Below, in pieces: positions 1-48,885 of a stretch of DNA of 48,885 nucleotides. Both the position numbers and the translations under genes were made by a program. The first letter of the stretch is position 1; each line of letters begins with the position of its first letter. The stretch lies in UHGV virus genome UHGV-0858861. The stretch is one strand, 5' to 3'. The notes beneath the pieces were generated by a model. That model saw nothing but the letters and a program-made list of their open reading frames with translations. It searched no databases and had not been told where the DNA came from. The stretch is from a virus.

Positions 1-55
1 TGTTGAGCGTGAGTTTAGATTATGGGCTGATTCTCCAAATTGTGATGCATCAAGA
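1..55. repeat. exact 55-bp duplicate of an internal portal-gene segment (matches 3923-3977)
   Basis: Bases 1-55 are identical to 3923-3977 inside the portal ORF; sequence diverges immediately afterwards and there is no ORF context at the window edge. Confidence 0.85.
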
Positions 56-300
56 TACGCGCAGAACTTTAACCAATGTAAGGCTGTTTTGATAAAAATC
101 GTTATAAATCATGCAAATACATCCGATCTTTTAACCCAAACACCATCTCAAGATCCTTTTTACTTATAAAAACTTAATAAAATCAGATGATTATGCTGGT
201 TTGTGTGATTTTTTATGAGTAAAAAGATCGTCATTTTTCTCTTTTAGTATCAATAAGTTAAACAGTTTTCTTTAACCTGTTGTGTTATGGCGGTTAAAAA

Positions 301-891
301 ATGGCTCTAAAAATCGAATATTTACCAGTCGGTAAGCTGCTCAGATACGCCAAAAATTCACGAACTCATTCAGATGAGCAGGTTGAACAGTTGGTGAACA
401 GTATCCGTGAGTTCGGTTTCACTAATCCTGTGCTGATCGATGAAAAGAATGAACTGATTGCGGGGCATGGTCGGCTTGCAGCAGCCGAAATTCTGGAAAT
501 GGATAAAGTTCCGGCGATTCGGTTGAGTAACCTTTCTGAAAAACAGAAGAAGGCTTACAGGATTGCAGATAACAAGCTGGCCTTAAATGCTGGCTGGGAT
601 ATGCAGCTTCTGGCCGAAGAAGTCAAAGAGTTAATGGATGATGATTTTGATATTGATCTGCTTGGGTTTAATGATGCAGAGCTTGACGAAATGTTAAGCG
701 ATGAACAGCCGCAGGAAGAAGACGATAATTCTTCCCCTGTTGTTCAAATTAAGTACCTGGCTATTGATAAAGAACGTATTCCCGCGACGGATATGGAAAT
801 TGCATTGTTGCTGGATGTTTATCGTCAGTACCACGACGCGCATGAAACGCATGAGGGATTTGTTCAGTATCTTGCTAATGGTTGCAAGTAA
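301..891 (+). CDS. ParB-like nuclease-domain protein (ParB N-terminal/Srx-like fold)
   Basis: 196-aa ORF with a ParB N-terminal-like motif (LIAGHGRLAAA); directly upstream of the terminase genes; paralogue of the ORF at 46037-46660. Confidence 0.65.
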   Translation: MALKIEYLPVGKLLRYAKNSRTHSDEQVEQLVNSIREFGFTNPVLIDEKNELIAGHGRLAAAEILEMDKVPAIRLSNLSEKQKKAYRIADNKLALNAGWDMQLLAEEVKELMDDDFDIDLLGFNDAELDEMLSDEQPQEEDDNSSPVVQIKYLAIDKERIPATDMEIALLLDVYRQYHDAHETHEGFVQYLANGCK

Positions 892-1442
892 TGGCCATCG
901 TCAGTAAGTCAGAGTTTGCCCGCCGGAAAGGTATTTCTCCGGCAATGGTTACGAAGCTCTGTCGTTCCGGTCGCATTCCAGTGCTGAAAAGCGGCAAGCT
1001 GGATTTTGACAAAGCTAGTGCGGCTTATGAAGCGAGCCGACAGGTTGGTCGTGAGGTATCTGCTGAAAACGGAAAAAGAGGGCATGGGATATCTTCGGAA
1101 CAACCAGAGTTACCCGCTGATGATGCCGGATTAGCTGGTGGTACTTCCGGTGTTGCGGTGCAATTCAACAAGGCTAAGACTGCAGAAAAAATTTATCAGG
1201 CAAAGCTGAAACGCCTTGAATTTGAAGAAAAGGAAGGCTCTCTAATCGCTAAAGATGCGGTCAGGGATGATGCATTTCTGGCAGCTAATGAATTGCGTAG
1301 CCGCTTATTTAGTATTGCTCCAAGAGCAGCTCCCCGTTGTGAAGGCAAAACAGCCAGGGAGATCGAACGCATTATTGAAGACGAGATTAATTTTGCGCTT
1401 CAGGCGCTCCAGGAATCCCGATTTATTAAGCAGGAAGAATAA
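882..1442 (+). CDS. putative terminase small subunit
   Basis: ORF immediately upstream of and coupled to the large terminase; N-terminal HTH-like region; true start probably the ATG at 894 (MAIVSKSEF...). Confidence 0.5.
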   Translation: MQVMAIVSKSEFARRKGISPAMVTKLCRSGRIPVLKSGKLDFDKASAAYEASRQVGREVSAENGKRGHGISSEQPELPADDAGLAGGTSGVAVQFNKAKTAEKIYQAKLKRLEFEEKEGSLIAKDAVRDDAFLAANELRSRLFSIAPRAAPRCEGKTAREIERIIEDEINFALQALQESRFIKQEE

Positions 1443-1447
1443 ACCTC

Positions 1448-3304
1448 ATGGGCGAAACAGTATGGAGCACCGCTTTTTTCCGTGCGCTTCGCCCTAAATC
1501 ACGGCTAACTGTTTCCGAATGGGCTGATAAGTATCGTCATGTAGCGCCGGGAACGTCTCCAGAGCCAGGGCCGTGGCGTACAAGCCGAGTGCCATATTTG
1601 CGTGAACCAATGGATGTTATTGGTGACGCTGATACAGAAACAGTAGTGATGCAATGTAGCTCGCAAATTGGTAAATCCGAATTACAGCTAAATGTTATGG
1701 GTTACTTTGCAGATCAGGAGCCATCTCCTCAGTTGATGATTTATCCAACGGTAGAGGCGGCTGAGGCTTTTTCAAAAGAGCGTATTGATCCGACGTTCAA
1801 ATATTCCCCTGGTTTGAAACACAAGCTGCATGAAGGGAAAGAGGGGCGCGGTGCAGCCAAAAAGTCCAGCACGACTATACGTATGAAGCATTACGCTGGT
1901 GGATATATAGCACTTGTTGGTGCTAATTCCCCAGCAGGTCTTGCATCCAGGCCAATTCGAATACTGTTAGCTGATGAGATTGATCGTTACGGTGTGACGC
2001 AGGAGGGCGACCCACTAAAACTAGGTATTCAGCGTACTACCAACTTTCATAATCGTAAGAAAGTTTTTGTTTCTACTCCTGTTTTGGAGGAAACGAGCAA
2101 AATCCACAAGTGGTTTAAGCTCTCCGATCAGCGTTACTACCATGTTCCTTGCCCATGTTGTGGCACCATGCAGGTGATGAAATGGTCGCAAGTCAGATGG
2201 GATAAGAGCGATTCAGGTGAGGCGTTACCGGAAACGGCCAGATATGAGTGCTGTGAGTGCGGCGGGATTATGCGCGGATCTGGTAAACCAGACGTTGATT
2301 GGTTGGCGAAGGGGGTATGGATAGCTGAACATACTGGAGTTAAAGGTATTGTTGGTTTTCATATTAACAGTCTTTACTCCCCGTGGGTTGCATTGTCAGA
2401 GCTGGTTGAAGAATTTACGGAAGCAACCAGAAACCGCGATAAAAATGGATTAATGGAGTTTATTAACCTTAAGCTGGGTGAGCCATGGAAAGAGGATGCT
2501 AAAGACGATATCGATCCTGAATACTTGTTGCAACGCAGAATAAGGTTTGAAGAGTTTTTACCAGATGATGTTTTATTGTTAAGTGCTGGTGTTGACGTAC
2601 AGGACACGTATTTAGTTTGTGAATTGGTCGGTTGGGGAAAAGGTAAGGAGTCATGGGGGATAGAATATAAAATATTCCCAGGTGATCCCGCACAAGATGT
2701 TGTCTGGAAACAACTTGATGAATACTTACTCCGTAGCTGGTCATTCCGTGACGGTCGAAAATTACAGATTTCTTCCGTTTGTATTGACTCTGGTGGGCAT
2801 TTTACGACAGAGGTATATCGCTTTACTAAGCCGAGAGAATCAAGGCGAATATACTCTATCAGGGGGCGTGGTGGGGTAGGTTTACCATTTATAGGAAAGC
2901 CAAGTAATAATAACCGTGTGGGGGCTATGTTGTTTAATTTGGGGGTTGATGATGGTAAAGGGACCATCATGGCAAGAATTAAACTACATGATCCTGGTCC
3001 TGGTTATATGCATTTCCCATTAGATTCTGACAGAGGATATGATACCGAATACTTTAAAGGATTATTATCAGAGAAAAAAATATTTGAATATAAAAATGGG
3101 CAGACAAAAGAAAAGTGGGTGAAAGTCTACGAGCGTAACGAGCCTCTTGATTGCCGTAACTATGCAACTGCCGCGATGGAAATTCTGAACCCTAATTTTA
3201 ACTGGCTTGCCGAACAGGAAATGCGAGGTAATGTGTATGTGCAGAACTCGTCAGGTATACGTAGAAGACGCCGTAGAGTTATAAGTAAAGGCGTAACAAT
3301 ATAG
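1448..3304 (+). CDS. terminase large subunit (lambda gpA-like)
   Basis: 618-aa ORF; size, position before gpW-like and portal genes, and overall similarity pattern to lambda gpA-family terminases. Confidence 0.8.
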   Translation: MGETVWSTAFFRALRPKSRLTVSEWADKYRHVAPGTSPEPGPWRTSRVPYLREPMDVIGDADTETVVMQCSSQIGKSELQLNVMGYFADQEPSPQLMIYPTVEAAEAFSKERIDPTFKYSPGLKHKLHEGKEGRGAAKKSSTTIRMKHYAGGYIALVGANSPAGLASRPIRILLADEIDRYGVTQEGDPLKLGIQRTTNFHNRKKVFVSTPVLEETSKIHKWFKLSDQRYYHVPCPCCGTMQVMKWSQVRWDKSDSGEALPETARYECCECGGIMRGSGKPDVDWLAKGVWIAEHTGVKGIVGFHINSLYSPWVALSELVEEFTEATRNRDKNGLMEFINLKLGEPWKEDAKDDIDPEYLLQRRIRFEEFLPDDVLLLSAGVDVQDTYLVCELVGWGKGKESWGIEYKIFPGDPAQDVVWKQLDEYLLRSWSFRDGRKLQISSVCIDSGGHFTTEVYRFTKPRESRRIYSIRGRGGVGLPFIGKPSNNNRVGAMLFNLGVDDGKGTIMARIKLHDPGPGYMHFPLDSDRGYDTEYFKGLLSEKKIFEYKNGQTKEKWVKVYERNEPLDCRNYATAAMEILNPNFNWLAEQEMRGNVYVQNSSGIRRRRRRVISKGVTI

Positions 3305-3315
3305 AGGAAATATAA

Positions 3316-3555
3316 ATGAACAATGAAGCATTTTCTCTGACTGAAGCCAGAGAGATGTTATCTGTCTGGCGGGAAGCATATCGCGCTATTGCTATTGGCG
3401 GTCAGTCATATAAATTTGGTACGCGGCAGTTAACTCGTGCGGATTTATCAGAAGTCAGGAAAGAGATGGATTACTGGCGTAATGAAGTAGAAAGATTATC
3501 AGCAGGTATACGCCGAGGCCCACGAATTAAACGAGTGGTGATAAGAGATTTATGA
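3316..3555 (+). CDS. head-tail joining protein (gpW-like)
   Basis: 79-aa ORF between terminase and portal, the canonical gpW position in lambda-type head modules. Confidence 0.55.
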   Translation: MNNEAFSLTEAREMLSVWREAYRAIAIGGQSYKFGTRQLTRADLSEVRKEMDYWRNEVERLSAGIRRGPRIKRVVIRDL

Positions 3556-5126
3556 ATATTCTTGATCGAGTTATTGCGCCGTTTTCACCTCAGAGGGCAT
3601 TAAATCGAGCTTTGGCAAGAAAACGGTTAGAGGCACTTGAAGGTATTAATAACCTTGGATATTCACGTCATGGTGCAAGCACTCATAAAAAATCATTAAG
3701 GGGTTGGTTTAGTAAAGCTGGTTCTCCTGATGATGATATTGTTAAAAATATAGATAAATTGCGTGAGCGTTCTCGTGATCTCTTCATGGGAAACCCGCTA
3801 TCGGTTGGCGCAATAAAAACTATCAGGACCAACGTTGTTGGTTCCGGTTTAAAACTAAATGCGAACATTGATGCCGATTTCTTGGGGATGACGCAGGAAG
3901 AAGCGCGAGCATGGGAAAAGCATGTTGAGCGTGAGTTTAGATTATGGGCTGATTCTCCAAATTGTGATGCATCAAGAATGTGTACTTTTGGACAATTGCA
4001 ATCATTGGTCCAAATATCTGCGTTAACATCTGGCGATATATTTGCTGCGCTACCAGTTATTAAGCGTAAGGGTGTTATATATGATTTGTGCGTCTATTTA
4101 ATTGAAGGTGATCGTGTTTGCAATCCAGAGGATCGTTTTATACCAAATCTTTACGGTGGCGTAGAGGTTGGTGAATTTAGCGAGCCTGTGGCGTACTGGG
4201 TTGCAAAACATCACCCAGCCGGGACTTCTGGTTTTGTAACCCGCAAGTGGGAACGTATTCCCGCATATGGGAGTAAAACAGGAAGAAGAAATATTCTGCA
4301 TGTCATGCAGGATTTTGAAAGGCCTGGGCAACGCCGTGGCGTTCCTGTCCTTGCTCCTGTAATTGAAGCATTGAAGCAGTTAGGACGATACACCGATGCT
4401 GAATTGGTTGCTGCGGTTGTGTCAGGGATGTTTACTGTCTTTATTAAAACAGACGCTCCTGATGGACCAGTCGGTGAATCGGGTATCCCTCAGTACGAGC
4501 AGATCGATAACCATGATGATAATACCCAAGAAATGGGGAATGGCTCCATAGTAAGTTTGGGTGAAGGTGAGTCGATAGATACAGCAAATCCCGGGCGACC
4601 AAATACGGCATTTGATGGTTTTGTTGTCGCCATATGCCGTCAAATTGGGGCTGCTTTAGAACTCCCTTACGAACTCTTGGTAAAGCATTTTACAGCAAGT
4701 TATAGCGCAAGCAGGGCCGCATTACTTGAAGCTTGGAAAATGTTCCGTATGCGACGTGACTGGATGGTTCAGTCATTTTGCCAACCGATCTATGAGGAAT
4801 GGTTGGCCGAAGCCGTGGCTAAAGGTCGTGTTATTGCCCCTGGTTTTTTTTATGGGCCTGAATATCGCGCTGCATGGAGTGGCGCTCAATGGTATGGCCC
4901 ATCACAAGGCCAATTAGATCCCCTTAAAGAAGTCAAAGCTGCAAAACTGCGTGTTGAGGAAACATTCTCTACCCGTGAAAAGGAAGCGGCTGAAATGTCA
5001 GGTCTTAACTGGGAAGAAACCGCACAAATTTGTGGCAGAGAAGAGAATGCTCGCCGTGAGTTGGGGCTTATTAATCCTCCTGTTTCTGAGGTAAATGAAC
5101 AAAATATGGAGACTGATGATGCCTAA
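3552..5126 (+). CDS. portal protein (lambda gpB family)
   Basis: 524-aa ORF following gpW-like gene; size and synteny of lambda-family portal. Confidence 0.8.
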   Translation: MNILDRVIAPFSPQRALNRALARKRLEALEGINNLGYSRHGASTHKKSLRGWFSKAGSPDDDIVKNIDKLRERSRDLFMGNPLSVGAIKTIRTNVVGSGLKLNANIDADFLGMTQEEARAWEKHVEREFRLWADSPNCDASRMCTFGQLQSLVQISALTSGDIFAALPVIKRKGVIYDLCVYLIEGDRVCNPEDRFIPNLYGGVEVGEFSEPVAYWVAKHHPAGTSGFVTRKWERIPAYGSKTGRRNILHVMQDFERPGQRRGVPVLAPVIEALKQLGRYTDAELVAAVVSGMFTVFIKTDAPDGPVGESGIPQYEQIDNHDDNTQEMGNGSIVSLGEGESIDTANPGRPNTAFDGFVVAICRQIGAALELPYELLVKHFTASYSASRAALLEAWKMFRMRRDWMVQSFCQPIYEEWLAEAVAKGRVIAPGFFYGPEYRAAWSGAQWYGPSQGQLDPLKEVKAAKLRVEETFSTREKEAAEMSGLNWEETAQICGREENARRELGLINPPVSEVNEQNMETDDA

Positions 5127-6183
5127 TTGGTGGGAAATAAAAAATAGCACGGGTGAAGATGACACTCCGGCTGAGCTTTTAATATACGGGTATATTGGTG
5201 AATTTGATGAGGTTTCTTCTTCTGACATAGTTAATAAATTAAAGGATATTTCATCAAATGCTATCAACGTAAAAATTAATAGTTATGGTGGTTCTGTTTT
5301 TACAGCTCAAGCTATTCTTTCTTCATTAAAACGTCATAAGGCTAATATTACAGTTTATATTGATGGTATTGCTGCATCGGCTGCAACCATTATTGCAATG
5401 GCAGGTGATAAAGTTGTTATCCCATCTAATGCTATGATGATGATCCATAATCCGTGGACATGGGCAATGGGGGATGCGGATGAATTGCGTGATATTGCTG
5501 AGATGATGGATAAGATACGAAATAGTATTTTATCTGCATATAAGGAGAAGACAGGACTTTCTGAAGATAAGTTAATTGAACTAATGGATCAGGAAACTTG
5601 GCTAAATGCAGAAGAAGCTGTTGAGCTTGGGTTTGCTGACGAAGTTGAAAAACCAATGCGTTTATCCGCTTCTATAAAGGAAGGGATGCTTTCGCTCAAT
5701 GGAATAACTTTTGAAGCATCAAGGTTTTCAAAATTACCTGATTCGCTCGCAAAGTTGCCACAAAATAAAAATGAATTATCTACTGAATTAAATGAACAAA
5801 CCGAGGACGATGTTGTGACTCTTGATGAATTAAAAAATAAACATCCAGAATTATACAATCAGGTTTTTAATGCTGGTAAAGACGAGGGCGTTAAATCAGA
5901 ACGTGAGCGCATTGAAACAATCGAGAATAGCGTGATTCCAGGTCATGACGACCTGGTTAAGAATGCAAAATTCAAAACGGGAGTTTCTGCGGCTGAACTT
6001 GCTTTGGAAATTATGAATGCAGAGCGAGCGCGTAACAAAAACTTTCTTAATCAACGGCAAGAAGACGCAAATGAGGTGAATGATTCAGTTGATGTTAATC
6101 AACCAGAAAACAACGGCGATAAACAAGCTGAAGTAGTAAAAAATGTTATTGGGTCAGTATTTAAAAACCGCGATAAAAATTAA
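5095..6183 (+). CDS. head maturation protease with scaffold-like C-terminus (ClpP/S49-like)
   Basis: 362-aa ORF; N-terminal ClpP-like serine protease motifs (NSYGGSV..., GIAASAATIIAMAGD), acidic C-terminal tail; position after portal. Confidence 0.7.
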   Translation: MNKIWRLMMPNWWEIKNSTGEDDTPAELLIYGYIGEFDEVSSSDIVNKLKDISSNAINVKINSYGGSVFTAQAILSSLKRHKANITVYIDGIAASAATIIAMAGDKVVIPSNAMMMIHNPWTWAMGDADELRDIAEMMDKIRNSILSAYKEKTGLSEDKLIELMDQETWLNAEEAVELGFADEVEKPMRLSASIKEGMLSLNGITFEASRFSKLPDSLAKLPQNKNELSTELNEQTEDDVVTLDELKNKHPELYNQVFNAGKDEGVKSERERIETIENSVIPGHDDLVKNAKFKTGVSAAELALEIMNAERARNKNFLNQRQEDANEVNDSVDVNQPENNGDKQAEVVKNVIGSVFKNRDKN

Positions 6184-6192
6184 GGTGAGTTT

Positions 6193-6576
6193 ATGCGAGA
6201 GTCTTTTTCATTTGAACCAGATAATCTGATTATTTCTGGTGGTATGCCAGCAATTACAACAAGTATTAAACTTGCCAGCGGTAAAGTAAATCGAGGTGAG
6301 TTGCTTGCTTTTGTCAGTATTGATCAGACAACAAATGTTGTCACTGTAGCACCAATAAATCTCTCTGGTGAGGGGGTGGCAAAAGAACCGTATTGTATCG
6401 CTCAACACAGTATTGATGCGACTGATTCAGCGCAAGTTGGAACAGCATGGCTGACCGGAATGTTCAATGCACATGCGGTTATCCTTCCTGAATCAGCAAA
6501 GATTGCCGATGTATATCTGGCTTGCCGGAAGGTTGGGATATTCCTTAACACCGCACAACAAAATCCATCTGCATAA
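6193..6576 (+). CDS. head decoration protein (gpD-like)
   Basis: 127-aa ORF between protease and major capsid gene, canonical gpD position. Confidence 0.6.
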   Translation: MRESFSFEPDNLIISGGMPAITTSIKLASGKVNRGELLAFVSIDQTTNVVTVAPINLSGEGVAKEPYCIAQHSIDATDSAQVGTAWLTGMFNAHAVILPESAKIADVYLACRKVGIFLNTAQQNPSA

Positions 6577-6596
6577 TATAAAGAGGTCGTATTTTT

Positions 6597-7640
6597 ATGC
6601 CGAATATTGATATTTTTGAACGACGTACAATGCTTGAGCCTGTTATTCAGAATTTCAAGGCTCGTCGTTTTCTTCTTCGTACCTTTTTTCCTGGTGTTCA
6701 GACCTTTAATACAAAGAAAGTTGATCTGGATTTTGTTCGCGGTGGCCGTACTATGGCTCCGTTTGTTGGTAAAGGTTTTGGCTCAAAAACCGTTGAGCGA
6801 CGCGGCTTTGTAACGAGAACTCTGGAGCCACCACTTGTTGCACCTGATTTGGTAACAACAGCAGAGCTGCTTTTAAACAGGCTTCCGGGTGAGAATATTT
6901 ACAACGCAAAATCGCCAGCAGAACGAGCTGCCGAGCAATTAGGTAAAGATTTGCTTGAGCTTGATGAAATGGTTAACCGCCGTGAAGAATGGATGTGTGC
7001 ACAAGTCTTGTTTACGGGGCAGGTTGATATTGTTGGTGAAGGTGTGGATGACACAGTTTATTTTTGGCCTGAAGAGGAAGGAGATAAACCATATCTTGAA
7101 CTGACAGGTGATGATTTATGGAGTGCAGCAAAATCAGATCCGTTGGTCAATGTTCGCAACTGGAAACGTCGGGTATCACTAACTTCAGGTTTTACACCTC
7201 GTGTTGCCGTAATGGGCGCAAAAGTTGTTGATGCTTTCGTTAAAAATGAAGCAGTAACTAAATATCTTGATAATCGCCGAAAAGAGCTTGGGTATATTGA
7301 GCCTAAGGAGTTAGAAGAAGGCGTAACTCATTATGGCAATCTTGAAGGTGTCGATTTTTATGGTTACGACGAACTTATTCGCAATGATAAAACAGGAAAA
7401 CCAGAACCATTAGTACCGGAAGATAAGATCCTCTTTGGCTCTCCTGGTCGAGGAACGATGCTGTATGGTGCTGTAGAGCTTGTAGATGACGCCGAAAAGA
7501 CTCTAACGATTGTTGAGTCACCACGAGTTCCAGACACCTGGGTAACTCGTAAGCCGGCTGGCCGTTATGTTGCCATGAAGTCATCTCCACTGCCTAATCC
7601 TGGTGTGGCTGATGCCTATCTGGTGGCTAAGGTGGTTTAA
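6597..7640 (+). CDS. major capsid protein (lambda gpE family)
   Basis: 347-aa ORF, size and synteny after decoration protein. Confidence 0.8.
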   Translation: MPNIDIFERRTMLEPVIQNFKARRFLLRTFFPGVQTFNTKKVDLDFVRGGRTMAPFVGKGFGSKTVERRGFVTRTLEPPLVAPDLVTTAELLLNRLPGENIYNAKSPAERAAEQLGKDLLELDEMVNRREEWMCAQVLFTGQVDIVGEGVDDTVYFWPEEEGDKPYLELTGDDLWSAAKSDPLVNVRNWKRRVSLTSGFTPRVAVMGAKVVDAFVKNEAVTKYLDNRRKELGYIEPKELEEGVTHYGNLEGVDFYGYDELIRNDKTGKPEPLVPEDKILFGSPGRGTMLYGAVELVDDAEKTLTIVESPRVPDTWVTRKPAGRYVAMKSSPLPNPGVADAYLVAKVV

Positions 7641-8033
7641 ATGGCCAGACTGATTAAAAACATTGATACGATAAGCCACGGCTCGCTAAAAGCGGGCCGT
7701 TTGCTTAATGGGCTAATGGATAACTCCAGAATTGCCGAACTGATTGCGTCAGGACATGCTATTGCCACCGAAGAGGATGGTGATTTGGCATCGGCTGGGG
7801 GCTATGATGCTGCTAAGTTAGCTTTTGAGCATGGATACGCATCTGCTGTTAATGATGCTGTGGACGCGGGGTTGATTACGCGAACGGAGGCGGGTAGCTG
7901 TGTATTCGAGGTTGAGTTTGAGGATGATGGCGGCAATGAGGAAACGGTTGCTGATGATTCATCTGAATCTGTAGCTACTTCTGATACCAGTAATGCGAAA
8001 AAATCAACGCAAAAAAAAGGTAATAAGAAGTAA
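7641..8033 (+). CDS. hypothetical head-associated protein
   Basis: 130-aa ORF tightly coupled to capsid gene; acidic, Lys-rich C-terminus. Confidence 0.35.
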   Translation: MARLIKNIDTISHGSLKAGRLLNGLMDNSRIAELIASGHAIATEEDGDLASAGGYDAAKLAFEHGYASAVNDAVDAGLITRTEAGSCVFEVEFEDDGGNEETVADDSSESVATSDTSNAKKSTQKKGNKK

Positions 8034-8377
8034 TGAACTCCTTCAAAGAGGTTATAGCGCAAGATATTTCTGCAATATTCCTCAATGAAAAAGAGTTTGC
8101 CGATACATATAACATAGACGGCAAGGATATCCTTGCCGTTATTGATACAGACCTTATTCATGAGCGGAATAAACGCTCATATGCTGAGTTTGCAGAGGGA
8201 ATAAATCAGGGGCAAATAATATTATTTGTTTCAAGAAAAGATTTTCCTGTTCTCCCTGTCAAAGACCAGTCAATGAAAATCAACGGTAAAAATTATATTG
8301 TTGATGAAGTATCAGATAATGTTGGTGTATTGGAAATAACTCTCACTGTTAATACTAACAGAGGAATGCCGATTTGA
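8033..8377 (+). CDS. putative head-tail connector/adaptor protein
   Basis: 114-aa ORF with overlapping start/stop in the head-to-tail junction region. Confidence 0.35.
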   Translation: MNSFKEVIAQDISAIFLNEKEFADTYNIDGKDILAVIDTDLIHERNKRSYAEFAEGINQGQIILFVSRKDFPVLPVKDQSMKINGKNYIVDEVSDNVGVLEITLTVNTNRGMPI

Positions 8378-8859
8378 TTAATCTTTTGATAGATGCAATA
8401 AAAAATCGGTTGGAACATGAGGTTTTCCATGATTTATTAGTGCAGGGACCTCCTTATGATGAAACAGACAGCGATATTAAATTGTTTGTTCCAACAATAT
8501 TTAAAGGGTACTTGCCTCCTAAATCACAACCATCTCCAGATAAACCGCCAGAATTTCCTCATGTGATTATCAGGCCCACGGAAGGAGGAATGCAGCCTGA
8601 AACGGATGAAGTTAAGGTTAAGTTTCTTCTAGGTGGTTTTTGTGAGGACCATACTGGATATGAATGGGTAATGGCTCTTCTTGAAAGGATGATGTTTCAT
8701 TTTCAGGAGAAGCCTTTACTTGAAGAGAAATTTCTCTTTCAGGGCGATATCAGATGGCGAATGTTTGATGATCAACCGTATCCATATTGGATAACGGAAG
8801 CAACTGGAACGTGGATAGTATTAAAGCCTCAGAATATTCAGTCTCAGGAGTTTATCTAA
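8374..8859 (+). CDS. putative tail completion / head-tail joining protein
   Basis: 161-aa ORF, translationally coupled, between head and tail sheath genes. Confidence 0.35.
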   Translation: MINLLIDAIKNRLEHEVFHDLLVQGPPYDETDSDIKLFVPTIFKGYLPPKSQPSPDKPPEFPHVIIRPTEGGMQPETDEVKVKFLLGGFCEDHTGYEWVMALLERMMFHFQEKPLLEEKFLFQGDIRWRMFDDQPYPYWITEATGTWIVLKPQNIQSQEFI

Positions 8860-9150
8860 ATGGCAAATAAGAAAAGTAGTAAAGAAGATATAGAAAAGAA
8901 GGAAGATGTTGCTCAAACATTTGTATATATAGGACCAACAATCCCTCAACTCTCAATTTTGAAGCATAAACTATTTAAGAATGGCTTATCTCCAGAGTGT
9001 AAAAAATTAATATCACATATTCCTGGTGCAAAGTGTTTGTTTGTGGCAACCAGTGATTTTGCAGATGCAGAGAAAAGACTTTCTGATAAAACCAGTGTCG
9101 AGTATGTAATGTACTCTAGAGTTTCTTCTTCTATCATGGAGATTAAATAA
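8860..9150 (+). CDS. hypothetical virion-module protein
   Basis: 96-aa ORF immediately upstream of tail sheath gene. Confidence 0.3.
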   Translation: MANKKSSKEDIEKKEDVAQTFVYIGPTIPQLSILKHKLFKNGLSPECKKLISHIPGAKCLFVATSDFADAEKRLSDKTSVEYVMYSRVSSSIMEIK

Positions 9151-10613
9151 TGGGATATCGCCACGGTATTTATATATCTGAACTGGCTACATCTATAACT
9201 CCTCCAGTGCAAGTTAGTGCTGGGTTGATTGTCGCATTTGGTACGGCTCCTGTTAATCAGTTAGAAGATCCAGCCTCAGCGGTAAATAAACCTATCATTG
9301 CTTATACATACGCAGAGGCCGTATCTAAAATAGGATATAGCACAAACTTCGAGAAATATACTTTAAGCGAAGTAATTAAAGTCGCATTTGGAATATATGG
9401 TGTTGCGCCAGTTGTATTTATCAATGTGCTTGATCCAGCAAAGCATAAGAAAGACGTTACTGATGAGTTAGTAAAACTTTCTGGCGGGAAAGGTACGCTC
9501 TCTAACGATGGTGTCTTATATAAATCTGTTGTTGTGAAAAAAGCAGATGGTGATTCGCCTGGGTTAACGGTTGATACCGATTATGTGCTGGCGCTGGATG
9601 ATAATGGCTATACGGTCATTACAGCTATTAGCGGAGGAAAAATTACCGAAAAAGACGCTACTCTTAAGGTTAGTTATACGCATCTTGATCCCGGTGCCGT
9701 AACTAAAAATGACATTATCGGTGGTGTGGATTCCAACACTAAAGCCAATACAGGACTTGAGTTACTGTCAGATGTGTATCCCCGCTTCAAGTTAGTTCCT
9801 GGACAAGTGATTGCACCTGGATTTAGTTCTGATAGTGAAGTTGGTCAGCTAATGGCGGCTAAAGCCGCGCTGATTAGTGAATTGTTCAAAGCAGAAGCTA
9901 TAACGGATGCGCCGACCGATAAATCTACTATCAGTGATTACTCGGCTGTTCCTGAATGGAAACAGAACAATAATCACATGGCCGCTAACCAGACAGTGTG
10001 CTGGCCGATGGTGAAACTTGGTGACAATATTTACCATCACTCAACCCATTTAGCGGCCGCAACATGCTTGCTGGATAGTCAGTATGGTGATATTCCATCA
10101 CGTTCTCCGTCAAATATAAAAATACAGATGGACGGTGCTGTACGTAAAGATGGCAGTGAAGTATGGCTTAACATTAGCCAGGCAAACTACTTAAATGGAC
10201 AGGGGATTGTAACAAGCCTTAATTTTGATGGTTGGAAATCATGGGGAAACCGTAATGCTATTTATCCAACATCTACAGACCCCAAAGACGCATTTCGTGT
10301 TTGCCGACGTATGTTTAACTGGGTGGGTAATACGTTAATTCTTTCGCATTGGTCAAAAATAGACAATCCTGCAAACCGTCGATTAATTGAATCGATTGTT
10401 ACAAGTGCGAATATTTGGCTTAACGGCCTCACAGGTAATCAGGATATTGCAGGTGGTGTTGTTACCTTTGATCAGTCTGAAAACACGATTACGTCATTAA
10501 TGGACGGGATTGTTAAATTCCATGTAAAAATGACACCATTCTCACCTGCCAGAGATATTGAGTTCGTCATGGAATATAATCCTGATTATCTGCTGAACTT
10601 GTTTTCTGAATAA
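9150..10613 (+). CDS. tail sheath protein (P2 FI-like)
   Basis: 487-aa ORF; N-terminus follows the P2 FI-type pattern (YRHGIYISE...NKPIIAY); followed by tube and frameshifted chaperone. Confidence 0.75.
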   Translation: MGYRHGIYISELATSITPPVQVSAGLIVAFGTAPVNQLEDPASAVNKPIIAYTYAEAVSKIGYSTNFEKYTLSEVIKVAFGIYGVAPVVFINVLDPAKHKKDVTDELVKLSGGKGTLSNDGVLYKSVVVKKADGDSPGLTVDTDYVLALDDNGYTVITAISGGKITEKDATLKVSYTHLDPGAVTKNDIIGGVDSNTKANTGLELLSDVYPRFKLVPGQVIAPGFSSDSEVGQLMAAKAALISELFKAEAITDAPTDKSTISDYSAVPEWKQNNNHMAANQTVCWPMVKLGDNIYHHSTHLAAATCLLDSQYGDIPSRSPSNIKIQMDGAVRKDGSEVWLNISQANYLNGQGIVTSLNFDGWKSWGNRNAIYPTSTDPKDAFRVCRRMFNWVGNTLILSHWSKIDNPANRRLIESIVTSANIWLNGLTGNQDIAGGVVTFDQSENTITSLMDGIVKFHVKMTPFSPARDIEFVMEYNPDYLLNLFSE

Positions 10614-10629
10614 ATAATAGGAGGTTGCT

Positions 10630-11151
10630 TTGAGCAATCAAATTCCTGAGAGACTTATTAACTTTACAGTATACGGTGAGGGAAACCGTATTATAGGTGT
10701 TGCTGACGCAAAGCTGCCATCAATTGAGATGATGACAGAAACTGTTAGTGGTGCAGGTATCGCTGGAGAGCTTGAGAGCGGAACGCTGGGGCATTTCAAA
10801 CCAATGACTGTCTCTCTTAAATGGCGAACTCTGACCTCTGCTGGTACAAAATTATTTCTATCCTCATCGCATCAGGTAGATTTTCGCGGTAGCCAGCAGG
10901 TTTATGATGCAGGAACAGGAAAATATAAAACGGTTCCTATTCGGGCTTCAATGAAGCTAAACCCTAAAAAACTGGATTTAGGTTCGCTACAGGTGGCAAA
11001 GGCTACTGATTCAGAGAATGAATTTGAAGTTCTCTATATCAAATTATTTATTGATGGAAAAGAAGTCCTAGAAATTGATAAGTTGAACTTTATTTGTATC
11101 TTTGATGGTGAAGATATATTAAAAAGCGTTCGTGATGATTTAGGTTTATAA
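10630..11151 (+). CDS. tail tube protein (P2 FII-like)
   Basis: 173-aa ORF directly after sheath gene. Confidence 0.65.
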   Translation: MSNQIPERLINFTVYGEGNRIIGVADAKLPSIEMMTETVSGAGIAGELESGTLGHFKPMTVSLKWRTLTSAGTKLFLSSSHQVDFRGSQQVYDAGTGKYKTVPIRASMKLNPKKLDLGSLQVAKATDSENEFEVLYIKLFIDGKEVLEIDKLNFICIFDGEDILKSVRDDLGL

Positions 11152-11160
11152 GGTGACAAA

Positions 11161-11442
11161 ATGGAAACCGTTAAATTAAGTAAAGAATATCGTTTTGAAG
11201 ACTTTGAGCCGGTGACTGAACTCAACCTTGATTTAGATAACCTAAAAGGCAGTGATATTTTAGAGGTATCGGACTTACTGCAATCTCAAGGGCATGTTTC
11301 AGTTCAAACATCACTTGATAATAAAGTCCATGCAGCCTTAGCTGCTCGCTGTATTGGTCGTCCAATAGAGTATCTGAATGGATTACCAGCGAAAGACTTT
11401 GTTAAAGTTTGTCAAAAGGTACAGAATTTTTTGCTCTCGTAG
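11161..11442 (+). CDS. tail assembly chaperone (short form)
   Basis: 93-aa ORF immediately upstream of tape measure; contains slippery heptamer T_TTT_TTG at 11427-11433 near its 3' end. Confidence 0.6.
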   Translation: METVKLSKEYRFEDFEPVTELNLDLDNLKGSDILEVSDLLQSQGHVSVQTSLDNKVHAALAARCIGRPIEYLNGLPAKDFVKVCQKVQNFLLS

Positions 11443-11591
11443 GTTTTGATGAGCAAAAACCTATTGATAAGCAAATAATGAGGGCCGCGAGTTCTCTATC
11501 TCAATCATCTCAATCAACACCTATATCCTACTGGCTTTCGCTTCGGTTGAGGCGAATCGTCGCATGGATTGACGTGTTTAATGAGGATTAA
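11409..11591 (+). CDS. -1 frameshift extension of tail assembly chaperone (long form C-terminus)
   Basis: ORF in the -1 frame overlapping the 3' end of 11161-11442; slippage at TTTTTTG would read ...FFALVGFDEQ... to the stop at 11591. Confidence 0.5.
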   Translation: MSKGTEFFALVGFDEQKPIDKQIMRAASSLSQSSQSTPISYWLSLRLRRIVAWIDVFNED

Positions 11592-11596
11592 TACTA

Positions 11597-14389
11597 ATGG
11601 CCAGCAATAAGAACTTTAAGCTGGCTTTTGAAATTGGCGGCAAAGTTGCCGCCTCTCTCCCCAAAAGTTTTACTACAGCTAATCAGGCTGTTGCTAAATT
11701 AAATGCAGAGCTTGCTGGATTAACGAAAGAACATGGGGAAATTCAAAAGCTACAATCTGTAAAAGTAAAGGTTGGACAGACTGCCCTCGAATATCATAAA
11801 GCTGCTGCTCGCGTTGAAGAGTTACAGAAGCAAATAAAAAACACGGCCAATCCAACCAGAGCGATGCTTCGTGACTTTGAGAAGGCAAAAACACATTCAT
11901 CAAATTTACGAGCATCACTACGTTCTCAGCGTGAAGAACTGGCCGCTTTAAAGTCTGCGTATCAGGGAGCTGATACATCTGCCAGAGCTTTAGCCTCAAG
12001 AGAGAAAGAGCTTAAAGCAAGCATTGATCGTAATCGTGAGGCTCAGGCCCGTAGCGTTGAGCAGGTTAACCGCTACAGAACGGCTTTGGCTTTAGCCAGA
12101 GCAAATGTTCAGCAAGTGAAAAAACAGCAGGAGGAACTTAACCGGGCATTAGAAAAACAACGTATTGATAAAATTAACAGCTATAAAAATGCGTTGGCTG
12201 AAGCACGGAAAAATGTTCTTGCAGTAAAACGTGCTCAGGAGGAGTTAAATCGCGCGTTGGAAAGGCAGCGTGAATTGAAGCGAGAGCATCTTGGTGAGGC
12301 AAAGAGTCAACTTGTAAGGTCAGGATTACAAACTGGTGCTGTAGCGGCTGGTGCATTTGCTGCTGCTAACAATGCAGCAAATTTCAATCGTGAAAACAAA
12401 ATGATTGGTCTTACGGCAGATATGAAGCCGGAAGAAGTTCAGGCGATGGGGCAGGCGATGCTTGTTACCGGAACGGCCACCAACCAGTTTGCATCTGATA
12501 TTCAGGCCGCTCAGGGTTTTCTCGTCGCTGCTGGGCAGGATTATAAAGAGGCTCAGGCGAATCTACTAACTATTGGGCGAACAGCTACAGCTACTGGCTC
12601 TGATATCCTCGATGTCTCGAAAGCATCATTTACATTAAGTGACTCATTGAAGATTGATCCATCTCAAATGAAGTCTGCAATGGGGATTCTGGTTCAGGCA
12701 GGGAAAGAGGGAAACTTTGAATTTAAAGATATGGCCAAAAATCTTCCTGTGCTTGGTGCTCAGTTCCAGGCATTAAAAATGGGAGGTAAAGAAGCCGCCG
12801 CGACGATGGGGGCAGCTTTGCAGATAGCTCGCAAAGGTGCTGCAACTTCGGATGAGGCTGCTAATAATATGAACAACTTTTTGGCGAAAATACTTTCCCC
12901 TGAAACACTAAAAAAAGCAAAGAAAAATTTCGGTGTAGATTTATATAAAATTGTCACAACAGCGCAGAAAAAAGGGAAGAATCCATTCGAAGCTGCAATG
13001 CATTCTGTCATGAAAATGACTAAGAACGGAGATCAGAAGTTACTTGGTGAGCTATTTGGCGATATGCAGGTTCAGAACTTTGTTCGTCCGATGATTCAAA
13101 ACTGGAAGGAATACCAGAGAATCAAAGCAACATCTCTTGGGGCTGGAAGTGCTGTTATTGACCGCGATTTTGCCAACATAACGAAAGACAATGCGGAGCG
13201 ATTGAAACAATTACGTATTCAGGCTAGCAATGCATCATTAAGTTTTGGTCAGGCCTTGCAACCAGCTTTGAATGCCGCGCTTAGTGTTTTGGTTCCGCTG
13301 ATTACAAAAATTAGTGAATTTGTAGCTAACAACCCCAATTTTGTGTCTCAGATTGTGATGGCGGCAGGTGCGTTTCTAACCATGAAAAGTGTGGTTATAG
13401 CGTGTAGGGTAGCTATGCTGGCTTTATCTGTAGCGACAAAGCTAACACCCTTCGGGTGGATTCAGATGGCTATATCTGCACTGGTTGCCGCAGGAATATT
13501 GCTCTATCAGAATTGGGATAAGATCAGAGATTATGCTGTCAGAGTTTGGCCTTCTGTTAAGGAATATACAGTTAAATCATTTGAGGCTATAAAAAACTTT
13601 ATCTTAAACTTTGACCTCAATGGATGGATTATATCTATGTTTGGTAAAGCATGGGATTATCTTTCCAACATAAACTGGAGTTCGGCAGGAGTAAGAATTT
13701 ACAGTACATTAATTAGTGCTTTTAAATGGATGGCTCCGCTTCCGTTCTTAATTAAAGCATTTAAACTTACAACAAATTACCTTTCTGGCATTAACTGGAG
13801 CGAAACAGGAAAGAAAATCATAGATACACTGGTATCTGTTTTTATGCGTTTTTCACCAGTTGGACTCTTTATAAGAGCATTCCAATCTGTAACGGCTTAT
13901 TTATCTGGAATAAACTGGAGTGAGTCAGGTGCAAAAATAATTGAGACGTTAATCACTGGGATAAAATCAAAAGCAAATGCTTTAATTAATGAAGTGAAAG
14001 GCGTTTTTTCTTCTGTACGTGAGTATTTACCGTTCTCTGACGCGAAAAAAGGTCCATTCTCACAGCTAACAAAGTCAGGTGGTGCAATAATGACTACTCT
14101 GGCATCAGGTGTTAGCAGGAATAACAGCTTACAGAATGCAATAGCAACCAAGTTCGGGCAATCAAATTTATCACCTCACGGGATATCTGCCGCCTGGACT
14201 TCTGGACCTCGCCAGAACGTTAACGCTGTGACTGGTGGAATAACCTATTCACCTGTAATCAATCTTCCGGCTGGTTCACCAAAGGAAACTGAGGCGGCAG
14301 CTAAAAGAGCATTAGATGCGGGATATTCTGATTTTGAGAAGAAATTGAGTGCTCATATGTTCCAACAACGGAGATTAAGTTTTGGATGA
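11597..14389 (+). CDS. tail tape measure protein
   Basis: 930-aa ORF; coiled-coil-like Ala/Gln/Lys/Arg-rich N-terminal half with internal repeats, hydrophobic segment, and repeated ...YLSGINWSE... motifs near the C-terminus. Confidence 0.85.
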   Translation: MASNKNFKLAFEIGGKVAASLPKSFTTANQAVAKLNAELAGLTKEHGEIQKLQSVKVKVGQTALEYHKAAARVEELQKQIKNTANPTRAMLRDFEKAKTHSSNLRASLRSQREELAALKSAYQGADTSARALASREKELKASIDRNREAQARSVEQVNRYRTALALARANVQQVKKQQEELNRALEKQRIDKINSYKNALAEARKNVLAVKRAQEELNRALERQRELKREHLGEAKSQLVRSGLQTGAVAAGAFAAANNAANFNRENKMIGLTADMKPEEVQAMGQAMLVTGTATNQFASDIQAAQGFLVAAGQDYKEAQANLLTIGRTATATGSDILDVSKASFTLSDSLKIDPSQMKSAMGILVQAGKEGNFEFKDMAKNLPVLGAQFQALKMGGKEAAATMGAALQIARKGAATSDEAANNMNNFLAKILSPETLKKAKKNFGVDLYKIVTTAQKKGKNPFEAAMHSVMKMTKNGDQKLLGELFGDMQVQNFVRPMIQNWKEYQRIKATSLGAGSAVIDRDFANITKDNAERLKQLRIQASNASLSFGQALQPALNAALSVLVPLITKISEFVANNPNFVSQIVMAAGAFLTMKSVVIACRVAMLALSVATKLTPFGWIQMAISALVAAGILLYQNWDKIRDYAVRVWPSVKEYTVKSFEAIKNFILNFDLNGWIISMFGKAWDYLSNINWSSAGVRIYSTLISAFKWMAPLPFLIKAFKLTTNYLSGINWSETGKKIIDTLVSVFMRFSPVGLFIRAFQSVTAYLSGINWSESGAKIIETLITGIKSKANALINEVKGVFSSVREYLPFSDAKKGPFSQLTKSGGAIMTTLASGVSRNNSLQNAIATKFGQSNLSPHGISAAWTSGPRQNVNAVTGGITYSPVINLPAGSPKETEAAAKRALDAGYSDFEKKLSAHMFQQRRLSFG

Positions 14390-14600
14390 TTATAGAACGG
14401 TTCAAGGGGACTCATGGGATAGTATCGCGTTAAAGTTGTATGGTAATGAGTACCTGTCTTATCTTCTTATTGATGCTAATACTGAGCACCGCTTCACGGT
14501 GCTTTTTTCTGCGGGAATTATTCTTAAAGTTCCTGATGCTCCGGTTATGCCAATATCAGTAAACAATTTGCCTCCGTGGAGACGCAATAGTGTTACGTAA
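14382..14600 (+). CDS. tail protein X-like (LysM-like)
   Basis: 72-aa ORF with the P2 gpX-type pattern (TVQGDSWDSIALKLYG...). Confidence 0.5.
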   Translation: MDDYRTVQGDSWDSIALKLYGNEYLSYLLIDANTEHRFTVLFSAGIILKVPDAPVMPISVNNLPPWRRNSVT

Positions 14601-15591
14601 AACGCTTTTTGATGTTATATATCAGAATGTAAATATTACCGCTTATATGTCACCTGATGTTTTGTCAATGTCTTATACAGATAATGAAGATGGTCAGGTC
14701 GATGATATTTCTATTATATTAAAAAATGATGATGGGAAATGGTCTGGAGACTGGACACCTAAAAAGGGTGATTTTATTGATTTGAGCTTTAAGCCTATAA
14801 ATCAAATCGTCCTTGAGTGCGGGAAATTCCAGGTAGATGGCATAACTTGCTCTGGACCACCTTCTGTTGTTGAGGTGACTGCTGTTTCTGTTCCTGTTTC
14901 ATCAGGCATTAGACGTGATTTAAAAAGTAATGCATGGGAAAAAACAACTCTTAAAGATATAGCAACTTCTATAGCTAAATTAGCTAACCTTGAACTGTTG
15001 TTTCTTATTGATGGTGATAGTAATCCATATTATGCGCGTGAAGATCAAATGGAGGAAAGCGATTTAAAATTTCTCCATCGACTTTGCCAGGATGAAGGGT
15101 TGTCGTTAAAGGTCACTGATAGCCAATTAATAATATTTGCTCAAGAGATGTTTGAGCAAAAAGATCCTATCGCTACGCTTACGTTAGGTATTGATGAGAT
15201 AATCAGATATAGCTTTAGCACACAATCTACAGATTTGTATAAAAGTTGCACGTGCAAATATCGCGTACCTAAAAAAAGAAAGTCGCTTTCGTATACTTGG
15301 GTAGATCCATCCGTAGAAGAAGGGTCGAATCTTAAGATAAGAAAACTGGTAGCTAATTTAAATGAAGCAAAACGTAAGGCAAAGGCTGCTTTGCGGCTTA
15401 AAAATAGATATCAAAATACAGGATCTTTAGTATTGGTTGGAGACACCAGATTGGTAGCTGGTGTAACTATAAATCTGGACGGATTCGGTTCATTTTCTGG
15501 AAAATATCTTATATCGAAAGCTGTGCATTCAATTGGGGCTAGTGGTTATACCACCTCGATTGATGTCCGAAGAGTAATTAATGGGTATTAA
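14590..15591 (+). CDS. tail protein D-like (late control D family)
   Basis: 333-aa ORF after the X-like gene, size and synteny of P2 gpD / Mu gpP-type proteins. Confidence 0.55.
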   Translation: MLRKTLFDVIYQNVNITAYMSPDVLSMSYTDNEDGQVDDISIILKNDDGKWSGDWTPKKGDFIDLSFKPINQIVLECGKFQVDGITCSGPPSVVEVTAVSVPVSSGIRRDLKSNAWEKTTLKDIATSIAKLANLELLFLIDGDSNPYYAREDQMEESDLKFLHRLCQDEGLSLKVTDSQLIIFAQEMFEQKDPIATLTLGIDEIIRYSFSTQSTDLYKSCTCKYRVPKKRKSLSYTWVDPSVEEGSNLKIRKLVANLNEAKRKAKAALRLKNRYQNTGSLVLVGDTRLVAGVTINLDGFGSFSGKYLISKAVHSIGASGYTTSIDVRRVINGY

Positions 15592-15593
15592 TT

Positions 15594-16214
15594 ATGAATG
15601 ATTTAGAAACATTATTACGTCAGACTATAAGAGTTGGCGTTGTTTCTGATATTGATGATGGTGATGTTACAGCAAGAGTTACTTTCGATGATCAGGATAA
15701 TGTCACTTCGGCAAAGTTATCAGTTATTGTGAAAAATACGGATAAGAATGCTGATTACTGGATGCCAGATATTGGTGAGCAAGTTTTGTGTATCTTTCAT
15801 CCCGCAGGGCCGCAACAAGGTTTTATTCTTGGTAGTTTTTATGATGAAACACAGAAGCCACCATCTAATACGGTTAATAAACGCGTCATTAGATTTAATA
15901 ACGGAACTCGTATTGAGGTAGACAGAGAATCTAATTTACTCCTTGTTGATGCTGTCGGAGATGTAACCGTTAAGGCTACAGGAACCGTAACTATTGATGC
16001 TCCAGAAACCATCATTACCGGAAATGCTACAGTTGAAGGATTACTAACCTTCAAAGGTGGAATGAAAGGATCTTCTGCTGGAGGTGTTGCAGCTACAATT
16101 TCTGGGGATGTTAAGGTTGTTGGTGGTGATATAGATGTTGATGGGATTAAATCTAAAGGCCACCATCACACAGCTCAGGGGGAATACGCTCCGACAACGG
16201 AGGCTCAGGCATGA
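15594..16214 (+). CDS. baseplate spike/assembly protein V-like
   Basis: 206-aa ORF with Gly-rich beta-helix-like C-terminus (VVGGDIDVDGIKSKGHHHT). Confidence 0.55.
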   Translation: MNDLETLLRQTIRVGVVSDIDDGDVTARVTFDDQDNVTSAKLSVIVKNTDKNADYWMPDIGEQVLCIFHPAGPQQGFILGSFYDETQKPPSNTVNKRVIRFNNGTRIEVDRESNLLLVDAVGDVTVKATGTVTIDAPETIITGNATVEGLLTFKGGMKGSSAGGVAATISGDVKVVGGDIDVDGIKSKGHHHTAQGEYAPTTEAQA

Positions 16215-16678
16215 TTGTGGGTATGCTTGGTACAATGCCTTTTGTTGCCTCATCAATAGTGGTGAATACGTTCAACAATTTTAAAAGGACGTCAAAGCGT
16301 CGTGTAGCGCGCCATGATGTTATTGGGCTTAAACCTGTTCTGGAGGATATAGGTCCAGATCTGGATGAAGTTAGTTTTAATATGCGGTTGGATACAACAC
16401 TTGGCATTGTTCCATTGGCTGCGCTTTCATTACTTAGGACAATGCAATCAATTCAGGAAGTAAATCCTGTTGTAATTGGTATTCAGTATTTTGGTAATTT
16501 TATAATTACAGATATAGAGGAATCATGGACTTATTTCGGTCCAACTGGGAATCCACGAGTGATTATCGTCGGCATTAAATTACAGGAAGTCGGACAGACC
16601 TCTCTGAAAGAAGCATTAGTTGATATTGCTGGCAATATAGAGTCAAAAACTAGAAGTGCGTTAGGTAAATTATTATGA
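16211..16678 (+). CDS. putative baseplate/tail protein
   Basis: 155-aa ORF, translationally coupled within the baseplate cluster. Confidence 0.4.
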   Translation: MIVGMLGTMPFVASSIVVNTFNNFKRTSKRRVARHDVIGLKPVLEDIGPDLDEVSFNMRLDTTLGIVPLAALSLLRTMQSIQEVNPVVIGIQYFGNFIITDIEESWTYFGPTGNPRVIIVGIKLQEVGQTSLKEALVDIAGNIESKTRSALGKLL

Positions 16679-16995
16679 ATAATACGTTTACCATATCATC
16701 ACCTTCTTACTCGATTGATTGGTCGCCCAAAACAGTTGTAGAAGAAGTTTTGCAAAATGTCTCTACTATTATTAATACTCAGATTGGCACTGTACCATAT
16801 GCCAGAAAATTAGGAGTTAATTCAAGTCTTGTTGACAGCCCCAGCCCAATTTTTATTGCTACAGCAACACGAGAAATAATTCAAAAAATTAGTGAGTTTG
16901 AGCCTAGAGCGATTATCCATTCTGTTACTTTTGAAAGAACGGACGTTTCTGATGGTTTTATTAGGCCAAAACTTGTGATAGGAGTTAGAGAATGA
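16675..16995 (+). CDS. baseplate protein W (GPW/gp25-like)
   Basis: 106-aa ORF, size and synteny immediately upstream of the J-like gene. Confidence 0.6.
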   Translation: MNNTFTISSPSYSIDWSPKTVVEEVLQNVSTIINTQIGTVPYARKLGVNSSLVDSPSPIFIATATREIIQKISEFEPRAIIHSVTFERTDVSDGFIRPKLVIGVRE

Positions 16996-18116
16996 CGTTG
17001 CCGCGCGGTGGTTTGCCAGATATTACTTTCGCAGATTCTAACCCGACTGATATAACAACTCGTTCAATCAGGGCTTTTGAGAGTATAACAGGTGAAACAT
17101 TAGCACCTGCTGATCCACGTAGATTATTCATCTTGTCATTGTGTGAGATTATTATACAGCAAAGAAAAGCTATCGATTTTTCTGCAAAACAAAACCTTCT
17201 TACATATGGTGGGGGTGAATATCTCGATCATATAGGCTATCTGACGGATACGCCTAGGCTGGAAGCTCAATCTGCCTTGACTACATTTGAGTTTAATCTG
17301 TCAACAAAATTATCGGGGATATATACAATACCTTCTGGCACTCAAGTTTCAACTGGAAATGGTGTTATTTTCCAAACAGATGTTTTGTTGGAAATACCTG
17401 CTGGGAAAACAGTTGGTACAGTCTCAGGATATGCTGTTATACCTGGTTTATCGGGGAATGGCTTTTTACTAGGGCAAATAAATGAGTTGGTGACTCCGTT
17501 GCCGTATGTTTCCAGCGTAAGGAATCTAACAACATCTAATTCTGGTGCTGATACAGAGTCAGATGATAATTATGCTGAAAGAATAAAACTGTCGCCGGAA
17601 AAACTGTCTACAGCAGGGCCGGAGGATTCTTATAAATATTGGGCAAGAACAGCCAATCAGAATATAAAAGATGTGAATGTATATACACCATCGCCCGGAA
17701 CTGTAGAAATCCGTTCTTTGTTAGAGAACGGAGATATACCTTCTGATGAACTATTGGAGCAGATAAATAGCGTTCTCTCTGCAACTAATATTCGACCATT
17801 CACAGATAAAGTTCTTGTTAAGAAACCAGAGAGCATTGAATACGATATAATAATTAAATACTGGATTAACTCATCGGACAAAAACAGAACAACATTAATT
17901 CAAAGTGAGGTTGAGAAAGCTATTGATGAGTATAAACAATGGCAACGTTCGGTTATGGGAAGAGATATAAATCCTGATGAAATTATTCAACGTTTAAAAA
18001 ATGCCGGGGCTAAAAGATTAGAAATATCAAGTCCTGTATTTACTGTGGTTGGAGAGACGCAGGTCGCCAGAGAGAGAAATGTAAATTGCCAGTATGCGGG
18101 GTTAGAGGATGGCTGA
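16992..18116 (+). CDS. baseplate protein J-like
   Basis: 374-aa ORF following the W-like gene. Confidence 0.65.
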   Translation: MTLPRGGLPDITFADSNPTDITTRSIRAFESITGETLAPADPRRLFILSLCEIIIQQRKAIDFSAKQNLLTYGGGEYLDHIGYLTDTPRLEAQSALTTFEFNLSTKLSGIYTIPSGTQVSTGNGVIFQTDVLLEIPAGKTVGTVSGYAVIPGLSGNGFLLGQINELVTPLPYVSSVRNLTTSNSGADTESDDNYAERIKLSPEKLSTAGPEDSYKYWARTANQNIKDVNVYTPSPGTVEIRSLLENGDIPSDELLEQINSVLSATNIRPFTDKVLVKKPESIEYDIIIKYWINSSDKNRTTLIQSEVEKAIDEYKQWQRSVMGRDINPDEIIQRLKNAGAKRLEISSPVFTVVGETQVARERNVNCQYAGLEDG

Positions 18117-18690
18117 TATCTTTAATGTTAGCTTGTTGGATGTTTTACCTCCTAACTTAGCTAGAGATCCCAACGTGATAGCTATGTCGAAAGCTATCGA
18201 TGATGAACTACAAGCAATTAACAATTTAATATATAAGACAGAAATATATAGCGTTGTTGATAACCTGGACTCAGTTGTTCTCGATCATTTAGCCTGGCAA
18301 TGGAATGCTGATACATGGAGGGATAGTTGGCCTGTATCGTTAAAGCGTTCTGTTTTTAAATCAATAATACGAACAAAGCGAATAAAGGGTACAAGGGCAG
18401 CGGTTGAAGGTGTAGTAAATAGCTTGGGTGGAGAGGTAAACATAACAGAATGGTTTGAAACATCACCACCTGGCGAACCATATACAGCCTCAATTGTTGC
18501 TTCGATTAACTCTTTTGATGGTGCCGTTCCTTCGAAAGAGATGTTGGAAGATACGTTAAGAAGTATCAAGAGCGCAAAGTCGGCAAGAACATTATTTACA
18601 TTTTCGCAAGCTGCCAATGTTTCTGGTGGTGTTGGTATTGTTGGTGCTTGTCAGCCGGTGTCCTATGTACGATTAATTGGCGAGTGCTAA
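18109..18690 (+). CDS. tail protein I-like
   Basis: 193-aa ORF between the J-like gene and the tail fibre. Confidence 0.5.
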   Translation: MADIFNVSLLDVLPPNLARDPNVIAMSKAIDDELQAINNLIYKTEIYSVVDNLDSVVLDHLAWQWNADTWRDSWPVSLKRSVFKSIIRTKRIKGTRAAVEGVVNSLGGEVNITEWFETSPPGEPYTASIVASINSFDGAVPSKEMLEDTLRSIKSAKSARTLFTFSQAANVSGGVGIVGACQPVSYVRLIGEC

Positions 18691-18720
18691 TTCGCAATTT
18701 GTTAATTCAAGGAATTAAGC

Positions 18721-20511
18721 GTGAGTAAATTATTATTTACGATGACTGACGCCGGGCGTCAGGAGTTGGTTAATGCCAACAAAACAGGAACAAATAAAGT
18801 TGAGATTGTTTCTGTTGGTTTAGGTAGTAGATATTATGTCACGTCAACCTCACAAACAAATATAACAGACGAAATAAAACGACTTACCACAATAGGTGGC
18901 AAAGTTGTTTCCCCTGATACAATTCATGTAACGGCGAAGGATGATAGTAAAGATGAGTATGTTGTCCATACAATAGGATTGTATACAAATAAGGGAAGGT
19001 TGTTTGCTGTATACTCGCAAGAACAAGCAATAATAAATAAAGCATCATCTACTATTGCTTTAATATCAAGTGACATAGCAATTAAGACTCTTGATACTAA
19101 AAATATTACATTTGGTGATATTGAGTTTATTAATCCTCCCGCGACCGAAACTGTTGTTGGGGTTGCAAGATTTGCTAATGAACAAGAAATTGATGCAGGT
19201 ACAGATGATTCCCTTGCTGTTTCAGCAAAGCGGCTTAAGCAAGCCATTGTGAAACATGAGCAATCACGTAATCATCCTGATGCAACTTTAACCTCAAAAG
19301 GCTTTGTTCAACTTAGCAGCGCCACCAATAGCACGTCTGAAACGCTTGCTGCGACGCCTAAGGCTGTTAAGGCAGCATATGACCTGGCTAACGCTAAATA
19401 CACCGCACAGGACGCTACCACGGCGCGAAAAGGGATTGTTCAGCTTAGTAGCGCAACTAACAGCGATTCTGAGACGCTGGCAGCAACGCCAAAGGCGGTA
19501 AAGGCAGCATATGACCTTGCTAACGCTAAATACACCGCACAGGACGCTACCACAGCGCGAAAAGGGATTGTTCAGCTCAGTAGCGCCACCAACAGCACGT
19601 CTGAAACACTGGCCGCGACATCAAAAGCTGTAAAGGTGGTAATGGATGAAACGAACAAGAAAGCGCCCCTGAACAGTCCGGCGCTGAGCGGAACACCAAC
19701 AACACCAACGGCGACTAAGGGAACGAATAACACTCAGATCGCAAGCACAGCTTTCGTTATGGCTGCGATTGCTGAACTTGTAGATTCGTCACCTGATGCA
19801 CTGAACACGCTGAACGAACTGGCTGCGGCGCTGGGCAATGACCCGAATTTTGCGACCACCATGACTAACGCGCTTGCGGGTAAGCAACCGAAGGATGCCA
19901 CCCTGACGGCGCTGGCGGAGCTTGCTACATCAGCAGATAAACTCCCATATTTTACAGGGGCAGATCGTGCCGCGTTAACCGCGTTGACAAGTGTTGGACG
20001 TGCCATTCTTGGTAAAACCAGCACTCAGGGCGTTCTTGATTACCTTGGTTTGGGAGAAGGCTCTGCATTACCGGTTGGTGTGCCTGTTCCGTGGCCTTCA
20101 GCCACACCACCGACAGGCTGGCTGAAATGCAATGGTGCGGCTTTTTCTGCTGAACAATACCCGGAACTGGCAAAGGCTTATCCGACAAATAAATTGCCTG
20201 ATTTACGCGGCGAATTCATTCGTGGCTGGGATGACGGGCGCGGAATTGATACCGGACGTGAGATGCTTTCATATCAGGAAGGCACTATCGTATCCGGGTT
20301 TGATGATAATGATACCGGAGATATCAGTTCACTCAGCTCTACACAATACGGATTTGGTGACACTTTAACCTCTAATCAATGGGCGTCCATAAGTGGCAAA
20401 AGGTGGATATTTGATGCATCCAACAAAGGTGCACAAAAATATGACTGGTGGGCTTATGTTTCAGCTCGCCCGCGCAATATTGCATTTAATTACATCGTGA
20501 GGGCCGCCTGA
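18721..20511 (+). CDS. tail fibre protein (constant N-terminal part plus current C-terminal variable cassette)
   Basis: 596-aa ORF; three tandem ~40-aa repeats (...VQLSSATNS.SETLAATPKAVKAAYDLANAKYTAQDATTARKGI...); 3' end lies inside the invertible segment. Confidence 0.8.
   Translation: MSKLLFTMTDAGRQELVNANKTGTNKVEIVSVGLGSRYYVTSTSQTNITDEIKRLTTIGGKVVSPDTIHVTAKDDSKDEYVVHTIGLYTNKGRLFAVYSQEQAIINKASSTIALISSDIAIKTLDTKNITFGDIEFINPPATETVVGVARFANEQEIDAGTDDSLAVSAKRLKQAIVKHEQSRNHPDATLTSKGFVQLSSATNSTSETLAATPKAVKAAYDLANAKYTAQDATTARKGIVQLSSATNSDSETLAATPKAVKAAYDLANAKYTAQDATTARKGIVQLSSATNSTSETLAATSKAVKVVMDETNKKAPLNSPALSGTPTTPTATKGTNNTQIASTAFVMAAIAELVDSSPDALNTLNELAAALGNDPNFATTMTNALAGKQPKDATLTALAELATSADKLPYFTGADRAALTALTSVGRAILGKTSTQGVLDYLGLGEGSALPVGVPVPWPSATPPTGWLKCNGAAFSAEQYPELAKAYPTNKLPDLRGEFIRGWDDGRGIDTGREMLSYQEGTIVSGFDDNDTGDISSLSSTQYGFGDTLTSNQWASISGKRWIFDASNKGAQKYDWWAYVSARPRNIAFNYIVRAA
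19297..19630 (+). repeat. tandem ~120-bp repeats (about 2.7 copies) within the tail fibre gene
   Basis: Near-identical DNA and protein repeats visible at about 19300-19420, 19420-19540 and 19540-19630. Confidence 0.8.
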
Positions 20512-21113
20512 TGAATAAAGCTGTATTAAATAACGAACTCATTGCCATAAAAGCGGGAGATATTACCGTTTATAATTATGATGGTGAAACGAGGGAATAT
20601 ATTTCCACATCAACCGAATATCTTGCTGTCGGCGTCAGTATCCCGGCATGTTCTTGTCTGGGGGCACCTGGTACACATAAAACTGGTTATGCAATCTGCC
20701 GCTCTGTGGATTTAAATTCATGGGAATATGTACCAGACCATCGCGGTGAAATCGTCTATAGCACCGAAACGGGAGATGCCAAAGAAATCACATCTCCGGG
20801 TGATTACCCTGAAAATACAACCACTATCGCCCCGTTAACGCCATACGATAAATGGGATGGTGAGAAATGGGTGACCGATACTGAGGCACAGCATAGCGCC
20901 GCAGTCGAAGCGGCAGAAGCACAGCGCCAGTCGCTGATTGATGCTGCAATGGCTTCCATCAGTCTGATTCAGCTGAAATTACGGGCCGGGCGGAAGCTGA
21001 CGCAGGCAGAAACCACCCGACTTAACGCTGTGCTGGATTACATTGACGCGGTGGAGGCAACAGATACCAGCACCGCGCCTGATGTCATCTGGCCTGAACT
21101 GCCGGAGGCGTAG
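20511..21113 (+). CDS. tail fibre assembly protein (current orientation)
   Basis: 200-aa ORF immediately after the fibre gene, inside the invertible segment. Confidence 0.65.
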   Translation: MNKAVLNNELIAIKAGDITVYNYDGETREYISTSTEYLAVGVSIPACSCLGAPGTHKTGYAICRSVDLNSWEYVPDHRGEIVYSTETGDAKEITSPGDYPENTTTIAPLTPYDKWDGEKWVTDTEAQHSAAVEAAEAQRQSLIDAAMASISLIQLKLRAGRKLTQAETTRLNAVLDYIDAVEATDTSTAPDVIWPELPEA

Positions 21114-21531
21114 GCCAGACGGGATTTGATGTATCAACGCGCATCAGCAAGACCCGGTATTTTTTCCATTCAGACAACGCGGCGGTTTCTTCTGCCGTCG
21201 CAATTTCCGCATCAAAAGCATCCTGTCTCCAGACTATTTCCTTATCAGCCATAGAACGCAATACCGTTCTTTTCTGTTCAGCCTGAATAATCTGTTGTTC
21301 AGCGGAGAGTGGCGGGATATCAATCCACGCAGGATTACCATCTTTGTCAGCCCCCAGCGTTTTACCTTCTGGTGCTACGCCTGTGTAAATTGCCATTGTT
21401 TCATCATCAACATCAACGCCATTTTCAGGCCATGAACCGGCGCTGATATATACCTCTTTTAGTGCTTTCGGATAGAAAGAGCCTTTATAAAATTTATTCA
21501 TTCTTAATACCCCAGCGCGATAAAACAACAA
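21085..21531 (-). CDS. alternative tail fibre assembly protein (opposite orientation)
   Basis: 148-aa minus-strand ORF inside the invertible segment, convergent with the plus-strand tfa. Confidence 0.6.
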   Translation of the reverse strand: MLFYRAGVLRMNKFYKGSFYPKALKEVYISAGSWPENGVDVDDETMAIYTGVAPEGKTLGADKDGNPAWIDIPPLSAEQQIIQAEQKRTVLRSMADKEIVWRQDAFDAEIATAEETAALSEWKKYRVLLMRVDTSNPVWPTPPAVQAR

Positions 21532-21960
21532 TCTTCGGTGCCCTCTCCGGATGGCGACCAGTTCTGAATACTGATATGCGTTCTGCTGGCAATACGCACA
21601 TTCATCGCGGCATTGTAGCCAGATGTTCCACGGTTTCCGGTCGCAAATAAGCCTGCATAGGGAAAAGCAAATGGTAAGGCATATCCAGCATCAGCTCCCT
21701 TTTGTGTTGCCACCGTTCCCCACTGCAACATAAGTTTCACCGGGTTTCCTGTCGTCGCAATGCATGGAATGTAGATGTAGCCATTCCCTGACATCATTGA
21801 CCTGAAGCTGTCTAAATCCAGTAACTTCGAGGCATTATCTGCTCCAACATCTCGTGTTGCGGCGGTCCCTAACTGGAGCGCATTTCGGAAGGCTGATACA
21901 TCAGAAATATCAGCTCCATTAGCCGATTTCTGCATAGCTCCGGAGGCTTTATTTATCGTT
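21504..21960 (-). CDS. alternative tail fibre C-terminal cassette (promoterless, used after inversion)
   Basis: Minus-strand ORF (track 21504-22013) that passes through the right inverted repeat; lacks an own start inside the segment; Gly/Ala-rich fibre-tip-like sequence. Confidence 0.55.
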
Positions 21961-22034
21961 TCTCCCAAACCAACGTTTAAGAAAATGCAGAGATTACGGC
22001 TAACTGGCATCATCCCCGGTTTTTATTCAGGGGG

Positions 22035-22595
22035 ATGCTCATGCTTATTGGCTATGTACGCGTGTCAACAAATGACCAGAACACGGAATTGCAGCGTAAC
22101 GCGCTGGAGTGCGCAGGATGTGAACTGATTTTTGAAGATAAAATCAGCGGAACGAAATCAGCCAGACCGGGATTGAAAAAACTGCTCAGAACGCTATCAG
22201 AAGGAGATACGCTGGTTGTCTGGAAGCTGGACCGAATGGGGCGTTCCCTGATTCATCTTGTTGATTTACTTAACCATTTTTTATCAAACAACATTGAGTT
22301 TATTTCGATTACGGAAGGGATAAAAATTAGCACTTCAATTGGCCGCTTTGCCTACACGATGCTGAGTGCAGTCGCAGAGATGGAGCGGGAAAATATGATT
22401 GAAAGAACGCGTGCAGGATTGGCGGTGGCAAGGGCTAACGGCAGGATAGGAGGACGCCGCTCAAAGCTGGCACCAGAGCAATGGGAACAGATCGGAAGAC
22501 TTATTGCGAATGGTGTTTCACGTAAGCGGATAGCGATTATCTTCGATGTTACCTTATCCACGCTTTACCGCAGGTTTCCGGCTGGGAATCATTGA
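22035..22595 (+). CDS. serine DNA invertase (Gin/Hin/Cin/Pin family)
   Basis: 186-aa ORF with the resolvase/invertase N-terminal catalytic region (IGYVRVSTNDQN...) and C-terminal HTH; adjacent to the inverted repeat; probable start at 22041. Confidence 0.85.
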   Translation: MLMLIGYVRVSTNDQNTELQRNALECAGCELIFEDKISGTKSARPGLKKLLRTLSEGDTLVVWKLDRMGRSLIHLVDLLNHFLSNNIEFISITEGIKISTSIGRFAYTMLSAVAEMERENMIERTRAGLAVARANGRIGGRRSKLAPEQWEQIGRLIANGVSRKRIAIIFDVTLSTLYRRFPAGNH

Positions 22596-22725
22596 CTGGA
22601 GTTAGGCCAGTAGTATGATGCTCGCAAAACGAGATCCAATTTAGATCCTTTTACTGGTGGATTATCGTTCGATCAGTGAGAGACTTCGTGCATGACCGAA
22701 AGTGTTGTGGTAGAGTTCTCTTAAA

Positions 22726-22740
22726 ACCACGTAACGTGGT
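22726..22740. promoter_or_regulatory. repressor-type operator ACCAC-N5-GTGGT upstream of repA
   Basis: Perfect dyad AACCACGTAACGTGGTT at 22725-22741; same half-sites as the operators in the cI/cro intergenic region. Confidence 0.5.
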
Positions 22741-22782
22741 TATGATTGTGGGTGTCTGGTTGGAAACTGACCAGATATGGAA

Positions 22783-22900
22783 ACAAAAAGCCCGCAGATA
22801 AATCTGCGGGCTTCTTGCGACATCCACGGAAAACCAACAACAACAATCCATGGGCGCCTCGACAACTCCCATTATACGTTGGTTTTCCGTGGACGCAAGA
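22783..22900 (-). ncRNA. candidate CopA-like antisense RNA / structured repA leader
   Basis: Upstream of the probable repA start: hairpin AAGCCCGCAG-ATAAAT-CTGCGGGCTT (22791-22816), which on the minus strand would be followed by a T-run, and 15-bp inverted repeat CCACGGAAAACCAAC / GTTGGTTTTCCGTGG (22825-22839 / 22879-22893). Confidence 0.3.
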
Positions 22901-22908
22901 GCGAACAT

Positions 22909-23757
22909 ATGGATAGACCAATGCCGTCTCTACGTTCCGCTTACGTTTGTAATTTGTCGCCGGAGTTCCAGCCTCCAAAGCACCATACGCACAAGCTGCC
23001 GCTAGTGTTATCTGATGCTTTACAGCGCATTAATGGTCGTGATCTTACGTGTGAGGTTGCGTTCTACGTTAATCAGCCGTCAGAGCGGAAGCGCCGGATA
23101 AACGAGCATCGTCGTCGGGCGATTAATGCTGTGATTGCTGCGATTTTGCACCATGTAAACATCATTTCTAAGCGGGTTCTGGCCAGTGCTGAGGCGTTGG
23201 CTGATTTTTGCGGCCTGTCTACCGTATCCGAAGCTGGGAACAAGTCTATAACACGCTGTACAAGGGCGTTGTCGCAACTGAAAGCGTTAGGTTTTATTGA
23301 TTATGAACGTCGCTGGGATCGGGTGAATAAACAGTATTGGCCAGCGAAAATAGAGATTCGTGATCAACTGCTGGAAACCGTTGGTATTACTGAACAAGCA
23401 TGGAGACGTGCGGTTAGCCAGAAACTTAATTACTTCAATGCGAAGAATAGCGAACGGCTTAAAAAAGCGATAACGGAGGCTGATTATAAGCGTATTGTTA
23501 TTCAGGAGCAGATGGAGAATGTATGGCGTCAGAGGAAGACAGCCAGAGAGATAAAGGCAAAACAGAAAGCAGCGGAGAGAGCTGCGCGTCTTGTTCAGGA
23601 AAAGGGAGAGGCCGAACTTCGTCATCAAATCACTAGAGAGGTTAGCCAGGAATTTGCTGATGGCATGTATCCTGGTGCTGACCTTGCATATTTACGATCC
23701 CTCGTTGAGCAGCGTTATAACAGGTTAAGAAAGACCAGGAAATCACTCCAACATTAA
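22909..23757 (+). CDS. repA: plasmid replication initiator RepA (IncFII RepA1-like)
   Basis: ORF (track 22777-23757; probable start ATG 22909 after the structured leader) with RepA1-like central motif (KSITRCTRALSQLKALGFIDYE) and basic C-terminus. Confidence 0.6.
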   Translation: MDRPMPSLRSAYVCNLSPEFQPPKHHTHKLPLVLSDALQRINGRDLTCEVAFYVNQPSERKRRINEHRRRAINAVIAAILHHVNIISKRVLASAEALADFCGLSTVSEAGNKSITRCTRALSQLKALGFIDYERRWDRVNKQYWPAKIEIRDQLLETVGITEQAWRRAVSQKLNYFNAKNSERLKKAITEADYKRIVIQEQMENVWRQRKTAREIKAKQKAAERAARLVQEKGEAELRHQITREVSQEFADGMYPGADLAYLRSLVEQRYNRLRKTRKSLQH

Positions 23758-23879
23758 CCCACCTGAATGATGAATCCGGTTTTACCGGAGGATTATCTAC
23801 GTCGCAATAAAATATCTGTTCAAAAAACAATCTAAATTAATTTTCTCTAAACCTGAACACAGCAAAAATATCGCCTTCA

Positions 23880-24180
23880 CAGGCATCGGCTAATAAAGTT
23901 ATCCACAGTTTTGATATGTATATGCAAATGGTTTTTTATAATAGATGCACTAAACAAATAAATGCAAAATCACTTTCTTTTATTAAGACTTTCTTTATTT
24001 AACTTACGCAGGCTTTGCCTGTGAATATGTTCGCCCTTGCAGCGAGCTAAAGCTCGCGCCGGTTCGAGTCGCTACGCTCAAATATACCTCCTCCGGCACT
24101 TGCCGGAGGCATGGAGCAGCCTGATCATCCTTTTCGAAACGGCACGTTTCGAACTATACAAAATCAATTTATATAAGGCC
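23880..24180. promoter_or_regulatory. candidate replication origin region (DnaA box, AT-rich stretch, hairpin cluster)
   Basis: Consensus DnaA box TTATCCACA at 23899-23907 followed by AT-rich DNA and four perfect hairpins (GCGAGC-TAAA-GCTCGC; CTCCGGCA-CT-TGCCGGAG; TTCGAAACG-GCA-CGTTTCGAA; AGGCC-N7-GGCCT). Confidence 0.35.
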
Positions 24181-24388
24181 GAAATAAGGCCTACGGCCGG
24201 GCTTTGCAGGAGGAAGGGGCGAGCCTTATCAATAAACGTCGATAAATACGCACACAGTAGCCATCAGAACGCGATAAAACGTAAGAAACATCATTTCCTA
24301 TTAGACATAGAAAACTTGTCTTATACGCAATGTAGTAAATTTCTATTGCCACATAGGAAAAGATTTCCTACCATCGTAGATATAATAA

Positions 24389-24688
24389 ATGGAGATGGTT
24401 ATGGATAAAGATACTGTTTTAAAAATGTTGAATCCGGCTTGTTTAAAAAAAGCGGATGAATGGGAATCTCCTACATGTGGAGAAGTTCGGGCAGTCATTG
24501 GCCTGACTGGAATGAGCGGCTCGCAGTTGGCCAAAAAACTAGGCTTAAAAGATAGTCGCAATGTTCGCAACTGGCAGATGTTAAAGGAGTCCACATCCAG
24601 ATCCAGCATTCCGTATGCAGCCTGGGCGCTGCTGTGTTACTTCGCTGGGTTAGGGTTAATCTTCATTGATAACAAAACAGATGTTTGA
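24389..24688 (+). CDS. HTH-domain protein (XRE/DUF1870-like)
   Basis: 99-aa ORF (probable start 24401 after a GGAG SD) with HTH-like segment (MSGSQLAKKLGLKDSRNVRNWQ). Confidence 0.4.
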   Translation: MEMVMDKDTVLKMLNPACLKKADEWESPTCGEVRAVIGLTGMSGSQLAKKLGLKDSRNVRNWQMLKESTSRSSIPYAAWALLCYFAGLGLIFIDNKTDV

Positions 24689-24975
24689 AACATGCAAATA
24701 TGAGGTTTGTTATGGAACTTGTACGCAAAACACGCAAAGAGTTCTTGGACCTGTATCGCATGGGAGCTTTCACTTGTGTTGTGGCTACCCAGGACGAAGT
24801 GACAAAAAGCTGGCGGCTTTTTGCTCTCAATAAAAAAGGGATTGCCGTTTTCATTGAAAAAGCCCGTGGTGGTATCCGCGAATGGGCGGGATTGAATTAT
24901 GTGGCTGATTTTTGCGCAGCTATGGGGATTCGTCGCTGGGAAGTCCATATGCCAGGAGTAAAGTCACAAAAATAG
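24685..24975 (+). CDS. hypothetical protein
   Basis: 96-aa ORF coupled to the upstream HTH gene. Confidence 0.35.
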   Translation: MKHANMRFVMELVRKTRKEFLDLYRMGAFTCVVATQDEVTKSWRLFALNKKGIAVFIEKARGGIREWAGLNYVADFCAAMGIRRWEVHMPGVKSQK

Positions 24976-25213
24976 GGCTTTCGCGTCGAAAATGAGGCGA
25001 AACTGAAAACGAGATTTCATTAACAAATAAGCAACATAAAAAACGGTGGAAAACGCCCAGGAAAACATGATCTTTTGAGCGGATTTTTTAGATCCGACAA
25101 TGAACGGTGATCCGGTGGTGCCGATAACGTCCATTATGTTAAATAGCCCCGTTTTTCTTGAAATTATAACCCACAGGTTATATAGTTAGTGATATAAACT
25201 ACAGGTTATAGGA

Positions 25214-25567
25214 TTGAGCATGTGGACGGTACTTTTTAGCCAGCGATTTGACGACTGGCTAAATGAGCAAGAAGACGCTCTTCAGGAAAAGGTTTTGGCT
25301 GATTTGAAAAAGCTACAGGTTTACGGACCTGAGTTACCCAGGCCATATGCCGATACCGTAAAAGGTTCTCGGTACAAAAATATGAAAGAGCTTCGCGTTC
25401 AGTTTTCTGGCCGTCCGATAAGAGCCTTTTATGCGTTCGATCCGATTCGCCGGGCCATCGTTCTTTGTGCAGGAGACAAAAGTAACGATAAACGGTTTTA
25501 TGAAAAACTGGTGCGTATAGCTGAGGATGAGTTTGCAGCACATCTGAACACACTGGAGAGCAAGTAA
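25214..25567 (+). CDS. type II toxin, RelE/ParE superfamily (HigB-like, Gp49-type)
   Basis: 117-aa ORF upstream of and overlapping an XRE-HTH gene, i.e. the reversed toxin-then-antitoxin order of HigBA-type modules. Confidence 0.55.
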   Translation: MSMWTVLFSQRFDDWLNEQEDALQEKVLADLKKLQVYGPELPRPYADTVKGSRYKNMKELRVQFSGRPIRAFYAFDPIRRAIVLCAGDKSNDKRFYEKLVRIAEDEFAAHLNTLESK

Positions 25568-25866
25568 TGAGAACATTAGATGAGGTGATTGCCAGCCGTT
25601 CACCTGAAAGCCAGGCGCGAATTAAAGAAATGGCAGATGAGATGATTCTTGAGGTCGGCTTGCAGATGATGCGTGAAGAACTCCAGTTATCACAAAAACA
25701 GGTTGCTGAGGCGATGGGTATAAGCCAGCCAGCAGTAACAAAGCTGGAGCAGCGCGGAAATGATTTAAAGCTGGCGACATTAAAGCGTTACGTTGAAGCT
25801 ATGGGAGGCAAATTAAGCCTAGATGTTGAGCTTCCCACAGGAAAACGAATAGCGTTTAACATCTGA
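25567..25866 (+). CDS. HigA-like antitoxin (XRE-family HTH)
   Basis: 99-aa ORF with HTH (LSQKQVAEAMGISQPAVTKLE) overlapping the toxin stop codon; terminator follows. Confidence 0.55.
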   Translation: MRTLDEVIASRSPESQARIKEMADEMILEVGLQMMREELQLSQKQVAEAMGISQPAVTKLEQRGNDLKLATLKRYVEAMGGKLSLDVELPTGKRIAFNI

Positions 25867-25880
25867 TCAGAACGAATGAT

Positions 25881-25908
25881 AAGCCCCTGTTGCAAAGGGG
25901 CTTTTTTG
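25881..25908 (+). terminator. rho-independent terminator after the higBA-like pair
   Basis: Hairpin AAGCCCC-TGTTGCAA-AGGGGCTT followed by TTTTTT. Confidence 0.6.
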
Positions 25909-25913
25909 TGCTC

Positions 25914-26029
25914 ATAGAATTATATAATTATATATTTATATAAAAAGTGCTTTACGGGTGGGAAAAAATTTCCTAAGGTTATACCCGAAACCGAGCGATA
26001 CCCGCCCTGGTTAAACCGGAGATAACCCG
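25914..26029 (+). promoter_or_regulatory. conserved promoter + 5' leader module, copy 1
   Basis: AT-rich palindromic box (TATATAATTATATA), -35-like TTTACG, dyad GGAAA-AAA-TTTCC in spacer, -10-like TAAGGT, then a conserved 50-nt leader with GGAG SD running to the ATG at 26030; near-identical to copies at 35973 and 44044. Confidence 0.55.
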
Positions 26030-26410
26030 ATGAGCATGATTAAAATCCGCAAAAACGCTTTCCTTAAAATTCAAACTATCCTAGCTGGTTCTGTTGGCGT
26101 GATTTGCCGTTCTTCTTCAAGCCGCATCGATGACGGCTACGATGATGAGTACCGTGTGTCCTCGTGCGATGAGGCTTTAACCTGGCTGAAGGAGAATCAG
26201 GAACGTGCCCAGGTATATCTGGAAACAGAGAACGGCAATCAGATGCTGCGTATTAGCGGTCGTTATGGATTTGAAACTACATTCATGGCCTATTTTAATC
26301 AGGCTTACTTTGACAAGGAGCTGGCCTGGTACACTGATCGCATGAGCAAAAGCGAGCCAGCCCCGATTACACCGCCGAACAATAAACCATTTTTATTCCT
26401 CGTTAAGTAA
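26030..26410 (+). CDS. hypothetical protein, first gene behind module copy 1 (candidate anti-defence protein)
   Basis: 126-aa ORF with no recognisable motif; followed by an Aca2/DUF1870-like HTH gene. Confidence 0.4.
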   Translation: MSMIKIRKNAFLKIQTILAGSVGVICRSSSSRIDDGYDDEYRVSSCDEALTWLKENQERAQVYLETENGNQMLRISGRYGFETTFMAYFNQAYFDKELAWYTDRMSKSEPAPITPPNNKPFLFLVK

Positions 26411-26440
26411 ACACAATGCGCAAAGTGTCATTTTGACACT

Positions 26441-26746
26441 TTGCGAGTGTTAATATTGTGCGAGGAGGATGCTATGACGGGTTATGAATTGAAATTATGG
26501 CGTCGTGGGATGAACTGGACGCAGGAGCGAGCCGCCGAAGAATTTGGGATATCGTTGGCTACATATAAGCGATATGAGAAGGGGGAGCCGCCGAGGGTCA
26601 TTGAGATGGCCATTCGCGTTCTGTCGTTTGACGATATGGTGAAGGATCTTTCACACCTTGATAAAGACGCGATTCTGTTAAGGCTGCAAACCCTTGTATG
26701 GGAAAAGGTTAAAGTGTCGTCAGAATTGGAACAAGGGATCAAATGA
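26441..26746 (+). CDS. HTH regulator, Aca2/YdiL (DUF1870)-like
   Basis: Probable start at 26474 (MTGYELKLWRRGMNWTQERAAEEFGISLATYKRYEKGEPPRVIE...), pattern closely resembling YdiL/Aca2-family N-termini as recalled; last gene of a short operon. Confidence 0.45.
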   Translation: MRVLILCEEDAMTGYELKLWRRGMNWTQERAAEEFGISLATYKRYEKGEPPRVIEMAIRVLSFDDMVKDLSHLDKDAILLRLQTLVWEKVKVSSELEQGIK

Positions 26747-26794
26747 TCCTTTACGGATCGTTTTATGGTGGTGTAATGTAAGCGCCAGAAAGAC

Positions 26795-26820
26795 AAAAAC
26801 CGCCTTGCCGGGCGGTTTTC
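26795..26820. terminator. bidirectional-looking rho-independent terminator
   Basis: A-run, hairpin CCGCC-TTGCCG-GGCGG, T-run. Confidence 0.55.
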
Positions 26821-27304
26821 AGTCTGAAATTTAAATCTTGCTTGGTAGGCTGGATTTAAAAAGACACCTCTTGATTGGGGCGGCTTTCTTGCGTCTAAAG
26901 ATAATCAAATCTTTTTGCGCCTGCAACCCCTTTTTTACTGGTGCCTGTTTCAGACTCACGCTCGCGTCGTTGTCTTTGCCACTTCGTTGGGTTCGGTGTT
27001 TTTGGGCGGAGTGGCGCGCGGGTATGCGTACAAGGGGAAAGTGTGCTGACGCAAGCCAGGAACAGCGATCTAAACTAAGTCGAGTCTGAGAAAGGCAGGA
27101 GTGCGACAACTCGCCTGTGCTCAATGAGCAGAAGAAGGTATATCAGACGACCAATGGCATGATTGTGGGCCACAGGGCGCACACGGCGGCGAAGCATTGG
27201 AAACGATGTGGAGCTATCTGGTGGCATGAGTTCCGGTACTCGATCTCGAGCTTTTTTTGATGCTTTTGAGAAGGGGCCGGAACTCCGGTAAAGGGCACCC
27301 TGTA

Positions 27305-27320
27305 TGGGGGGAGGGGGGGT
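27305..27320. repeat. poly-G tract (G6-A-G7) upstream of membrane-protein gene
   Basis: Sequence GGGGGGAGGGGGGG about 60 bp upstream of the ATG at 27382. Confidence 0.8.
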
Positions 27321-27381
27321 TGTGTCTAAAGGAAGATCTAATACGATATTGCTTTACCCTTATATCTAAAAGGAGATTTCT

Positions 27382-28017
27382 ATGGGGATGCTGGTGGCGT
27401 TTATTATTAGCCTGATTTTGTGTTTCTTCGTAGTTCGTGGCGCATATCGGAAACAATGTGCCTCGTCTTCTGGTGGTAAGTTCAAAGCTGTTTTAGTGAG
27501 TGGCTTTCTCGGGATTGCTACTTTTGTAGTTGTTAATACTCTTGCGGCTGTGACCTTGATCCCAGAAGACCCCAACACTGCGGCTACTACCGGAGCAGCT
27601 TTTGATGGTGTGACCGTAGATAAGTTTAAGCAGTTATATAATGATGACCTTGAAGGTATCGCTACATCAGGAAAATCCACCTCCACTATAAGAATTAAGT
27701 CAGTTAAACAAGGTAACAACACCGTTGAATTTGCCATCAATTCATCTGTTAACGGTCGGGCTAGAGTTGATAAGGATGGGAAGATTTCAGAGTTATTATG
27801 GCGAGTATCTAAGCCTAGCTCTGATTCCTTGCTTTCTATGGCCGTAGCTGTTGAAGTCTTGGATGCATCAAGTGATAGAGACACAGTGATCGCGCAGTTA
27901 GAGCAGATTGTTAAATCTGATACGCAGAAAGCTGAGTTTAAGACTAAGAGAGGCGAGTATTACGTTTCTCGTGACAAATCAGGGCACGTGTCGCTACTGA
28001 TTACACCGAAATATTAA
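27382..28017 (+). CDS. membrane protein with two N-terminal TM helices and a soluble domain (candidate exclusion/abortive-infection-type function)
   Basis: 211-aa ORF; hydrophobic segments at about residues 3-20 and 35-57; good SD (AAGGAG) upstream. Confidence 0.45.
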   Translation: MGMLVAFIISLILCFFVVRGAYRKQCASSSGGKFKAVLVSGFLGIATFVVVNTLAAVTLIPEDPNTAATTGAAFDGVTVDKFKQLYNDDLEGIATSGKSTSTIRIKSVKQGNNTVEFAINSSVNGRARVDKDGKISELLWRVSKPSSDSLLSMAVAVEVLDASSDRDTVIAQLEQIVKSDTQKAEFKTKRGEYYVSRDKSGHVSLLITPKY

Positions 28018-28026
28018 GAATTGAAG

Positions 28027-28053
28027 AAGCGCCCAAATCGGGCGCTTTGTTTT
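28027..28053. terminator. bidirectional terminator between convergent genes
   Basis: Hairpin GCGCCC-AAATC-GGGCGC flanked by A-rich and T-rich runs. Confidence 0.55.
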
Positions 28054-29194
28054 ATGGTTTTGCACCTGCGGCCAGTTTATCCGCAGATATCTTTATCAGT
28101 TCCTGTAGTGTCCTGGCTGGTAGGTTTGCATCCAGAACGCTGAGTATGCTGTTGTGATCCGCCTGGTCGACTACTTTGCCTGTCGGTGGTAGTAGCTTGA
28201 GCTGAGGATTCAGGTCCTCGTCAAAGCTGATAAGTGCTCTGGCGTTCCTGAGCAGATCAAGAAGTAAGGCTGATATCACATTTTCCTGAGTCATTGCTGG
28301 CAGATTTAGCGCCGCTTTGGTTTTCCCTGTTGCCTTGTCAAACTCCTTGATTAGTTCCTTCCTGTAGTTCGGTTCCGTTAATAGCCGATTATGCTCTGTT
28401 GCCGCGCGGATAATCGTTTTTTCCTGGTACAGTCGTTTAGCCAGATCTCGCTCGTACTGTGTTTTTAACACGCTGCTGATAGCGTTAAAGGCTTCAATGT
28501 AGGCCAGCTTGATATCCTTCACGCCTGGACCGTCGATACTTTCCATGAGCAAGGTAAATCCGTCTTTTGTCATGCGATATATTGTTATTTCGCGGTCGCT
28601 TCCTTCCAGCGGTCGTTGTTCTTTAAAGAAGTGACGCGCCGCAGCCGTGCGAGGAATGCGTAACGCATCGATGGCCATAACGATGGAATTGTTTGTGGTG
28701 CTGAATGCCTGAGCAACATCGGCTGAGGTTGTGAGTGGCTCGTTGTTGCACACCTTAATGTAAAACATCGGTTTGGCGTTGAGCGTATCGACAACCTCAC
28801 GAGCATTGTTTGGCGAGACGGTAACGGTCGCGGCCGTTTGCGCGTTCTGGTTGAAATAGCAGTCTTCCAGCCGTTCGAACACATCCCACGCTTGGTTAGT
28901 TTCAAGCATTTTGGCGTGACGTGCAGCCCCGCGTTCTGTCCAGAGAATTAGGGAGCGGGCATTTTTACCAACTAACCCGATTGTTTCGGGTCTGTTCTTG
29001 AACTCGCGTAATTCGTTTTTTTCAATTTTAAAGTAATGCTTTCCGGCTACGAATCGCGTCGTGTTGTTCAGAAAGTTATCAGAAATGTTTTTGATTTTTG
29101 TTCCGTATAACTGCGCCAGAAGTTCACTAGTGATAACGGGGATCTGGTTATGCAGGATAGGCTGTAGGGTGTTAACGGTCGGAAGCGTTTTCAT
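28052..29194 (-). CDS. antirepressor-like regulatory protein (ORF6N-like N-terminus + Rha-like domain)
   Basis: 380-aa ORF; architecture of phage antirepressor/Rha regulators; coupled to a small upstream ORF. Confidence 0.6.
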   Translation of the reverse strand: MKTLPTVNTLQPILHNQIPVITSELLAQLYGTKIKNISDNFLNNTTRFVAGKHYFKIEKNELREFKNRPETIGLVGKNARSLILWTERGAARHAKMLETNQAWDVFERLEDCYFNQNAQTAATVTVSPNNAREVVDTLNAKPMFYIKVCNNEPLTTSADVAQAFSTTNNSIVMAIDALRIPRTAAARHFFKEQRPLEGSDREITIYRMTKDGFTLLMESIDGPGVKDIKLAYIEAFNAISSVLKTQYERDLAKRLYQEKTIIRAATEHNRLLTEPNYRKELIKEFDKATGKTKAALNLPAMTQENVISALLLDLLRNARALISFDEDLNPQLKLLPPTGKVVDQADHNSILSVLDANLPARTLQELIKISADKLAAGAKP

Positions 29195-29382
29195 TTTGCA
29201 CCTCCCATAACTACTTTGGTTACGAGGGAGATTTTTGCGTCAGAAACAGCGTTATCGTTGCTGGCGATGCGCATAGCTTCGCGCTCGATGATTTCAGCCA
29301 GGCGTAATTTATCGGCGTATGAGGCTTTCTTGAGAAGGAGCTTTACGAGGTTGACGTAATAGTCATGGGGTAAGTTTGTCAT
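29191..29382 (-). CDS. small protein in icd-like position upstream of antirepressor
   Basis: 63-aa ORF whose stop overlaps the antirepressor start; SD AAGGGA upstream. Confidence 0.4.
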   Translation of the reverse strand: MTNLPHDYYVNLVKLLLKKASYADKLRLAEIIEREAMRIASNDNAVSDAKISLVTKVVMGGAK

Positions 29383-29439
29383 TGTGATGATTCCCTTAAA
29401 GGTTAAGGATACTCACCACCGTCAGGTTCCAATCATTGG

Positions 29440-29570
29440 GTGGTGAGACGTGCAGGGTTGGAACTACCGGACACAATGACGAACCGGCGAGTCTTACGAC
29501 TCCCCCGCACGCCCCACCATAATTTGGGGGTAGCAGTGCTTTACGCATAAAAAAACCGCTAACGCGGTAT
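29440..29570 (-). ncRNA. candidate c4-like antisense RNA region of an immI-like locus
   Basis: Minus-strand leader carries two hairpin-loop copies of GAUUGGAACC (29424-29433 and 29590-29599) flanking a segment with the complementary GGUAGUUCCAACC (29455-29470), plus a minus-strand terminator hairpin near 29550-29570. Confidence 0.3.
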
Positions 29571-29680
29571 GCGCCATTGTGTCTACGGGGTTCCAATCCC
29601 GGCCGTAGATTTTGCTACGGCTCGGAAAGTGTCCACCAATGGCGCATTCATGTCAATACGGCGGGATTTTAACAGACTAA

Positions 29681-29695
29681 ACCACATAGTGTGGG
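29681..29695. promoter_or_regulatory. repressor-type operator-like dyad upstream of the antirepressor operon
   Basis: ACCAC-ATAGT-GTGGG, one mismatch from the ACCAC-N5-GTGGT dyads near cI. Confidence 0.4.
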
Positions 29696-29776
29696 TTTGA
29701 ATGCCGAGCTTTTAATTTTCTTGATATACCAGAGGCGGGAATGTATAGTTCCTTTAAGGAATGACTCAATCCTGAG

Positions 29777-30406
29777 TTGTGGTGTTTTGTTAAAGTTGGG
29801 AACAAGGAAAAAATTCAATATGGGGATAAAAAAATGACTGAAACGTCAAAAAACTCATGTTTTTCAACAATCCACCTAATGATCATAAAAGAACTTAGGC
29901 TAGAAAGAGGTGTGCATCAAGGAGTGCTGGCTCAAGCTGCTGGAAAAACACCAAACGCATGGACAAAGATAGAGAACGGACAGTCTGTATTAACGGTTGA
30001 TGCTCTTTTTGGTGCTTGCTCTGCCCTTAATATTACCCCAATGAATTTCATGTTGTTGGTAGAAAAACTGATTCCCGAATTTAATCGCCATGGTTACTAC
30101 TTTTTCCCGGGAACAATCAGTCAAGACGAGGATAACCTTTTACCTCTGATGCTGAGTTACTTCAACAGCAAGGGATTTGAAGCATTGAGAAATAGGCCAT
30201 TCGAAAGAATTAGCATAAGCTCAATGGGATTTTCATTTCTGGGCGGCTCTCCTGTTATTCCAACTGCTGTAAGGTACTGTTGTGATGAAGCATACAGAAA
30301 TTGGGTCGATAACGGCGCTAAATCGAACATATCAAATGATTCTCTCTCATTAACATTTGAATCATTTGGGAAGGAAGGGGGAGAAACAAAAAAACCGTCC
30401 TTTTGA
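29777..30406 (+). CDS. HTH (XRE-type) domain protein with uncharacterised C-terminal domain
   Basis: ORF (probable start 29834, MTETSKN...) with N-terminal HTH (GVHQGVLAQAAGKTPNAWTKIENGQS); terminator hairpin overlaps its stop. Confidence 0.45.
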   Translation: MWCFVKVGNKEKIQYGDKKMTETSKNSCFSTIHLMIIKELRLERGVHQGVLAQAAGKTPNAWTKIENGQSVLTVDALFGACSALNITPMNFMLLVEKLIPEFNRHGYYFFPGTISQDEDNLLPLMLSYFNSKGFEALRNRPFERISISSMGFSFLGGSPVIPTAVRYCCDEAYRNWVDNGAKSNISNDSLSLTFESFGKEGGETKKPSF

Positions 30407-30418
30407 GGACGGTTCTTT
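30391..30418 (+). terminator. rho-independent terminator
   Basis: Hairpin CCGTCC-TTTTGA-GGACGG followed by a T-rich run. Confidence 0.55.
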
Positions 30419-30744
30419 CGTGCTGATCGGATTCGCGGTCCTTTCAGCATAACGTCGTTGTACTAATACAACCACGCAAGCACAAACAGCAACTACATTC
30501 TTACCCAACTGAGGTGAATAGTCCACTATTCATATAAAAAAATTTAGCTCATTAGCTCATGCAAAATGAAGGTTTTTAACTTATTTACGTGTAATCTTAT
30601 GTAATAAAAGCGTTTTTTATTCCTTCATTATGAAGGGTATGACGTGTAATATGGCTTGGGGCCTTTCCGCCGATTCGCACCCGGGCACTGACTTTCAGGA
30701 AAGGATTATCCACTTGCCGTACCACGCAGGCACAAACAGCGTGC

Positions 30745-30927
30745 TTGCTCTCGCGTCATTTTCGTCGGTGGGGATGCCGTGAAACGGCCTGTAAGGGCCA
30801 CACAATGAAAAAATACTACATGTGTATTTTTATCGTTGTTACTGGAGCTTTGTTTACGCCACATGGGGAGGGTTGGAAGATTACTGATAACGCTCTGAAT
30901 GTGACGATAAACATTAGCAGCAAGTAG
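30745..30927 (+). CDS. small hydrophobic peptide (about 40 aa from the ATG at 30805)
   Basis: MKKYYMCIFIVVTGALFT... with one predicted TM helix, SD AAGGG upstream, strong terminator immediately downstream. Confidence 0.3.
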   Translation: MLSRHFRRWGCRETACKGHTMKKYYMCIFIVVTGALFTPHGEGWKITDNALNVTINISSK

Positions 30928-30932
30928 CGATT

Positions 30933-30956
30933 AGGCCCCTTCGGGGGCCTTTTTTA
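30933..30956 (+). terminator. strong rho-independent terminator
   Basis: Hairpin AGGCCCC-TTCG-GGGGCCT followed by TTTTTT. Confidence 0.7.
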
Positions 30957-30965
30957 TGGTTGAAT

Positions 30966-31148
30966 TTAAACGCTGGAGCGCATTAAGCCTTTCAGAACTG
31001 CTTCACGTACCCATTCTGGCCTGGTGGATAGCAGGGCAAATAAGCAGCCAGCTTGTAGCCGTTTGAGGTCGGTTAGACGAGTTTTCAGTAACCGTGTATA
31101 TTGTTGCTCGGACATAACAAATTCCCCTTGTTGTGTCGCGACGGCCAA
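30966..31148 (-). CDS. hypothetical small protein downstream of parG
   Basis: 60-aa ORF on the same strand as the partition genes. Confidence 0.3.
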   Translation of the reverse strand: MAVATQQGEFVMSEQQYTRLLKTRLTDLKRLQAGCLFALLSTRPEWVREAVLKGLMRSSV

Positions 31149-31177
31149 CAGTTGGCGCTGGAGGCCGTCACCTTCTC

Positions 31178-31426
31178 TTACTTCTGGTTGTATTGAGCCT
31201 TGAGTAACTCAAAAGATTTTGTCAGCACTTCTTTCAATGACATATCCATTGAGCTGGCGAACGTTTTGTACTCGCGTTTAAATTCAGGGTCGACGTTAAA
31301 CGCCATTTGTGCCCCACCTGATTTGGTTCTGGTTGGCGTTTCAGTCGGGTCGAAAACCTGCGGTTGTTCGATCGATGGCGGTACGCCTTTGCTGTTCTTC
31401 TTTGGTGGTTTTGATGGTGCGGCCAT
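31178..31426 (-). CDS. parG: ParG-like partition protein (ribbon-helix-helix)
   Basis: 82-aa ORF directly downstream of the ParA-type ATPase; C-terminus resembles the ParG RHH region; unstructured basic N-terminus. Confidence 0.5.
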   Translation of the reverse strand: MAAPSKPPKKNSKGVPPSIEQPQVFDPTETPTRTKSGGAQMAFNVDPEFKREYKTFASSMDMSLKEVLTKSFELLKAQYNQK

Positions 31427-31469
31427 GTGTATCCCCTCTTATATAAATCTATAAAACTATAATTATATA

Positions 31470-32138
31470 TTACGCGGCAGTAGTCAGAGCCTCAAGCTGG
31501 TTGATAATCCCCTGAATAACGTCGTCTGCCTTTTTGCGTGGCGCAACGTATGAGCACTCAATGAGGCTTAAGCCCTTATCCTGAGCTTTGCTCAGAGCTG
31601 GCTTGTGGGGAATGTACTTATCAACAACAAAGTATGGCGTATTAGCCAGGTACTCTTGGGCTTCAATATAGTCAGCTTCGTTTTCAGCCGCGCCGGAAAA
31701 CACCATGCAAATTTTCTTGATTGGTACACCCTTTTTAACGATGCCGTGAGCAGTGTTAACGGTGGTTTCTAGGTCATCGGTAGAGAATCTGGTTGGCAAA
31801 ATAACCATATCCAGAAATTCAGAGAGCTTCGGTACTGATTCAGATGCGTAGGCACCGCCATCGACGATAACCAGGTCGTATACTTCTGATTCGATGATTT
31901 TCTGGACTTGTGATGGTGTGCCGCACGGCTGCGCCGCGATTGCTGGTTCGATATTGTTGGCCATTCTGCGTTGTACCCAACGCGTTACCGTTCCGTTAAG
32001 CACATCCATATCGATCAGGCATACATTCCAGCCAGCCTTTGCATAAGCAACTGCTAAAGCACGGGCAATTGTTGATTTGGTTACGCCGCCTTTTCCGTTG
32101 AAAATACCTACAGAGATAGTCATTTGTCGAGACTCCAT
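31470..32138 (-). CDS. parA: ParA/ParF-type partition ATPase
   Basis: 222-aa ORF with deviant Walker A (GKGGVTKST). Confidence 0.8.
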   Translation of the reverse strand: MESRQMTISVGIFNGKGGVTKSTIARALAVAYAKAGWNVCLIDMDVLNGTVTRWVQRRMANNIEPAIAAQPCGTPSQVQKIIESEVYDLVIVDGGAYASESVPKLSEFLDMVILPTRFSTDDLETTVNTAHGIVKKGVPIKKICMVFSGAAENEADYIEAQEYLANTPYFVVDKYIPHKPALSKAQDKGLSLIECSYVAPRKKADDVIQGIINQLEALTTAA

Positions 32139-32270
32139 GTGTTTGGTTATATAATTCTATAAATCTATATTTATAGAACGAGGTAAGCATAACCAACTTT
32201 TTGGCGGATGAAAAGCGTTTTATATAATTATATAAATCTATAATCATATAAGCGGGCGTTAGCCCGCTTG
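32139..32270. promoter_or_regulatory. AT-rich palindromic iterons upstream of parF (candidate centromere/operator)
   Basis: Repeated TATAAATCTATA and TATATAATTATATA motifs at 32157-32185 and 32225-32250; related boxes at 31436-31468 and upstream of the conserved promoter modules. Confidence 0.45.
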
Positions 32271-32273
32271 CAG

Positions 32274-32648
32274 TCAGAGGTCAGCTATCGTTGATATCAG
32301 TTGATTTGCTAGCTGTCGCTGTTTACGTGAGAGGGTTAGAGCAGCTTCTGAGCGGTCGCTAAGAGGGGTGTTTTCATCAAGAATCATGAGGCATACAGAA
32401 ATAATAGCCCTGTTATATGCCATCAATGGCTGGCACAGCTTCGATACCGCTGGCACATCGTATTGTAAGGCCGTTTTGAGGCAGACTTTTTGTTCTGATG
32501 CCAGATGAAGGATAGATTCTATCCAGTCGATATCTTTCTCATTATCAATGATTTGGCATAACATACACTCAATCGCTATGTTCAACGCTTGGATTTCGAT
32601 TCCAGCAGTGATCAGAGTTTCGTTTTTATTGGCTGTATGTAATTCCAT
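32274..32648 (-). CDS. hypothetical protein downstream of the repressor gene
   Basis: 124-aa ORF; an operator-like dyad (32684-32698) lies about 40 bp upstream of its start. Confidence 0.4.
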   Translation of the reverse strand: MELHTANKNETLITAGIEIQALNIAIECMLCQIIDNEKDIDWIESILHLASEQKVCLKTALQYDVPAVSKLCQPLMAYNRAIISVCLMILDENTPLSDRSEAALTLSRKQRQLANQLISTIADL

Positions 32649-32683
32649 GCGTAGCCTCTTTTATACTTTCACATGTTGTCAAA

Positions 32684-32698
32684 ACCACAAAGCGTGGT
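32684..32698. promoter_or_regulatory. repressor-type operator-like dyad (or hairpin) between cI-like gene and the 124-aa gene
   Basis: AACCAC-AAAGC-GTGGTT followed by a T-run on the plus strand. Confidence 0.4.
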
Positions 32699-32740
32699 TT
32701 TTTTGAGCGTAGAAATGCACGGCTTTCGCCGTGCTGTGTA

Positions 32741-33397
32741 TCATAACCAGTTGACAACACTAACTACGCGGCCAAGAACTTTATAACGCTTAAATTCCTC
32801 GTTATTCAGATGCTTAGTGTTCATTTCAGCATCCCTTTCGGTTGACAGCATAACAGCATTGTCACCCGGTATGACTCTACAGTGCCTCAAAACAACCAGG
32901 CCATTTCTGTCTTCAAGGGCATAGATCCCCTCATGAATCTCTGTATCGTCTGTATCAATCAGGACTTGGGAGCCAGGGGATATTGTTGGTGACATTAACT
33001 CATCGTTGCTCTGGAGAACTGACAGAGACGATGGGTTGATGTTCTTGCTTCGTAGAATCTCCTGTTCTATCGCCAGCACTGGCTTTTCTCCGGCGTGCGA
33101 TGCTATGTCATTTTTTATAGCTACAAGCCCAGGAATAACAGGAGCGTTAGTATTCTGGGGTGGGAACGGGTTATCTGTTAAGCACGCGATATAAGGCGCT
33201 GATGCTTTCAGGGCGTGCGCGATTTTCTTGATGGCAGGTATAGATGGTTGTCTTAATCCGGCCTCATAGTTCTGCAAGGTGCTTAAGCCTATTCCAGTGA
33301 CTTGCTGGAGATCTCCGGCAGTCATGCCGGATTGTTTCCGTAGAGTCTGAATGCGCAGACCTATTTCTTTCTTGATGTTCTCGTCGTTGCTTTTCAT
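32741..33397 (-). CDS. CI-like repressor (N-terminal XRE HTH + C-terminal S24/LexA-like peptidase domain)
   Basis: 218-aa ORF; HTH (MTAGDLQQVTGIGLSTLQNYEAG) and C-terminal segment resembling the S24 autocleavage domain; divergent from a Cro-like gene. Confidence 0.7.
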   Translation of the reverse strand: MKSNDENIKKEIGLRIQTLRKQSGMTAGDLQQVTGIGLSTLQNYEAGLRQPSIPAIKKIAHALKASAPYIACLTDNPFPPQNTNAPVIPGLVAIKNDIASHAGEKPVLAIEQEILRSKNINPSSLSVLQSNDELMSPTISPGSQVLIDTDDTEIHEGIYALEDRNGLVVLRHCRVIPGDNAVMLSTERDAEMNTKHLNNEEFKRYKVLGRVVSVVNWL

Positions 33398-33433
33398 GTC
33401 TCATCAATCGTGAATGGTGGGTTATTTATACAT

Positions 33434-33552
33434 TACCACATTTAGTGGTTTTCACATGGTAAGACGAGAGGTGGACCACAAATAGAAGGTTATTTTTTGT
33501 TTCGCCCATTGAAAAACTCACGATGTGTGGTTTTAATACCACATATCGTGGT
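33434..33552. promoter_or_regulatory. operator cluster in the cI/cro-like divergent promoter region
   Basis: Dyads ACCAC-ATTTA-GTGGT (33434-33448), degenerate CTCAC-GATGT-GTGGT (33517-33531) and ACCAC-ATATC-GTGGT (33538-33552). Confidence 0.6.
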
Positions 33553-33571
33553 TTTAATTGGAGTTCGTTAA

Positions 33572-34066
33572 ATGACCTTTCAGGAGTGGGTTGACGAAAA
33601 TGGAGGCCAAATTGGTGTTGCCAGAAAGTTTGGCTTTACGTCATCACTGATTGGTGCCTGGTATCGCTTCGAGAGATTCCCTCGTGCGGATAACCTGACG
33701 CTGCTGGTGGCGTATTCGGAAGGCCGGATTAACGTCCAGCAATGGGCGGCAGATTTTGCCGAACGTCAGCGCCAGCGTAGCGATGGCACATCGGTTCGGC
33801 AGAACAAGATCAAAGGGAATCTCCCTGTTAACTGCTTATCAAGGCTGAAAGCGGTTTTCTCTGAGCTGGGGATGCCTGCGGAGCGTTGCAATCTACGCGG
33901 TCCGCGATTCATTGCTCGCTGGAAACACTCACACGTAACCGTTTCAGAGGTTCGTGATGCGATTGCCGTGCTGGAGCTTAAGAATAAAGATTCCAGCGAT
34001 ATCGAGCTGATTCATAAGGAGATTAGCAACGCCCGGCGTTCAGCACTTGGGAGGCTTGAGGAATGA
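33572..34066 (+). CDS. Cro/YdaS-like DNA-binding protein (first rightward gene)
   Basis: 164-aa ORF divergent from the repressor; N-terminal HTH-like segment (NGGQIGVARKFGFTSSLIGAWY). Confidence 0.45.
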   Translation: MTFQEWVDENGGQIGVARKFGFTSSLIGAWYRFERFPRADNLTLLVAYSEGRINVQQWAADFAERQRQRSDGTSVRQNKIKGNLPVNCLSRLKAVFSELGMPAERCNLRGPRFIARWKHSHVTVSEVRDAIAVLELKNKDSSDIELIHKEISNARRSALGRLEE

Positions 34067-34578
34067 TGATTCTGGCCTTCTTTGGTGATAATCACCAGAT
34101 TCAATCGCAGGTGGTGCACTACCTTGATCAAACGATTAAAGGATTTGTTATCGATCATATTGATAACGATAGCAAACATCTATCTGTAGATCAGAAAATT
34201 GGACGTGTGCAGCGACTGGTTGCCAGCCGTAACAGACGTGACACCGTAACAGTCGTCACGGGGATAACGGAGGTCATGGAGTACCAGATGTTGCTGCGTC
34301 GTGGAGCTGTTTTCTGCGTTCTTCCTGGCATTCTGCCAGCAATTCTTGCTCGTGGTTTTGTCCCTATTGATGAGTCGTTTTTATATGTAACCCCAAGCCG
34401 TTCCCTTCTGGATACGGAGGCGAAGCGTCGCATTTATATGATGCCGGACGAGGCATTTTCTGAATGTTACCGCCGTGAAATGAGGTTGGGTAAACGAGAA
34501 GTGTCTGTTGTTCGTGATGGCAGGTTTTTAAGAAGCCGCACGGTGAAAAGCACCAGAAATGACGGGGGCCATCAATGA
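34063..34578 (+). CDS. hypothetical protein
   Basis: 171-aa ORF, translationally coupled in the early-right operon. Confidence 0.35.
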   Translation: MMILAFFGDNHQIQSQVVHYLDQTIKGFVIDHIDNDSKHLSVDQKIGRVQRLVASRNRRDTVTVVTGITEVMEYQMLLRRGAVFCVLPGILPAILARGFVPIDESFLYVTPSRSLLDTEAKRRIYMMPDEAFSECYRREMRLGKREVSVVRDGRFLRSRTVKSTRNDGGHQ

Positions 34579-34808
34579 GTAGTTATGTTCGCGGTGCTGC
34601 GATGCATTGCCAGAATCCCCAATTCTGGCGCTTTCTGACCAGTAAAACAGGGAAGAACGTTTTAAACAGTTCTGAGGCCTCTGTGATTCTGCGTGAGTTT
34701 TGCGGGATCTCATCCCGTAAAGAGCTGGCAAAGAACTACGCGGCCAGAAGCATGTATGTCCAGTTAATCAACGAGTTCAACCTCTTTATCAATGGTAAGG
34801 GGCGCTGA
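34575..34808 (+). CDS. hypothetical protein
   Basis: 77-aa coupled ORF. Confidence 0.3.
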   Translation: MSSYVRGAAMHCQNPQFWRFLTSKTGKNVLNSSEASVILREFCGISSRKELAKNYAARSMYVQLINEFNLFINGKGR

Positions 34809-35212
34809 TGAACGGACGTACGCCAACGAAGAAAGAGAAACTTTATATACAAGCGGTGCTCACTCACGTGGGTTGCATAGCTTGCATTATTGATGGCCGT
34901 GAAATTGAGAATCCAGAGCTGTGGACGGAGCTACATCACGATCCTGATTACGGCAGCGTTGATGAGAATTGCCACTTCCATAGCTTTGGGTTGTGCGCAC
35001 CACATCATCGCGGTGTTGTGCCTGGTGGTGGGCGCGTGCCTCCGCATATTGCCGTTCGTCACCCTCCCCTGAGTAATTGTGCTCGCTTTGTTGAGCGTTA
35101 TGGCACCGATGAATTTTTGTGTGCGCAGACGTGGGAGCTGTTGCCGCAGTCAGTTAAAGACGAAATTGGGTTTGATCTTAGTCTTGGTGAAGTACCAGGG
35201 GATACCAAATGA
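34808..35212 (+). CDS. Ref-like HNH nuclease (recombination enhancement function family)
   Basis: 134-aa ORF with GRTPT...CIAC...HH and Cys/His cluster resembling the phage P1 Ref core as recalled. Confidence 0.5.
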   Translation: MNGRTPTKKEKLYIQAVLTHVGCIACIIDGREIENPELWTELHHDPDYGSVDENCHFHSFGLCAPHHRGVVPGGGRVPPHIAVRHPPLSNCARFVERYGTDEFLCAQTWELLPQSVKDEIGFDLSLGEVPGDTK

Positions 35213-35541
35213 GATATACCGGCTTTCGCAAACCAGCGACCAGAAAAAGCAAATACGGCAATAAAAAAACGGTTGTCGATGATATCGCTTTTGATAGCAA
35301 AAAAGAGGCTGATTACTACTGCGAACTGAAGCTACTGAGAAAAGCTGGCCGCGTTGTGACGTTTCTTATGCAGGTGCCTTTTCATCTGCCAGGTGGTGTC
35401 GTTTATAAACTTGATTTCATGGTGTTTTATGACGATGGGACGATTGATTGTGTCGACACTAAAGGTGTGCGAACAGACGTCTACATCATGAAGAAAAAGC
35501 AGGTAGAGGCGCTTTATCCCGTCACGATACGGGAGATCTGA
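35209..35541 (+). CDS. DUF1064-like phage protein
   Basis: 110-aa ORF (YGNKKT...DSKKEADYY...) typical of a lambdoid early-region family. Confidence 0.45.
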   Translation: MRYTGFRKPATRKSKYGNKKTVVDDIAFDSKKEADYYCELKLLRKAGRVVTFLMQVPFHLPGGVVYKLDFMVFYDDGTIDCVDTKGVRTDVYIMKKKQVEALYPVTIREI

Positions 35542-35544
35542 ACA

Positions 35545-35922
35545 GTGAGACGCGATCTGGATAGCTTGTTTGAGCTATGGGCGCTGTGGGTGCGCAATGG
35601 CTGCAACGCCCGTAGCGGTTTCGCGTCGATGTTAGAAATGATGATGGTTACGCGTTGCCAGTTTACCGGAGGGGGCGGCGCACCAAATGACTCACTGGAA
35701 ACCAGTATCGAGGGAGCGGTGACGGCCCTCACGGTAGTTGATGAGACTGCGGCGCTGGTTGTCCGAATTGAATACGGGGCGTGGGAGATTCGGGGCCTCG
35801 ACATAAATGCACCGCATATTGATAAAGCCCACGCCCTTTCTCTTAGTCTCAGACAGTATCGCCGGAAGCTGGCAAAAGCCAGGGCGTATGTTGTCGACTA
35901 TTTGAAAAAGCGAAGAGAGTAA
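35545..35922 (+). CDS. hypothetical protein (possible regulator, function unassigned)
   Basis: 125-aa ORF, last gene before module copy 2. Confidence 0.3.
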   Translation: MRRDLDSLFELWALWVRNGCNARSGFASMLEMMMVTRCQFTGGGGAPNDSLETSIEGAVTALTVVDETAALVVRIEYGAWEIRGLDINAPHIDKAHALSLSLRQYRRKLAKARAYVVDYLKKRRE

Positions 35923-35972
35923 AAGTGTCATTTTGAGCTGTTTTGATGGTGTGTAGATATCGGGGACATCGA

Positions 35973-36091
35973 AAATCTATAAATATATAATTATAGATTT
36001 ATATAAAAAGTGCTTTACAGGTGGGAAAAAATTTCCTAAGGTTATACCCGAAACCGAGCGATACCCGCCCTGGTTAAACCGGAGAAATCTG
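35973..36091 (+). promoter_or_regulatory. conserved promoter + 5' leader module, copy 2
   Basis: Near-identical to 25914-26029 and 44044-44162 from the AT-rich box through TTTACA, GGAAAAAATTTCC and the leader to the SD; ATG at 36092. Confidence 0.55.
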
Positions 36092-37159
36092 ATGAATAAA
36101 CAAGTAATTATTTCTGACTGGATCAACAACCCTAACAGCCTGTTAAGCACTGATACTGGCTACCTATTACGCCATGTTAATGGTCGTATGGTCAAAAGCG
36201 ATGAGCACGAAACCTTTTTCTTTGTTGAAGATGATGGGCGTATCTATGAGGATGGTTACTCTTATGAAGCCCAAACTGGTTGTATCCCTGCGGAGCTGGT
36301 GGACGTAACAGAAGATCTGCGCAAAGCATGGCTTGAACAGCAGCAGCGCGGAGATGATTACGTAAACACCTATCAGGAACGCCAGAACGCGCGTCTTGCC
36401 CGATATATTGCTCGTGCAGAAAAAGCCAGAAAAGAAGGTGCGGTAGCGCATAAGCGAGCGCATGACCTGTTGGATGTGATCCCGTTAGGCCAGCCGATTT
36501 TAGTTGACCATTATAGCGCGAAAGGCCATCGCCGCCGTTTGTCTAAAGCTGATGCGTTATTAAGAAAAGCGTTTGTTGAATGCGAAAGTAAAGCATCACA
36601 CTACGAGAGCAAAGCCGCAGGTGTTGGTCGTAATGGAATTTCGTCTGATGATCCTGATGCGCTATTTAAGTTGCTTCGTAAGCTGCAAGGCTGCATGAAG
36701 TCACACGTCAAAATGAAGGCCGCAAATAAGGCCATTCGCAAATACAAAAAAGACCAATTACAGCAGCTTTCTGCATTAATCGATCTCAGGTTTACAGAAA
36801 GCGAAGCCAAAGAGTTACTGGTCGGAGATTTCTGTGGGCGCATCGGATTCCCTTCATACGTACTGAGCAACAATAACGCCGAGATCAAACGACTACAGAG
36901 CCGTATTAAGGAGCTTGAATCGGTCAAGTCTGTAACAGGAGCACAGCGCGAAGAATACGACGACTTTTCTATGGAGATAGATCCAGAGGATAACCGCATC
37001 CTGTTTTATTTCCCTGGCAAACCAGAGGCAAACATTCGTTCGCTGCTTAAATCACGCGCCTTTAAGTGGAGTCCAACCCGTAATGCATGGGTTCGCAAGA
37101 TTACTCCAAATGCCCTGGCTGATGCCCGATATCTGAAAGAATCGCTATTGAAAGCCTGA
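36092..37159 (+). CDS. hypothetical protein with DUF3560-like C-terminus (candidate early/anti-defence protein)
   Basis: 355-aa ORF directly behind module copy 2; C-terminal motif ILFYFPGKPEANIRSLLKSRAFKWSPTRNAWVRK. Confidence 0.4.
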   Translation: MNKQVIISDWINNPNSLLSTDTGYLLRHVNGRMVKSDEHETFFFVEDDGRIYEDGYSYEAQTGCIPAELVDVTEDLRKAWLEQQQRGDDYVNTYQERQNARLARYIARAEKARKEGAVAHKRAHDLLDVIPLGQPILVDHYSAKGHRRRLSKADALLRKAFVECESKASHYESKAAGVGRNGISSDDPDALFKLLRKLQGCMKSHVKMKAANKAIRKYKKDQLQQLSALIDLRFTESEAKELLVGDFCGRIGFPSYVLSNNNAEIKRLQSRIKELESVKSVTGAQREEYDDFSMEIDPEDNRILFYFPGKPEANIRSLLKSRAFKWSPTRNAWVRKITPNALADARYLKESLLKA

Positions 37160-37215
37160 CAGTAAGCCTACGGCGGGATGTCTCCCGCCGTATATAGAAT
37201 TATATATTTATATAA

Positions 37216-37518
37216 ATGTATAAGGACGCCTCGACAATGAAACGCAAAATTATTAACCCCCAAGATGTGATTAATTTCCTGACCGATCACCCATGTTCAA
37301 AAGTGGACGTAATCGCGGAGCACATTGGTGTGTCGCAGAACTCTATGCGTTGCAGACTGAGAAGCATGGTTGCCGAAGGACAGATAACAACCAGGAAAAT
37401 AAATGGTTGCCTGTACTACTCCGCTAAACCGGAATTGCCATTTGGCATGAATTCTAACTCCATGTTGTTTAACACCTTATTAGCCAAAGTTAAGCCGTTG
37501 AGAGGGGCTGTGGCATGA
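37216..37518 (+). CDS. winged-helix DNA-binding protein
   Basis: ORF (probable start 37236) with wHTH-like segment (VDVIAEHIGVSQNSMRCRLRSMVAEGQI); AT-rich box upstream at 37190-37215. Confidence 0.4.
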   Translation: MYKDASTMKRKIINPQDVINFLTDHPCSKVDVIAEHIGVSQNSMRCRLRSMVAEGQITTRKINGCLYYSAKPELPFGMNSNSMLFNTLLAKVKPLRGAVA

Positions 37519-37880
37519 GCATCAAAACCCATACCGGAATAATCATCACCATTGATGGTGAGAAAAAAGTGAAGTTACGCGAAACGCCGACAACTTGGTG
37601 TGTTGGTCCGAAAGAAACATATCGCAAGGAAGATGGGCGCCGTTGTGGGTCGCCACTTTCCAGCCGTCGCCTCCTTTTGAGCACGATAAAACCTATCGGG
37701 CAGGTTGAGCAACCAACGACTCCGGTAACGAAGATTTCAGACAAGAGTCTGGCAAATCTGATCGCAGATGCGGACAAGGTGCTGGAGCGGAACACCCCCG
37801 TTGCAGATGAGGAGTGGTGGCAGGATTTCCGAGCCGCAATGCTAGAGCTTCAGGAACGTCGTCGGGAGGAGTTGAAGTGA
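37515..37880 (+). CDS. hypothetical protein
   Basis: 121-aa coupled ORF. Confidence 0.3.
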   Translation: MSIKTHTGIIITIDGEKKVKLRETPTTWCVGPKETYRKEDGRRCGSPLSSRRLLLSTIKPIGQVEQPTTPVTKISDKSLANLIADADKVLERNTPVADEEWWQDFRAAMLELQERRREELK

Positions 37881-38569
37881 GCAAGGTGAAAGAGCGCGGC
37901 ATGATTTTTAATGATGAGATGGTCCGAGCCATCCTCGAAGGCAGGAAGACGCAGACTCGTCGACCTGTAAAAAATGTCAGGGCCGATAACTGCCTGGTTA
38001 TCCGTAAACCGACAAAGAAACGCAATGGTGTCTATACCCACGTTATGGATGCACCTGAACATGGTTTATGCCCGTTCGGTAACGTTGGTGATCGCATATG
38101 GGTCCGTGAAGCGTGGGCGATATTAGGCAATGAGGATGGTTGCAGTGTGGACTGGAACGACAACCTTTGTCGTGGCGATGAGAAGAACGCAGCAAGGATT
38201 TATCGGGCCAGTTGTGAGCAAAAACCGGGGGATTATGGCTTATGGTCGATACCCGATGATGCCGACTGGAAGCCTCACACTGTGAATGAAAAGTTTGATG
38301 GCGGGTGGTGTCCATCAATTCACATGCCACGCTGGGCTTCGCGTATTTTGCTGGAAATTACCGACGTGCGTGTGGAACGGCTGCATGACATTAGCGAGGC
38401 AGATGCGAAAGCGGAAGGCGCATTTCCGGCGACGTACAAAATTACGCCACCGGAAGCTGTTTATCGCGTTGGCTTTGGTGATATCTGGCGCGGTATTTAC
38501 GGGCAAGAGAACTGGCTATCTAACCCGTGGGTATGGGTAATTGAGTTTAAGCGTATTCAGGAAGCATAA
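37814..38569 (+). CDS. ASCH/PUA-like domain protein
   Basis: Probable start at 37901 (MIFNDEMVRAILEGRKTQTRR...), matching the GxKT.E/Q.R pattern of ASCH-type beta-barrels. Confidence 0.4.
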   Translation: MVAGFPSRNARASGTSSGGVEVSKVKERGMIFNDEMVRAILEGRKTQTRRPVKNVRADNCLVIRKPTKKRNGVYTHVMDAPEHGLCPFGNVGDRIWVREAWAILGNEDGCSVDWNDNLCRGDEKNAARIYRASCEQKPGDYGLWSIPDDADWKPHTVNEKFDGGWCPSIHMPRWASRILLEITDVRVERLHDISEADAKAEGAFPATYKITPPEAVYRVGFGDIWRGIYGQENWLSNPWVWVIEFKRIQEA

Positions 38570-38571
38570 CT

Positions 38572-38916
38572 ATGAGCAAATCACTTAACGCACGCTGCAT
38601 CCGTCGCTGGACCGTCGAATTTAAAGGCCGCTGCGACTCAAAATATAGCCCGTATTGGCGTAAGCGCGACCTGCGGGGGTATATCCGTGAGGTTGCACTG
38701 AACACCGCGGATTGCATGGTCGAGCGTATGGCCGAGGATAATGCGATGGTAGATTTTCAGGGGGCTAATCGAGGATGGTCGCCGGAGTTCTCGGCCTGGT
38801 ACCACGAACGCCGTGAACAGTATCTCAAAGAGGCGCGCGACCATCTGAACGAAGACGCCACCAATGACGAGGTTGACGAGGAGATTCAGAACGAGCTGGA
38901 GGCCTGGAATGACTAA
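38572..38916 (+). CDS. hypothetical protein
   Basis: 114-aa ORF. Confidence 0.3.
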   Translation: MSKSLNARCIRRWTVEFKGRCDSKYSPYWRKRDLRGYIREVALNTADCMVERMAEDNAMVDFQGANRGWSPEFSAWYHERREQYLKEARDHLNEDATNDEVDEEIQNELEAWND

Positions 38917-39592
38917 CAGCACAGCAATTAACTATCAGGCACTGCGTGAGGCGGCAGAAAAAGCACTACATGGTGAATGGGGTCACGAGGCAGGGGCAAT
39001 CTGGAATACCTGTGATAGCGGCTATGTTCAGCACATGGCAGCGGTCGAGGCTGGCGATGATGTTAGCGATGAAGAGCATATGAGCAATATGCGTTTTATC
39101 ACGCTCGCCACGCCAACTGTTGTTCTTGGATTGCTTGATGAGCTTTCTGAAGCTAAAGCTGCCGAAGAGAACGAGTCCAGTTGTGCTAACAGCGTTATCG
39201 ACATCGCTATCAACTGGCAGATGCGAGCCAAAGATGCAGAAGCCAAGCTGGAAGCCGCAGAGAAGCGCAACGCAAAATTACAAAGCGAGAATGCATACAT
39301 CCGCAACCGGTTCAAAGAACTGGACCTATTAATCGGGAAAAACATTCTGGTCATGCAGGCTGCCATTATCGAATGGCAATCGACTGGCGACGCTAAAAGC
39401 GGACTGGCATGGATTTATAACACACTGTTTGGCCCTGGCGAATTGCCGGACGAATCTGAGAAAGATGCTCAGGCCTACTTTAATCGCAAATATGCACCGA
39501 TTGACGAAAAGCTTATGGCGCTTCACAAGTGGTTTTGGGAACAAAGTGAAGCCGAGCGCGCCGCTGGCATTCGCATCAAAGGAGGTGAGTAA
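38864..39592 (+). CDS. Ead/Ea22-like protein
   Basis: ORF (probable start 38912) with TPTVVLGLLDEL motif and coiled-coil segment. Confidence 0.4.
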   Translation: MTRLTRRFRTSWRPGMTNSTAINYQALREAAEKALHGEWGHEAGAIWNTCDSGYVQHMAAVEAGDDVSDEEHMSNMRFITLATPTVVLGLLDELSEAKAAEENESSCANSVIDIAINWQMRAKDAEAKLEAAEKRNAKLQSENAYIRNRFKELDLLIGKNILVMQAAIIEWQSTGDAKSGLAWIYNTLFGPGELPDESEKDAQAYFNRKYAPIDEKLMALHKWFWEQSEAERAAGIRIKGGE

Positions 39593-39768
39593 TGCGTGTG
39601 GCATGTATCGGCTTGTTACCGTATCCGACTCGTTTTTGGGCTTCTGCGCTAATTGCAAAGCCGCATATCCTGATGGGTGACAACATCATCCCGGCACCAA
39701 AGCGCCGCCATACCGGTATTGCAGCTGCACGGCGCGCAGCAAAGAAACGCAGGAGAACAAAACGATGA
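39592..39768 (+). CDS. small basic protein (58 aa, below the ORF-track cutoff)
   Basis: ATG overlapping the preceding stop (TAATG); translation MRVACIGLLPYPTRFWASALIAKPHILMGDNIIPAPKRRHTGIAAARRAAKKRRRTKR. Confidence 0.25.
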   Translation: MRVACIGLLPYPTRFWASALIAKPHILMGDNIIPAPKRRHTGIAAARRAAKKRRRTKR

Positions 39769-39959
39769 AAAACCGTAAAGCAAAAATCCTATTAGTTCGC
39801 AGAAACGCTCCTGGCGTCTGGCAGTGGGTGAGACTCAGCAACCGACGGATGGGGTTAATGAAACATTACGGGATGATGGATTGTGGTTTTTGCAAAAAGC
39901 CCAGCGCGGCGCAAAACCGCTGGAAAAACCACTGTTATCTGCGCGCTAAAGGAGAGTGA
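39765..39959 (+). CDS. small Cys-containing protein
   Basis: 64-aa ORF with start overlapping the upstream stop; C..C..H.C-like cluster. Confidence 0.3.
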   Translation: MKNRKAKILLVRRNAPGVWQWVRLSNRRMGLMKHYGMMDCGFCKKPSAAQNRWKNHCYLRAKGE

Positions 39960-40476
39960 GATGGCGTTAACACACCGCGAACTCTGTCAGATTGCGTACA
40001 AGTTCCTTAAGCGCAACGGGTTCAAGGTTTGCTTTCATGACCGCTTTATAGCTGTAACCAGTACCGGAGAACAGCCAGATGCTATGGGATTCAGAAATTC
40101 AGCATCATGCCTGATAGAGGCAAAGTGTTCTCGTGCTGACTTGTTGGCAGATAGAAAAAAGCGTTTCCGTAAAAATCCCTCACTTGGCATGGGCGACTGG
40201 CGATTCTTTATTAGTGAGCCGGGAATTATTTCAGTTGAGGATTTACCTCCCGGCTGGGGATTACTTCACGTTGTTAACGGAAGAGTACGGAAAGTACATG
40301 GGTGGCCCAAGGGAAATTGCTGTTGGGGTAATCCTGACGATAAGCCATTTACTGGAAATAAGCAGGTTGAATGCGATTACATGTTATCTGCATTAAGGCG
40401 CATGGAGTTGAGAGGGCACCTTAATGAAATATATGACGGTGTAATTGTTAATAAGAAAGAAGGAAACGCGGCATGA
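39883..40476 (+). CDS. PD-(D/E)xK-type nuclease-like protein
   Basis: Probable start 39961 (MALTHREL...); D...IEAKC motif. Confidence 0.35.
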   Translation: MVFAKSPARRKTAGKTTVICALKESEMALTHRELCQIAYKFLKRNGFKVCFHDRFIAVTSTGEQPDAMGFRNSASCLIEAKCSRADLLADRKKRFRKNPSLGMGDWRFFISEPGIISVEDLPPGWGLLHVVNGRVRKVHGWPKGNCCWGNPDDKPFTGNKQVECDYMLSALRRMELRGHLNEIYDGVIVNKKEGNAA

Positions 40477-40916
40477 TTACTATTACCAAAGAGCGACTAC
40501 TGACAATCAAGCAGTGGCGCGAAGCATACGGACCTAGTAGCAACGTTGTACTGCCAGCAGAAGAAGCGGAAGAACTGGCACGAATTGCTCTGGCAGCGCT
40601 GGAAGTCGAGCCGGTTGCAGTAAACGACGACATGGCTTACGCATTCCATCACGCATTGTCAGATTCATCGCTAGGCGCTGATGAAGTAGAGGAAATTAAG
40701 GCCGGTTTGCGTGCTGCCTTTGCCAACGTCACTATCCAACCAGAGCCGGTAGTGCCGGATGATGGTCGCGAAAAGTTTGAAGCACTTGTCAGGTTTCATG
40801 CGGGTGATAAAGACCATGAAACATTATTGCTTCGTGCCAACGAAGGGATGAATTACCAGGACCCGAATGTTGATCTGGCGTGGATATTCTGGAAGTCCAG
40901 TCGTGAACATATATAA
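40473..40916 (+). CDS. hypothetical acidic protein
   Basis: 147-aa ORF, last gene before the lysis-cassette terminator. Confidence 0.3.
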   Translation: MITITKERLLTIKQWREAYGPSSNVVLPAEEAEELARIALAALEVEPVAVNDDMAYAFHHALSDSSLGADEVEEIKAGLRAAFANVTIQPEPVVPDDGREKFEALVRFHAGDKDHETLLLRANEGMNYQDPNVDLAWIFWKSSREHI

Positions 40917-41258
40917 GCTGTAGTGAGAAGCCATGCGATTACGAGCAGTATTCAGATATTCAGAGCGGATAATGAAGCACATACAACCGAAAACATGGCA
41001 GAAACTGGACTCTATGGGAGTTAAGTTGGAGAAGATTACTCAACTTAAGCAGTGGCATATCGGCGAATATTATGGAAGTCCTGGCCGGGATGTTCGTTTG
41101 GCAAAAAGTTGAGTATTGTTTTTTTATTGATCGATTAACCACGATTTGAAGGTTTTTTTATGAGAAAACCTTGTTTTAGGTGGTAACTGGGTGTAGTGTT
41201 TCATTTAACGTAGTAAAACTGCGTTAAGCGATTACCGCGTAATTTGTTGCTTTATGAA

Positions 41259-41289
41259 GCCCTGCCTTTTTCGGCGGGGCTTTTTTTTT
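41259..41289 (+). terminator. strong rho-independent terminator immediately upstream of the lysis cassette
   Basis: 8-bp GC stem GCCCTGCC / GGCGGGGC with loop TTTTTC followed by T9. Confidence 0.7.
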
Positions 41290-41302
41290 AACGAGGATTT
41301 CA

Positions 41303-41698
41303 ATGTCAGCAGAACCAATTTCCGGTACGGCCGTTGCTGCTGGTGGCCTGATGGGTGCCAGCGTTTTTGGTATTGCAACTGGTATTGATTACGGCGTTGT
41401 ATTCGGGGCATTTGCTGGCGCTGTTTTCTATGTTGCTACAGCGGTGAATATTAGCCGTCTCAAGCTGATTGGCTATTTCTTTACATCGTTCATTGTTGGA
41501 GTGATTGGAGCGCCGTTAGTTGGCTCATTTCTTGCCAAATGGACCAGCTACAACGATCGTCCTCTGGATGCGCTTGGTGCGGTTATTGTGGCTGCATTGA
41601 CCATTAAAATCCTCACGTTCGTAAACAGCCAGGATCTCGGTAGCATCTTTGGAATGCTTTCCCGCTTACGTGGAGGGGGTTCAAATGGTAAGCAGTGA
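41303..41698 (+). CDS. holin-like membrane protein
   Basis: 131-aa ORF with multiple hydrophobic helices, first gene of the lysis cluster. Confidence 0.45.
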   Translation: MSAEPISGTAVAAGGLMGASVFGIATGIDYGVVFGAFAGAVFYVATAVNISRLKLIGYFFTSFIVGVIGAPLVGSFLAKWTSYNDRPLDALGAVIVAALTIKILTFVNSQDLGSIFGMLSRLRGGGSNGKQ

Positions 41699-41981
41699 CC
41701 CGTCAGCACTGATTAATGCGGTGCTTTGCACAGTAATAGTAATGGCGCTGATGCTTTATCGACGGAAAGACTCCAGGCATCGTCCATTTGTTTCCTTTCT
41801 GGCTTATATCTACGTCATTGTATACGCCAATGTTCCCTTCCGTTATGTGTTCGGTCTTTATCAAGAATCCCACTGGCTGGTGGTTATTGGAAATCTGATT
41901 ATCTGCATCGTTGTTCTGTATTTCAGGGGCAATCTGGCGCGGATAGTTGACGCATTAGGATTTAATCATGACCAAAGATGA
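41649..41981 (+). CDS. second small membrane protein (holin/antiholin-like)
   Basis: ORF (probable start 41688) with 2-3 TM segments, overlapping the endolysin start. Confidence 0.4.
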   Translation: MECFPAYVEGVQMVSSDPSALINAVLCTVIVMALMLYRRKDSRHRPFVSFLAYIYVIVYANVPFRYVFGLYQESHWLVVIGNLIICIVVLYFRGNLARIVDALGFNHDQR

Positions 41982-42510
41982 GATTTTTAACAGCATTCTT
42001 GGAAAAGAGGGCGGTTATGTTGATCACCCTGACGACAAGGGAGGCCCAACAATGTGGGGCATCACTCAGAATACTGCCCGTGCTCACGGATACCGTGGCG
42101 ATATGCGAGATCTGACGCGAGAACAGGCTCTGATGATTCTTGAAGGTGATTATTGGTATGGGCCTCGTTTTGACCAGGTGGCGCAATTTTCCCCTGATAT
42201 TGCGGCTGAGATGTGCGATACGGGCGTCAACATGGGGCCGACTGTGGCTACGAAGATGCTTCAACGTTGGCTGAATGTTTTCAACCGTGGCGGGAAGTTG
42301 TATCCAGATATGGATGTGGATGGGCGAATCGGCCCGCGCACCATTGCGGCATTACGTGCTTATCTTGGGAATCGGGGAAAAGACGGCGAACGGGTAATGC
42401 TGACGGCCCTTAACTGTACGCAGGGCGACCGTTATCTGGACCTGGCGGAGAAACGCGAAGCAAATGAGTCGTTTGTCTATGGCTGGATGAAAGAGCGAGT
42501 GGTGGTATGA
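41968..42510 (+). CDS. endolysin (GH108-like catalytic domain + peptidoglycan-binding domain)
   Basis: 180-aa ORF; N-terminal GKEGGYVDHPDDKGGPTMWGIT motif typical of GH108 lysozymes. Confidence 0.75.
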   Translation: MTKDEIFNSILGKEGGYVDHPDDKGGPTMWGITQNTARAHGYRGDMRDLTREQALMILEGDYWYGPRFDQVAQFSPDIAAEMCDTGVNMGPTVATKMLQRWLNVFNRGGKLYPDMDVDGRIGPRTIAALRAYLGNRGKDGERVMLTALNCTQGDRYLDLAEKREANESFVYGWMKERVVV

Positions 42511-42785
42511 CTGGTTTGAAAGCCGTTTTGTCATTTATCGGCACCATTATATTGGTTGCATTCGGCGCATTTGGTTTTGGTCGTATGAAGGGGCGAGAAA
42601 AGGCCGAAGATGAAGCTGAAAAGCAGCGCATTAATGAGAATGCAGCCGCCGTAAAAGCCACTGCGGAGCGGCGTATAGAAGTGACAAAAGAGGTGGGGAA
42701 TGTACAGCAGAGTGTTAACCATATGGCTGATGACGATGTTGATCGCGAGCTGCGGGAGTCGTGGAAGCGTCCCGGTGGTGGTTGA
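42507..42785 (+). CDS. i-spanin (Rz-like)
   Basis: 92-aa ORF with N-terminal TM helix and charged coiled-coil region, directly after endolysin. Confidence 0.55.
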   Translation: MTGLKAVLSFIGTIILVAFGAFGFGRMKGREKAEDEAEKQRINENAAAVKATAERRIEVTKEVGNVQQSVNHMADDDVDRELRESWKRPGGG

Positions 42786-42909
42786 TACCGCCTGTGATTG
42801 GGTAAAGCCCATCTACCTGACTGATCACGATATCGATGTTATGGACCGCCAGACAAAGAAAGATATTCTGGCTCATAACAGGGCATGGGAAATCAACTGC
42901 CTCAAGTAA
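42700..42909 (+). CDS. o-spanin lipoprotein (Rz1-like), partly embedded in the Rz-like frame
   Basis: 69-aa ORF in alternate frame with lipobox-like LIASC. Confidence 0.45.
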   Translation: MYSRVLTIWLMTMLIASCGSRGSVPVVVDTACDWVKPIYLTDHDIDVMDRQTKKDILAHNRAWEINCLK

Positions 42910-43078
42910 TATATATTTCTATAATTATATAAATATATAGTTACAACATTCTATGCGCTTTTCTCATGAGCGCACGCATCAACCATGTTTGTCTGATATG
43001 CCGCCGCGCCCAAAAATCCTGAATTTATTGGCTGGGATTTTCGTGCGCGGCGCCACACCAGACAAACAGATCAAATAT

Positions 43079-43154
43079 GGCCCCTTAGCTCAGTGGTTAG
43101 AGCAGGCGACTCATAATCGCACGGTCATCGGTTCAAATCCGGTAGGGGCCACCA
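43079..43154 (+). tRNA. tRNA with CAU anticodon (elongator-type; ileX-like tRNA-Ile2 or tRNA-Met)
   Basis: 76-nt cloverleaf folded by hand: 7-bp acceptor stem (GGCCCCT/AGGGGCC), D-arm GCTCAGTGGTTAGAGC, anticodon loop CTCATAA, T-loop TTCAAAT, discriminator A and encoded CCA; 1:72 G-C pair excludes initiator type. Confidence 0.85.
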
Positions 43155-43462
43155 ATTCACTCTCACACATAAAGATAAGCGCGGTGGAGTTACTTCCTTC
43201 GTGCTCATCTTTATGCGTGCCTGGTGCGCATTTCGGGCGAACGTGGGGCTAAGTTACAGGCAGGGCCTGTTATCCGCAAAGGGGTAAAAGCTGGAGCGGC
43301 GCGGAACTGTAGCCGTGTTACCAAAACAGCGTTGTCGGGCGATATCCGGCACACAACAGGCAAGGGCATTAATCAGTCTGGTTAGTGCCCTTTTCGTTGT
43401 GTTTGCTGTAGGGCTGGCCAGCGTTATGACTGCCGGAGATAAGCGCCGGAGGCACAACTAAC

Positions 43463-44050
43463 ATGGAGGCAATTGCATTGTTTAATCTGATTTATGCAGA
43501 TCCCCCCTGGGAATACAAAGACAAGTGTAAGGATGGGAATCGTGGCGCTGGTTTTAAGTATCCAACGATGAAAGCTGAGGAGATTGCTCGTATTCCTGTC
43601 TGGCAGCTTGCTAATCCTGAATCGTGTTTGTTGGCCATGTGGTGGGTTCCGACTCAGCCAGAAGAAGCGTTGCTGGTGGTGAAAGCATGGGGATTCAGGC
43701 TGATGACCATGAAGGGCTTCACATGGAACAAATGTGGTAGCCGACAACCAGATAAGCTGGTGATGGGGATGGGGCATATGACTCGTGCAAACAGTGAAGA
43801 TTGCTTGTTTGCAGTGAAAGGCAAACTACCGACACGTCTTGATGCGGGGATCATTCAGTCGTTTACATCGCCTCGTCTGGAGCATTCTCGGAAGCCTGAT
43901 GTGGTCCGTGACAAGCTGGTAAGGCTGTTAGGTGATGTTCCTCGTATTGAGCTGTTTGCTCGCGGTGATTTACCTGATGGCTGGCATGGCTGGGGCAACC
44001 AGTGCAATGGAGGTATCCAATTGCATGATGCTCTCTGGCAAGTGTCATAG
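43463..44050 (+). CDS. MT-A70-family DNA N6-adenine methyltransferase
   Basis: 195-aa ORF with the catalytic DPPW motif (IYADPPWEY). Confidence 0.75.
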   Translation: MEAIALFNLIYADPPWEYKDKCKDGNRGAGFKYPTMKAEEIARIPVWQLANPESCLLAMWWVPTQPEEALLVVKAWGFRLMTMKGFTWNKCGSRQPDKLVMGMGHMTRANSEDCLFAVKGKLPTRLDAGIIQSFTSPRLEHSRKPDVVRDKLVRLLGDVPRIELFARGDLPDGWHGWGNQCNGGIQLHDALWQVS

Positions 44051-44162
44051 AATTATATAATTATATATTTATATAAAAAGTGCTTTACAGGTGGGAAAAA
44101 ATTTCCTAAGGTTATACCCGGAACCGAGCGATACCCGCCCTGGTTAAACCGGAGATAACCCG
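44044..44162 (+). promoter_or_regulatory. conserved promoter + 5' leader module, copy 3
   Basis: Near-identical to copies 1 and 2 (one substitution in the leader); ATG at 44163. Confidence 0.55.
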
Positions 44163-44432
44163 ATGAAAGTACAAGACCGTGAAGTAGTAAAAAACCTCCT
44201 GCAATACCTGACCTCAAAAAATCTGACTGGCAGCGTTGAGTTCCGTGAAGCGTTAAAACATTTCAACGTCACTACGGTTTATCGTTGGGAAAACAAACAT
44301 TCTGAAAGACCGTATGTGGTGGATGTTTTTGCGCCTGATATTGAGTGCGGTTTTGAGCGCCATTCATTCAAAAAGAAACATTCCGCTGATGTTTTTTGTG
44401 AGGTTGTATGTGCGGCAGGAGATGATGAGTGA
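44163..44432 (+). CDS. hypothetical protein, first gene behind module copy 3
   Basis: 89-aa ORF, no recognisable motif. Confidence 0.35.
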   Translation: MKVQDREVVKNLLQYLTSKNLTGSVEFREALKHFNVTTVYRWENKHSERPYVVDVFAPDIECGFERHSFKKKHSADVFCEVVCAAGDDE

Positions 44433-44629
44433 TGCGTATTTCCTTCAAACGTGCGACTGAGCAGCAACGTAAAGAGTTCCTGGCTGATGATGTTGCGGCC
44501 GTTTATGACCTCATGAAAGAGGTTGTGGAATCAGGGAACTACACGGCGGCAAAGATGCTTAAACTGCAATTCTTGCTGGGCGACCTGAAATACAAATCCG
44601 AAGTTGTCGCCGGACGACGCGAGCATTAA
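44429..44629 (+). CDS. hypothetical protein
   Basis: 66-aa coupled ORF; terminator-like hairpin follows at about 44652-44680. Confidence 0.3.
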   Translation: MMRISFKRATEQQRKEFLADDVAAVYDLMKEVVESGNYTAAKMLKLQFLLGDLKYKSEVVAGRREH

Positions 44630-44703
44630 ACCGTAACGATAACGAACAACGAGCCTCGGCAATTGCCGGGGCTTTTTTACATCCAGACAAAGGAGAACAT
44701 GGG

Positions 44704-45003
44704 ATGCCTTCGACAAGCACCAAAAAAGAAATGGCGATTAGTGATGTGCTTTACGCGCTTTCGATTATGTGTGACGGAGCAATGATGAGGATGAAAGTCC
44801 TCCATGAAGCATACGGAAAAAGTCACGATGAGGCAGCTAAAGAGTGCCTGAATGAGATTGTGGACTTCATTGATAGCCATCGTTCAGTTATATCGCGTCA
44901 ACCGACAGCGTCGTCCATCACGATTAGCGCACCGGTTATCAATATATCAGTAACTGCGGCGTGTAAATCAGCAGCGGAAGATGATCGTGCTTATGCCGAG
45001 TGA
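44704..45003 (+). CDS. hypothetical protein
   Basis: 99-aa ORF. Confidence 0.3.
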   Translation: MPSTSTKKEMAISDVLYALSIMCDGAMMRMKVLHEAYGKSHDEAAKECLNEIVDFIDSHRSVISRQPTASSITISAPVINISVTAACKSAAEDDRAYAE

Positions 45004-45193
45004 TTTGTTCTGGTTTCCGCTTCCAATAAGAGATTTGTTGGTATTTCTGGCTGGCGCTTACGTCTGGAGAAAAGCGAAAGACACCTCGTTATCTTTGAGG
45101 TTTGTCTTAGCTATATCGGTAGGAACCGCGCTGGGGACGGCGTATCTCTTGACATTACTGGAGATATTCATTGAAGAATGGATAGTTTCATGA
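44981..45193 (+). CDS. small membrane protein
   Basis: 70-aa ORF with hydrophobic segments. Confidence 0.3.
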   Translation: MIVLMPSDLFWFPLPIRDLLVFLAGAYVWRKAKDTSLSLRFVLAISVGTALGTAYLLTLLEIFIEEWIVS

Positions 45194-45342
45194 ATGGTGT
45201 TGGCATTTTTCTGATGGTTGTGGCCGTGTGTTTTTGTATCTCGCTGGTGGTTATCGCTGGTGTCCTGTGGCGCATCTTAGTGGCGCAGAGAGCTTTTCGG
45301 CGTAAGCGGGAGCAATTGCGCCTTGATTTCTATCGAAAGTAA
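45190..45342 (+). CDS. small membrane protein (50 aa, below the ORF-track cutoff)
   Basis: MNGVGIFLMVVAVCFCISLVVIAGVLWRIL... followed by terminator hairpin at 45351-45378. Confidence 0.25.
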   Translation: MNGVGIFLMVVAVCFCISLVVIAGVLWRILVAQRAFRRKREQLRLDFYRK

Positions 45343-45802
45343 CTCTTACAGCCTCGCGGTGTCGCGGGGCTTTTTATTTTCAGGTGATGTTATGGAAAAG
45401 AAAGAAGATAAACCGATTGCCATTGGTGCAGATGCTGTTCCGTTTAAGTTTGAATTATCCCAACTGGTAACAATGCGTATCAGTGACGAATGGGGAGAAG
45501 TTAAAGCCCGTGCTCAGTATGCAAATGGCGAAAACCAGTATCTGATTCACTATCAGGCGGCTGATGGCCGTGCTACCACAGAGTGGTTCGGTGAGTCGAT
45601 GCTGATTGCGATGGAAGATGATCGTTATCCTGGCTGCCCTGTTTTTGCCTGTGTTGATTTGCCAGAAGGCGCGGTACTTGAAGACGACAAAGAAGAATGC
45701 TCGTCTGATGGCGAACTTGTCATTACTGGAATCGTTGATGGTAAGCCGGAATACTCTCGTATTGAGGTAAATAACGGCTGCCTCCGTTTGATCCCTGCGT
45801 AA
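45323..45802 (+). CDS. hypothetical protein
   Basis: ORF (probable start 45392, MEKKEDKP...); terminator-like hairpin CATTAACTCCA...TGGAGTTAATG at 45865-45894 downstream. Confidence 0.35.
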   Translation: MISIESNSYSLAVSRGFLFSGDVMEKKEDKPIAIGADAVPFKFELSQLVTMRISDEWGEVKARAQYANGENQYLIHYQAADGRATTEWFGESMLIAMEDDRYPGCPVFACVDLPEGAVLEDDKEECSSDGELVITGIVDGKPEYSRIEVNNGCLRLIPA

Positions 45803-46036
45803 CGCATTACAGCAGCTCTTGTGCCTATCAGGGGCTGCGATAATGCGCAAACCAAAGCTGCCTCATTAACTCCAGCTCGCTGTGGAGTTAATGCTGGTGG
45901 CTTTTTTATTACTGGAAGGTGGGCGACCGCCGTCAGTTGCGACCTGACGACAGTCATTCATACCCACAGGGTGCCGTGGATACAAACCGAGGCCCACTTG
46001 CTTGCACAAGCGAGGGGATTTTAGCGGATAAACGGC

Positions 46037-46660
46037 ATGACAAAACATCTTAATGTGGTTTCTTTACCACTTTCTGTGTTGATTGGTTATGAAAAGAACG
46101 CTCGCACACACTCCGTGGAGCAGGTAGATCAGATTGTTGCCAGCATACAGGAGTACGGATGGACTAATCCGATCCTGATAGACGAGAACAACGTTGTAAT
46201 TGCTGGTCATGGTCGAATTGCTGCGGCCACTCAGTTGGGGATGGATGACGTTCCCTGCATTGTTCTGGAAGGGCTAACGGAGAATCAGAAGAAGGCATAT
46301 CGTCTGGCCGACAACCGTATTCCGCTGAATGCTGGTTGGGATGAAGAGTTGTTAAGCGCGGAGCTTGCAGATCTTGCGGCCGATGATTTTGCTCTGGACT
46401 CAATTGGTTTTACTCAGCGCGAACTGGATAACTTATTGAGTGCGGCGGTCTACGATGACACAGAGGGTATGGATATCCCATTTGAGAAGGATGAGGCCAA
46501 ATCAGGCGTAAAAGTTCAGTACCTGTCATTTGGAGGTCATAAAATCCCGGCAACGGATGAGGAAGCGGATCGTTTTGACTGCGCGGTGTCTCGTTATGTT
46601 GATGATAATGGCAGCTATATCGGATTTGTATCCGCATTGCTGGCTGGGGAGGTGTGCTGA
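46037..46660 (+). CDS. ParB-like nuclease-domain protein (paralogue of 301-891)
   Basis: 207-aa ORF sharing the ParB N-terminal-like core (NPILIDENNVVIAGHGRIAAA...QKKAYRLADN...NAGWD) with the ORF at 301. Confidence 0.65.
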   Translation: MTKHLNVVSLPLSVLIGYEKNARTHSVEQVDQIVASIQEYGWTNPILIDENNVVIAGHGRIAAATQLGMDDVPCIVLEGLTENQKKAYRLADNRIPLNAGWDEELLSAELADLAADDFALDSIGFTQRELDNLLSAAVYDDTEGMDIPFEKDEAKSGVKVQYLSFGGHKIPATDEEADRFDCAVSRYVDDNGSYIGFVSALLAGEVC

Positions 46661-48033
46661 TGCTTCACCTCAATTACGACATAACGCACCTACGCGGCGC
46701 GGAATATAACCCGCGTTTTATCGGTGAGGATGATCTTGCGAGGCTGGCAGAAAGCGTCAGGGAGCTGGGGCTTGTGAAGCCATTGATAGTGCGCGGCGAT
46801 TTGCTGGTGGCGGGACACCAAAGGACGAAGGCGCTACGTAAGTTGGGAATAACGCGTGCTGCGGTGTATGTGTTGCCCTGTGAAACGACGGTATACGACG
46901 AAGTACGGTTTAACCAACTGCATAACGGAACGGATTTTGATAGCGGAGATGAGCGTTGCAGGGTGTCCGGTCTGGAAGATAAGCATGGTTTTGTTCAGGT
47001 ATCGGCAAGCCAGATTTCAGGCAATATGCGCGCGAAAATGGCATATGTTCGAAAGAACATAGCGGAACTGGTTATCAAGTATGGTCCGTGGGGTGGTTGT
47101 GTTGCTACGCAGTCTGGCGAGGTTATTCACTGTGCTCAGTATGCATTAGCAGCGAAGATGACGCGCACACCGCTAACGGTGTTTGTGATCCCTGATGTTG
47201 AGAAGGAAAAATACCAAAGTTATCTGAATAAAACTTATGGTGTATTTGAGTATTCTCATCTGGAGAAAACAACATACATCCAGACGTATGCGCAGCTTAT
47301 GCGGTTGCGTAATGGTGGCAGCCTGAAATCAAACCTGTATGAGTCGTTGATCCTCCCGATCATTGCCAAGACGCCAAGAGGAATTGATTTTGGTTCGGGG
47401 CAGGGAGACTACGCGCGAATGCTCAGGGCAAAGGGATATAACCTGCATGATCTCGAGCTTTTCCGCCGTAAGGGCGCTGGAAACACTCTGGATAGGACCG
47501 CAACAAACCGGATGATTGATACGCTGGTGGACGACTTAAAAACGCGAGGGCGTTACGACTACGTGATTTGCGATAGCGTTTTGAACTCGGTCGATAGTGT
47601 CGAGGCTGAATGGTCTGTTCTGACGGTTCTGAAAGGCCTGTGTAAAGCTGGTGGGTCAATATTCTTTTCTGGTCGTAGCCGTGGAGAGCTGGAAACAGTC
47701 CTGAAGCAAACACAAGCGGCGAGTTCCAAAAGCCGGCTTTATTTTATTGATCATAACGGTTTTACCGCGTTGTACCGGAAGGGGCACTGGTTTTACCAGA
47801 AGTTTCACTCTGATGATGAAGTGAAGCAGTTGTGTCGTGTACATGGTTTCAGGATTAAGCGGTCAATATTCAACTGTAAGAGCTGGTATTTGCACGTCAT
47901 TAACGATGATTCCCTTAGTTGGGCGAGTCTGGAGAAAGCTGTTCGTTTTGAGTTTGAGTTGCCGTTGCCTGGTGGTTCAACAATCGGACGATCTGATGAT
48001 GTGCTGGCGGCTTTCCGGCCGTTGATTAAGTAG
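46654..48033 (+). CDS. fusion protein: ParB N-terminal-like domain + class I SAM-dependent methyltransferase domain
   Basis: 459-aa ORF; N-terminal ParB-like segment (PLIVRGDLLVAGHQRTKALRKLG) and C-terminal Rossmann SAM motif (GIDFGSGQGDY); no DPPY/NPPY-type motif seen. Confidence 0.6.
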   Translation: MLMLHLNYDITHLRGAEYNPRFIGEDDLARLAESVRELGLVKPLIVRGDLLVAGHQRTKALRKLGITRAAVYVLPCETTVYDEVRFNQLHNGTDFDSGDERCRVSGLEDKHGFVQVSASQISGNMRAKMAYVRKNIAELVIKYGPWGGCVATQSGEVIHCAQYALAAKMTRTPLTVFVIPDVEKEKYQSYLNKTYGVFEYSHLEKTTYIQTYAQLMRLRNGGSLKSNLYESLILPIIAKTPRGIDFGSGQGDYARMLRAKGYNLHDLELFRRKGAGNTLDRTATNRMIDTLVDDLKTRGRYDYVICDSVLNSVDSVEAEWSVLTVLKGLCKAGGSIFFSGRSRGELETVLKQTQAASSKSRLYFIDHNGFTALYRKGHWFYQKFHSDDEVKQLCRVHGFRIKRSIFNCKSWYLHVINDDSLSWASLEKAVRFEFELPLPGGSTIGRSDDVLAAFRPLIK

Positions 48034-48049
48034 TGTGTAGGAGGCGCTG

Positions 48050-48769
48050 GTGGCTGACAGAATTGAGATAAAGATGGATTTTTCTTCTCAGGATATTCAA
48101 CGACAACTCCAGCGCCTTGAAGAACGCGAATTGCCGTTCGCAATGGCGCTTGCGGCAACCAGAACGGCAAAGGCTTCTCAGGCTGCGATTAAGAATGAAA
48201 TTAATCGGGTATTTGACAGGCCCACGCCGTGGATTCAGAACTCTACTTACGTTTTGGCCGCAAAGAAGAGTGATCCTACAGCCATTGTGTATGCTCGTGA
48301 ATGGGGAGGAACGCCAGCCCCTGTAACGTTGACTCCGCAAATCGAAGGTGGCCAACGACAGTACAAACGCTCAGAAGGGGCGCTAAGGGCTGGTGGATAT
48401 TTGCCTAACGGCTGGCAGCTTGCTCCTGGTCCCGGCGCAAAGCTGGACAAATACGGGAATATTTCGCGGGGGCAATTACAGCAGGTCTTATCTGGCCTAA
48501 GAGTTCAGCGAGATGCGCATCAAAATCGCCGTCAGGGCAAGCCTACGGAGTTTTTTGTTGTTCGACCTGGTACAAGTAACCCGCTTCAACCAGGCGTCTG
48601 GCAGCGCGTTGGGCGGCGTCCTACGTTGATCCTTACGTTTATCCAGCAACCTAACTATTCGCAGCGTCTTGATTGGCATGGCGTGGCGCTGCGTGCTGGT
48701 GAGGATGCGTTTGCTGATGAAGTCACAAAGGCTATTGATGACATTCTTTCTAAGACCTTCTCTCGTTAA
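48050..48769 (+). CDS. hypothetical phage protein
   Basis: 239-aa ORF; function not assignable from sequence. Confidence 0.35.
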   Translation: MADRIEIKMDFSSQDIQRQLQRLEERELPFAMALAATRTAKASQAAIKNEINRVFDRPTPWIQNSTYVLAAKKSDPTAIVYAREWGGTPAPVTLTPQIEGGQRQYKRSEGALRAGGYLPNGWQLAPGPGAKLDKYGNISRGQLQQVLSGLRVQRDAHQNRRQGKPTEFFVVRPGTSNPLQPGVWQRVGRRPTLILTFIQQPNYSQRLDWHGVALRAGEDAFADEVTKAIDDILSKTFSR

Positions 48770-48794
48770 TCATCGTGTGGTTGATGGTGTTGTT

Positions 48795-48885
48795 ATGCAG
48801 AGTGTATTCACTGTGTTCTGTAGCGTCGCTCGCTGGCTGTCTGTGGGGGAGCACGAGCATCGTTTCATCGTCCGGCAGAATTGGG
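48795..48885 (+). CDS. 5' end of an ORF running off the window (partial)
   Basis: ATG at 48795 with open frame to the window end; no other support. Confidence 0.2.
   Translation, partial: MQSVFTVFCSVARWLSVGEHEHRFIVRQNW

Follow-up and report, generated by a model that had tools for sequence, protein, structure and literature searches.

Does the lysogeny repressor of a phage-plasmid also act on the gene for its plasmid replication initiator? The question is raised by a short inverted repeat upstream of repA in the stretch of viral DNA analysed here (UHGV-0858861, 48,885 bp; hereafter, the window). A previous reading made from the letters of the DNA (the sequence-only reading) had taken this dyad for a repressor operator and had proposed that the repressor controls the initiator as in the N15 prophage-plasmid, thereby tying copy control to the lysis-lysogeny switch. 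Here, we find that reading partly supported: its direction appears to be right, its geometry was wrong, and it missed an antisense layer that lies between the dyad and repA.

The phage-plasmid family and its copy control

The window is a member of p-p47, a family of ~48-kb E. coli phage-plasmids (bioRxiv 10.64898/2026.08.19.745698). Its repA region is 99.7–99.9% identical to circular E. coli plasmids of ~48 kb, including that of ATCC 25922, which serves as a quality-control standard, and 97% identical to three 'Yersinia phages' of ~49 kb; a literature search turned up nothing on vB_YpM_39, 41 and 44, which are related Yersinia phages. The gene set of the family comprises myovirus structural genes, a Hin-type invertase, a RelE/HigA-type toxin-antitoxin pair, ParA and an IncFII-family RepA, and the annotations of close relatives show no second replication initiator and no helicase or primase. 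The window also holds a module resembling immI of P1 and P7, with a C4 RNA (77.8 bits), an isrK (70 bits) and a gene for an ORF6N/Rha antirepressor. Among complete E. coli genomes, 71 of 5,426 (~1.3%) carried the 81-bp segment that surrounds the dyad, and all of these copies were plasmid-borne and at least 95% identical.

The preprint that names the family (August 2026) counts 118 members, shows phage-mediated transfer, and links p-p47 to piperacillin-tazobactam heteroresistance via an increase in copy number (bioRxiv 10.64898/2026.08.19.745698). Of its 15 copy-up mutants, 14 are altered at 58–86 nt before repA, within a predicted CopA/CopT antisense pair that is presented there as the main copy controller, and in the remaining one (DA81419) the SNP falls in a 'potential transcriptional regulator' that is not named. 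The amount of repA transcript had not changed in any of three copy-up mutants in which it was followed; neither mitomycin C nor ciprofloxacin led to induction (bioRxiv 10.64898/2026.08.19.745698). Three clinical p-p49 phage-plasmids belonging to the family have reported copy numbers of 1.2–2.6. The words 'repressor', 'operator' and 'CopB' have zero occurrences in its text, which likewise makes no mention of another repA promoter, of an operator for the repressor or of repA being controlled by CI (bioRxiv 10.64898/2026.08.19.745698). The copy-up SNP of DA81419, which lies outside CopA, might reflect repressor input to repA.

The plasmid pCREC-544_3 (NZ_CP024829), a natural deletion derivative of 32 kb lacking the counterpart of 29.7–47.8 kb of the window (cI, the rightward early genes and par), is maintained and has kept repA together with an intact dyad. 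Because this plasmid replicates without cI, CI is unnecessary for replication and can exert at most auxiliary control; the persistence of pCREC-544_3 is indeed what would be expected of a negative, auxiliary regulator. The idea that the repressor governs copy number has to be weakened in this light, given both the maintenance of a cI-less derivative and the preponderance of CopA/CopT changes among the copy-up mutants.

An immunity-type dyad between hin and repA

The dyad AACCACGTAACGTGGTT is a perfect 17-bp inverted repeat located, as had been claimed, exactly at 22725–22741, its arms AACCACG and CGTGGTT being separated by TAA. Its 10-base core, ACCAC-N5-GTGGT, is found without mismatch at four places in the 48,885 bp, which start at 22726, 32684, 33435 and 33538. 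Against this stands an expected count of 0.01, the mean of 100 dinucleotide-preserving shuffles of the full window, none of which (0/100) gave four matches. Both the half-site sequence and the spacing of the copy upstream of repA (22726) are those of the immunity-region sites. Judging from this match, the dyad is probably an operator of the CI-like repressor, and it belongs to the same motif family as the intergenic sites between cI and the first PR gene.

The immunity cluster occupies the 174-bp region between cI, on the minus strand, and the first rightward gene (33572–34066). A promoter-like PR is formed there by TTGAAA (33509–33514), a 17-nt spacer and TTTAAT (33532–33537). Of the predicted operators between 33435 and 33552, CTCACGATGTGTGGT (33517–33531, two mismatches) falls within the spacer of this likely PR, ACCACATATCGTGGT (33538–33552) directly follows its −10 on the 3′ side, and ACCACATTTAGTGGT (33435–33449), the one nearest to cI, falls within the spacer of the likely cI promoter. 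These are the dyads that the sequence-only reading had noticed between the CI-like and Cro-like genes: the one at 33538 proved exact, that at 33517 departs from the consensus as just given, and its position 33434 differs from our 33435 by a flanking base. The related sites that it had reported further afield also exist. One, an exact match at 32684–32698, is a flanking operator candidate beyond the cI terminator hairpin (32717–32734) and ahead of the orf124-parA operon. The other, ACCACATAGTGTGGG (29681–29695), has one mismatch and is flanked by the isrK/C4/ant operon on one side and by a divergent HTH gene on the other; it is retained in the E. coli members, and Salmonella pAR-0407-1 has no equivalent. 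Further one-mismatch matches at 14856 (inside a coding region), 18886 and 46066 were treated as chance, since their count fits the ~1.4 such matches that a rough estimate predicts for the window.

Upstream of repA, the dyad is embedded in an array of regulatory elements. Just past the stop codon of hin (22595, plus strand), we found a promoter-like element on the same strand, P1 (TTGACT-16-TATGAT, 22592–22619), with 10 of 12 matches in a two-hexamer scan, and its −35 and −10 are kept in the Salmonella and Serratia relatives. P1 is probably the constitutive upstream promoter of repA and, by analogy, the counterpart of PcopB in plasmid R1. Two GATC sites placed 11 bp apart (22633–22636 and 22644–22647) follow between P1 and P2, and GATC is paired or tripled at this position in all lineages aligned. 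P2 itself is an extended −10 element, TGGTAGAGT (TGnTAGAGT, of the TGnTAnnnT type; plus strand, 22708–22716), that is invariant across five aligned lineages. It would be the −10 of a second repA promoter starting near 22723, the counterpart of R1 PrepA. As the two-hexamer scan found P1 only, we infer the promoter status of P2 from its extended −10 and its conservation. The dyad starts 10 nt after the −10 hexamer within TGnTAGAGT, and would thus cover approximately +4 to +18 of a transcript from P2. TATGAT at 22741–22746 was considered as the −10 of P2 and rejected, the relatives having TATGAA, TAAGTA, TTTGGT and TACGAT in its place. The gap of ~85 nt between P1 and P2 contains no plus-strand ORF of at least 50 aa, and hence no copB.

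The initiator gene begins further downstream than had been thought. We place repA at 22921–23757 on the plus strand, encoding a 278-aa protein of the IncFII family (Pfam PF02387, IncFII_repA: E = 1.3 × 10−43, 149.9 bits), with an in-frame ATG at 22909 as another possible start. The N-terminus common to the lineages, MP(S/L)LRSAYV (MPSLRSAYV here), begins at ATG 22921, and the longer ORF from ATG 22777, which PGAP annotates in relatives, crosses the terminator of the antisense RNA. Since the conserved start is 22921 and not 22777, ~188 nt separate the centre of the dyad from repA downstream; the description of the dyad as immediately upstream of the gene would hold only for ATG 22777.

The intervening region, which separates the dyad from the repA start, is predicted to encode a CopA-like antisense RNA on the minus strand (22782–22898), with a stem-loop at 22820–22896 and an intrinsic terminator at 22783–22818 that ends in a U-run. 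The minus strand of 22778–22900 has a minimum free energy of −68 kcal/mol (z = −9.06 relative to shuffles), terminal hairpin and U-run included. An Rfam search of this element returned generic terminator-type matches only, with no copy-control family above threshold, so its relationship to CopA is one of structural analogy and not of model membership.

Conservation of the site and its candidate binders

To what extent the dyad is a property of the replicon can be judged from diverged relatives. The comparison included Salmonella pAR-0407-1 (RepA 86% and CI 65% identical), a second Salmonella-type lineage (RepA 80%), Serratia pJSRIV006_2 (RepA ~32%, CI 34%, with siphovirus-type tail genes), S. 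marcescens YL4 p2, and two further metagenomic Serratia-type contigs. In the alignment of the sequence upstream of repA, conserved islands stand out from an otherwise diverged background, and these are P1, the GATC pair, TGnTAGAGT, GTGGTT, the terminator and a loop segment, CGCCTCGACAACTCC. TGnTAGAGT and GTGGTT are separated by an invariant 19 nt in the E. coli, the two Salmonella-type and three Serratia-type lineages, with the exception of one metagenomic Serratia-type contig that has a 2-nt insertion between TAGAGT and GTGGTT. This register holds even though RepA drops to ~32% and CI to 34% identity.

Within the dyad, the two kinds of positions behave differently. Both arms are intact in the E. 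coli and Salmonella-type lineages, around a spacer that reads GTAAC, GTTGT or GATGT. Serratia lineages have degenerate forms of the left arm (GGCCC, ACCCC), so that the right half-site alone remains in them. The site after cI likewise has invariant arms and four different spacers among the relatives. When six sites were pooled, 16 of 30 spacer columns varied compared with 2 of 60 arm columns (Fisher, P = 7 × 10−8), and at the repA site the corresponding counts were 4/5 and 0/10 (P = 0.004). These counts indicate purifying selection on the arms of the repA site, with the spacer drifting.

The site accompanies the rep module in every lineage examined, despite different neighbours, namely hin in E. 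coli and Salmonella, and a tail-fibre gene or DUF4236 in Serratia. No relative combining this replicon with a different repressor specificity was found in PLSDB, IMG/VR, GTDB genomes or metagenomes, and the GTDB genome search returned nothing related. More distant RepA proteins are encoded by Klebsiella p09A18011_A_KPC (37%) and Serratia pE36_3 (~33% over a partial match), both conjugative-type plasmids that have no CI module, no TGnTAGAGT upstream of repA and no dyad, and that serve at best as a weak negative control.

Which protein, then, would recognise the site? The predicted binder is the 218-aa CI-like repressor encoded at 32741–33397 (minus strand), which matches HTH_3 (4.5 × 10−11) and the transcriptional repressors of phrog_4 (1.8 × 10−27). 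Its match to Peptidase_S24 reaches 20 bits, under the 23.3-bit cut-off, and neither BLASTP against E. coli LexA nor a PDB search gave a usable alignment by which to place the catalytic Ser/Lys of a LexA-like domain in CI. Apart from CI, the only DNA-binding candidates present in all four complete lineages are a 164-aa and a 171-aa protein; neither the Salmonella nor the Serratia lineages have the 209-aa HTH protein whose gene adjoins the 29681 site, and Serratia also lacks HigA and a 101-aa HTH protein. All lineages have the same segment, STLQNYE(A/S)G, in the recognition helix of CI, in keeping with their common half-site GTGGT. The 164-aa and 171-aa proteins are the first two gene products of PR and belong to PHROG families of unknown function, and neither has a Pfam match even at E = 10. 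A single-sequence AlphaFold2 model of the 164-aa protein was unusable (pLDDT 49). The gene that had been labelled Cro-like thus shows no detectable HTH family match, and for the 164-aa protein the label is a positional one only.

What finds support in the proposed link between repressor and repA is the shared motif family, the selection on the arms, the linkage to the rep module and the presence of CI in all lineages that keep the site; binding by CI is predicted. Our leading interpretation, to which we assign a somewhat better than even chance, is that the dyad is an operator for CI, or for CI together with a lytic repressor, placed at the start of a regulated promoter, P2.

Alternative readings and parallels in known circuits

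Several other explanations for the dyad should be considered. Lambdoid CI and Cro proteins act on common operators, and the two PR products are found in all lineages with the site, the 164-aa protein moreover sitting at the position of cro. One of them might be the binder, the 164-aa protein as a Cro-type lytic repressor or else the 171-aa protein, in which case repA would be shut in lytic growth and not in lysogeny. We consider this rather unlikely, since neither protein has a Pfam match and the model of the 164-aa protein was unusable, since phiKO2 Cro binds OR3 only and not the repA operators (PMC4997575), and since a phage would hardly be expected to turn off its one recognisable initiator in lytic growth. 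A purely architectural role for CI is improbable as well. Here, CI would bind at repA to form a loop to the immunity region ~10.7 kb away, or to pair plasmid copies, with little effect on repA itself. The flanking operator at 32684 already hints at looping around cI, and OL-OR cooperativity over long distances, known from lambda, has been raised for phiKO2 (PMC4997575), but the strict 19-nt register between TGnTAGAGT and GTGGTT indicates a local promoter relationship, and the site moves with the rep module while the neighbouring genes change.

It is also conceivable that the dyad works as RNA and not as DNA, forming a hairpin in the P1 transcript or at the end of the hin transcript that affects stability or termination, with the repressor not involved. 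The E. coli dyad does fold as a 7-bp hairpin of about −8 kcal/mol. There is, however, no U-run after it and the terminator scan calls none, for which reason an intrinsic terminator was rejected; P1 intervenes between hin and the dyad, and the same motif clusters at the immunity promoters. The Serratia lineages, furthermore, have lost the hairpin and retained GTGGTT, and this, with the pattern of constant arms and variable spacer, favours a dimeric DNA-binding protein over an RNA hairpin, leaving the RNA reading highly improbable. Many plasmid initiators repress their own promoters, which raises the possibility that the dyad is an autoregulatory site of RepA, or a site for a host factor, with its likeness to the immunity operators being coincidental. 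IncFII RepA is not known to regulate its own transcription. The half-site is absent from the ori region downstream of repA (23700–24450), on which ground a RepA binding site was rejected, and the 10-base motif has two extra exact matches, both in regulatory intergenic regions, at a chance expectation of 0.01. We find this last explanation barely credible. A hix/gix site for Hin was likewise rejected: the spacing of the half-sites is wrong, the dyad lies downstream of hin and not at the borders of the invertible segment, and Serratia keeps the site without hin.

Returning to CI as the binder, the closest functional precedent is that of N15 and phiKO2, in which the OL operators bound by CB overlap the promoter of repA, and CB represses repA and reduces copy number (PMC4997575). 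The precedent that had been invoked is thus real. As in those phages, a phage-plasmid here has operators both at the switch between cI (cB) and cro and at the promoter of the initiator, with binding being predicted in the present case. CI lacks a convincing self-cleavage module, as CB of the N15 group reportedly does, and an antirepressor is present. The differences are nevertheless considerable. The RepA of N15, a linear telomere phage, is large, multifunctional and of a different kind, and the OL of this phage consists of two 16-bp operators of the form T-A-N10-T-A directly between cB and repA, whereas the window has an IncFII-type repA 10.7 kb from cI, a single dyad of another sequence, and an antisense layer between dyad and gene.

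Phage P1 offers a further parallel, being a plasmid prophage in which one repressor serves operators scattered over the genome, and having an immI (c4-icd-ant) region that the C4 RNA and antirepressor operon of the window resemble. The operators of P1 are 17-mers without symmetry, and C1 regulates repL of the lytic replicon and not the plasmid repA. Unlike C1, the protein of the window is an HTH_3 repressor of the CI type, and its predicted site is a symmetric dyad.

The layout of the region, on the other hand, recalls plasmids R1 and NR1. In R1, repA is transcribed from the constitutive PcopB and from a stronger downstream promoter, PrepA, which CopB holds ~90% repressed, and the antisense RNA CopA controls translation (PMC5717011). 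The order in R1/NR1 is PcopB, copB, PrepA with the CopB operator, copA/CopT, tap and repA (PMC5717011). The window has in common with them the Pfam family of RepA, an antisense RNA that is complementary to the repA leader immediately 5′ of the gene, and two tandem promoter-like elements with the dyad at the downstream one. By this analogy, the role of the site would be auxiliary, repA being derepressed when the level of repressor is low or during establishment. In contrast to R1/NR1, copB is absent and the dyad matches phage immunity operators; RepA reaches only ~30–40% identity with classical IncFII RepA, in an alignment that covers part of the protein, the antisense RNA matches no copy-control RNA of Rfam, and a tap-like leader peptide is not consistently identifiable.

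Combining these parallels, a circuit can be sketched in which the primary control of copy number would be exerted by the CopA-like RNA on the repA leader (22782–22898), with P1 supplying basal repA mRNA constitutively. CI would act in the role of CopB, as the phage immunity operator occupies the P2 position that CopB holds in R1. In a lysogen, a CI dimer bound at approximately +4 to +18 would keep P2 shut and perhaps stop some of the transcription that reads through from P1. On entry into a new host cell, where CI is absent, P2 would open, the supply of RepA would rise, and establishment would be helped. A similar rise would follow upon inactivation of CI at induction, which probably runs through the antirepressor, with Ant as the likely agent. 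Since RepA is the only recognisable initiator on the element, it would serve establishment and lytic replication as well. P1 lies upstream of the operator, and it could therefore be that repA is transcribed mainly from P1 and that CI is merely a weak roadblock. On our best reading by analogy, the outcome would be the same as that of CB at N15 repA, with CI being auxiliary rather than essential.

A more far-reaching version, which we put forward tentatively and hold to be possible but not probable, is that the transcriptional arm of an IncFII-type copy-control circuit has passed from CopB to the lysogeny repressor, which would set at once immunity and a ceiling on the supply of RepA, so that loss of CI, upon infection or once the antirepressor has acted, would turn a low-copy theta replicon into an engine of lytic growth or establishment. 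The principle would be the one known from N15 and the circuit layout that of R1; a phage CI in the place of CopB would be new for the p-p47 family. If this is true, N15-type logic arose independently on an IncFII-type replicon, with a phage operator at the usual place of CopB. Repressor input to repA would then represent a second testable lever on copy number, and repressor alleles a second genetic route to copy-number-driven β-lactam heteroresistance.

The repA leader has features of its own. A GTG-initiated ORF has its start inside the CopT stem in E. coli (22889) and in Serratia, with differing length and stop, and none is listed in Salmonella. Between the dyad and the antisense-RNA region, the plus strand forms a predicted hairpin at 22752–22778 that shows compensatory changes and recurs at the same place in E. 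coli, both Salmonella-type lineages and the Serratia lineages, despite differing stem sequences.

Copy-control loop and start of repA

Within the stem-loop of the CopA/CopT pair (the antisense RNA and its target in the repA leader), the loop-side segment, AACAACAACAATCC in the window (22838-22850), is variable among otherwise near-identical members of the p-p47 family. Across the members compared (L003, L088, L090, L091, L093 and L094), we found AACAACTAACC, AACAATTAACC, AACAAACATATCC, a GGA insertion and other forms at this position. A preprint on the family placed copy-up mutations 58-86 nt upstream of repA (bioRxiv 10.64898/2026.08.19.745698), an interval that corresponds, depending on the choice of repA start codon, to window 22823-22863 and includes the variable segment. 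These loop differences may reflect natural variation in copy number or incompatibility.

The long repA ORF, with the PGAP start of relatives at 22777, passes through the terminator hairpin of the antisense RNA. The N-terminus kept across lineages begins at ATG 22921, so the start given in databases is probably set about 48 codons too far upstream. Just 5' of the antisense terminator, we noticed a hairpin in the repA leader (22752-22778), whose stems differ in sequence among the Salmonella lineage, the second Salmonella-type lineage (L009) and the Serratia lineage, with pairing kept by compensatory changes.

Upstream GATC motifs and related replicons

Two GATC motifs, 11 bp apart, are located between the inferred repA promoters P1 and P2 (22633-22647). 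Two or three copies occur at this position in all lineages, as far as Serratia, and the first of the pair is missing in one metagenomic member, L094. We speculate that the pair could provide Dam/SeqA-linked control over repA transcription in the period after replication.

pCREC-544_3 (NZ_CP024829.1), a circular derivative of 32 kb, is a natural replicon without cI. It lacks the region equivalent to window 29.7-47.8 kb, and with it cI, the 164-aa and 171-aa genes that come first in the rightward direction beyond cI, par, the early genes and the lysis genes; repA, the dyad upstream of repA and the structural genes are retained. In a Serratia-type metagenomic relative (RCUM01000659.1, 3484-4832, reverse-complement orientation), a partial repA is directly followed by a full one. 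More distantly, the conjugative-type Klebsiella plasmid p09A18011_A_KPC encodes a RepA that is 37% identical. In the region upstream of repA, this plasmid too has clustered GATC motifs and an ACCAC-N8-GTGGT dyad, placed before its antisense-terminator region, with a 79-aa ORF further upstream.

The CI-like repressor and the partition genes

The exact operator at 32684 comes after the terminator-like hairpin of cI (32717-32734) and before a 124-aa gene of unassigned function, parA and an 82-aa gene. The partition operon may also be under CI control, or this site may loop to those across cI.

CI itself (32741-33397) matched the S24 peptidase family at 20 bits, below the Pfam cut-off of 23.3, and gave no usable alignment with E. 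coli LexA (BLASTP) or, in a PDB search, with solved structures. According to the preprint on the family (bioRxiv 10.64898/2026.08.19.745698), neither mitomycin C nor ciprofloxacin gave induction. Self-cleavage of CI may be absent.

Antirepressor module and other features

A P1/P7 immI-like module occupies 28052-29621 on the minus strand, where it comprises an isrK-like RNA (29549-29621, 70 bits), a C4 antisense RNA (29436-29524, 77.8 bits), a 63-aa ORF (29191-29382) and an ORF6N/Rha antirepressor gene (28052-29194). The isrK promoter-like element is not overlapped by the CI-type site at 29681, which has one mismatch and is found 26 bp upstream of the element's TTGACA. The ryfA RNA family is matched over its full length at 30657-30955 (plus strand; 134.6 bits against a gathering score of 80), in the stretch that separates the partition genes from the antirepressor region.

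Exact copies of ACCACCTTCTGTGGT are present in L005 and L006 (at 1547) and L007 (at 2261), which are members of the family, at a position equivalent to window 14856, where the window itself has one mismatch and the site falls inside the baseplate V gene. The match at this position probably reflects chance or coding constraint. The late region also carries a tRNA-Met (CAT) gene (43079-43154, plus strand).

Follow-up and report, generated by a model that had tools for sequence, protein, structure and literature searches.

An IncFII-like RepA replicon under predicted antisense-RNA control in a tailed phage kept in Escherichia coli as a low-copy plasmid

The DNA analysed here, called the window, is the UHGV virus genome UHGV-0858861 at its full length of 48,885 nucleotides. 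Next to a DNA invertase gene lies a region (22777-24180) that a preliminary description had read as a plasmid-type replicon inside a phage genome. The features that we place in and around it are as follows.

22035-22595, + strand: Hin/Cin-type serine DNA invertase, 186 aa, with a Resolvase N-terminal domain (1.5e-44) and HTH_7
22592-22619, + strand: promoter-like site for repA, TTGACT-16 nt-TATGAT, 10/12 matches to consensus; its -35 hexamer and the stop codon of the invertase overlap
22627-22908, + strand: strongly structured repA mRNA leader of about 280-295 nt, its start placed from the promoter position; target hairpin at 22823-22893
22781-22905, - strand: predicted CopA-like countertranscript of about 115-125 nt, a long hairpin followed by a terminator hairpin (22785-22816) and U tail
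22909-23757, + strand: repA, replication initiator, 282 aa (278 aa from the alternative start at 22921)
23775-23833, + strand: CIS-like spacer with the hairpin TCCGGT/ACCGGA (23775-23789) and a AAAAAACAATCT block (23822-23833)
23899-23907, + strand: DnaA box TTATCCACA, the only perfect copy in the window
23916-24005, + strand: AT-rich origin core with three (A/T)(A/G)ATGCA repeats at 23922, 23945 and 23962
24007-24195, no strand assigned: hairpin cluster of inverted repeats at 24007-24023, 24039-24059, 24090-24109, 24133-24153 and about 24173-24195

The preliminary description named the product of the open reading frame at 22777-23757 (+) an IncFII RepA1-like initiator. That frame exists, and its residues 53-319 match Pfam PF02387 IncFII_repA (E 1.3e-43; 149.9 bits vs 22.9). 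The protein also matches NCBIfam NF040977 RepA_IncFII_LM (232.2 bits, cut-off 70), both matches to the IncFII superfamily lying above the curated cut-offs. It matches phrog_7060 at 2e-121, and in colinear plasmids it bears the RefSeq name 'plasmid replication initiator RepA'. The start at 22777 proved to be too far upstream. The first 130-140 nt of the frame are non-coding leader with a perfect terminator hairpin within, and the in-frame 5' extension is lost in diverged Salmonella relatives, in which the RefSeq RepA has 277 aa. Translation probably begins at ATG 22909, which has the Shine-Dalgarno sequence AAGAG 7 nt upstream, or at ATG 22921. Membership in the superfamily thus stands, but the kinship with classical IncFII RepA is only distant: the protein fails the TIGR03474 incFII_RepA equivalog test (78.3 bits, cut-off 446.9), and in tblastn comparisons it shares 31-40% identity over 29-45% of its length with classical IncFII RepA. 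The nearest RepA outside the family, of the pKPC_UVA01/pCAV1176-34 type, is 37% identical at 94% coverage. A sequence search of solved structures with RepA gave no match. Judged by these comparisons, with identities of 31-37% to the classical IncFII initiators, RepA is only distantly related to them within the IncFII superfamily.

Upstream of repA, the promoter-like hexamers are kept (TTGACT/TATCAT) in the Salmonella relatives, which are about 77% identical overall, and the site at 22592-22619 may serve as the repA promoter. The preliminary description had taken the structured leader as a hint of antisense control, and folding of both strands strengthens that hint. The + strand leader (306 nt) folds at -118 kcal/mol with z = -7.3. 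The minus strand read from 22905 to 22775 folds at -68 kcal/mol with z = -9.5, a value equalled by 0 of 200 shuffles, and gives an RNA of two hairpins that ends in a terminator. The long hairpin of this RNA is the complement of 22823-22893. Its apical loop, which contains GGCG, is invariant in diverged relatives, whereas the internal loop beside it is hypervariable. The consensus fold of the countertranscript is kept in four variants, with covariation amounting to one compensatory pair (G-C to A-U). No CopA or other replication-control RNA family was matched between 22500 and 24450 at the Rfam gathering score or at E <= 10; the sub-threshold Rfam matches on the minus strand are leader and terminator look-alikes, which fit the hairpin-plus-terminator shape. 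When the exact apical-loop 17-mer was used to look for diverged leaders, the 74 matches in genome_contigs were due to chance and came from unrelated GC-rich genomes; viral_contigs gave nine true relatives, with only one new leader variant among them.

Other elements of a classical copy-control region were also sought. A consensus scan for the countertranscript promoter found nothing above threshold; the best site, TAGAGA-17-TATGTT, matches at 8/12 positions and is not kept in the Salmonella relatives. Between the invertase stop codon (22595) and repA there is no candidate copB reading frame, while pCD1, the positive control, has one annotated. The leader reading frames at 22850-23005 and 22746-22916 have no Shine-Dalgarno sequence and no conserved start or end in the Salmonella relatives, and a tap-like leader peptide was rejected because these candidates are not conserved. 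The Salmonella relatives have a 46-codon reading frame that begins at a well-placed ATG and runs into repA in another frame.

IncFII and IncB/I/L-M replicons are subject to translational control through RNA pairing. Genetic data that bear on the same kind of control here come from a preprint on closely related elements, which reports copy-up mutations mapping to a predicted CopA/CopT region upstream of repA; these are concentrated in the predicted loop, and the amount of repA transcript stays the same (10.64898/2026.08.19.745698). Transferred to the window, the mutated positions fall at approximately 22823-22851 or 22835-22863, depending on the repA start used, and either interval lies inside the predicted hairpin. 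This result argues for translational control via RNA pairing. Copy number might instead be set without an antisense RNA, through termination of the sense transcript at 22785-22816, autoregulation by RepA or a protein repressor. The terminator hairpin does form in the sense transcript too, where a partly U-rich tail follows it, the consensus scan yielded no antisense promoter, and one copy-up mutant was mapped to a putative transcriptional regulator according to the same preprint (10.64898/2026.08.19.745698). However, the tail that follows the hairpin on the minus strand makes a far better terminator (UUUUUGUUU vs CUUCUUG), and mutations in a predicted loop that do not alter the repA transcript also speak against this explanation (10.64898/2026.08.19.745698). 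We consider control without an antisense RNA unlikely, and favor a countertranscript acting on the repA leader.

Downstream of repA, the DnaA box and the hairpin cluster noted in the preliminary description were both found, and the region between them was resolved further. In the spacer, the window agrees with the classical, R1-like IncFII replicon L007, whose repA stop codon is likewise followed by the hairpin in its context (AATCCGG...CCGGAGG) and by the 12-mer, and both the hairpin and the AAAAAACAATCT block are conserved in the Salmonella relatives. The DnaA box follows 142 bp past the repA stop, compared with 176 bp in classical IncFII. Its count is not significant (one seen, 0.63 expected); it is supported by its position and by its conservation in relatives, those from Salmonella carrying TTATTCACA, which is compatible with the consensus. 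A DnaA box and an AT-rich region thus lie downstream of repA, as in an oriR of the classical IncFII type. The three ATGCA repeats of the AT-rich core are invariant in the Salmonella relatives and are spaced by 23 and 17 nt; in pCAV1176-34, with a RepA 37% identical, the spacing after a DnaA-like box is 23 and 18 nt. The core is a candidate region for RepA binding and unwinding.

Single-strand DNA folds of the hairpin cluster gave z = -2.8 and -3.1. The hairpin at 24039-24059, which lies within a conserved element (24032-24079), is 100% paired in seven replicons, and three of its eight pairs change on both sides. Its covariation is 0.393 compared with 0.118 in shuffled alignments (0 of 500 reach the observed value) and at most 0.08 when the structure is slid along the sequence. 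The 35-nt core of this element (24032-24066) is found in about 2,500 PLSDB plasmids, including IncFII(K) and Yersinia pestis pCD1, about 370 bp past repA; its flanks are invariant and its three covarying stem pairs vary freely. A comparison of the cluster with a phage collection, made for a G4-type priming signal, gave no match outside the family, and short-word comparison with an R1-like origin gave words at chance level only; we therefore do not call the cluster a G site or a primosome assembly site. Example roles for the 24032-24066 hairpin as an origin component would be a structure-specific priming signal or a helicase-loading signal. We offer only as a rather improbable suggestion that this hairpin is a functionally uncharacterised component of an origin that is the phage's sole one, used for maintenance and for lytic amplification alike; that the RepA origin could serve both states is proposed since the early genes include no recognisable second initiator.

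Set beside classical IncFII replicons (RepFIIA of R1, R100 and NR1, and the relatives pCD1 and IncFII(K)), the window replicon has in common the PF02387 RepA, the origin downstream of repA, one DnaA box at a similar distance, a recognisably homologous hairpin and AAAAAACAATCT block after repA, and copy control by a countertranscript against the repA leader, here predicted. The window replicon also has its covarying origin hairpin in common with IncFII(K), with pCD1 and with an IncFII plasmid from Citrobacter. In contrast to the classical type, the window replicon is without copB, an annotated or conserved tap, or an Rfam CopA match; the origins of pCD1 and R1-like plasmids have TTTAAA-type repeats in place of the putative RepA-binding repeats of ATGCA type, and R1-type origins, that of L007 among them, do not have the 35-nt hairpin element. 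The replicons of pKPC_UVA01 and pCAV1176-34 (MOB-suite rep_cluster_1367), with RepA of the IncL/M type, fall into the same NCBIfam equivalog, NF040977, and their origins have a DnaA-like box, three ATGCA repeats whose spacing matches that in the window, and the hairpin element with its extended TCGCTACGCTC flank. Unlike the window replicon, they are on mobilizable resistance plasmids and not on phages, and their leaders cannot be aligned with that of the window.

Several features elsewhere in the window are of the kind that secures plasmid inheritance.

25117-25144, + strand: dif/cer-like XerCD site, GGTGCCGATAA-CGTCCA-TTATGTTAAAT, differing from dif at 2 of 22 specified positions
25214-25866, + strand: toxin-antitoxin pair, a Gp49/HigB-RelE-type toxin (25214-25567) and an HTH antitoxin (25567-25866)
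31178-31426, - strand: 82-aa protein, candidate centromere-binding partner downstream of parA, a role suggested by position only
31470-32138, - strand: small ParA-type (type Ib, ParF-sized) partition ATPase, 222 aa, with Walker motif and Pfam matches to CbiA/ParA/MipZ

The preliminary description had assigned ParF and ParG genes to the window. The first assignment agrees with our results in that the ATPase is a small Walker ParA of the P-loop ParA/MinD fold family without an N-terminal DNA-binding domain, as is typical of ParF. Repeats of 32 nt are present at 32147-32251. It matches phrog_164, 'ParA-like partition protein', at 2e-39 and the ParF structure 4dzz weakly (E 3e-4), and scores 78.5 bits, below the cut-off of 180, against NF041546 ParA_partition. 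ParG is not demonstrated: the 82-aa protein had no sequence match in Pfam, NCBIfam or the PDB and no likeness to ParG in sequence or fold. Its AlphaFold model, of modest confidence, has a disordered tail (residues 1-40) and two helices (47-59 and 62-81, pLDDT 74-89), an arrangement that a ribbon-helix-helix monomer could have; a Foldseek comparison yielded nothing significant. The dif-like site is the window's best, with a chance expectation that we estimate at about 4e-5. Both of its arms are invariant in the Salmonella relatives while the flanks differ, which makes it a candidate dimer-resolution site. The toxin matches PF05973 (5.7e-23) and the antitoxin HTH_3 (3.9e-10) in Pfam, and RefSeq labels the toxin gene 'type II toxin-antitoxin system RelE/ParE family toxin'.

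From these features we propose the following scheme. The genome would circularise after infection, and repA would be transcribed from the promoter at about 22592-22619 through the leader of about 290 nt. The countertranscript of about 115-125 nt, presumably made constitutively from the opposite strand (22905 to 22781), with its long GGCG-loop hairpin and its terminator hairpin, would pair with the leader hairpin at 22823-22893, the structures being supported by the folds computed here. Such pairing would restrain RepA translation and hold the element at 1-3 copies per chromosome, copy number and copy-up mutations being taken from the preprint. RepA would act on the adjoining downstream origin, with its CIS-like spacer, DnaA box, three ATGCA repeats in the AT-rich core and conserved hairpins, the last probably aiding priming or helicase loading after the DNA is unwound. 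By analogy with IncFII biology, replication may be of the theta type and require host DnaA and the host replisome. Inheritance would be secured by the ParA-type ATPase and its partner, the HigB-type toxin-antitoxin pair, the dif-like XerCD site and possibly a ryfA-type toxin locus.

The state in which this genome is kept was examined by comparison with complete genomes. The window is colinear with the 48,488-bp plasmid of E. coli ATCC 25922, a closed circle, and runs through that plasmid's origin, which answers the question of circularity, and in the same alignment no host DNA was found at either window end. Since the window is the whole circle, an integrase just outside it is impossible. About 42.6 of 48.9 kb (87%) could be aligned, in blocks that are mostly 97-99% identical, with one block at 92% and one (about 0.3 kb net) at 87%; the tail-fibre segment and the accessory regions at about 27.3-28.1 kb and 37.9-40.9 kb differ. 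A survey of 5,426 complete E. coli genomes located the replicon 82 times, in 71 genomes, each time on a plasmid record and never on a chromosome. It is also present in 62 PLSDB plasmids, all non-mobilizable, and MOB-suite gives the colinear plasmid no replicon type. On the same replicon as RepA and ParA, the window further carries all the genes needed for a virion (terminase gpA, portal, protease, capsid, sheath-type tail, baseplate and fibres) together with lysis genes. With virion genes and replication and partition genes together in an extrachromosomal element that has no integration module, it is, on its gene content, a phage-plasmid, as the preliminary description had supposed.

The family to which it belongs is already known. 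Svedholm et al. (bioRxiv, August 2026) reported it as p-p47 (p-p49), and their preprint names CP032086.1 as a member and requires of members an identity of 90% or more across 80% or more of the backbone (10.64898/2026.08.19.745698). The repA region of the window is 99.7% identical to CP032086.1, and the alignment with the ATCC 25922 plasmid, used as reference in place of the preprint's own p-pDA63656_47, places the window within these bounds. Like the family, the window genome is about 47-50 kb, not typeable by MOB-suite, extrachromosomal and of a kind met mostly in E. coli; unlike it, it has no blaTEM-1/Tn3 insert. In the same preprint, copy number is given as 1.2-2.6 per chromosome, the family does not cluster with the P1 groups, and transfer is virion-dependent: it is cell-free, requires a tail gene, being abolished by a tail-gene insertion, and is due neither to conjugation nor to transformation (10.64898/2026.08.19.745698). 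To this our analysis adds the covarying origin hairpin, the conserved dif-like XerCD site, and the ParA-type ATPase with an 82-aa partner that is not demonstrably ParG. We conclude that the window holds the entire genome of a tailed phage kept in E. coli as a low-copy plasmid by an IncFII-like RepA replicon under predicted antisense-RNA control. With a probability of roughly 0.9, the region at 22777-24180 is the replicon by which a temperate, cos-packaging, never-integrating member of the p-p47 phage-plasmids is maintained as a plasmid.

The window might instead be a plasmid carrying a defective prophage remnant that forms no infectious particles. All 62 PLSDB relatives are entered simply as plasmids, and, in the preprint, mitomycin C and ciprofloxacin gave no induction and particles could not be imaged from a clean background; against this stands the cell-free transfer that a tail-gene insertion removes (10.64898/2026.08.19.745698). 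In addition, three near-identical genomes, their replicons 98-99% identical, were deposited as phages isolated or propagated on Y. pestis EV76, and the complete terminase-to-tail-fibre module of the window is colinear with them at 98-99%. We therefore hold a defective remnant to be very unlikely and retain the reading of a true phage-plasmid.

The preliminary description had seen no integrase. Scans of the non-structural reading frames against Pfam, NCBIfam and PHROGs likewise gave none, tyrosine or large serine, and RefSeq annotates none on the colinear plasmid. The sole recombinase of the window is the invertase at 22035-22595, annotated 'DNA-invertase hin' in phage vB_YpM_44; as judged from its sequence and from the opposed tail-fibre and assembly genes that it adjoins (20511-22013), it serves tail-fibre switching and is not an integrase. 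That the window is an integrating prophage with an integrase missed or lying beyond it, RepA being a passenger, is scarcely credible: temperate phages mostly integrate, and among 81 matches to the head-gene module in complete E. coli genomes one belongs to a chromosome record, but apart from that record this explanation leans only on the general rule. Against it, the window joins up end to end when aligned with circular plasmids, neither a tyrosine nor a large serine recombinase appears in any scan or in RefSeq, and none of the 82 replicon places is chromosomal.

The lineage, which about 1.3% of complete E. coli genomes carry, is widespread and has only lately been named. Its members can carry resistance genes and amplify them through copy-number mutations. 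Correct annotation has practical value because phage databases list RepA as 'hypothetical' or of 'unknown function' and plasmid databases list the element as a plain non-mobilizable plasmid. The present, refined map provides defined experimental targets (repA start, countertranscript, origin repeats, covarying hairpin and Xer site) and leaves the general understanding of such elements unchanged.

Phage P1 has an iteron-controlled RepA, ParA/ParB/parS partition, Cre/lox dimer resolution and a separate lytic replicon. The window differs from it in its IncFII-superfamily RepA with predicted antisense control, its small ParA and its host XerCD-type site, with no Cre. Like P1, it is a low-copy plasmid prophage with partition and addiction modules and a Cin/Hin-type invertible tail-fibre segment, and it likewise has a C4 antisense RNA upstream of an antirepressor gene.

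E. coli ATCC 25922 carries a closed circular plasmid of 48,488 bp with which the window is colinear, and the alignment runs through the origin of that record. The window ends lie ~186 bp apart on the plasmid circle, and no host DNA was found at either end in this alignment. Scans of all sizeable non-structural ORFs detected no tyrosine or large serine recombinase, and RefSeq annotates no integrase on the colinear plasmid either. The sole recombinase is a 186-aa Hin-type invertase, encoded beside opposed tail-fibre genes. Of 5,426 complete E. coli genomes, 71 carry the replicon, at 82 places that all lie on plasmid records. The head module was on plasmids at 80 of 81 places; the remaining match to this head-morphogenesis module is in a chromosome record and may represent an integrated or partial relative. 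All 62 relatives in PLSDB are non-mobilizable plasmids of ~47–52 kb. Over the replicon region, the window is 98–99% identical to three genomes whose deposits describe phages propagated on Y. pestis EV76 and label the RepA gene hypothetical. Circular colinearity, the absence of an integrase, a plasmid-only replicon and the phage deposits support the preliminary description, which had read the element as an episomal phage-plasmid.

The element is a member of the p-p47 phage-plasmid family, which has already been described. An August 2026 bioRxiv preprint (10.64898/2026.08.19.745698) presents p-p49, a 49-kb E. coli phage-plasmid, groups 118 elements as the p-p47 family and names CP032086.1 as a member; this plasmid (our match H13) is 99.7% identical to the window replicon. 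The preprint reports that cell-free transfer depends on a tail gene and gives 1.2–2.6 copies per chromosome; it does not discuss origin, partition, Xer or toxin–antitoxin functions. Useful annotation details provided here are refined coordinates, a covarying origin hairpin and a Xer site.

The ORF at 22777–23757 (+), proposed earlier to encode an IncFII RepA1-like initiator, exists. RepA residues 53–319 match Pfam IncFII_repA (E = 1.3e-43), and NCBIfam NF040977 (RepA_IncFII_LM) gives 232 bits against a cut-off of 70. On TIGR03474, the equivalog for classical IncFII RepA, the protein scores 78 bits against a cut-off of 447, and in tblastn classical IncFII RepA is 31–40% identical to it over a third to half of the length. 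Therefore, the designation holds at the superfamily level only and does not extend to classical IncFII. The nearest RepA outside its own family, on pKPC_UVA01/pCAV1176-type plasmids, is 37% identical.

The initial 130–140 nt of the ORF are non-coding leader. This part contains a perfect 10-bp GC-rich hairpin (22785–22816), and the upstream frame is broken by indels in the Salmonella relatives, which are diverged (~77% identical in the region). RefSeq gives RepA in these relatives 277 aa, with a first Met that aligns with window 22921. An in-frame ATG at 22909 has the better ribosome-binding context, being preceded by AAGAG at 7 nt; its counterpart in the Salmonella type lies in another frame, where it starts a 46-codon ORF overlapping repA. 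In L005, a Salmonella salamae plasmid (CP053324.1), the RepA frame is open from the conserved start for 183 codons, compared with 277 in the relatives L004 and L099, which may reflect a truncated repA or a sequencing error. Our annotation of this region is:

22592–22619, promoter-like site TTGACT-16-TATGAT, both hexamers kept in the Salmonella relatives
22909–23757, + strand, repA (alternative start 22921)

The leader, previously called structured and suggestive of antisense control, indeed has a much more stable fold than shuffled versions (z = −7.3). The opposite strand, from 22905 to 22775, forms two folded elements (−68 kcal/mol, z = −9.5, 0 of 200 shuffles as good). The first element of this predicted countertranscript is a 20-bp stem with GAGGCGCC in its apical part, and the second is a predicted textbook intrinsic terminator with the tail UUUUUGUUU. 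Rfam did not recognise the countertranscript as CopA. The four distinct variants compared all have the same apical loop; the internal loop beside it is hypervariable, with indels, and at one stem pair both sides change, from G–C to A–U. This comparison lends limited support to the countertranscript hairpin. Neither a copB gene nor a conserved tap-like peptide was found. A repA start at 22909 or 22921 puts the copy-up positions of the preprint at 22823–22851 or 22835–22863, and both ranges fall within the hairpin predicted here. In its mode of action the element resembles antisense-controlled replicons of the IncFII/IncL-M type, and it is not a classical IncFII member.

Two features of the spacer past the repA stop, a TCCGGT/ACCGGA hairpin and the AAAAAACAATCT block, also follow repA in a classical IncFII replicon. 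The downstream DnaA box is the single perfect one in the window (23899–23907), 142 bp past the repA stop compared with 176 bp in the classical replicon; as 0.63 such boxes are expected, the count by itself is not significant. The Salmonella relatives keep it as TTATTCACA. Next comes an AT-rich core with three ATGCA repeats (23922, 23945 and 23962). In pCAV1176-34, the DnaA-like box is followed by these repeats at the same spacing; pCD1 and R1-type origins instead have TTTAAA-type repeats at this place. We infer that the ATGCA repeats are RepA-binding sites matched to the diverged initiator.

The hairpin cluster, also noted earlier, is real and spans 24007–24195. The core of its hairpin at 24039–24059 occurs in ~2,500 PLSDB plasmids, among them IncFII(K) and Yersinia pestis pCD1; in these it is found ~370 bp past genuine IncFII repA genes. 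Across seven replicons, 8 of 8 pairs are always formed; the three inner pairs vary among several Watson–Crick combinations, and the flanks do not vary. Covariation scores 0.393, compared with 0.118 for shuffles, of which 0 of 500 score as high, and ≤0.08 in slid controls. No link between the cluster and a known priming signal was found; we infer a role at the origin.

Partition, dimer-resolution and addiction features are as follows:

31470–32138, − strand, ParA-type ATPase, 222 aa
25117–25144, + strand, dif/cer-like XerCD site GGTGCCGATAA-CGTCCA-TTATGTTAAAT, perfect XerD arm
25214–25866, Gp49/HigB-type toxin and HTH antitoxin

Of the ParF/ParG pair proposed at the outset, the ParA-type ATPase is present, and ParG found no match by sequence or fold in the 82-aa protein that follows it. 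This protein occurs only in close relatives, and its model, a disordered tail and two helices, is compatible with a ribbon–helix–helix fold without proving it. Upstream of the parA-like gene, a 32-nt AT-rich sequence occurs twice in direct orientation (32147–32178 and 32220–32251; 88% identity, 73 bp apart), possibly as a centromere or operator. Both arms of the XerCD site are invariant in the diverged Salmonella relatives and its flanks differ; it is likely a plasmid dimer-resolution site. Such a site would offer host-dependent dimer resolution, which fits the lack of a phage recombinase. A full-length ryfA RNA match (30657–30955, +; Rfam RF00126, 134.6 bits, gathering score 80) adjoins the partition genes and is overlapped by a 60-codon ORF with a hydrophobic stretch (30745–30927). 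This locus may be a type I toxin, a further addiction module.

A ~120-bp element is present in three nearly identical copies (+) at 25913–26033, 35979–36096 and 44042–44167. Each copy combines an AT-rich TTATATAATTATATATTTATATAA block with a promoter-like TTTACA-17-TAAGGT and a common 5′ leader that ends in GGAGA and ATG; as the copies stand before different genes, the element looks like a repeated regulatory cassette. The parA-like gene also has a similar AT-rich motif upstream, and the 32-nt repeats there resemble the AT-rich block of the cassette. C4 antisense RNA (77.8 bits) and isrK RNA (70 bits) matches at 29436–29621 (−) immediately precede an ORF6N/Rha antirepressor gene (28052–29194, −), an immunity region in the style of P1/P7 in a phage otherwise unrelated to P1.

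Window 1–55 is an exact copy of 3923–3977, inside the portal gene. Bases 1–43 do not extend the circle that related plasmids show, and the ATCC 25922 plasmid has ~186 bp (37366–37550) with no window counterpart. An assembly artefact, at a contig end close to the packaging site, is the probable cause. An invertible tail-fibre host-range module occupies 20511–22595, where the Hin-type invertase gene (22035–22595) adjoins tail-fibre C-terminus and assembly genes in two sets of opposite orientation. The tail-fibre segment at 19960–22115 gave no blastn match to the ATCC 25922 plasmid and could not be aligned. A tRNA gene (43079–43151, +; Rfam tRNA, 67 bits) lies among late and accessory genes. The C-terminal half of a DUF3560 protein (36092–37159, +) matches the primase-annotated phrog_19458 (1.7e-35); apart from RepA, nothing else hints at a replication function encoded by the phage.

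Follow-up and report, generated by a model that had tools for sequence, protein, structure and literature searches.

A probable "kil-kor" control circuit of IncP type in a phage that lives as a plasmid

A phage that lives as a plasmid appears to control a set of its small operons with a circuit resembling the "kil-kor" system of IncP plasmids. The DNA analysed here (the window, a stretch of 48,885 nucleotides) is that of a myovirus phage-plasmid of ~48 kb, whose genes include an IncFII-type RepA, a small ParA and a toxin-antitoxin pair. Three modules of about 120 nt head three of its operons, and each of them is probably a portable, doubly repressible expression cassette, in which a KorC-type promoter is combined with an array for a partition protein. 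The phage-plasmid family appears to have adopted the KorC branch of the IncP-type kil-kor circuit, with the KorA operator swapped for arrays for its own partition protein. Phage-plasmids are increasingly recognised as carriers of resistance genes.

The family is found in 72 of 5,426 complete E. coli genomes, and also in Salmonella, Klebsiella, Serratia and Yersinia phage isolates. Its identification with the pSLy3 phage-plasmid group was considered and rejected, pSLy3 being SSU5-like and much larger (PMC7969092). Our literature search found no paper on vB_YpM_39/41/44, and none connecting KorC with phage-plasmids.

The modules and their KorC-type operator

The first-pass annotation had described three near-identical copies of a promoter-plus-leader cassette ending at the ATGs of unrelated genes. 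Its positions proved right within 1-3 nt, and the elements it named are all present (Table 1). A repeat finder returned the modules (25912-26033, 35975-36096 and 44045-44166) as a 122-nt family with 88-98% identity, and in an alignment of the three copies, a check that the annotation had proposed, identity begins at an AT-rich box (AT box) and ends at the ATG. A 31-nt core, GGTGGGAAAAAATTTCCTAAGGTTATACCCG, occurs exactly three times in the window (at 25957, 36020 and 44090), always on the + strand, as against 0 expected from 100 shuffles. From the AT box onwards, the elements are TTTACA (TTTACG in copy A), the dyad GGAAA-AAA-TTTCC in a 17-nt spacer, TAAGGT and a leader of ~50 nt, in which GGAG stands 7-8 nt ahead of the ATG. 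The AT box of module C overlaps the stop codon of an MT-A70 methylase gene.

The three first genes have no mutual blastp match at E<=10 and were assigned to different PHROG families, and searches of the cargo genes against PADLOC, Pfam, NCBIfam and PHROGs gave uninformative results. The proposal that the cassettes head separate short operons in the plasmid/early region, and look like a co-regulated "plasmid-mode regulon", is supported. Modules B and C sit within a long rightward early transcription unit.

Table 1. Positions of the modules, the korC-like locus, the partition locus and the further AT boxes in the window
Feature	Position	Strand	Details
Module A AT box	25912-25943	+	four 8-bp units TCATAGAA TTATATAA TTATATAT TTATATAA; 43-44 bits (octamer matrix, including the matrix trained on par boxes only)
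Module A putative promoter	25951-25979	+	-35 TTTACG 25951-25956; 17-nt spacer; -10 TAAGGT 25974-25979; read from sequence and IncP-1 klcA/kleH homology
Module A KorC-type operator	25959-25975	+	TGGGAAAAAATTTCCTA; operator scan
Module A predicted leader hairpin	25989-26012	+	AACCGAGCG-AUACC-CGCCCUGGUU; starts ~10 nt past the -10; alignment and pair counts
Module A ribosome-binding stretch and ATG	26013-26032	+	AAACCGGAGAUAACCCG; ATG of 126-aa gene (26030-26410)
Module B	35975-36094	+	AT box 35975-36006; -35 36014-36019; operator 36022-36038; -10 36037-36042; hairpin 36052-36075; GGAG 36081-36084
Module B first gene	ATG 36092	+	355-aa DUF3560 gene
Module C	44045-44165	+	AT box 44045-44076; -35 44084-44089; operator 44092-44108; -10 44107-44112; hairpin 44122-44145; GGAG 44151-44154
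Module C first gene	ATG 44163	+	89-aa gene
Terminator-like hairpin, module-A operon	28026-28048	+	closes operon 26030-28017
Terminator-like hairpin, module-C operon	44651-44674	+	closes operon 44163-44629
KorC homologue	24389-24688	+	ORF from 24389; likely start ATG 24401, giving 95 aa
Putative korC-like gene promoter	24346-24374	+	TTGCCA, 17-nt spacer, TACCAT
Fourth KorC-type operator	24354-24370	+	TAGGAAAAGATTTCCTA in korC-like promoter; spacer position as in the modules
Box P1	32220-32251	-	directly upstream of the -35 of the par promoter
Putative par promoter	32186-32214	-	TTTTCA 32214-32209; 17-nt spacer; TATGCT 32191-32186; inferred from sequence
Box P2	32147-32178	-	between par promoter and parA ribosome site
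Small Walker-type ParA	31470-32138	-	likely start ATG 32123, GGAG ahead; Pfam CbiA, ParA, MipZ; phrog_164 "ParA-like partition protein"
Box P3	31439-31470	-	between parA stop codon and 82-aa gene
82-aa candidate centromere-binding protein, ParG-like	31178-31426	-	directly downstream of parA (44 nt)
Box D	37192-37223	+	past hairpin of module-B operon; 13 nt ahead of the ATG of a MarR-like gene (37237-37518)
Box E	42909-42940	+	upstream of tRNA-Met

By homology, the core of the module belongs to the sigma-70 promoters of the IncP-type klc/kle class, and the dyad in its spacer is, to judge from its sequence, a KorC-type operator (17 bp, TRGG-N9-CCTA). The homology is with the klcA/kleH promoters of IncP-1 and other conjugative plasmids and takes in the -35, the operator, the leader hairpin and the ribosome site. 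The Serratia version of the module matched the korC-kleH intergenic region of the IncP-1gamma plasmid QKH54 in blastn, and the order of parts there is that of the module: -35, TAGGACAAAATGTCCTA, -10, hairpin, AAACCGGAGA, ATG. The klcA promoter of IncP-1 reads aaagtgcttgacaggtTAGGAC, compared with aaagtgctttacaggTGGGAA in the module. The operator TGGGAAAAAATTTCCTA lies in the 17-nt spacer of all three modules, such that its last two bases (TA) are the first two of the -10 hexamer, and the outer TAGG/CCTA is common to the operators of the modules and of IncP, IncL/M and Aeromonas plasmids. TAAGGT agrees with the -10 consensus at just three of six positions, and a generic promoter scan did not report it; relatives carry TATGGT, TAATAT or TAGTAT instead. 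The cassette was found in 1480 plasmid records, where it precedes klcA/ardB, DUF905 and JAB genes, and a degenerate module pattern, run against the representative genomes of GTDB, gave four chance hits only, in unrelated phyla. KorC is known as the repressor of the klcA, kleA and kleC promoters; its site in pOXA-48 lies between -35 and -10, and in RA3 it is a global regulator (PMC12365149, PMC7414963). In RP4 transconjugants, klcA is induced about 120-fold (PMC7314908).

A candidate for the cognate repressor is encoded in the window itself. The product of 24389-24688, labelled "hypothetical protein" in public sources, is 39% identical over 92 aa to KorC of QKH54 (E 4e-18; phmmer E 2.5e-12), and orthologues are present in four of the four phage-plasmids examined (the window, L015, L016 and L033). 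The promoter of this korC-like gene itself carries an operator, which implies autoregulation, and has neither an AT box nor a hairpin leader; the arrangement is repeated in L015, L016 and L033. By sequence, the window thus holds four KorC-type operators, those of modules A, B and C and that of the korC-like promoter. A further match, GGAATATATTTCC at 20594, falls within a gene for tail-fibre assembly, lacks any promoter context and was treated as chance. A search for a KorA homologue found none (best E 0.52), so that the circuit is not a full copy of that of IncP; a KorB homologue is likewise not present.

The KorC homologue was missing from the regulators that the first-pass annotation had put forward. 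Among these, the ParG-like protein remains a good choice as binder of the AT box, but neither of the other two fits the dyad: the helix-turn-helix protein at 26441 has no similarity to KorC and is Xre/RstR-like, and the likely operators of the CI-like repressor, ACCAC-N5-GTGGT, are at 22726, 32684, 33435 and 33538, with none in the modules. In place of the single regulator that had been envisaged as acting on both DNA and RNA, the module has two different DNA elements, each with a candidate protein of its own: the KorC homologue at the dyad, the ParG-like protein at the AT box.

The AT-rich arrays and the partition locus

The AT box consists of four 8-bp units, WTMTATAW, and is nearly pure A+T over its 32 bp. 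Five further AT boxes lie beyond the three modules, and with an octamer matrix exactly eight arrays are found in the window, scoring 38.6-44.7 bits, whereas the maximum for random sequence is 8.6. Three of these, P1-P3, belong to the par locus, where they bracket parA and the gene for the 82-aa protein after it. When the matrix was trained only on these three par-locus boxes, the other five came out as the top sites, with 38-43 bits, the next best site scoring 7.7; this test also succeeds in Serratia. All 32 units of the window have TA as their central dinucleotide. Serratia has AA or TT there in 20 of its 23 units, par boxes and module boxes alike, and between the two lineages the identity of the 82-aa proteins is 41-44%. 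The putative par promoter has the same box-to-(-35) geometry as the modules. We read the AT boxes as candidate sites for the 82-aa, ParG-like centromere-binding protein. For the omega partition protein of pSM19035, four contiguous repeats are the functional minimum (PMC9499535). As alternative binders of the AT boxes, the 124-aa protein encoded upstream of parA, the MarR-like protein encoded next to box D, and host H-NS or IHF are possible.

The ParA of this locus has 217-222 aa and is without an N-terminal DNA-binding domain. Its 82-aa neighbour may be a ribbon-helix-helix protein; this assignment is suggestive only. An AF2 monomer model has a disordered basic N-terminus, an extended segment and two helices (47-59 and 62-81, pLDDT >90 there). 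Among 46 homologues, 16 match Pfam RHH_10 and 10 match Antitox_RHH, with weak E-values, and the family shows a weak in-register profile match to ParG (1P94; E 0.88). Single-sequence phmmer against the PDB found nothing, and Foldseek found nothing meaningful.

The leader hairpin and rival readings of the modules

The conservation of the leader had been taken in the first-pass annotation to suggest control at the RNA level. Copies within one genome are, however, homogenised by concerted evolution: the three Salmonella modules are mutually 100% identical, but only 84-89% identical to those of E. coli. Given this homogenisation, leaders that match within a genome are weak evidence of RNA-level control. 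It is the comparison across plasmid families which supports a conserved hairpin.

This 5'-proximal RNA hairpin has modest covariation support across 22 distinct leaders (MAFFT alignment), with 92% of alignment cells paired as compared to 8-47% with the partners slid. Three pairs are changed on both sides, G-U pairs occur on the sense strand only, and RNAalifold independently recovers the helix. One helix pair is an A-C mismatch in seven of the 22 leaders, those of the E. coli and Salmonella type, and the z-scores of single-sequence folding are weak (-0.7 to -2.4). The covariation is drawn from few independent lineages. The loop varies (AUACC, AUAGU, AUGAC, AUGUC), and AAACCGGAGA is kept in the Serratia and the IncP-1gamma QKH54 kleH leaders, whereas other conjugative-plasmid leaders keep only ACCGGAGA. 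Rfam 15, run on the whole window at gathering thresholds, placed no family on the modules, and at E<=1 over 25880-26080 there was none on the leader, the sole match (E 0.34) falling on the upstream terminator hairpin.

It is possible, though we regard it as doubtful, that the hairpin and the ACCGGAGA ribosome site constitute a widely conserved, so far undescribed cis-acting RNA element of KorC-controlled "establishment" genes and provide a second, post-transcriptional layer of control. If so, such an element would exist in about 1,500 plasmid records as well as in the phage-plasmid family, would act via mRNA stability or a trans-acting factor, and would shape the expression burst that follows arrival in a new cell; within the phage-plasmid family, the dispersed partition arrays would tie this burst to segrosome assembly. 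The conserved hairpin is a candidate RNA element common to many clinically important plasmids, including those that are pOXA-48-like.

A rival explanation, which takes up the RNA half of the first-pass proposal, is that some dedicated regulator at the RNA level, be it a translational repressor, sRNA or antiterminator, acts on the leader and co-controls the three operons; it seems unlikely to us. The conservation of the hairpin and ACCGGAGA, with covariation, from IncP-1, IncL/M and Aeromonas plasmids to phage-plasmids exceeds what a promoter alone would need. However, the window contains no candidate RNA-binding protein or complementary sRNA, Rfam yielded nothing on the leader, and the freely varying loop argues against a sequence-specific loop ligand. 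There is no U-tract after the hairpin, so that it is not an attenuator, and the identity within a genome is explained by gene conversion. The AT box, for its part, could be no specific protein site at all, but an UP element or bent DNA bound by H-NS/IHF that recurs by chance. Its 32 bp of near-pure A+T lie at -43 to -74, where UP elements act, and it is rich in -10-like hexamers that were picked up by the promoter scan. We nevertheless consider this reading distinctly unlikely, because the eight arrays form a discrete class in which the 8-bp register is strict and the central TA invariant, with no site of intermediate score, because P3 (inside the par operon), D (13 nt ahead of an ATG) and E have no promoter after them, and because the units of Serratia change in step at the par locus and the modules.

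Two further readings concern the modules as a whole. They might be recent duplications of one promoter, spread by recombination in the manner of morons or T4 PeSL cassettes, with no shared regulatory purpose. The greater likeness of copies within a genome than of orthologous copies between genomes would fit this, as would a contig (L004) that has gene C behind a B-type variant of the ribosome site, and the cargo genes that differ between the E. coli and Serratia relatives. Yet the three copies persist at the same backbone positions in the E. coli, Salmonella and Serratia lineages, even where module identity is only 62-72%, and nearly all of 67 plasmid records hold three copies. Although loop and spacers drift, the operator arms, the hairpin stems and the register of the boxes are maintained, and a cognate repressor gene, carrying an operator of its own, always accompanies them, all of which makes a purposeless spread very unlikely. 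Alternatively, an activator encoded by the phage might bind the dyad and turn the modules on as middle or late lytic promoters, which we hold to be extremely improbable. The weak -10 and the location of modules B and C inside the early transcription unit speak for such a scheme; but a dyad in a 17-nt spacer that overlaps the -10 has the geometry of a repressor site and is homologous to the operators of KorC, a characterised repressor (PMC12365149, PMC7314908), and no module precedes any of the structural genes at 1-21 kb.

Proposed working of the circuit and its relatives

In the doubly repressible cassette that we favour, a dimer of the KorC homologue would occlude RNA polymerase at the operator that fills the spacer and overlaps the -10, and would repress its own promoter via the same operator. 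The ParG-like partition protein would bind all eight arrays, which may serve both as dispersed centromere sites and as operators, like the sites of omega (pSM19035) or of KorB (RK2). With no protein on it, the AT-rich array, which lies at about -43 to -74, may be an UP element that offsets the weak -10. The transcript is predicted to begin 2-5 nt ahead of the stem-loop and to run into the invariant GGAG ribosome site, and the most likely role of the hairpin is to stabilise the mRNA or to set the efficiency of translation. In a naive cell that has just been entered, both repressors would be absent and the three short operons would fire, to be shut down while KorC and the partition protein accumulate; this would resemble the zygotic induction of klcA/kle genes in RP4. 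Gene conversion would keep the three module copies alike.

If confirmed, this would allow two "hypothetical" genes to be named by function, one as a KorC-like repressor and the other as a ParG-like centromere-binding protein, and would define a small regulon of genes probably expressed on entry into a new host, which would be candidates for establishment, anti-defence or "kil" functions. It would also be a clear case of an exchange of regulatory modules between phages and conjugative plasmids.

The closest relatives are the KorC regulons of IncP-1 (RK2/RP4, QKH54), IncU RA3 and IncL pOXA-48. Common to these and the phage-plasmid are a KorC homologue (39%), a 17-bp TAGG-N9-CCTA between -35 and -10, several near-identical cassettes heading different small operons, a repressor gene that is presumably autoregulated, and homology that reaches from upstream of the -35 to the ribosome site, operator and leader hairpin included. 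The element described here is, however, a tailed phage replicating as a plasmid and not a conjugative plasmid, its cargo is unrelated to klcA or kle genes, and the centre of its operator is A/T-rich (GGAAA-N3-TTTCC) instead of GGGCA or GGACA. Moreover, the KorA operator GTTTAGCTAAA, which is directly upstream of the -35 in IncP promoters, is replaced by the array of four 8-bp units.

For the arrays, the best comparison is with the type Ib systems omega/delta of pSM19035 and ParG/ParF of TP228, whose ribbon-helix-helix protein is also a repressor. There, too, a small Walker ParA is followed by a small protein with a basic tail, the sites are contiguous short repeats (7-bp heptads for omega and 4+4-bp parH boxes, compared with the 8-bp candidate sites here; PMC9499535, PMC3130281), and arrays overlap the system's own promoter and other promoters. 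In contrast to these, the unit WTMTATAW is itself a palindrome, the fold of the 82-aa protein is only predicted, and the eight arrays extend over 18 kb of phage genome, several of them away from any obvious promoter. The linear phage-plasmid N15 likewise has several partition-protein sites (SopB IR1-4; PMC7205306) scattered among phage genes, and not one centromere. Its system, however, is type Ia SopA/SopB, with a helix-turn-helix ParB and single 16-bp palindromes, as opposed to the type Ib repeat arrays here, three of which are fused to a KorC-type promoter.

Lambdoid morons and T4-type PeSL cassettes are self-contained promoter-gene-terminator units in a longer operon, and their repeated promoters are possible substrates for recombination. 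The modules resemble them as self-contained units inserted in a longer operon, but differ from them in having a core of plasmid origin and in carrying two types of operator tied to plasmid-maintenance regulators.

A promoter-leader module with a KorC-type operator

The three near-identical copies of a promoter-leader module that the first-pass annotation described are indeed present: the window has exactly three occurrences of a 31-nt core, always on the plus strand and with none expected by chance, and a repeat finder returned one 122-nt family with 88-98% identity. Likeness of the aligned copies starts at an AT-rich box and stops at the ATG, and every part that had been named can be read from the sequence, namely a -35 element (TTTACA; TTTACG in copy A), a 17-nt spacer holding GGAAA-AAA-TTTCC, a -10 element (TAAGGT) and a leader of about 50 nt with GGAG 7-8 nt ahead of the ATG. 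The genes behind the modules, which had been called unrelated, share no detectable similarity when compared with one another.

A complete temperate myovirus of ~48.9 kb makes up the window; it is 98% identical to the Yersinia phages vB_YpM_39, 41 and 44. It encodes an IncFII-type RepA, a small ParA, a CI-like repressor, a P1-type c4/ant immunity region and, going by annotation in relatives, a RelE/HTH toxin-antitoxin pair. Since there are also 67 plasmid deposits of the same element (~48 kb, non-mobilizable; E. coli, Salmonella, Klebsiella), nearly always with three modules, it is a phage-plasmid. It is present in 72 of 5,426 complete E. coli genomes and plasmid-borne in 207 of 209 places. Three diverged relatives were fetched entire for comparison: plasmids of Salmonella (L015), Serratia marcescens (L016) and Serratia sp. 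(L033, with siphovirus tail genes).

Features of the window and their coordinates
Feature	Position	Strand	Remarks
Module A	25912-26033	+	core at 25957; gene behind it: 126-aa protein, function unknown
Module B	35975-36096	+	core at 36020; gene behind it: 355-aa DUF3560 protein with primase-like region
Module C	44045-44166	+	core at 44090; gene behind it: 89-aa protein, function unknown
Arrays P1, P2, P3	32220, 32147, 31439		bracket parA and the following 82-aa gene
Box P2 with parA leader	32123-32178
Array D	37192
Box D with short leader	37192-37251
Array E	42909
tRNA-Met gene	43079-43151		box E to gene end, 42909-43151
korC-like gene	24389-24688
IncFII-type RepA	22777-23757
ACCAC-N5-GTGGT dyads	22726-22740, 32684-32698, 33435-33449, 33538-33552
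P1-type immunity I region	28052-29621	-
Ant/Rha antirepressor gene	28052-29194	-	380 aa
C4 antisense RNA	29436-29524	-	Rfam; upstream of Ant/Rha gene
isrK-like RNA	29549-29621	-	Rfam; upstream of Ant/Rha gene
ryfA RNA family match	30657-30955	+	full-length, 134.6 bits; plasmid-maintenance region
55-nt exact direct repeat	1-55, 3923-3977		window start; inside portal gene
Tail-fibre gene repeats	19296-19691		three tandem, 132 bp
Tape-measure gene repeat	13654-13938		120-nt periodic

A Serratia module used as blastn query unexpectedly matched the stretch between korC and kleH on the IncP-1gamma plasmid QKH54, where the parts, GTTTAGCTAAAT (the KorA operator), TCTTGC, TAGGACAAAATGTCCTA, TTATT, GGCCGGGCATGTTGCCCAGGTC, AAAACCGGAGATACCATCCG and ATG, follow each other in the same order as in the modules. 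A plasmid search with this region yielded 1,480 records, with cassettes found, for example, ahead of IncP-1 klcA, in two copies on an IncP-like plasmid (preceding a DUF905 and an ardB gene), upstream of a JAB-domain gene on IncL/M pOXA-48-like plasmids, and on an Aeromonas plasmid. All plasmid examples carry TAGG-N9-CCTA between -35 and -10 and then the same leader hairpin, and the similarity reaches upstream of the -35 (aaagtgcttgacaggtTAGGAC ahead of IncP-1 klcA versus aaagtgctttacaggTGGGAA in the module). IncP promoters have a KorA operator at the position taken by the AT box in the phage-plasmid. These comparisons mark the dyad as a KorC-type operator and argue that the promoter-leader core is of plasmid origin.

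When all ORFs of the four phage-plasmids were searched with the QKH54 proteins, each element contained one KorC homologue and none a KorA homologue. The homologue in the window (phmmer E 2.5e-12; 39% identity over 92 aa, E 4e-18) is named 'hypothetical protein' in public databases. A fourth perfect operator, TAGGAAAAGATTTCCTA, sits in the promoter of the korC-like gene itself (TTGCCA, 17 nt, TACCAT), at the same position as in the modules, and an operator is likewise found there in the Salmonella and both Serratia plasmids. The HTH protein encoded at 26441, previously proposed as one candidate regulator, is unrelated to KorC and drops out as a candidate for the dyad.

KorC represses the klcA, kleA and kleC promoters in RP4 (PMC12365149, PMC7414963), acts as the main global regulator in RA3 (PMC7414963), and in pOXA-48 is required to maintain the plasmid and has its site in the promoter of its own operon, between -35 and -10 (PMC12365149). 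The module has the sequence-level features of the KorC-controlled kil-kor promoters, to which it is partly homologous and like which it would work, but it lacks the KorA/KorB arm of that network. Our literature search found no paper connecting KorC with phage-plasmids.

On an Aeromonas plasmid (L040, 369-417), two tandem KorC-type operators, one of them the canonical TAGGGCATAATGCCCTA, lie ahead of an antirestriction gene. A different dyad, ACCAC-N5-GTGGT, occurs four times in the window against 0.12 expected, twice in the cI/early intergenic region, once just upstream of repA and once upstream of a 124-aa gene beside parA, as if there were a separate regulon of CI type extending to the plasmid replication gene.

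AT-box arrays and a candidate partition protein

The AT box consists of four contiguous 8-bp units (consensus WTMTATAW). With a position matrix, exactly eight such arrays are found in the window, at 38.6-44.7 bits and with none intermediate; the best of 100 randomised sequences scored 8.6. Three of them are in the modules. The par region reads, on the minus strand, P1, TTTTCA, 17 nt, TATGCT, P2, GGAG, parA, P3, GAGGGG and the 82-aa gene, which is how an autoregulated type Ib partition operon is arranged. In a non-circular test, with a matrix built from P1-P3 alone, the other five boxes were the top five remaining sites (38-43 bits; next site 7.7; random maximum 14.8). The Yersinia phage and Salmonella have arrays at the same eight positions. 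We take the AT box to be an element separate from the promoter core, belonging to the partition locus.

In Serratia the units differ (TTAAATAA, TTAAAGAA, ATCTTTAA), and a matrix from the Serratia par boxes picks out all three Serratia modules plus two other sites. The central dinucleotide is TA in 32/32 units of the window and 29/30 in Salmonella; among 23 Serratia par and module units it is AA/TT in 20 and TA in one. Between the two lineages, the 82-aa proteins are only 41-44% identical, and the presumed beta-strand reads QMAFNV in the window versus AMNFNV in Serratia. The boxes at par locus and modules thus shift in step, as expected if one par-encoded protein reads all of them.

The structure model of the 82-aa protein has a disordered N-terminus rich in lysine and proline, an extended segment and confident helices at 47-59 and 62-81. 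An exhaustive HMMER search gave ~55 small homologues; of the 46 that were aligned, 16 hit Pfam RHH_10 and 10 hit Antitox_RHH, with weak E-values. The profile of these 46 is in register with ParG of TP228 (1P94), but with an E-value of 0.88, and Foldseek and a single-sequence PDB search returned nothing. The protein is probably a ribbon-helix-helix protein. The upstream array would work like the centromere-operators of the omega/ParG type: the omega protein of pSM19035 binds 7-bp repeat arrays that overlap three promoters and are also centromeres, with four contiguous repeats as the functional minimum (PMC9499535), and ParG binds arrays in which 4-bp boxes alternate with AT spacers of 4 bp (PMC3130281). 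Membership in this family is plausible. For partition sites dispersed in a phage-plasmid there is a precedent in N15, but with another type of partition system (PMC7205306).

There is a close resemblance between box D with its short leader (GGACGCCTCGACAATG) and box P2 with the leader of parA (GGAGTCTCGACAAATG). Behind box D lies a MarR-like gene (phrog_1687), and Serratia has the same arrangement (L016, 38060-38106). Box E lies ~140 nt upstream of a tRNA-Met gene.

Leader hairpin and exchange between copies

From -35 to ATG, the copies are 96-98% identical among themselves in E. coli and 100% in Salmonella, but only 84-89% identical between the two, which is concerted evolution. Homogenisation is not universal, since copy 3 of Serratia is 86% identical to its orthologue in the other plasmid and 76-82% to its own paralogues. 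On one metagenomic contig, gene C stands behind the B-type ribosome-site variant, which is direct evidence that the copies exchange sequence. The cargo genes differ between E. coli and Serratia, and terminator-like hairpins close the modules, so that these behave as portable cassettes.

Given concerted evolution, identity of the leaders within one genome, from which RNA-level control had been suggested, is by itself not evidence for it; comparison across plasmid families, however, provides real evidence. We aligned 22 distinct leaders, from the E. coli, Salmonella and two Serratia phage-plasmids and from IncP-1, IncP-like, IncL/M and Aeromonas plasmids. Common to them is a helix of 8 bp that has a one-base bulge and a loop of 5-7 nt, the loop sequence varying freely, and RNAalifold, unguided, found the same helix. 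Standard pairs fill 92% of cells; shifting the 3' partners by 1-3 columns lowers this to 8-47%. In three pairs both bases have changed (twice from G-C to A-U, once from C-G to U-A), and one further pair alternates between G-U, A-U and G-C. The double changes derive from few lineages only, the E. coli/Salmonella type has one A-C mismatch, and single-sequence folding of the leader is unremarkable.

G-U pairs work on the sense strand only, which points to a hairpin acting as RNA and not to a DNA palindrome. It is not a terminator, because no U-tract follows the helix. The helix begins 10-11 nt past the -10 and is therefore expected within a few nt of the transcript's 5' end. Stem-loops at this end shield E. 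coli mRNAs from RNase E-dependent decay, and we favour the reading that the leader hairpin would protect the mRNA in this way. The leader matched no Rfam family.

A proposed circuit for entry, and exchange with other elements

By sequence and homology, the window has a protein of the KorC family, four operators that look cognate to it and are placed as repressor sites would be, eight par-type arrays and a conserved leader helix. KorC would block RNA polymerase at all three modules and at the promoter of its own gene. The 82-aa partition protein, on arrays at about -43 to -74, would make the promoter less active, possibly because it masks a tract resembling an UP element that compensates for the weak -10. 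The same arrays may double as dispersed centromeres, and mRNA life and translation would be set by hairpin and ribosome site. Upon entry into a repressor-free cell, a burst of expression followed by shut-off is predicted, resembling the zygotic induction of klcA in RP4 (~120-fold; PMC7314908). Two regulators can be named and a small putative entry-phase regulon defined, and a widely conserved leader hairpin is flagged that is listed in no RNA database.

The 55-nt direct repeat may be an artefact of assembly or of the window end. The Serratia sp. JSRIV006 plasmid (L033) has RepA, KorC, ParA, CI, the early-gene backbone and three modules in common with the window, and lambda-like siphovirus tail genes where the window has a contractile tail, which points to wholesale exchange of structural modules. 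A 28.5-kb conjugative E. coli plasmid (L042, NZ_CP037908.1) carries parA, a small downstream gene and a RelE/HTH toxin-antitoxin pair, so that the plasmid-backbone block is shared with conjugative plasmids; it also holds the first ~48 nt of a module, truncated by IS26, beside a cfr resistance gene.

Follow-up and report, generated by a model that had tools for sequence, protein, structure and literature searches.

Introduction

Aca2 is a small autoregulator of about 116-125 aa with a C-terminal dimerisation domain that contains beta-strands (PMC8434428). Its operator is an inverted repeat with a TTCG...CGAA core (TTCG-N6/8-CGAA), which overlaps the acr-aca promoter, and a related hairpin lies in the 5'UTR (PMC6765145). 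AcrIF24, from the acrIF23-acrIF24 locus of Pseudomonas, has its own operator, a 17-bp inverted repeat TAGCTCGATTCGAGCTA within the N17 spacer of the promoter TTGCAT-N17-TATAGT (PMC9638941). Aca control of several operons via a repeated cis module has also been reported (bioRxiv 10.64898/2026.07.27.740549). In plasmids, the company of PsiA, PF03230 antirestriction, DUF932, HigB, and methylase genes is a signature of the anti-defence islands of leading regions (Samuel et al. 2024, PMC11541004).

In this study, we analysed the virus genome UHGV-0858861 over its whole length of 48,885 nt, which is referred to as the window. The original prediction described a candidate acr-aca operon in it: a strong-looking promoter with a conserved leader, a gene for a 126-aa protein, and an HTH gene resembling Aca2. 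We compared this locus with the described systems.

Results

The two-gene unit in an accessory region of a phage-plasmid

The window represents an enterobacterial (E. coli) phage-plasmid of about 48.5 kb. It enters cells as dsDNA by infection and is non-mobilisable. Both predicted ORFs were present on the + strand (Table 1), and the unit that they form sits in the accessory region. The 126-aa gene lies between repA with its TA module and an immI-like c4/antirepressor and parAB region; a RelE/Gp49-HTH module lies directly upstream of the gene pair. The syntenic site in the Serratia sister element holds a different gene, and the locus varies among the sister elements. Clinical E. coli, Salmonella, and Klebsiella harbour such elements, and resistance genes are possible cargo, for example TEM-1 in the Serratia relative. 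A survey of phage-plasmids that covers the P1, D6, SSU5, and N15 groups makes no mention of ATCC 25922, the carrier of a related 48.5-kb plasmid, and a literature search with the Yersinia phage names returned no result.

The 126-aa protein belongs to a new, unannotated family, which we named IRKNA after its conserved N-terminal IRKNAxKKI. Coding support comes from 17 close homologues and 38 cluster representatives. The differences between the gene and its Salmonella orthologue numbered 32, 24, and 69 at codon positions 1, 2, and 3, respectively.

Table 1. Coordinates of the features in and around the two-gene unit (positions in the window)
Feature	Position	Strand	Description
Fourth 17-bp operator copy, predicted	24354..24370	.	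TAGGAAAAGATTTCCTA; between -35 TTGCCA and -10 TACCAT in the promoter of ORF 24389-24688
Small HTH protein, homologue of the AcrIF24 'body' domain	24389..24688	+	99 aa; start possibly ATG 24401
AT-rich palindromic element, UP element or second operator	25917..25949	.	Upstream of the -35; core TATATAATTATATA; kept in all module copies
-35 TTTACG	25951..25956	+	TTTACA in copies 2 and 3; TTGCA in relatives
17-bp operator palindrome, predicted	25959..25975	.	In the promoter spacer; TGGGAAAAAATTTCCTA
-10 TAAGGT	25974..25979	+	TATGGT in Salmonella; TAATAT or TATTAT in Serratia and others
Leader hairpin, 7 bp, bulged	25989..26012	+	AACC-GA-GCG...CGC-CCT-GGTT; conserved in the 5' leader
Shine-Dalgarno GGAG	26018..26021	+	8 nt before the ATG
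126-aa CDS	26030..26410	+	Unannotated family PHROG 8090; alpha/beta fold
HTH operator, predicted	26419..26445	.	Perfect palindrome with 12-bp arms, CGCAAAGTGTCA-TTT-TGACACTTTGCG; pattern AAGTGnCA..TGnCACTT
Xre-type HTH protein, 90 aa	26474..26746	+	N-terminal 68 residues remotely Aca2-like; predicted autorepressor
Terminator, likely bidirectional	26796..26822		GC-rich stem-loop with T-runs on both flanks; ends the unit; program call on the - strand and sequence reading
Module copy 2	35975..36096	+	Operator 36022-36038; drives the DUF3560 protein 36092-37159
Module copy 3	44045..44166	+	Operator 44092-44108; drives the 89-aa protein 44163-44432

A repeated promoter-leader module precedes the 126-aa gene

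The 126-aa gene is preceded by a 122-nt promoter-leader module (25912-26033), and the two further copies that had been predicted exist as well (Table 1). A consensus sigma-70 scan gave no call for the supposedly strong promoter, because the -10 element is TAAGGT. The promoter is nevertheless real: 23 copies from diverged elements keep the -35 element, the 17-nt spacer, and the -10 element in register. The palindrome in the spacer, the predicted 17-bp operator, reads TAGGAC-N5-GTCCTA or TAGGCC-N5-GGCCTA in the relatives, and its half-sites change symmetrically between lineages. The AT-rich element upstream of the -35 is a perfect 22-bp palindrome, GATATAAATATATATTTATATC, in locus L050, and the window contains further copies of this element near parA and at other places.

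The leader hairpin was evaluated with a covariance model and an alignment. In total, 95.7% of the cells were paired, compared with 83.8% in shuffles and at most 45% when the structure was slid. Compensatory changes were found at four of the seven pairs among 25 sequences and at two among nine sequences; the alignment behind these pair counts was fitted to the model structure, so that the counts are biased towards it. No family in Rfam matched the leader hairpin. The sequence AAACCGGAGA around the Shine-Dalgarno was invariant in nine copies from E. coli, Salmonella, and Serratia elements. The DUF3560 protein behind copy 2 has a primase-like C-terminus, and a MarR-like protein is also among the neighbouring module-driven genes.

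These features suggest a first module, module A, that would comprise a sigma-70 promoter with its spacer filled by the 17-bp operator, followed by a leader of roughly 45 nt with a hairpin and a strong Shine-Dalgarno. The 5'-proximal hairpin would most simply serve to stabilise the mRNA or to set translation.

The downstream HTH protein is at most a remote relative of Aca2 and has its own predicted operator

The 90-aa HTH protein starts at ATG 26474, which is preceded by the Shine-Dalgarno GAGGAGG at 26462-26468. An upstream start at TTG 26441 was rejected, since all 24 aligned relatives open with MTG(Y/F)EL. The N-terminus of the protein had been likened to the YdiL/Aca2 family. This likeness was weakly borne out: the best PDB match of the family profile was an Aca2 structure (7ezy, E 4.6e-4, residues 1-68), and the N-terminal HTH (MTxYEL...R...AA...S.R.Y..YE.G) aligns from residue 1 with the YdiL/Aca2 family, of which phage ZF40 acrIF8-aca2 is an example. 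The same profile reached the ZF40 Aca2 structures 7vjo and 8w35 only at E about 0.56. Membership of the family did not hold up. Pfam Aca2_YdiL (PF08965, formerly DUF1870) gave no match at E<=1 for the protein itself and matched 3 of the 24 relatives, the best at E 0.063. The single sequence gave only generic Xre, MqsA, and HipB matches against PDB and Pfam, with no Aca2 match in PDB. Foldseek with the model of the protein (pLDDT 81) placed Aca2 (7vjp) at rank 6 (E 0.19, TM 0.39/0.30), amid generic Xre matches with TM values of 0.3-0.4. In this model, two long helices follow the HTH, and this purely helical tail replaces the dimerisation domain with its beta-strands. By sequence comparison, the downstream HTH is at most a remote Aca2 relative and not a member of Aca2/DUF1870.

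The predicted operator of the HTH protein also differs from that of Aca2. The palindrome AAAGTGTCA-TTT-TGACACTTT follows the pattern AAGTGnCA-N3-6-TGnCACTT in the family, unlike TTCG-N6/8-CGAA, and lies 3' of the 126-aa gene, at the start of the HTH gene rather than at the operon promoter. It occurs as a single full copy in the window. The promoter of the operon has only the half-site-like AAAAGTGC next to the -35; in lineages with the HTH gene, this sequence directly adjoins the -35 in each of the three modules. Half-site matches in the window numbered 11 against 13.5 expected, which is chance level; neither AAAAGTGC nor a partial copy at 35922-35938 was therefore counted as evidence. At least 29 of the 34 genomic family members carry an equivalent inverted repeat at a distance of 15-60 nt on the 5' side of the HTH gene, and L005-L007 do so too. 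This comparison shows that the HTH gene and its predicted operator travel jointly across many unrelated contexts, and since the palindrome accompanies so many members, the two would form a self-contained autoregulatory cassette. Read as RNA, the palindrome is an intercistronic hairpin (-22 kcal/mol, z -3) that matched no Rfam family. We propose that, in this second module (module B), the HTH protein represses its own synthesis via a weak internal promoter, a roadblock, or the intercistronic hairpin, and that it would not control the promoter of the 126-aa gene.

The conserved leader had been explained by an Aca2-type HTH acting on both the DNA and the leader RNA. This explanation failed. The Serratia plasmid CP083756 (L008) lacks both the HTH gene and the 126-aa gene and retains three promoter-leader modules, so that the HTH cannot be what conserves the leader. 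Moreover, the leader carries no RNA mimic of the HTH operator, and as its hairpin resembles neither operator, dual DNA/RNA recognition finds no support here.

We therefore weighed the reading as a bona fide acr-aca2 operon, in which the downstream HTH, as an Aca2-family protein, would repress the promoter that the three operons share and would also bind their conserved 5' leader RNA. The order of a small unknown gene and then an HTH gene, the best PDB match of the family profile, and the position of AAAAGTGC agree with it; binding of Aca2 to DNA and 5'UTR hairpins is known, as is Aca control of up to three operons. It is opposed by the absent Pfam match, the missing C-terminal domain, the generic Xre matches in Foldseek, the deviating operator with its sole full copy downstream of the first gene, and the leader hairpin (GGCC...GGCC), which is unlike the HTH operator. 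In addition, the Serratia, L047-L053, and L109 elements have the module but no such HTH. We regard this reading as very unlikely.

Like Aca2/YdiL, the HTH protein is encoded behind a small unknown gene and is predicted to be a small autoregulator acting through a palindromic operator. It is also like controller (C) proteins and Xre antitoxins (MqsA, HipB), which are small Xre HTH proteins that autoregulate via a palindrome overlapping their own -10/+1. Unlike these, the family has no conserved adjacent restriction enzyme or toxin partner. Its neighbours include PsiA, PF03230 antirestriction, DUF932, HigB, and methylases; an AcrVA2-like gene adjoins one homologue, and a second homologue is in one operon with a Lar-like gene. 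Members also immediately precede defence-like genes: a Septu-like ATPase with HNH, and a Mrr_cat protein. The family thus marks accessory cargo generally, and not anti-defence specifically.

An AcrIF24-like HTH protein is a candidate repressor of four promoters

A second small HTH protein is encoded upstream of the unit, by ORF 24389-24688. In PDB, its family profile matched about 66 residues of AcrIF24 (7dtr_A, 7xi1_A, and 7elm_U; E 1.3e-8 to 2.1e-8) and, more weakly, Aca3 and Aca1. Only the HTH part of AcrIF24 is covered (residues about 93-166 and 150-224); the head and wing domains, with which AcrIF24 binds Cascade and thereby inhibits CRISPR, are absent. As shown in Table 1, all four 17-bp inverted repeats in the window are placed between a -35 and a -10 element, one of them in the promoter of this ORF. 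The orthologues in Salmonella (L007, 29090) and Serratia (L008, 27003) are preceded by the same arrangement. The HTH family of this ORF was present in 12 of 12 operator-bearing loci and in none of 5 partial IRKNA-family loci without the operator, in a set of elements partly related by descent. Locus L109, which was not used in building the profile, combines the HTH with TAGGCC-N5-GGCCTA, a symmetric variant of the operator. In relatives, the AcrIF24-like HTH gene is the last of module-driven operons, after an IRKNA-family gene (L009, L046) or after the gene of a 76-aa partner (L052, L053).

With the fourth operator in its own promoter, and with an AcrIF24 operator of shared geometry, the product of ORF 24389-24688 is likely the master repressor, which would repress the 17-bp operator at four promoters. 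For this presumed operator, the ORF by inference has the Aca-type site in its own promoter, and it is the better Aca candidate, rather than the HTH at 26474. One regulator would thus probably act over several operons via the repeated cis module.

The likeness to acrIF23-acrIF24 concerns the HTH (E 1e-8), a 17-bp TAG...CTA perfect-type palindrome that fills the 17-nt spacer of a TTGCA-type promoter, the place of the HTH gene in relatives at the end of the operon that it would repress, and the several operator-bearing operons per regulator. In contrast to AcrIF24, the protein has about 95-99 aa without head or wing domains, and the operator sequence differs. Its gene has its own promoter 1.6 kb upstream of the 126-aa gene, known acr genes are absent among the controlled genes, and the host element is a phage-plasmid.

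We propose that, in the plasmid state, this protein acts as an autorepressor and keeps the four promoters repressed. On entry of naked DNA into a new cell, the repressor would be absent, and so the promoters would fire and yield a burst of first-gene products, including the 126-aa protein. Such a burst followed by repression would correspond to acr-aca control logic.

The 126-aa protein is a plausible early effector

The AlphaFold model of the 126-aa protein was confident (pLDDT 77.7, pTM 0.70). The N-domain of the family has the motif IRKNAxKKI...DDSYD...WL and is often fused to, or encoded next to, a partner domain of 76-80 aa. A comparison with known Acr and anti-defence proteins, including ArdA/B/C, Ocr, Tad, and Gad, gave no match by sequence or structure, and sequence and fold searches retrieved nothing known. 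PADLOC yielded nothing useful for this protein or for the 90-aa HTH. The protein is near-neutral (pI 6.3) and thus not an acidic DNA mimic. A lipoprotein or signal peptide at the N-terminus was rejected, as Ile stands at -1 to the Cys, most relatives have Ser in place of this Cys, and the model shows a helix and a strand in the region. ArdC-N genes adjoin relatives in four independent contexts (L010, L011-13, L014, and L108), RadC and orphan methylases (Dcm/Dam-like) are also found near them, and a lambdoid phage homologue lies directly after the Q antiterminator.

We considered whether the two genes form a toxin-antitoxin or addiction pair with the toxin first, like mqsRA or higBA, in which the 126-aa protein is the toxin and the HTH protein the autoregulating antitoxin. 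The weak matches of the HTH to those of MqsA and HipB, the RelE/Gp49-HTH module immediately upstream, and the HigB and RelE toxins near family members would fit, and an autoregulatory operator is usual for antitoxins. However, the genes are distributed independently: this HTH is missing from 14 of 16 IRKNA-family loci, and in 34 of 34 genomic loci and in L002-L006 it stands with no IRKNA-family gene, so that the conserved pair of type II systems is not seen. Structure comparison found no toxin-like fold for the 126-aa protein. The operator lies between the genes and not upstream of the pair, and because a 63-nt gap with a strong hairpin separates them, they are not translationally coupled. A toxin-antitoxin pair is highly improbable.

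The 126-aa protein may instead serve the life cycle of the element, as a modulator of establishment, replication, SOS, or lysis-lysogeny, with the HTH as an unrelated autoregulated passenger. The position between the replication and immunity regions described above, the lambdoid homologue behind Q, and the module-driven neighbours (the DUF3560 and MarR-like proteins), which resemble DNA-metabolism or regulatory functions, point in this direction, and the protein is not acidic and is like no known inhibitor. On the other side, relatives in unrelated elements repeatedly adjoin ArdC-N, RadC, and orphan methylase genes, the variation between sister elements is typical of arms-race cargo and not of a core life-cycle gene, and the control logic is of the Aca type. 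We consider a life-cycle role possible, though unlikely.

From this genomic association, a role of the 126-aa protein in anti-defence is plausible. We infer an early effector that would neutralise a host barrier to establishment, most likely a restriction-type or other DNA-targeting defence.

Discussion

The acr-aca architecture of the original prediction stood in part. The promoter with its predicted operator, the small unknown gene, its relatives among anti-restriction genes, and one regulator probably acting over several operons are in keeping with it, but the HTH behind the 126-aa gene is probably not its regulator. In our reading, the locus combines two independent modules into an accessory 'establishment' unit of transcription in a phage-plasmid; the 24389-24688 protein would repress four promoters, and the 126-aa protein would be an early effector against a host barrier. 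We put forward this joint reading tentatively, at a little under an even chance.

Like the anti-defence islands that occupy the leading regions of plasmids (Samuel et al. 2024, PMC11541004), the locus clusters small, mostly unannotated genes next to TA modules, and its relatives have antirestriction, psiA, and methylase genes as neighbours; dedicated promoters that are repeated in the element seem to provide for early expression. Unlike those islands, it belongs to a non-mobilisable element that enters as dsDNA, and its promoters are duplex sigma-70 promoters with operators and not Frpo ssDNA promoters. An Frpo-type promoter was excluded for these same reasons.

A broader reading is that the 126-aa protein founds a new, widespread anti-defence family (IRKNA), that in phage-plasmids a minimal AcrIF24-like Aca represses, through the 17-bp spacer operator, a four-promoter regulon with a conserved structured leader on each effector mRNA, and that the DUF3560, 89-aa, 103-113-aa, 76-80-aa, and DUF1391 proteins are also new counter-defence or establishment effectors. 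We hold this to be rather unlikely as a whole.

If the regulon model is true, the 17-bp operator and the leader hairpin would provide a search handle for early-expressed effector genes in the enterobacterial phage-plasmid group and some lambdoid phages, which would yield unannotated families as anti-defence candidates. It would also extend Aca-type control beyond classical prophage acr loci and show that the DNA-binding module of AcrIF24 exists on its own as a regulator. Together with its operator, the 90-aa HTH forms a recognisable cassette, predicted to be autoregulatory, that is common in plasmid leading regions and aids the annotation of such islands. Since these elements have clinical hosts and possible resistance cargo, their establishment functions are of practical interest.

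The phage-plasmid carrying the locus

The 48.9-kb window is a phage-plasmid, complete or nearly so. In a megablast search, 62 PLSDB plasmids of ~46-52 kb matched at ≥80% coverage of a 1-kb query, and all 62 are non-mobilisable (E. coli 58, Salmonella 3, Klebsiella 1). Three Yersinia myophages (vB_YpM_39, vB_YpM_41, vB_YpM_44) gave matches as well. A near-identical E. albertii plasmid is annotated in RefSeq with P2-like tail genes, repA, parA, a RelE/ParE-HTH toxin-antitoxin pair, a Rha regulator, a CI-like HTH protein, Ref, holins and ParB-like genes; the 126-aa gene is labelled "hypothetical protein" and the 90-aa HTH "helix-turn-helix domain-containing protein". The minus-strand arrangement at 28052-29621 resembles P1-type immI, and its 380-aa ORF6N/Rha protein is presumably an antisense-controlled antirepressor. 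In-frame tandem repeats with three copies occur in the tail-fibre gene (19296-19691; 132 nt) and the tape-measure gene (13654-13938; 120-nt spacing). The first bases (1-55) recur as an exact 55-nt direct repeat 3.9 kb in (3923-3977); this may be a terminal feature or an artefact of assembly or circularisation.

Table. Features located in the window
Feature	Position	Strand	Remark
17-bp palindrome TAGGAAAAGATTTCCTA	24354-24370		fourth copy; between -35 and -10, just upstream of ORF 24389-24688
Sigma-70 promoter of toxin-antitoxin pair	25158-25186		sole consensus-grade promoter in the region
Gp49/RelE-type toxin	25214-25567		
HTH antitoxin of this toxin	25567-25866		
Terminator	25881-25903		insulates module
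Predicted HTH operator CGCAAAGTGTCA-TTT-TGACACTTTGCG	26419-26445		palindrome between 126-aa gene and HTH; unique in window
380-aa ORF6N/Rha-domain protein	28052-29194	-	
C4 antisense RNA	29436-29524	-	upstream of 28052-29194 ORF
isrK-like RNA	29549-29621	-	upstream of 28052-29194 ORF
ryfA sRNA	30657-30955	+	full-length match, 134.6 bits
tRNA gene	43079-43151	+	

The 126-aa protein

Both ORFs of the original prediction, the 126-aa gene (26030-26410) and the HTH gene (ending at 26746), were confirmed. The 126-aa ORF is genuinely coding: it has 17 close homologues, and profile searching across 1.8 billion representatives recovered 38 clusters. It is 66% identical to its Salmonella orthologue, with 32/24/69 differences at codon positions 1/2/3. 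The protein has a near-neutral pI of 6.3, and its AlphaFold model shows a confident alpha-beta-beta-alpha-beta-beta-beta-alpha domain followed by a disordered tail (pLDDT 77.7, pTM 0.70). No match was found in Pfam, NCBIfam or PADLOC, a library of defence-system proteins; the protein belongs to PHROG 8090, which has no assigned function.

We named these relatives the IRKNA family. They keep an N-domain of ~100 aa (IRKNAxKKI...DDSYD...WL...GxYxF) and have variable tails. The N-domain is fused to a domain of 76-80 aa in two relative proteins (P0062, P0066) and at locus L046; this domain is a separate adjacent gene at loci L052 and L053, and in Serratia it is a module-driven gene at the syntenic site. 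ArdC-N genes adjoin IRKNA relatives in four independent settings (L010, where ArdC-N is fused to RadC; L011-13; L014; L108), and relatives also lie near Dcm- and Dam-like methylases. Relatives were also found after repA in other phage-plasmids and after the Q antiterminator in a lambdoid phage. The link to anti-restriction is guilt by association and nothing more. As an anti-defence or establishment candidate, the 126-aa protein, which comes from a new family, is reasonable but unproven.

The shared promoter and its leader

The 122-nt repeat occurs three times in the window, and the end of each copy coincides with the ATG of the operon's first gene. The promoter, which had been called strong-looking, is not consensus-strong in the window and was missed by a promoter scan. 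The -35 (TTTACA/TTGCA), 17-nt spacer and -10 are conserved in Salmonella and Serratia relatives and in 23 copies from more distant elements, the -10 being TAAGGT in the window and TATTAT or TAATAT elsewhere. In every copy a 17-bp palindrome fills the spacer. It reads TGGGAAAAAATTTCCTA in the window, TAGGAAAATATTTCCTA in Salmonella, TAGGCC-N5-GGCCTA at locus L109 and TAGGAC-N5-GTCCTA elsewhere, so that both half-sites change symmetrically between lineages. Immediately upstream of the first module copy lies a toxin-antitoxin pair with its promoter (25158-25866).

The same module drives differing small genes in relatives, at 27640-28062, 29413-29766 and 37075-37503 of the Serratia plasmid (L008) and 4913-6524 of L052. 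Their products are a 103-113-aa family, the 76-80-aa domain and a DUF1391 protein. The module behaves as an expression cassette with exchangeable cargo. An AT-rich palindrome of the TATATAATTATATA type precedes each -35. Extra copies (31439-31471, 32147-32253, 37193-37227, 42901-42958) are clustered on both sides of parA, behind the DUF3560 gene and close to the lysis region; they may serve another element-encoded protein as a second operator or as a centromere-like site.

In diverged phage-plasmids, a leader covariance model built from nine copies matched upstream of IRKNA-family genes and of further small genes; a lambdoid phage gave a weak match. The leader keeps a 7-bp bulged hairpin (25989-26012), which begins a few nt past the expected start site and stops 6 nt short of the SD. 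Of the hairpin cells, 95.7% were paired, compared with 83.8% in shuffles and ≤45% when slid, with compensatory changes at four pairs; the alignment had been fitted to the model, which biases these counts towards its structure. The hairpin matched no Rfam family and resembles neither operator. An mRNA-stabilising or translation-setting 5' structure is the simplest reading; protein binding is possible, without support.

A probable regulator of the module

The original prediction attributed the conserved leader to the 90-aa HTH. The Serratia plasmid CP083756 retains three module copies, yet tblastn found no match in it to the HTH or to the 126-aa gene; the same holds for loci L047-L053 and L109. 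The 90-aa HTH therefore cannot explain the promoter-leader. The left half-site of the HTH operator, AAAAGTGC, does abut the -35 at 25949-25956, 36012-36019 and 44082-44089. It occurs there in HTH-carrying lineages (E. coli, Salmonella, L022) and is absent beside the module -35 in Serratia, L048 and L052, with a near-variant, AAAAGTGG, in one L050 copy. This match may mean nothing, given the relatedness of the lineages and a half-site frequency at the level of chance.

A better-fitting candidate regulator is ORF 24389-24688. A profile of its family finds the AcrIF24 C-terminal HTH domain (E 1.3e-8) ahead of Aca3 and Aca1. AcrIF24 represses its own operon via a 17-bp inverted repeat (TAGCTCGATTCGAGCTA) set between -35 and -10 (PMC9638941), and the 17-bp palindrome of the window has the same geometry. 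Like the ORF itself (Table), its Salmonella and Serratia orthologues have the palindrome between -35 and -10 of their promoter. The family was present in 12/12 operator-bearing loci, including L109, which played no part in building the profile, and in 0/5 partial IRKNA-family loci without the operator. In relatives, the gene ends a module-driven operon, preceded by an IRKNA-family gene (L009, L046), a 76-aa gene (L052/L053) or a 113-aa gene (L050). From operator placement, AcrIF24 homology and geometry, and co-occurrence, we infer that ORF 24389-24688 is a candidate Aca-like repressor of four promoters, including that at 25951-25979. A very basic 96-aa ORF (24685-24975; pI 10.1) overlaps it by 4 nt; this 96-aa ORF has a 55%-identical counterpart in the Serratia relative and no family assignment.

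The 90-aa HTH and its resemblance to Aca2

The start of the HTH gene is not TTG 26441 but ATG 26474, which GAGGAGG precedes. All relatives begin MTG(Y/F)EL. Pfam returned only generic HTH_3 and HTH_31, with no Aca2_YdiL match at E≤1, and phmmer against PDB gave only MqsA and HipB (E about 0.1). The proposed resemblance to Aca2 is genuine but remote, because a profile of 24 relatives ranked Aca2 (7ezy) first (E 4.6e-4, residues 1-68), and PF08965 was touched by 3/24 relatives (E≥0.063). Family membership did not hold. Unlike Aca2, which has a dimerisation domain (PMC8434428), the 90-residue protein is modelled with a helical tail in its place; Foldseek gave no match at E≤0.001, Aca2 ranking among dozens of generic Xre proteins; and the Aca2 operator core, TTCG-N6/8-CGAA (PMC6765145), is not present, the predicted operator being a different one.

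In Salmonella, and also in the unrelated metagenomic contexts L005 and L006, the HTH start is preceded at a distance of 15-60 nt by an inverted repeat equivalent to this operator (AAGTG-n-CA, 3-6 nt, TG-n-CACTT). By our reading of upstream sequences, at least 29 of the 34 enterobacterial genomes with a family member have it too, usually directly beside a TATAAT- or TAAAAT-like -10. This recurrence suggests that the HTH gene and its operator form a portable autoregulatory cassette.

Of the Pfam families represented in 149 ORFs beside family members in GTDB genomes, the most frequent were DUF5983 (11), PsiA (6), DUF932 (6) and PF03230 antirestriction (5); HigB (3), ParA-type ATPases, integrases, N6_N4 methylases and IncFII RepA were rarer. 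Such a mix is that of plasmid leading-region anti-defence islands (PMC11541004). At locus L003 (4001-6716), a homologue is followed after 12 nt by an AAA_15/AAA_21 ATPase (529 aa) and then by a 290-aa HNH-like protein, two genes that we read as a Septu-like defence pair; the family may therefore also regulate defence genes. Another homologue sits inside an operon with Lar-like and Mrr_cat genes, and another is divergent from an AcrVA2-like gene. These neighbours indicate that the family marks conflict-related cargo in general.

The original observation was thus essentially right and its interpretation half right: the architecture follows acr-aca logic. The 90-aa HTH appears to be a separate, self-regulating and only remotely Aca2-like cassette, and the regulator that fits the shared promoter is the AcrIF24-type HTH encoded 1.6 kb upstream.

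Follow-up and report, generated by a model that had tools for sequence, protein, structure and literature searches.

A candidate ColE1-type replication-origin unit, complete and highly divergent, in the p-p47 phage-plasmid

Introduction

Larger replicons commonly contain hidden ColE1 origins, which often go unnoticed, and whether they fire has been raised as a question; roughly 1,000 ColE1-like origins have been curated (PMC8683028). RNA-based origins also exist in prophages, the mycobacteriophages RedRock and Alma being examples (PMC7157519). In human mitochondrial DNA, one allele of CSB II has the sequence G6AG7, and a hybrid G-quadruplex forms there (PMC5027508, PMC4176368).

The p-p47 phage-plasmid was described in 2026 as a carrier of beta-lactamase heteroresistance, which arises through copy-number increase, and its RepA replicon alone was recognised; members of the family have 1.2-2.6 copies per cell, and the mutations of 14 of 15 copy-up mutants lie in copA/copT of repA (bioRxiv 10.64898/2026.08.19.745698). 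E. coli ATCC 25922 is one lysogen of the family. The window, that is, the whole stretch of DNA analysed here (virus genome UHGV-0858861, 48,885 nucleotides), is such a 48-kb p-p47 phage-plasmid. Standard replicon typing does not recognise the locus that we describe in it. We propose, with a probability of roughly 0.6, that positions 26735-27332 form a complete, highly divergent ColE1-type replication-origin unit.

Results

A conserved, structured and non-coding block

The first-pass annotation had described 26820-27381 as an ORF-poor, GC-richer and hairpin-rich intergenic region, and this character is borne out, but the limits are not: the conserved block spans 26747-27332, from about the -35 of the sense promoter to about 12 nt 3' of the G tract. 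The features of the locus are listed in Table 1. Only short ORFs occur on either strand, and the substitutions and indels are those of non-coding DNA. Substitutions between the E. coli and Salmonella copies are distributed over the three phases as 21/27/19 (p=0.46), with 3 indel columns, so there is no codon periodicity; by the same test, four flanking genes and orf211 have a strong third-position bias (p 2e-4 to 1e-13). Indels between lineages disrupt the reading frames, and no small ORF with a Shine-Dalgarno site and a hydrophobic product was found at the locus.

Strong purifying selection acts on this non-coding locus. The block is the best-conserved stretch of its neighbourhood, with 87-92% identity between E. 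coli and Salmonella copies (87% in the RNA part and 92.5% in the promoter), compared with 65-79% in the neighbouring genes. To the right of 27328, identity between copies drops to 59%. Beyond the right edge the cargo varies among copies, which carry orf211, a 62-aa ORF or, directly, a terminator, and the block is unchanged in copies without a following cargo gene. According to promoter scoring, the cargo genes have no good promoters of their own.

The locus has 51.9% GC compared with 44.9% in the whole window, and its + strand folds well, with a minimum free energy of -204.8 kcal/mol over 26790-27340 (z -2.9 against shuffles). This value lies beneath those of all 121 equal-length windows sampled over the element, with a GC-corrected z of merely -1.6; the fold of the - strand is ordinary once GC is corrected for. 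The + strand carries conserved, covarying structure: 7 pairs are altered on both sides, where shuffles give 3.4±1.2 and slid controls 0-2, and non-canonical cells number 17 of 3333 for the + strand structure and 572 of 3333 when it is mirrored onto the - strand. This G-U-tolerant covariation, together with the promoter and terminator signals described below, fits transcripts. The global RNA fold shifts with the alignment used; in it, C4U6 (26926-26939) is predicted to pair over a long range with the G tract, a pairing that never varies. The structured non-coding RNA that the first-pass annotation had offered as a candidate is thus supported by the covarying + strand structure, and is now narrowed to homology of its 3' 136 nt to ColE1 RNA II.

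Table 1. Observed and predicted features of the locus, in window coordinates.
Feature	Coordinates	Strand	Remarks
Palindrome GGGATCAAATGATCC and third GATC	26735..26759	.	GATC at 26737, 26745 and 26756; overlaps the -35 of the sense promoter
Predicted sigma-70 promoter of the RNA II-like transcript	26750..26778	+	-35 TTTACG 26750-26755; -10 TGTAAT/TAATGT 26772-26778; TG 26769-26770
Predicted non-coding, RNA II-like pre-primer RNA	26784..27296	+	about 510 nt, as far as the ColE1-aligned origin position
Predicted RNA I-like countertranscript	26788..26926	-	promoter TTGCAG-17-TATCTT 26926-26898, with the -10 at 26898-26903; start about 26891; about 100 nt; three stem-loops
Three successive stem-loops	26791..26887	+	SL1 26791-26825 (core 26796-26819); SL2 26830-26860; SL3 about 26860-26887
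Peripheral hairpin	26978..27015	+	strongest covariation, 5 pairs altered on both sides
Nearly invariant core GGGTATGCGTACAAGGGGAAAGTGTGCTGACGCAAGCCAGGAACAGC...	27019..27084	+	opposite the ColE1 '-265' G-run region in a loose pairwise alignment; no significant similarity
Domain homologous to ColE1 RNA II	27161..27296	+	GGAAAC-loop hairpin 27194-27209; long hairpin 27228-27285
Position aligned with the ColE1 RNA-to-DNA switch	27288..27293	+	GGUAAAGGG here, GGAAAAACG in ColE1
G6-A-G7 tract	27306..27319	+	G6 27306-27311, A 27312, G7 27313-27319; on the RNA-like strand
Last conserved bases TTGTGTCTNAAGG	27320..27332	+	mark the right edge of the block

Of the checks that had been suggested, covariation was found but an Rfam match was not: a scan of the locus with Rfam 15 (including ROOL, GOLLD and RNAI) returned nothing at gathering score and noise alone at E up to 10, and Rfam holds no RNA II model. 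Permissive matches to RNAI, Phe-leader and similar families were rejected, as the terminator hairpin drives them, and a GNRA-receptor motif was rejected as unsupported.

Searches for distant relatives with exact DNA patterns returned the same 9 contigs from IMG/VR with four different patterns, 0 matches in GTDB species genomes, and 15 contigs in metagenomes, among which only three variants are informative (L021, L025 and L030). The most divergent copy, L025, has a 50-nt deletion that cleanly removes a single hairpin, the peripheral one; L030 is missing 22 nt of the RNA. A blastn search of the core against PLSDB, with E up to 5, found the same family only. Synteny searches through orf126, or through the upstream HTH protein whose gene adjoins the locus at 26474-26746, were rejected, since they ended at unrelated plasmids and at a Vibrio phage-plasmid; in the latter, the long gap holds iteron-like repeats instead. 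A 31-kb 'deletion derivative' was discarded as merely an incomplete contig.

Predicted promoters and stem-loops at the 5' end

The palindrome at the left end is unique in the window, is its densest GATC cluster and is invariant in all copies. In ColE1, an AGGATC...GATCCTTT palindrome lies over the -35 of the RNA II promoter in an analogous way. The predicted sense promoter has the best score (9.7) in 26650-27450 on both strands, its hexamers are invariant, and its variable bases are confined to the spacer. From this promoter it is 510-550 nt downstream to the aligned origin and to where conservation ends; the transcript is predicted to start at about 26784-26787. This promoter aligns with the ColE1 TTGAGA-17-TAATCT, which is followed by an A-run hairpin; the -10 is TAATGT here and TAATCT in ColE1, and the succession of A-run, hairpin and U-run at the RNA start is alike in both.

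The three stem-loops have loops of 6 nt each (UUGCCG, UUGGUA and UUGAUU), which vary between lineages on preserved stems; compensatory changes occur in SL2 in four variants, and the stems of SL1 and SL3 are invariant. The hairpin at 26796-26819 had been read as the terminator of the upstream gene. The hairpin is present, but only 3-4 U follow it on the + strand, and it makes a better terminator on the - strand because a long invariant U-run follows there. The predicted countertranscript would accordingly end at an intrinsic terminator (26821-26794, then UUUUUGUCUUUCU), and its fold has a z of -4.0. Its promoter scores just 7.6, a value common by chance, with invariant hexamers, and the Rfam RNAI model gives the 5' part 18-20 bits, which is noise level. 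Taken as predicted, the 5' layout is colinear with that of ColE1.

Homology of the 3' domain to ColE1 RNA II

Significant similarity to ColE1 is limited to the 3' domain of the locus. We built a covariance model (R1) from nine ColE1-family plasmids only, covering 141 nt of RNA II up to the origin, and searched 109 kb on both strands with it. All six matches are the locus element, at full length and on the + strand, with scores of 44, 34.7, 34.7, 32.1, 30 and 23.2 bits and E-values of 2e-9 to 4e-4, which, like the other model E-values given here, are rough. The copy in the window matches with 23.2-23.3 bits at 27161-27296 (E 2-4e-4), and the runner-up in the window reaches 14.7 bits with filters off. 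The reciprocal model (R3), built from p-p47 copies only, matches ColE1 1065-1199 at 22.4 bits (E 5e-4), and also CloDF13 and a further six ColE1-type loci. Place and strand are homologous in every case, and each match ends at the known origin; on decoy loci the model gave no matches. Matches obtained with nhmmer, a weaker independent support, are colinear and confined to the element, and the score of the global alignment lies above 293 of 293 real-sequence controls. Searching the locus with blastn found no ColE1-type plasmid. By these comparisons of sequence and fold, homology between the 3' domain and the ColE1 origin domain holds in both directions.

Both the locus and ColE1 have a GGAAAC-loop hairpin followed, just before the origin, by a long hairpin with the loop UUUUUNUGAUGCU, in the same order and with parallel folds; in the window, the U-rich loop of the long hairpin is UUUUUUUGAUGCU. 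This long hairpin is closed by the inverted repeat GAGTTCCGG/CCGGAACTC that had already been noticed in the first reading; the repeat is present, at 27228-27236 and 27277-27285, but its reported span of 27229-27287 is one base off. It is the counterpart of ColE1 GGUUUCGCC/GGCGGAGCC, in the hairpin preceding the ColE1 origin. The match of the reciprocal model ends at ColE1 1199, which is RNA II +555-557, and the putative RNA-to-DNA switch would thus fall at the aligned position in Table 1, at an end of the model that is unpaired and weakly similar. For the middle of the RNA, a covariance model of the ColE1 middle domain, with its G-run about 265 nt upstream of the origin (R2), gave no match above noise at the locus, with or without filters.

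The G6-A-G7 tract

The G tract exists, but the limits first reported, 27305-27320, take in an extra base at either end. The ATG at 27382 follows 62 nt after it, in keeping with the 'about 60 bp' first given, and the tract itself is 14-29 nt past the aligned origin position. Comparison of its length across copies from E. coli, Salmonella, Yersinia-phage and metagenome sources, as had been recommended, found G6AG7 in 29 of 35 copies. Length differs in two (one G6AG6 and one G6AG8) and four others have substitutions. The G6AG8 tract occurs in one of three assemblies of strain 405, and such one-G differences could be homopolymer sequencing errors. Promoter scoring found no credible -35/-10 pair flanking the tract, which is unchanged where the downstream gene differs, or where it is absent with a terminator instead. 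No G tract was found at the equivalent place in ColE1-type plasmids. A DnaA box after the tract was rejected (8 of 9 bases, not conserved).

Replication context in the host element

GC skew is positive all round the element, with no switch at the locus, and the + strand carries all 15 Chi sites; both are consistent with rightward fork movement. No recognisable lytic initiator or helicase is encoded in the element, and neither rop nor mobilisation genes were seen in the annotated stretches that were read. No primosome assembly site is conserved, because the sequence downstream of the putative switch point is itself not conserved. The low copy number of the family and the mapping of its mutants to copA/copT have been noted above; therefore, an active ColE1-type origin is not evident in lysogeny. 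The accessory region around the locus is rich in RNAs (C4, isrK and ryfA), the ryfA-like type I locus being 3 kb from the block.

Discussion

From this arrangement we infer origin activity, and with it that transcripts with the predicted ends and an antisense RNA are made, that an R-loop forms and primes, that the G tract has a role, and when the origin fires. The promoter under the GATC palindrome would drive a non-coding + strand transcript of about 510-550 nt, a pre-primer RNA equivalent to RNA II. Its first 100 nt or so would form the three stem-loops, the probable target of the convergent RNA I-like countertranscript, and its last 136 nt would fold as the domain of ColE1 RNA II that forms a persistent RNA-DNA hybrid. 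By analogy with ColE1, this hybrid would be cleaved at about 27290, and DNA polymerase I would extend it to the right. The tract, which is rich in G on the RNA and in C on the template, would most likely steady the R-loop or halt the polymerase, as CSB II does in mitochondria. The second origin is probably silent or weak in lysogeny, because IncFII RepA/CopA sets the copy number of the plasmid state, and it probably serves to amplify the element, for example in lytic growth.

A bolder version of this proposal, which is speculative and which we hold to be rather unlikely as a whole, divides the work between two p-p47 replicons. IncFII RepA/CopA would maintain 1-3 copies in lysogeny, and the cryptic, ancient ColE1-type origin would serve lytic or run-away amplification, being silenced in lysogeny by the countertranscript, by a Dam- or repressor-sensitive promoter, or by both. 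The primer end would be set by the CSB II-like G6AG7 through an R-loop or hybrid G-quadruplex, beyond what RNase H alone would do. If true, an enterobacterial phage would for the first time be seen to use an RNA-primed lytic origin, and the priming switch of mitochondria would have its counterpart in bacteria.

A possible account, though not the one we favour, is that the locus is a co-opted relic of a ColE1 origin, that is, a structured RNA that perhaps forms an R-loop, does not prime, and acts as a regulatory or structural RNA. It might control read-through into the variable cargo genes, or its R-loop might favour recombination at the cargo hotspot. Low copy number under RepA/CopA (bioRxiv 10.64898/2026.08.19.745698), a likeness to ColE1 that is recognisable in the 3' domain only, cargo variation that starts exactly at the right edge of the block, and cargo genes that lack good promoters would all suit such a relic. 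However, the unit from promoter to G tract is better conserved than the neighbouring genes, including parts that are meaningful only for primer formation, and the block does not change where the cargo gene is absent. It is improbable that the locus is instead a trans-acting structured RNA of a new family (a sponge, an anti-defence decoy or an immunity regulator) with a coincidental resemblance to RNA II. Strong conservation and covariation, the lack of an Rfam family match and the RNA-rich accessory setting agree with this idea, whereas the reciprocal covariance-model matches to ColE1-type origins at the exact homologous place argue against coincidence. A CsrB-like sponge was rejected, since GGA motifs are not enriched at the locus, and so was a target or decoy of C4-like or IsrK-like RNAs, for which no outlying duplex was found; the locus has no special complementarity to those RNAs or to the rest of the element, and no repeats or targets of it were found elsewhere in the element.

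The remaining readings have far less in their favour. We regard as very improbable the slipped-strand phase-variable promoter of the first-pass annotation, in which the length of the tract would toggle the downstream membrane-protein gene. A 14-nt G-rich tract 62 nt upstream of an ATG, off by one G in 2 of 35 copies, invites that idea, but we reject it because the tract lies downstream of the switch point and is nearly invariant across sources; four of its variants are substitutions, the one-G differences may be sequencing errors, the tract is outside any promoter spacer, and it is kept with other downstream genes or none. There is an equally slim chance of a site acting at the DNA level, be it Xer/cer-like multimer resolution, single-strand initiation, packaging or partition. 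The invariant core contains GCGTACAA, which has 9 of 11 bases of the XerC arm of ColE1 cer, and strand-specific hairpins could also form in single-stranded DNA. The XerD arm, however, is absent (2 of 11 bases), and a Xer/cer site was rejected as having only a XerC-like arm; no repeats or iterons were found within the locus, the covariation, promoter and terminator signals indicate transcripts, and the homology is to an RNA-coding domain. Least probable of all is a type I toxin-antitoxin locus or a decayed gene. The sense/antisense layout does resemble hok/sok-type loci and a ryfA-like type I locus is close by, but the locus conserves no small hydrophobic ORF that has a ribosome-binding site, its frames are interrupted by indels from one lineage to another and lack third-position bias, and conservation exceeds that of the real genes nearby.

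If the reading as a second, RNA-primed origin is true, it revises the view of p-p47 copy number, of incompatibility with ColE1-type plasmids and of lytic replication, and it may account for the sole copy-up mutant in a regulator rather than repA, namely DA81419, which has a SNP in a 'potential transcriptional regulator' (bioRxiv 10.64898/2026.08.19.745698). ColE1 origins can diverge past the reach of BLAST, yet structure-aware models find them, and this case of divergence bears on the functionality of ColE1 origins inside large replicons. A conserved CSB II-like tract by the predicted primer end would also offer a bacterial system for G-tract-assisted primer formation.

Comparison with known systems

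The RNA II/RNA I origins of ColE1, pMB1 and CloDF13 resemble the locus in their ORF-less sense RNA of about 510-550 nt and in the three 5' stem-loops with a convergent terminator. They differ in that there is no similarity at the level of blastn, none is detectable for the middle domain or RNA I, and the locus has the extra G6AG7 past the aligned origin and resides in a 48-kb phage-plasmid held at 1-3 copies by IncFII RepA/CopA. Co-integrated ColE1 origins are alike in lying beside another replicon in a larger element and in being missed by annotation; those are recent, near-typical in sequence and often flanked by transposons (PMC8683028), whereas this locus is ancient in its lineage, having diverged together with the variants of E. 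coli and Salmonella; it belongs to the core of a phage-plasmid family, and no IS flanks it.

RedRock and Alma share with p-p47 an extrachromosomal prophage whose non-coding RNA region serves replication initiation (predicted here), but they lack repA, their RNA serves replication in the plasmid state, and they belong to another host phylum without sequence relation (PMC7157519). Poly-G contingency loci similarly have a G run upstream of a surface- or membrane-protein gene; the tract of this locus, unlike theirs, is essentially fixed in length and outside a promoter spacer, with a downstream gene that is interchangeable or absent. The human mitochondrial light-strand promoter and CSB II present the same G6AG7 on the non-template strand, with a promoter upstream and a handover from RNA primer to DNA (PMC5027508, PMC4176368). 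The polymerases differ and no homology is implied; what the locus shares with CSB II is the sequence of the tract and its position near the predicted primer end.

A conserved non-coding element with a predicted plus-strand RNA in a phage-plasmid family

The window, 48.9 kb in length, is the genome of a circular phage-plasmid. Copies of its ORF-less region share at least 95% identity with it in plasmids from 72 complete E. coli genomes, at least 99% in three Yersinia phages and 85-89% in three plasmids of Salmonella. E. coli ATCC 25922 carries a 48-kb plasmid of the same family. CP032086 belongs to it too, and a 2026 preprint counts CP032086 among the members of a new 'p-p47' phage-plasmid family (bioRxiv 10.64898/2026.08.19.745698).

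The first-pass annotation had described the region as free of ORFs, GC-richer and hairpin-rich, and this description holds: no credible ORF was found, GC content is 52% versus 45% for the whole window, and on the plus strand the region gives the most stable fold among 551-nt windows sampled across the element, only mildly unusual once corrected for GC. The inverted repeat and G tract reported there are real after one-base corrections, and the adjacent 90-aa gene called Aca-like does encode an HTH protein, but one in which Pfam sees a generic HTH_3 domain only.

Between E. coli and Salmonella copies, substitutions in the region are spread over the three codon phases (21/27/19, p=0.46) with no third-position bias, indels are present and the transition:transversion ratio is 45:22; the four flanking genes and orf211, the downstream membrane-protein gene, have a strong third-position bias. 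The segment identities (see table) therefore delimit a conserved block, which is under selection. The cargo to its right varies by copy and consists of a 211-aa protein with two TM segments and no Pfam match (window), a 62-aa ORF (ATCC 25922) or a terminator hairpin directly.

Features of the element and its surroundings (window positions; each identity measured against one Salmonella copy)
Feature	Position (strand)	Identity	Remark
GATC cluster	22633-22671		upstream of repA, where the accessible preprint text puts CopA/CopT (bioRxiv 10.64898/2026.08.19.745698)
RepA	22777-23757		matches Pfam IncFII_repA
DnaA box TTATCCACA	23899-23907		only perfect one in window; likely oriR
Inverted repeat GCAAAGTGTCA TTT TGACACTTTGC	26420-26444		11 bp, just upstream of HTH gene; probably its operator
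Non-coding block	26747-27332	87%
First 40 bp of block	26747-26786	92.5%
Candidate promoter	26750-26778		top sigma-70 candidate on either strand
SL2	26830-26860 (+)		covaries
Minus-strand promoter candidate	26926-26898 (-)		weak, invariant
Hairpin	26978-27015 (+)		covaries
GAAA-loop hairpin	27194-27209 (+)		covaries
G6, A, G7	27306-27311, 27312, 27313-27319
Intergenic	just past 27328	59.3%
Cargo hotspot	27333-28050		between block and antirepressor terminator
P1-like immI module	29436-29621 (-), 28052-29382 (-)		isrK-like RNA (70 bits), C4 antisense RNA (78 bits), 63-aa ORF, ORF6N/Rha antirepressor; converges on non-coding region
Rfam ryfA match	30657-30955 (+)		135 bits, same accessory region; likely type I toxin-antitoxin-type locus
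DUF3560 protein	36092-37159 (+)		early operon; C-terminal half matches PHROG annotated 'primase', E 2e-35
tRNA, CAT anticodon	43079-43154 (+)		Met by ARAGORN and Rfam; tRNA-Ile in RefSeq copies, assuming lysidine modification
higB		78.5%
higA		78.7%
HTH gene		68.9%
orf126		67.2%
orf211		65.4%

Structure and expression of the predicted RNA

RNAalifold analysis of 8-22 distinct copies recovered about 155 pairs, which are only very rarely disrupted. Among 13 copies, seven pairs have changed on both sides, against 3.4±1.2 in shuffles (0 of 500 reach seven) and 0-2 in slid controls; many of the changes convert G-U to A-U or G-C. The two hairpins marked as covarying are the best-supported helices, and SL2, the second of three 5' stem-loops, covaries too. 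Non-canonical cells number 17 for the plus-strand structure versus 572 if it is read on the minus strand. These patterns indicate that the region encodes an RNA on the plus strand, in agreement with the structured ncRNA proposed initially, and a covariance-model search of Rfam returned no family matching the region. Two metagenome contigs carry natural deletions: L025 (258-749, minus strand) has lost 50 nt, namely the larger covarying hairpin and its flanks, and its tract reads G6AG5TG; L030 (2429-2947, minus strand) is missing 22 nt (about 27085-27106), possibly an assembly error because the contig is of low coverage.

The candidate promoter (TTTACG-16/17-TGTAAT/TAATGT) has invariant hexamers and a variable spacer, and is overlapped by a unique palindrome, whose three GATC sites are clustered more densely than anywhere else in the element. 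Transcription would begin near 26784-26787, and the RNA would run immediately into three stem-loops with 6-nt loops, whose stems are kept across lineages and whose loop sequences differ. The first hairpin is followed by 3-4 U on the plus strand versus a long invariant U-run on the minus strand; together with the minus-strand promoter candidate, this predicts a countertranscript of about 100 nt with three hairpins (fold z -4.0).

Relationship to ColE1-type origins

As this is the layout of ColE1 RNA II, the primer RNA, and its countertranscript RNA I, we compared the element with ColE1 and CloDF13 and located their RNA I. Similarity to ColE1-type plasmids was not seen by blastn. Global alignment of the element to each RNA II gave z of 4.4 and 3.8, above 293 of 293 real-sequence controls, and a profile of origins from nine ColE1-family plasmids, searched with nhmmer, gave weak colinear matches inside the element only. 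A covariance model built from the same nine plasmids only (141 nt up to the origin) and searched against both strands of 109 kb yielded exactly six matches, all of them the element at full length on the plus strand, with scores of 23-44 bits and E values from 4e-4 to 2e-9. When filters were turned off, the next best match in the window reached 14.7 bits. Reciprocally, a model of p-p47 copies only matches ColE1 1065-1199 (22.4 bits), CloDF13 on the strand of its RNA II and a further six ColE1-type plasmids; all of these matches end at the known origin, and there were none among decoys. No match came from a model covering the middle of RNA II, and with Rfam RNAI the 5' part of the element scored no better than noise. 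The origin-proximal domain is therefore the only one for which homology is demonstrated; elsewhere the likeness to ColE1 is one of layout.

The ColE1 RNA-to-DNA switch GGAAAAACG aligns with GGUAAAGGG at about 27290; G6AG7 lies 14-29 nt downstream, and conservation ends 12 nt past the tract. The tract had been suggested to be part of a slipped-strand phase-variable promoter, and we reject such a contingency locus: the tract does not lie in a promoter spacer, persists without a downstream gene, and reads G6AG7 in 29 of 35 copies, the others being one G6AG6, one G6AG8 (from a strain with three assemblies, only one of which shows it) and four substitution variants. In human mtDNA the sequence G6AG7 occurs as an allele of CSB II; there, a hybrid G-quadruplex or R-loop ends the primer transcript (PMC5027508, PMC4176368), and by analogy the tract may stabilise the hybrid or stop the transcript.

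Replication context

According to the accessible preprint text, the p-p47 plasmid state relies on an IncFII-type RepA, is controlled by CopA/CopT and is kept at 1.2-2.6 copies, and copy-up mutants map to copA/copT; in the high-copy mutant DA81419 repA/copA are unchanged and the sole change is a SNP in a 'potential transcriptional regulator' that the element encodes and the text does not name. That text is silent on the non-coding region (bioRxiv 10.64898/2026.08.19.745698). We place the likely oriR at the perfect DnaA box because it is the only one, about 140 bp past the IncFII-type repA.

The element very probably descends from a ColE1-type origin, and we put the probability that it has remained an active RNA-primed origin at about 0.6. 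Its low copy number and the position of the copy-up mutants argue against activity in lysogeny; its very strong conservation argues for function, for which we also count the absence of any recognisable lytic initiator or helicase from the early operon. A co-opted relic, acting as a structured RNA or R-loop without priming, is the main rival, and we consider it rather unlikely. GC skew, positive on the plus strand throughout the window including stretches with minus-strand genes, and all 15 Chi sites (GCTGGTGG; e.g. 1134, 27390) are consistent with rightward replication; all Chi sites are on the plus strand (1.3±1.0 expected), with ten clustered at 41339-48396 and one at the orf211 start. Apart from the DUF3560 protein, nothing in the lytic operon hints at replication.

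We conclude that this non-coding element is real and functional. It is most likely a ColE1-type origin unit, so strongly divergent that it escapes annotation, replicon typing and BLAST alike, and would give this clinically relevant family of phage-plasmids a second replicon, one primed by RNA.

Comparison with known systems

Larger replicons with hidden ColE1 origins are known, their activity being an open question (PMC8683028), as are RNA-based prophage origins in mycobacteriophages (PMC7157519). At the syntenic place, an 850-bp gap after the orf126 homologue (L036:6376-7230), the distantly related Vibrio campbellii phage-plasmid NZ_CP050481 has a different, iteron-like solution, with two copies of a module comprising a terminator, AAATAAAGA tandem repeats and a GC-rich hairpin. 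ColE1-type plasmids have no tract like G6AG7 past the aligned switch position. In the origin-proximal domain, ColE1 and the element share two predicted hairpins in the same order, the first with a GGAAAC loop and the second a long one with the loop UUUUUNUGAUGCU, and the inverted repeat GAGTTCCGG/CCGGAACTC is the counterpart of ColE1 GGUUUCGCC/GGCGGAGCC. At the ColE1 RNA II promoter, too, a palindrome (AGGATC...GATCCTTT) covers the -35; the -10 there reads TAATCT, and an A-run hairpin stands where the RNA begins.
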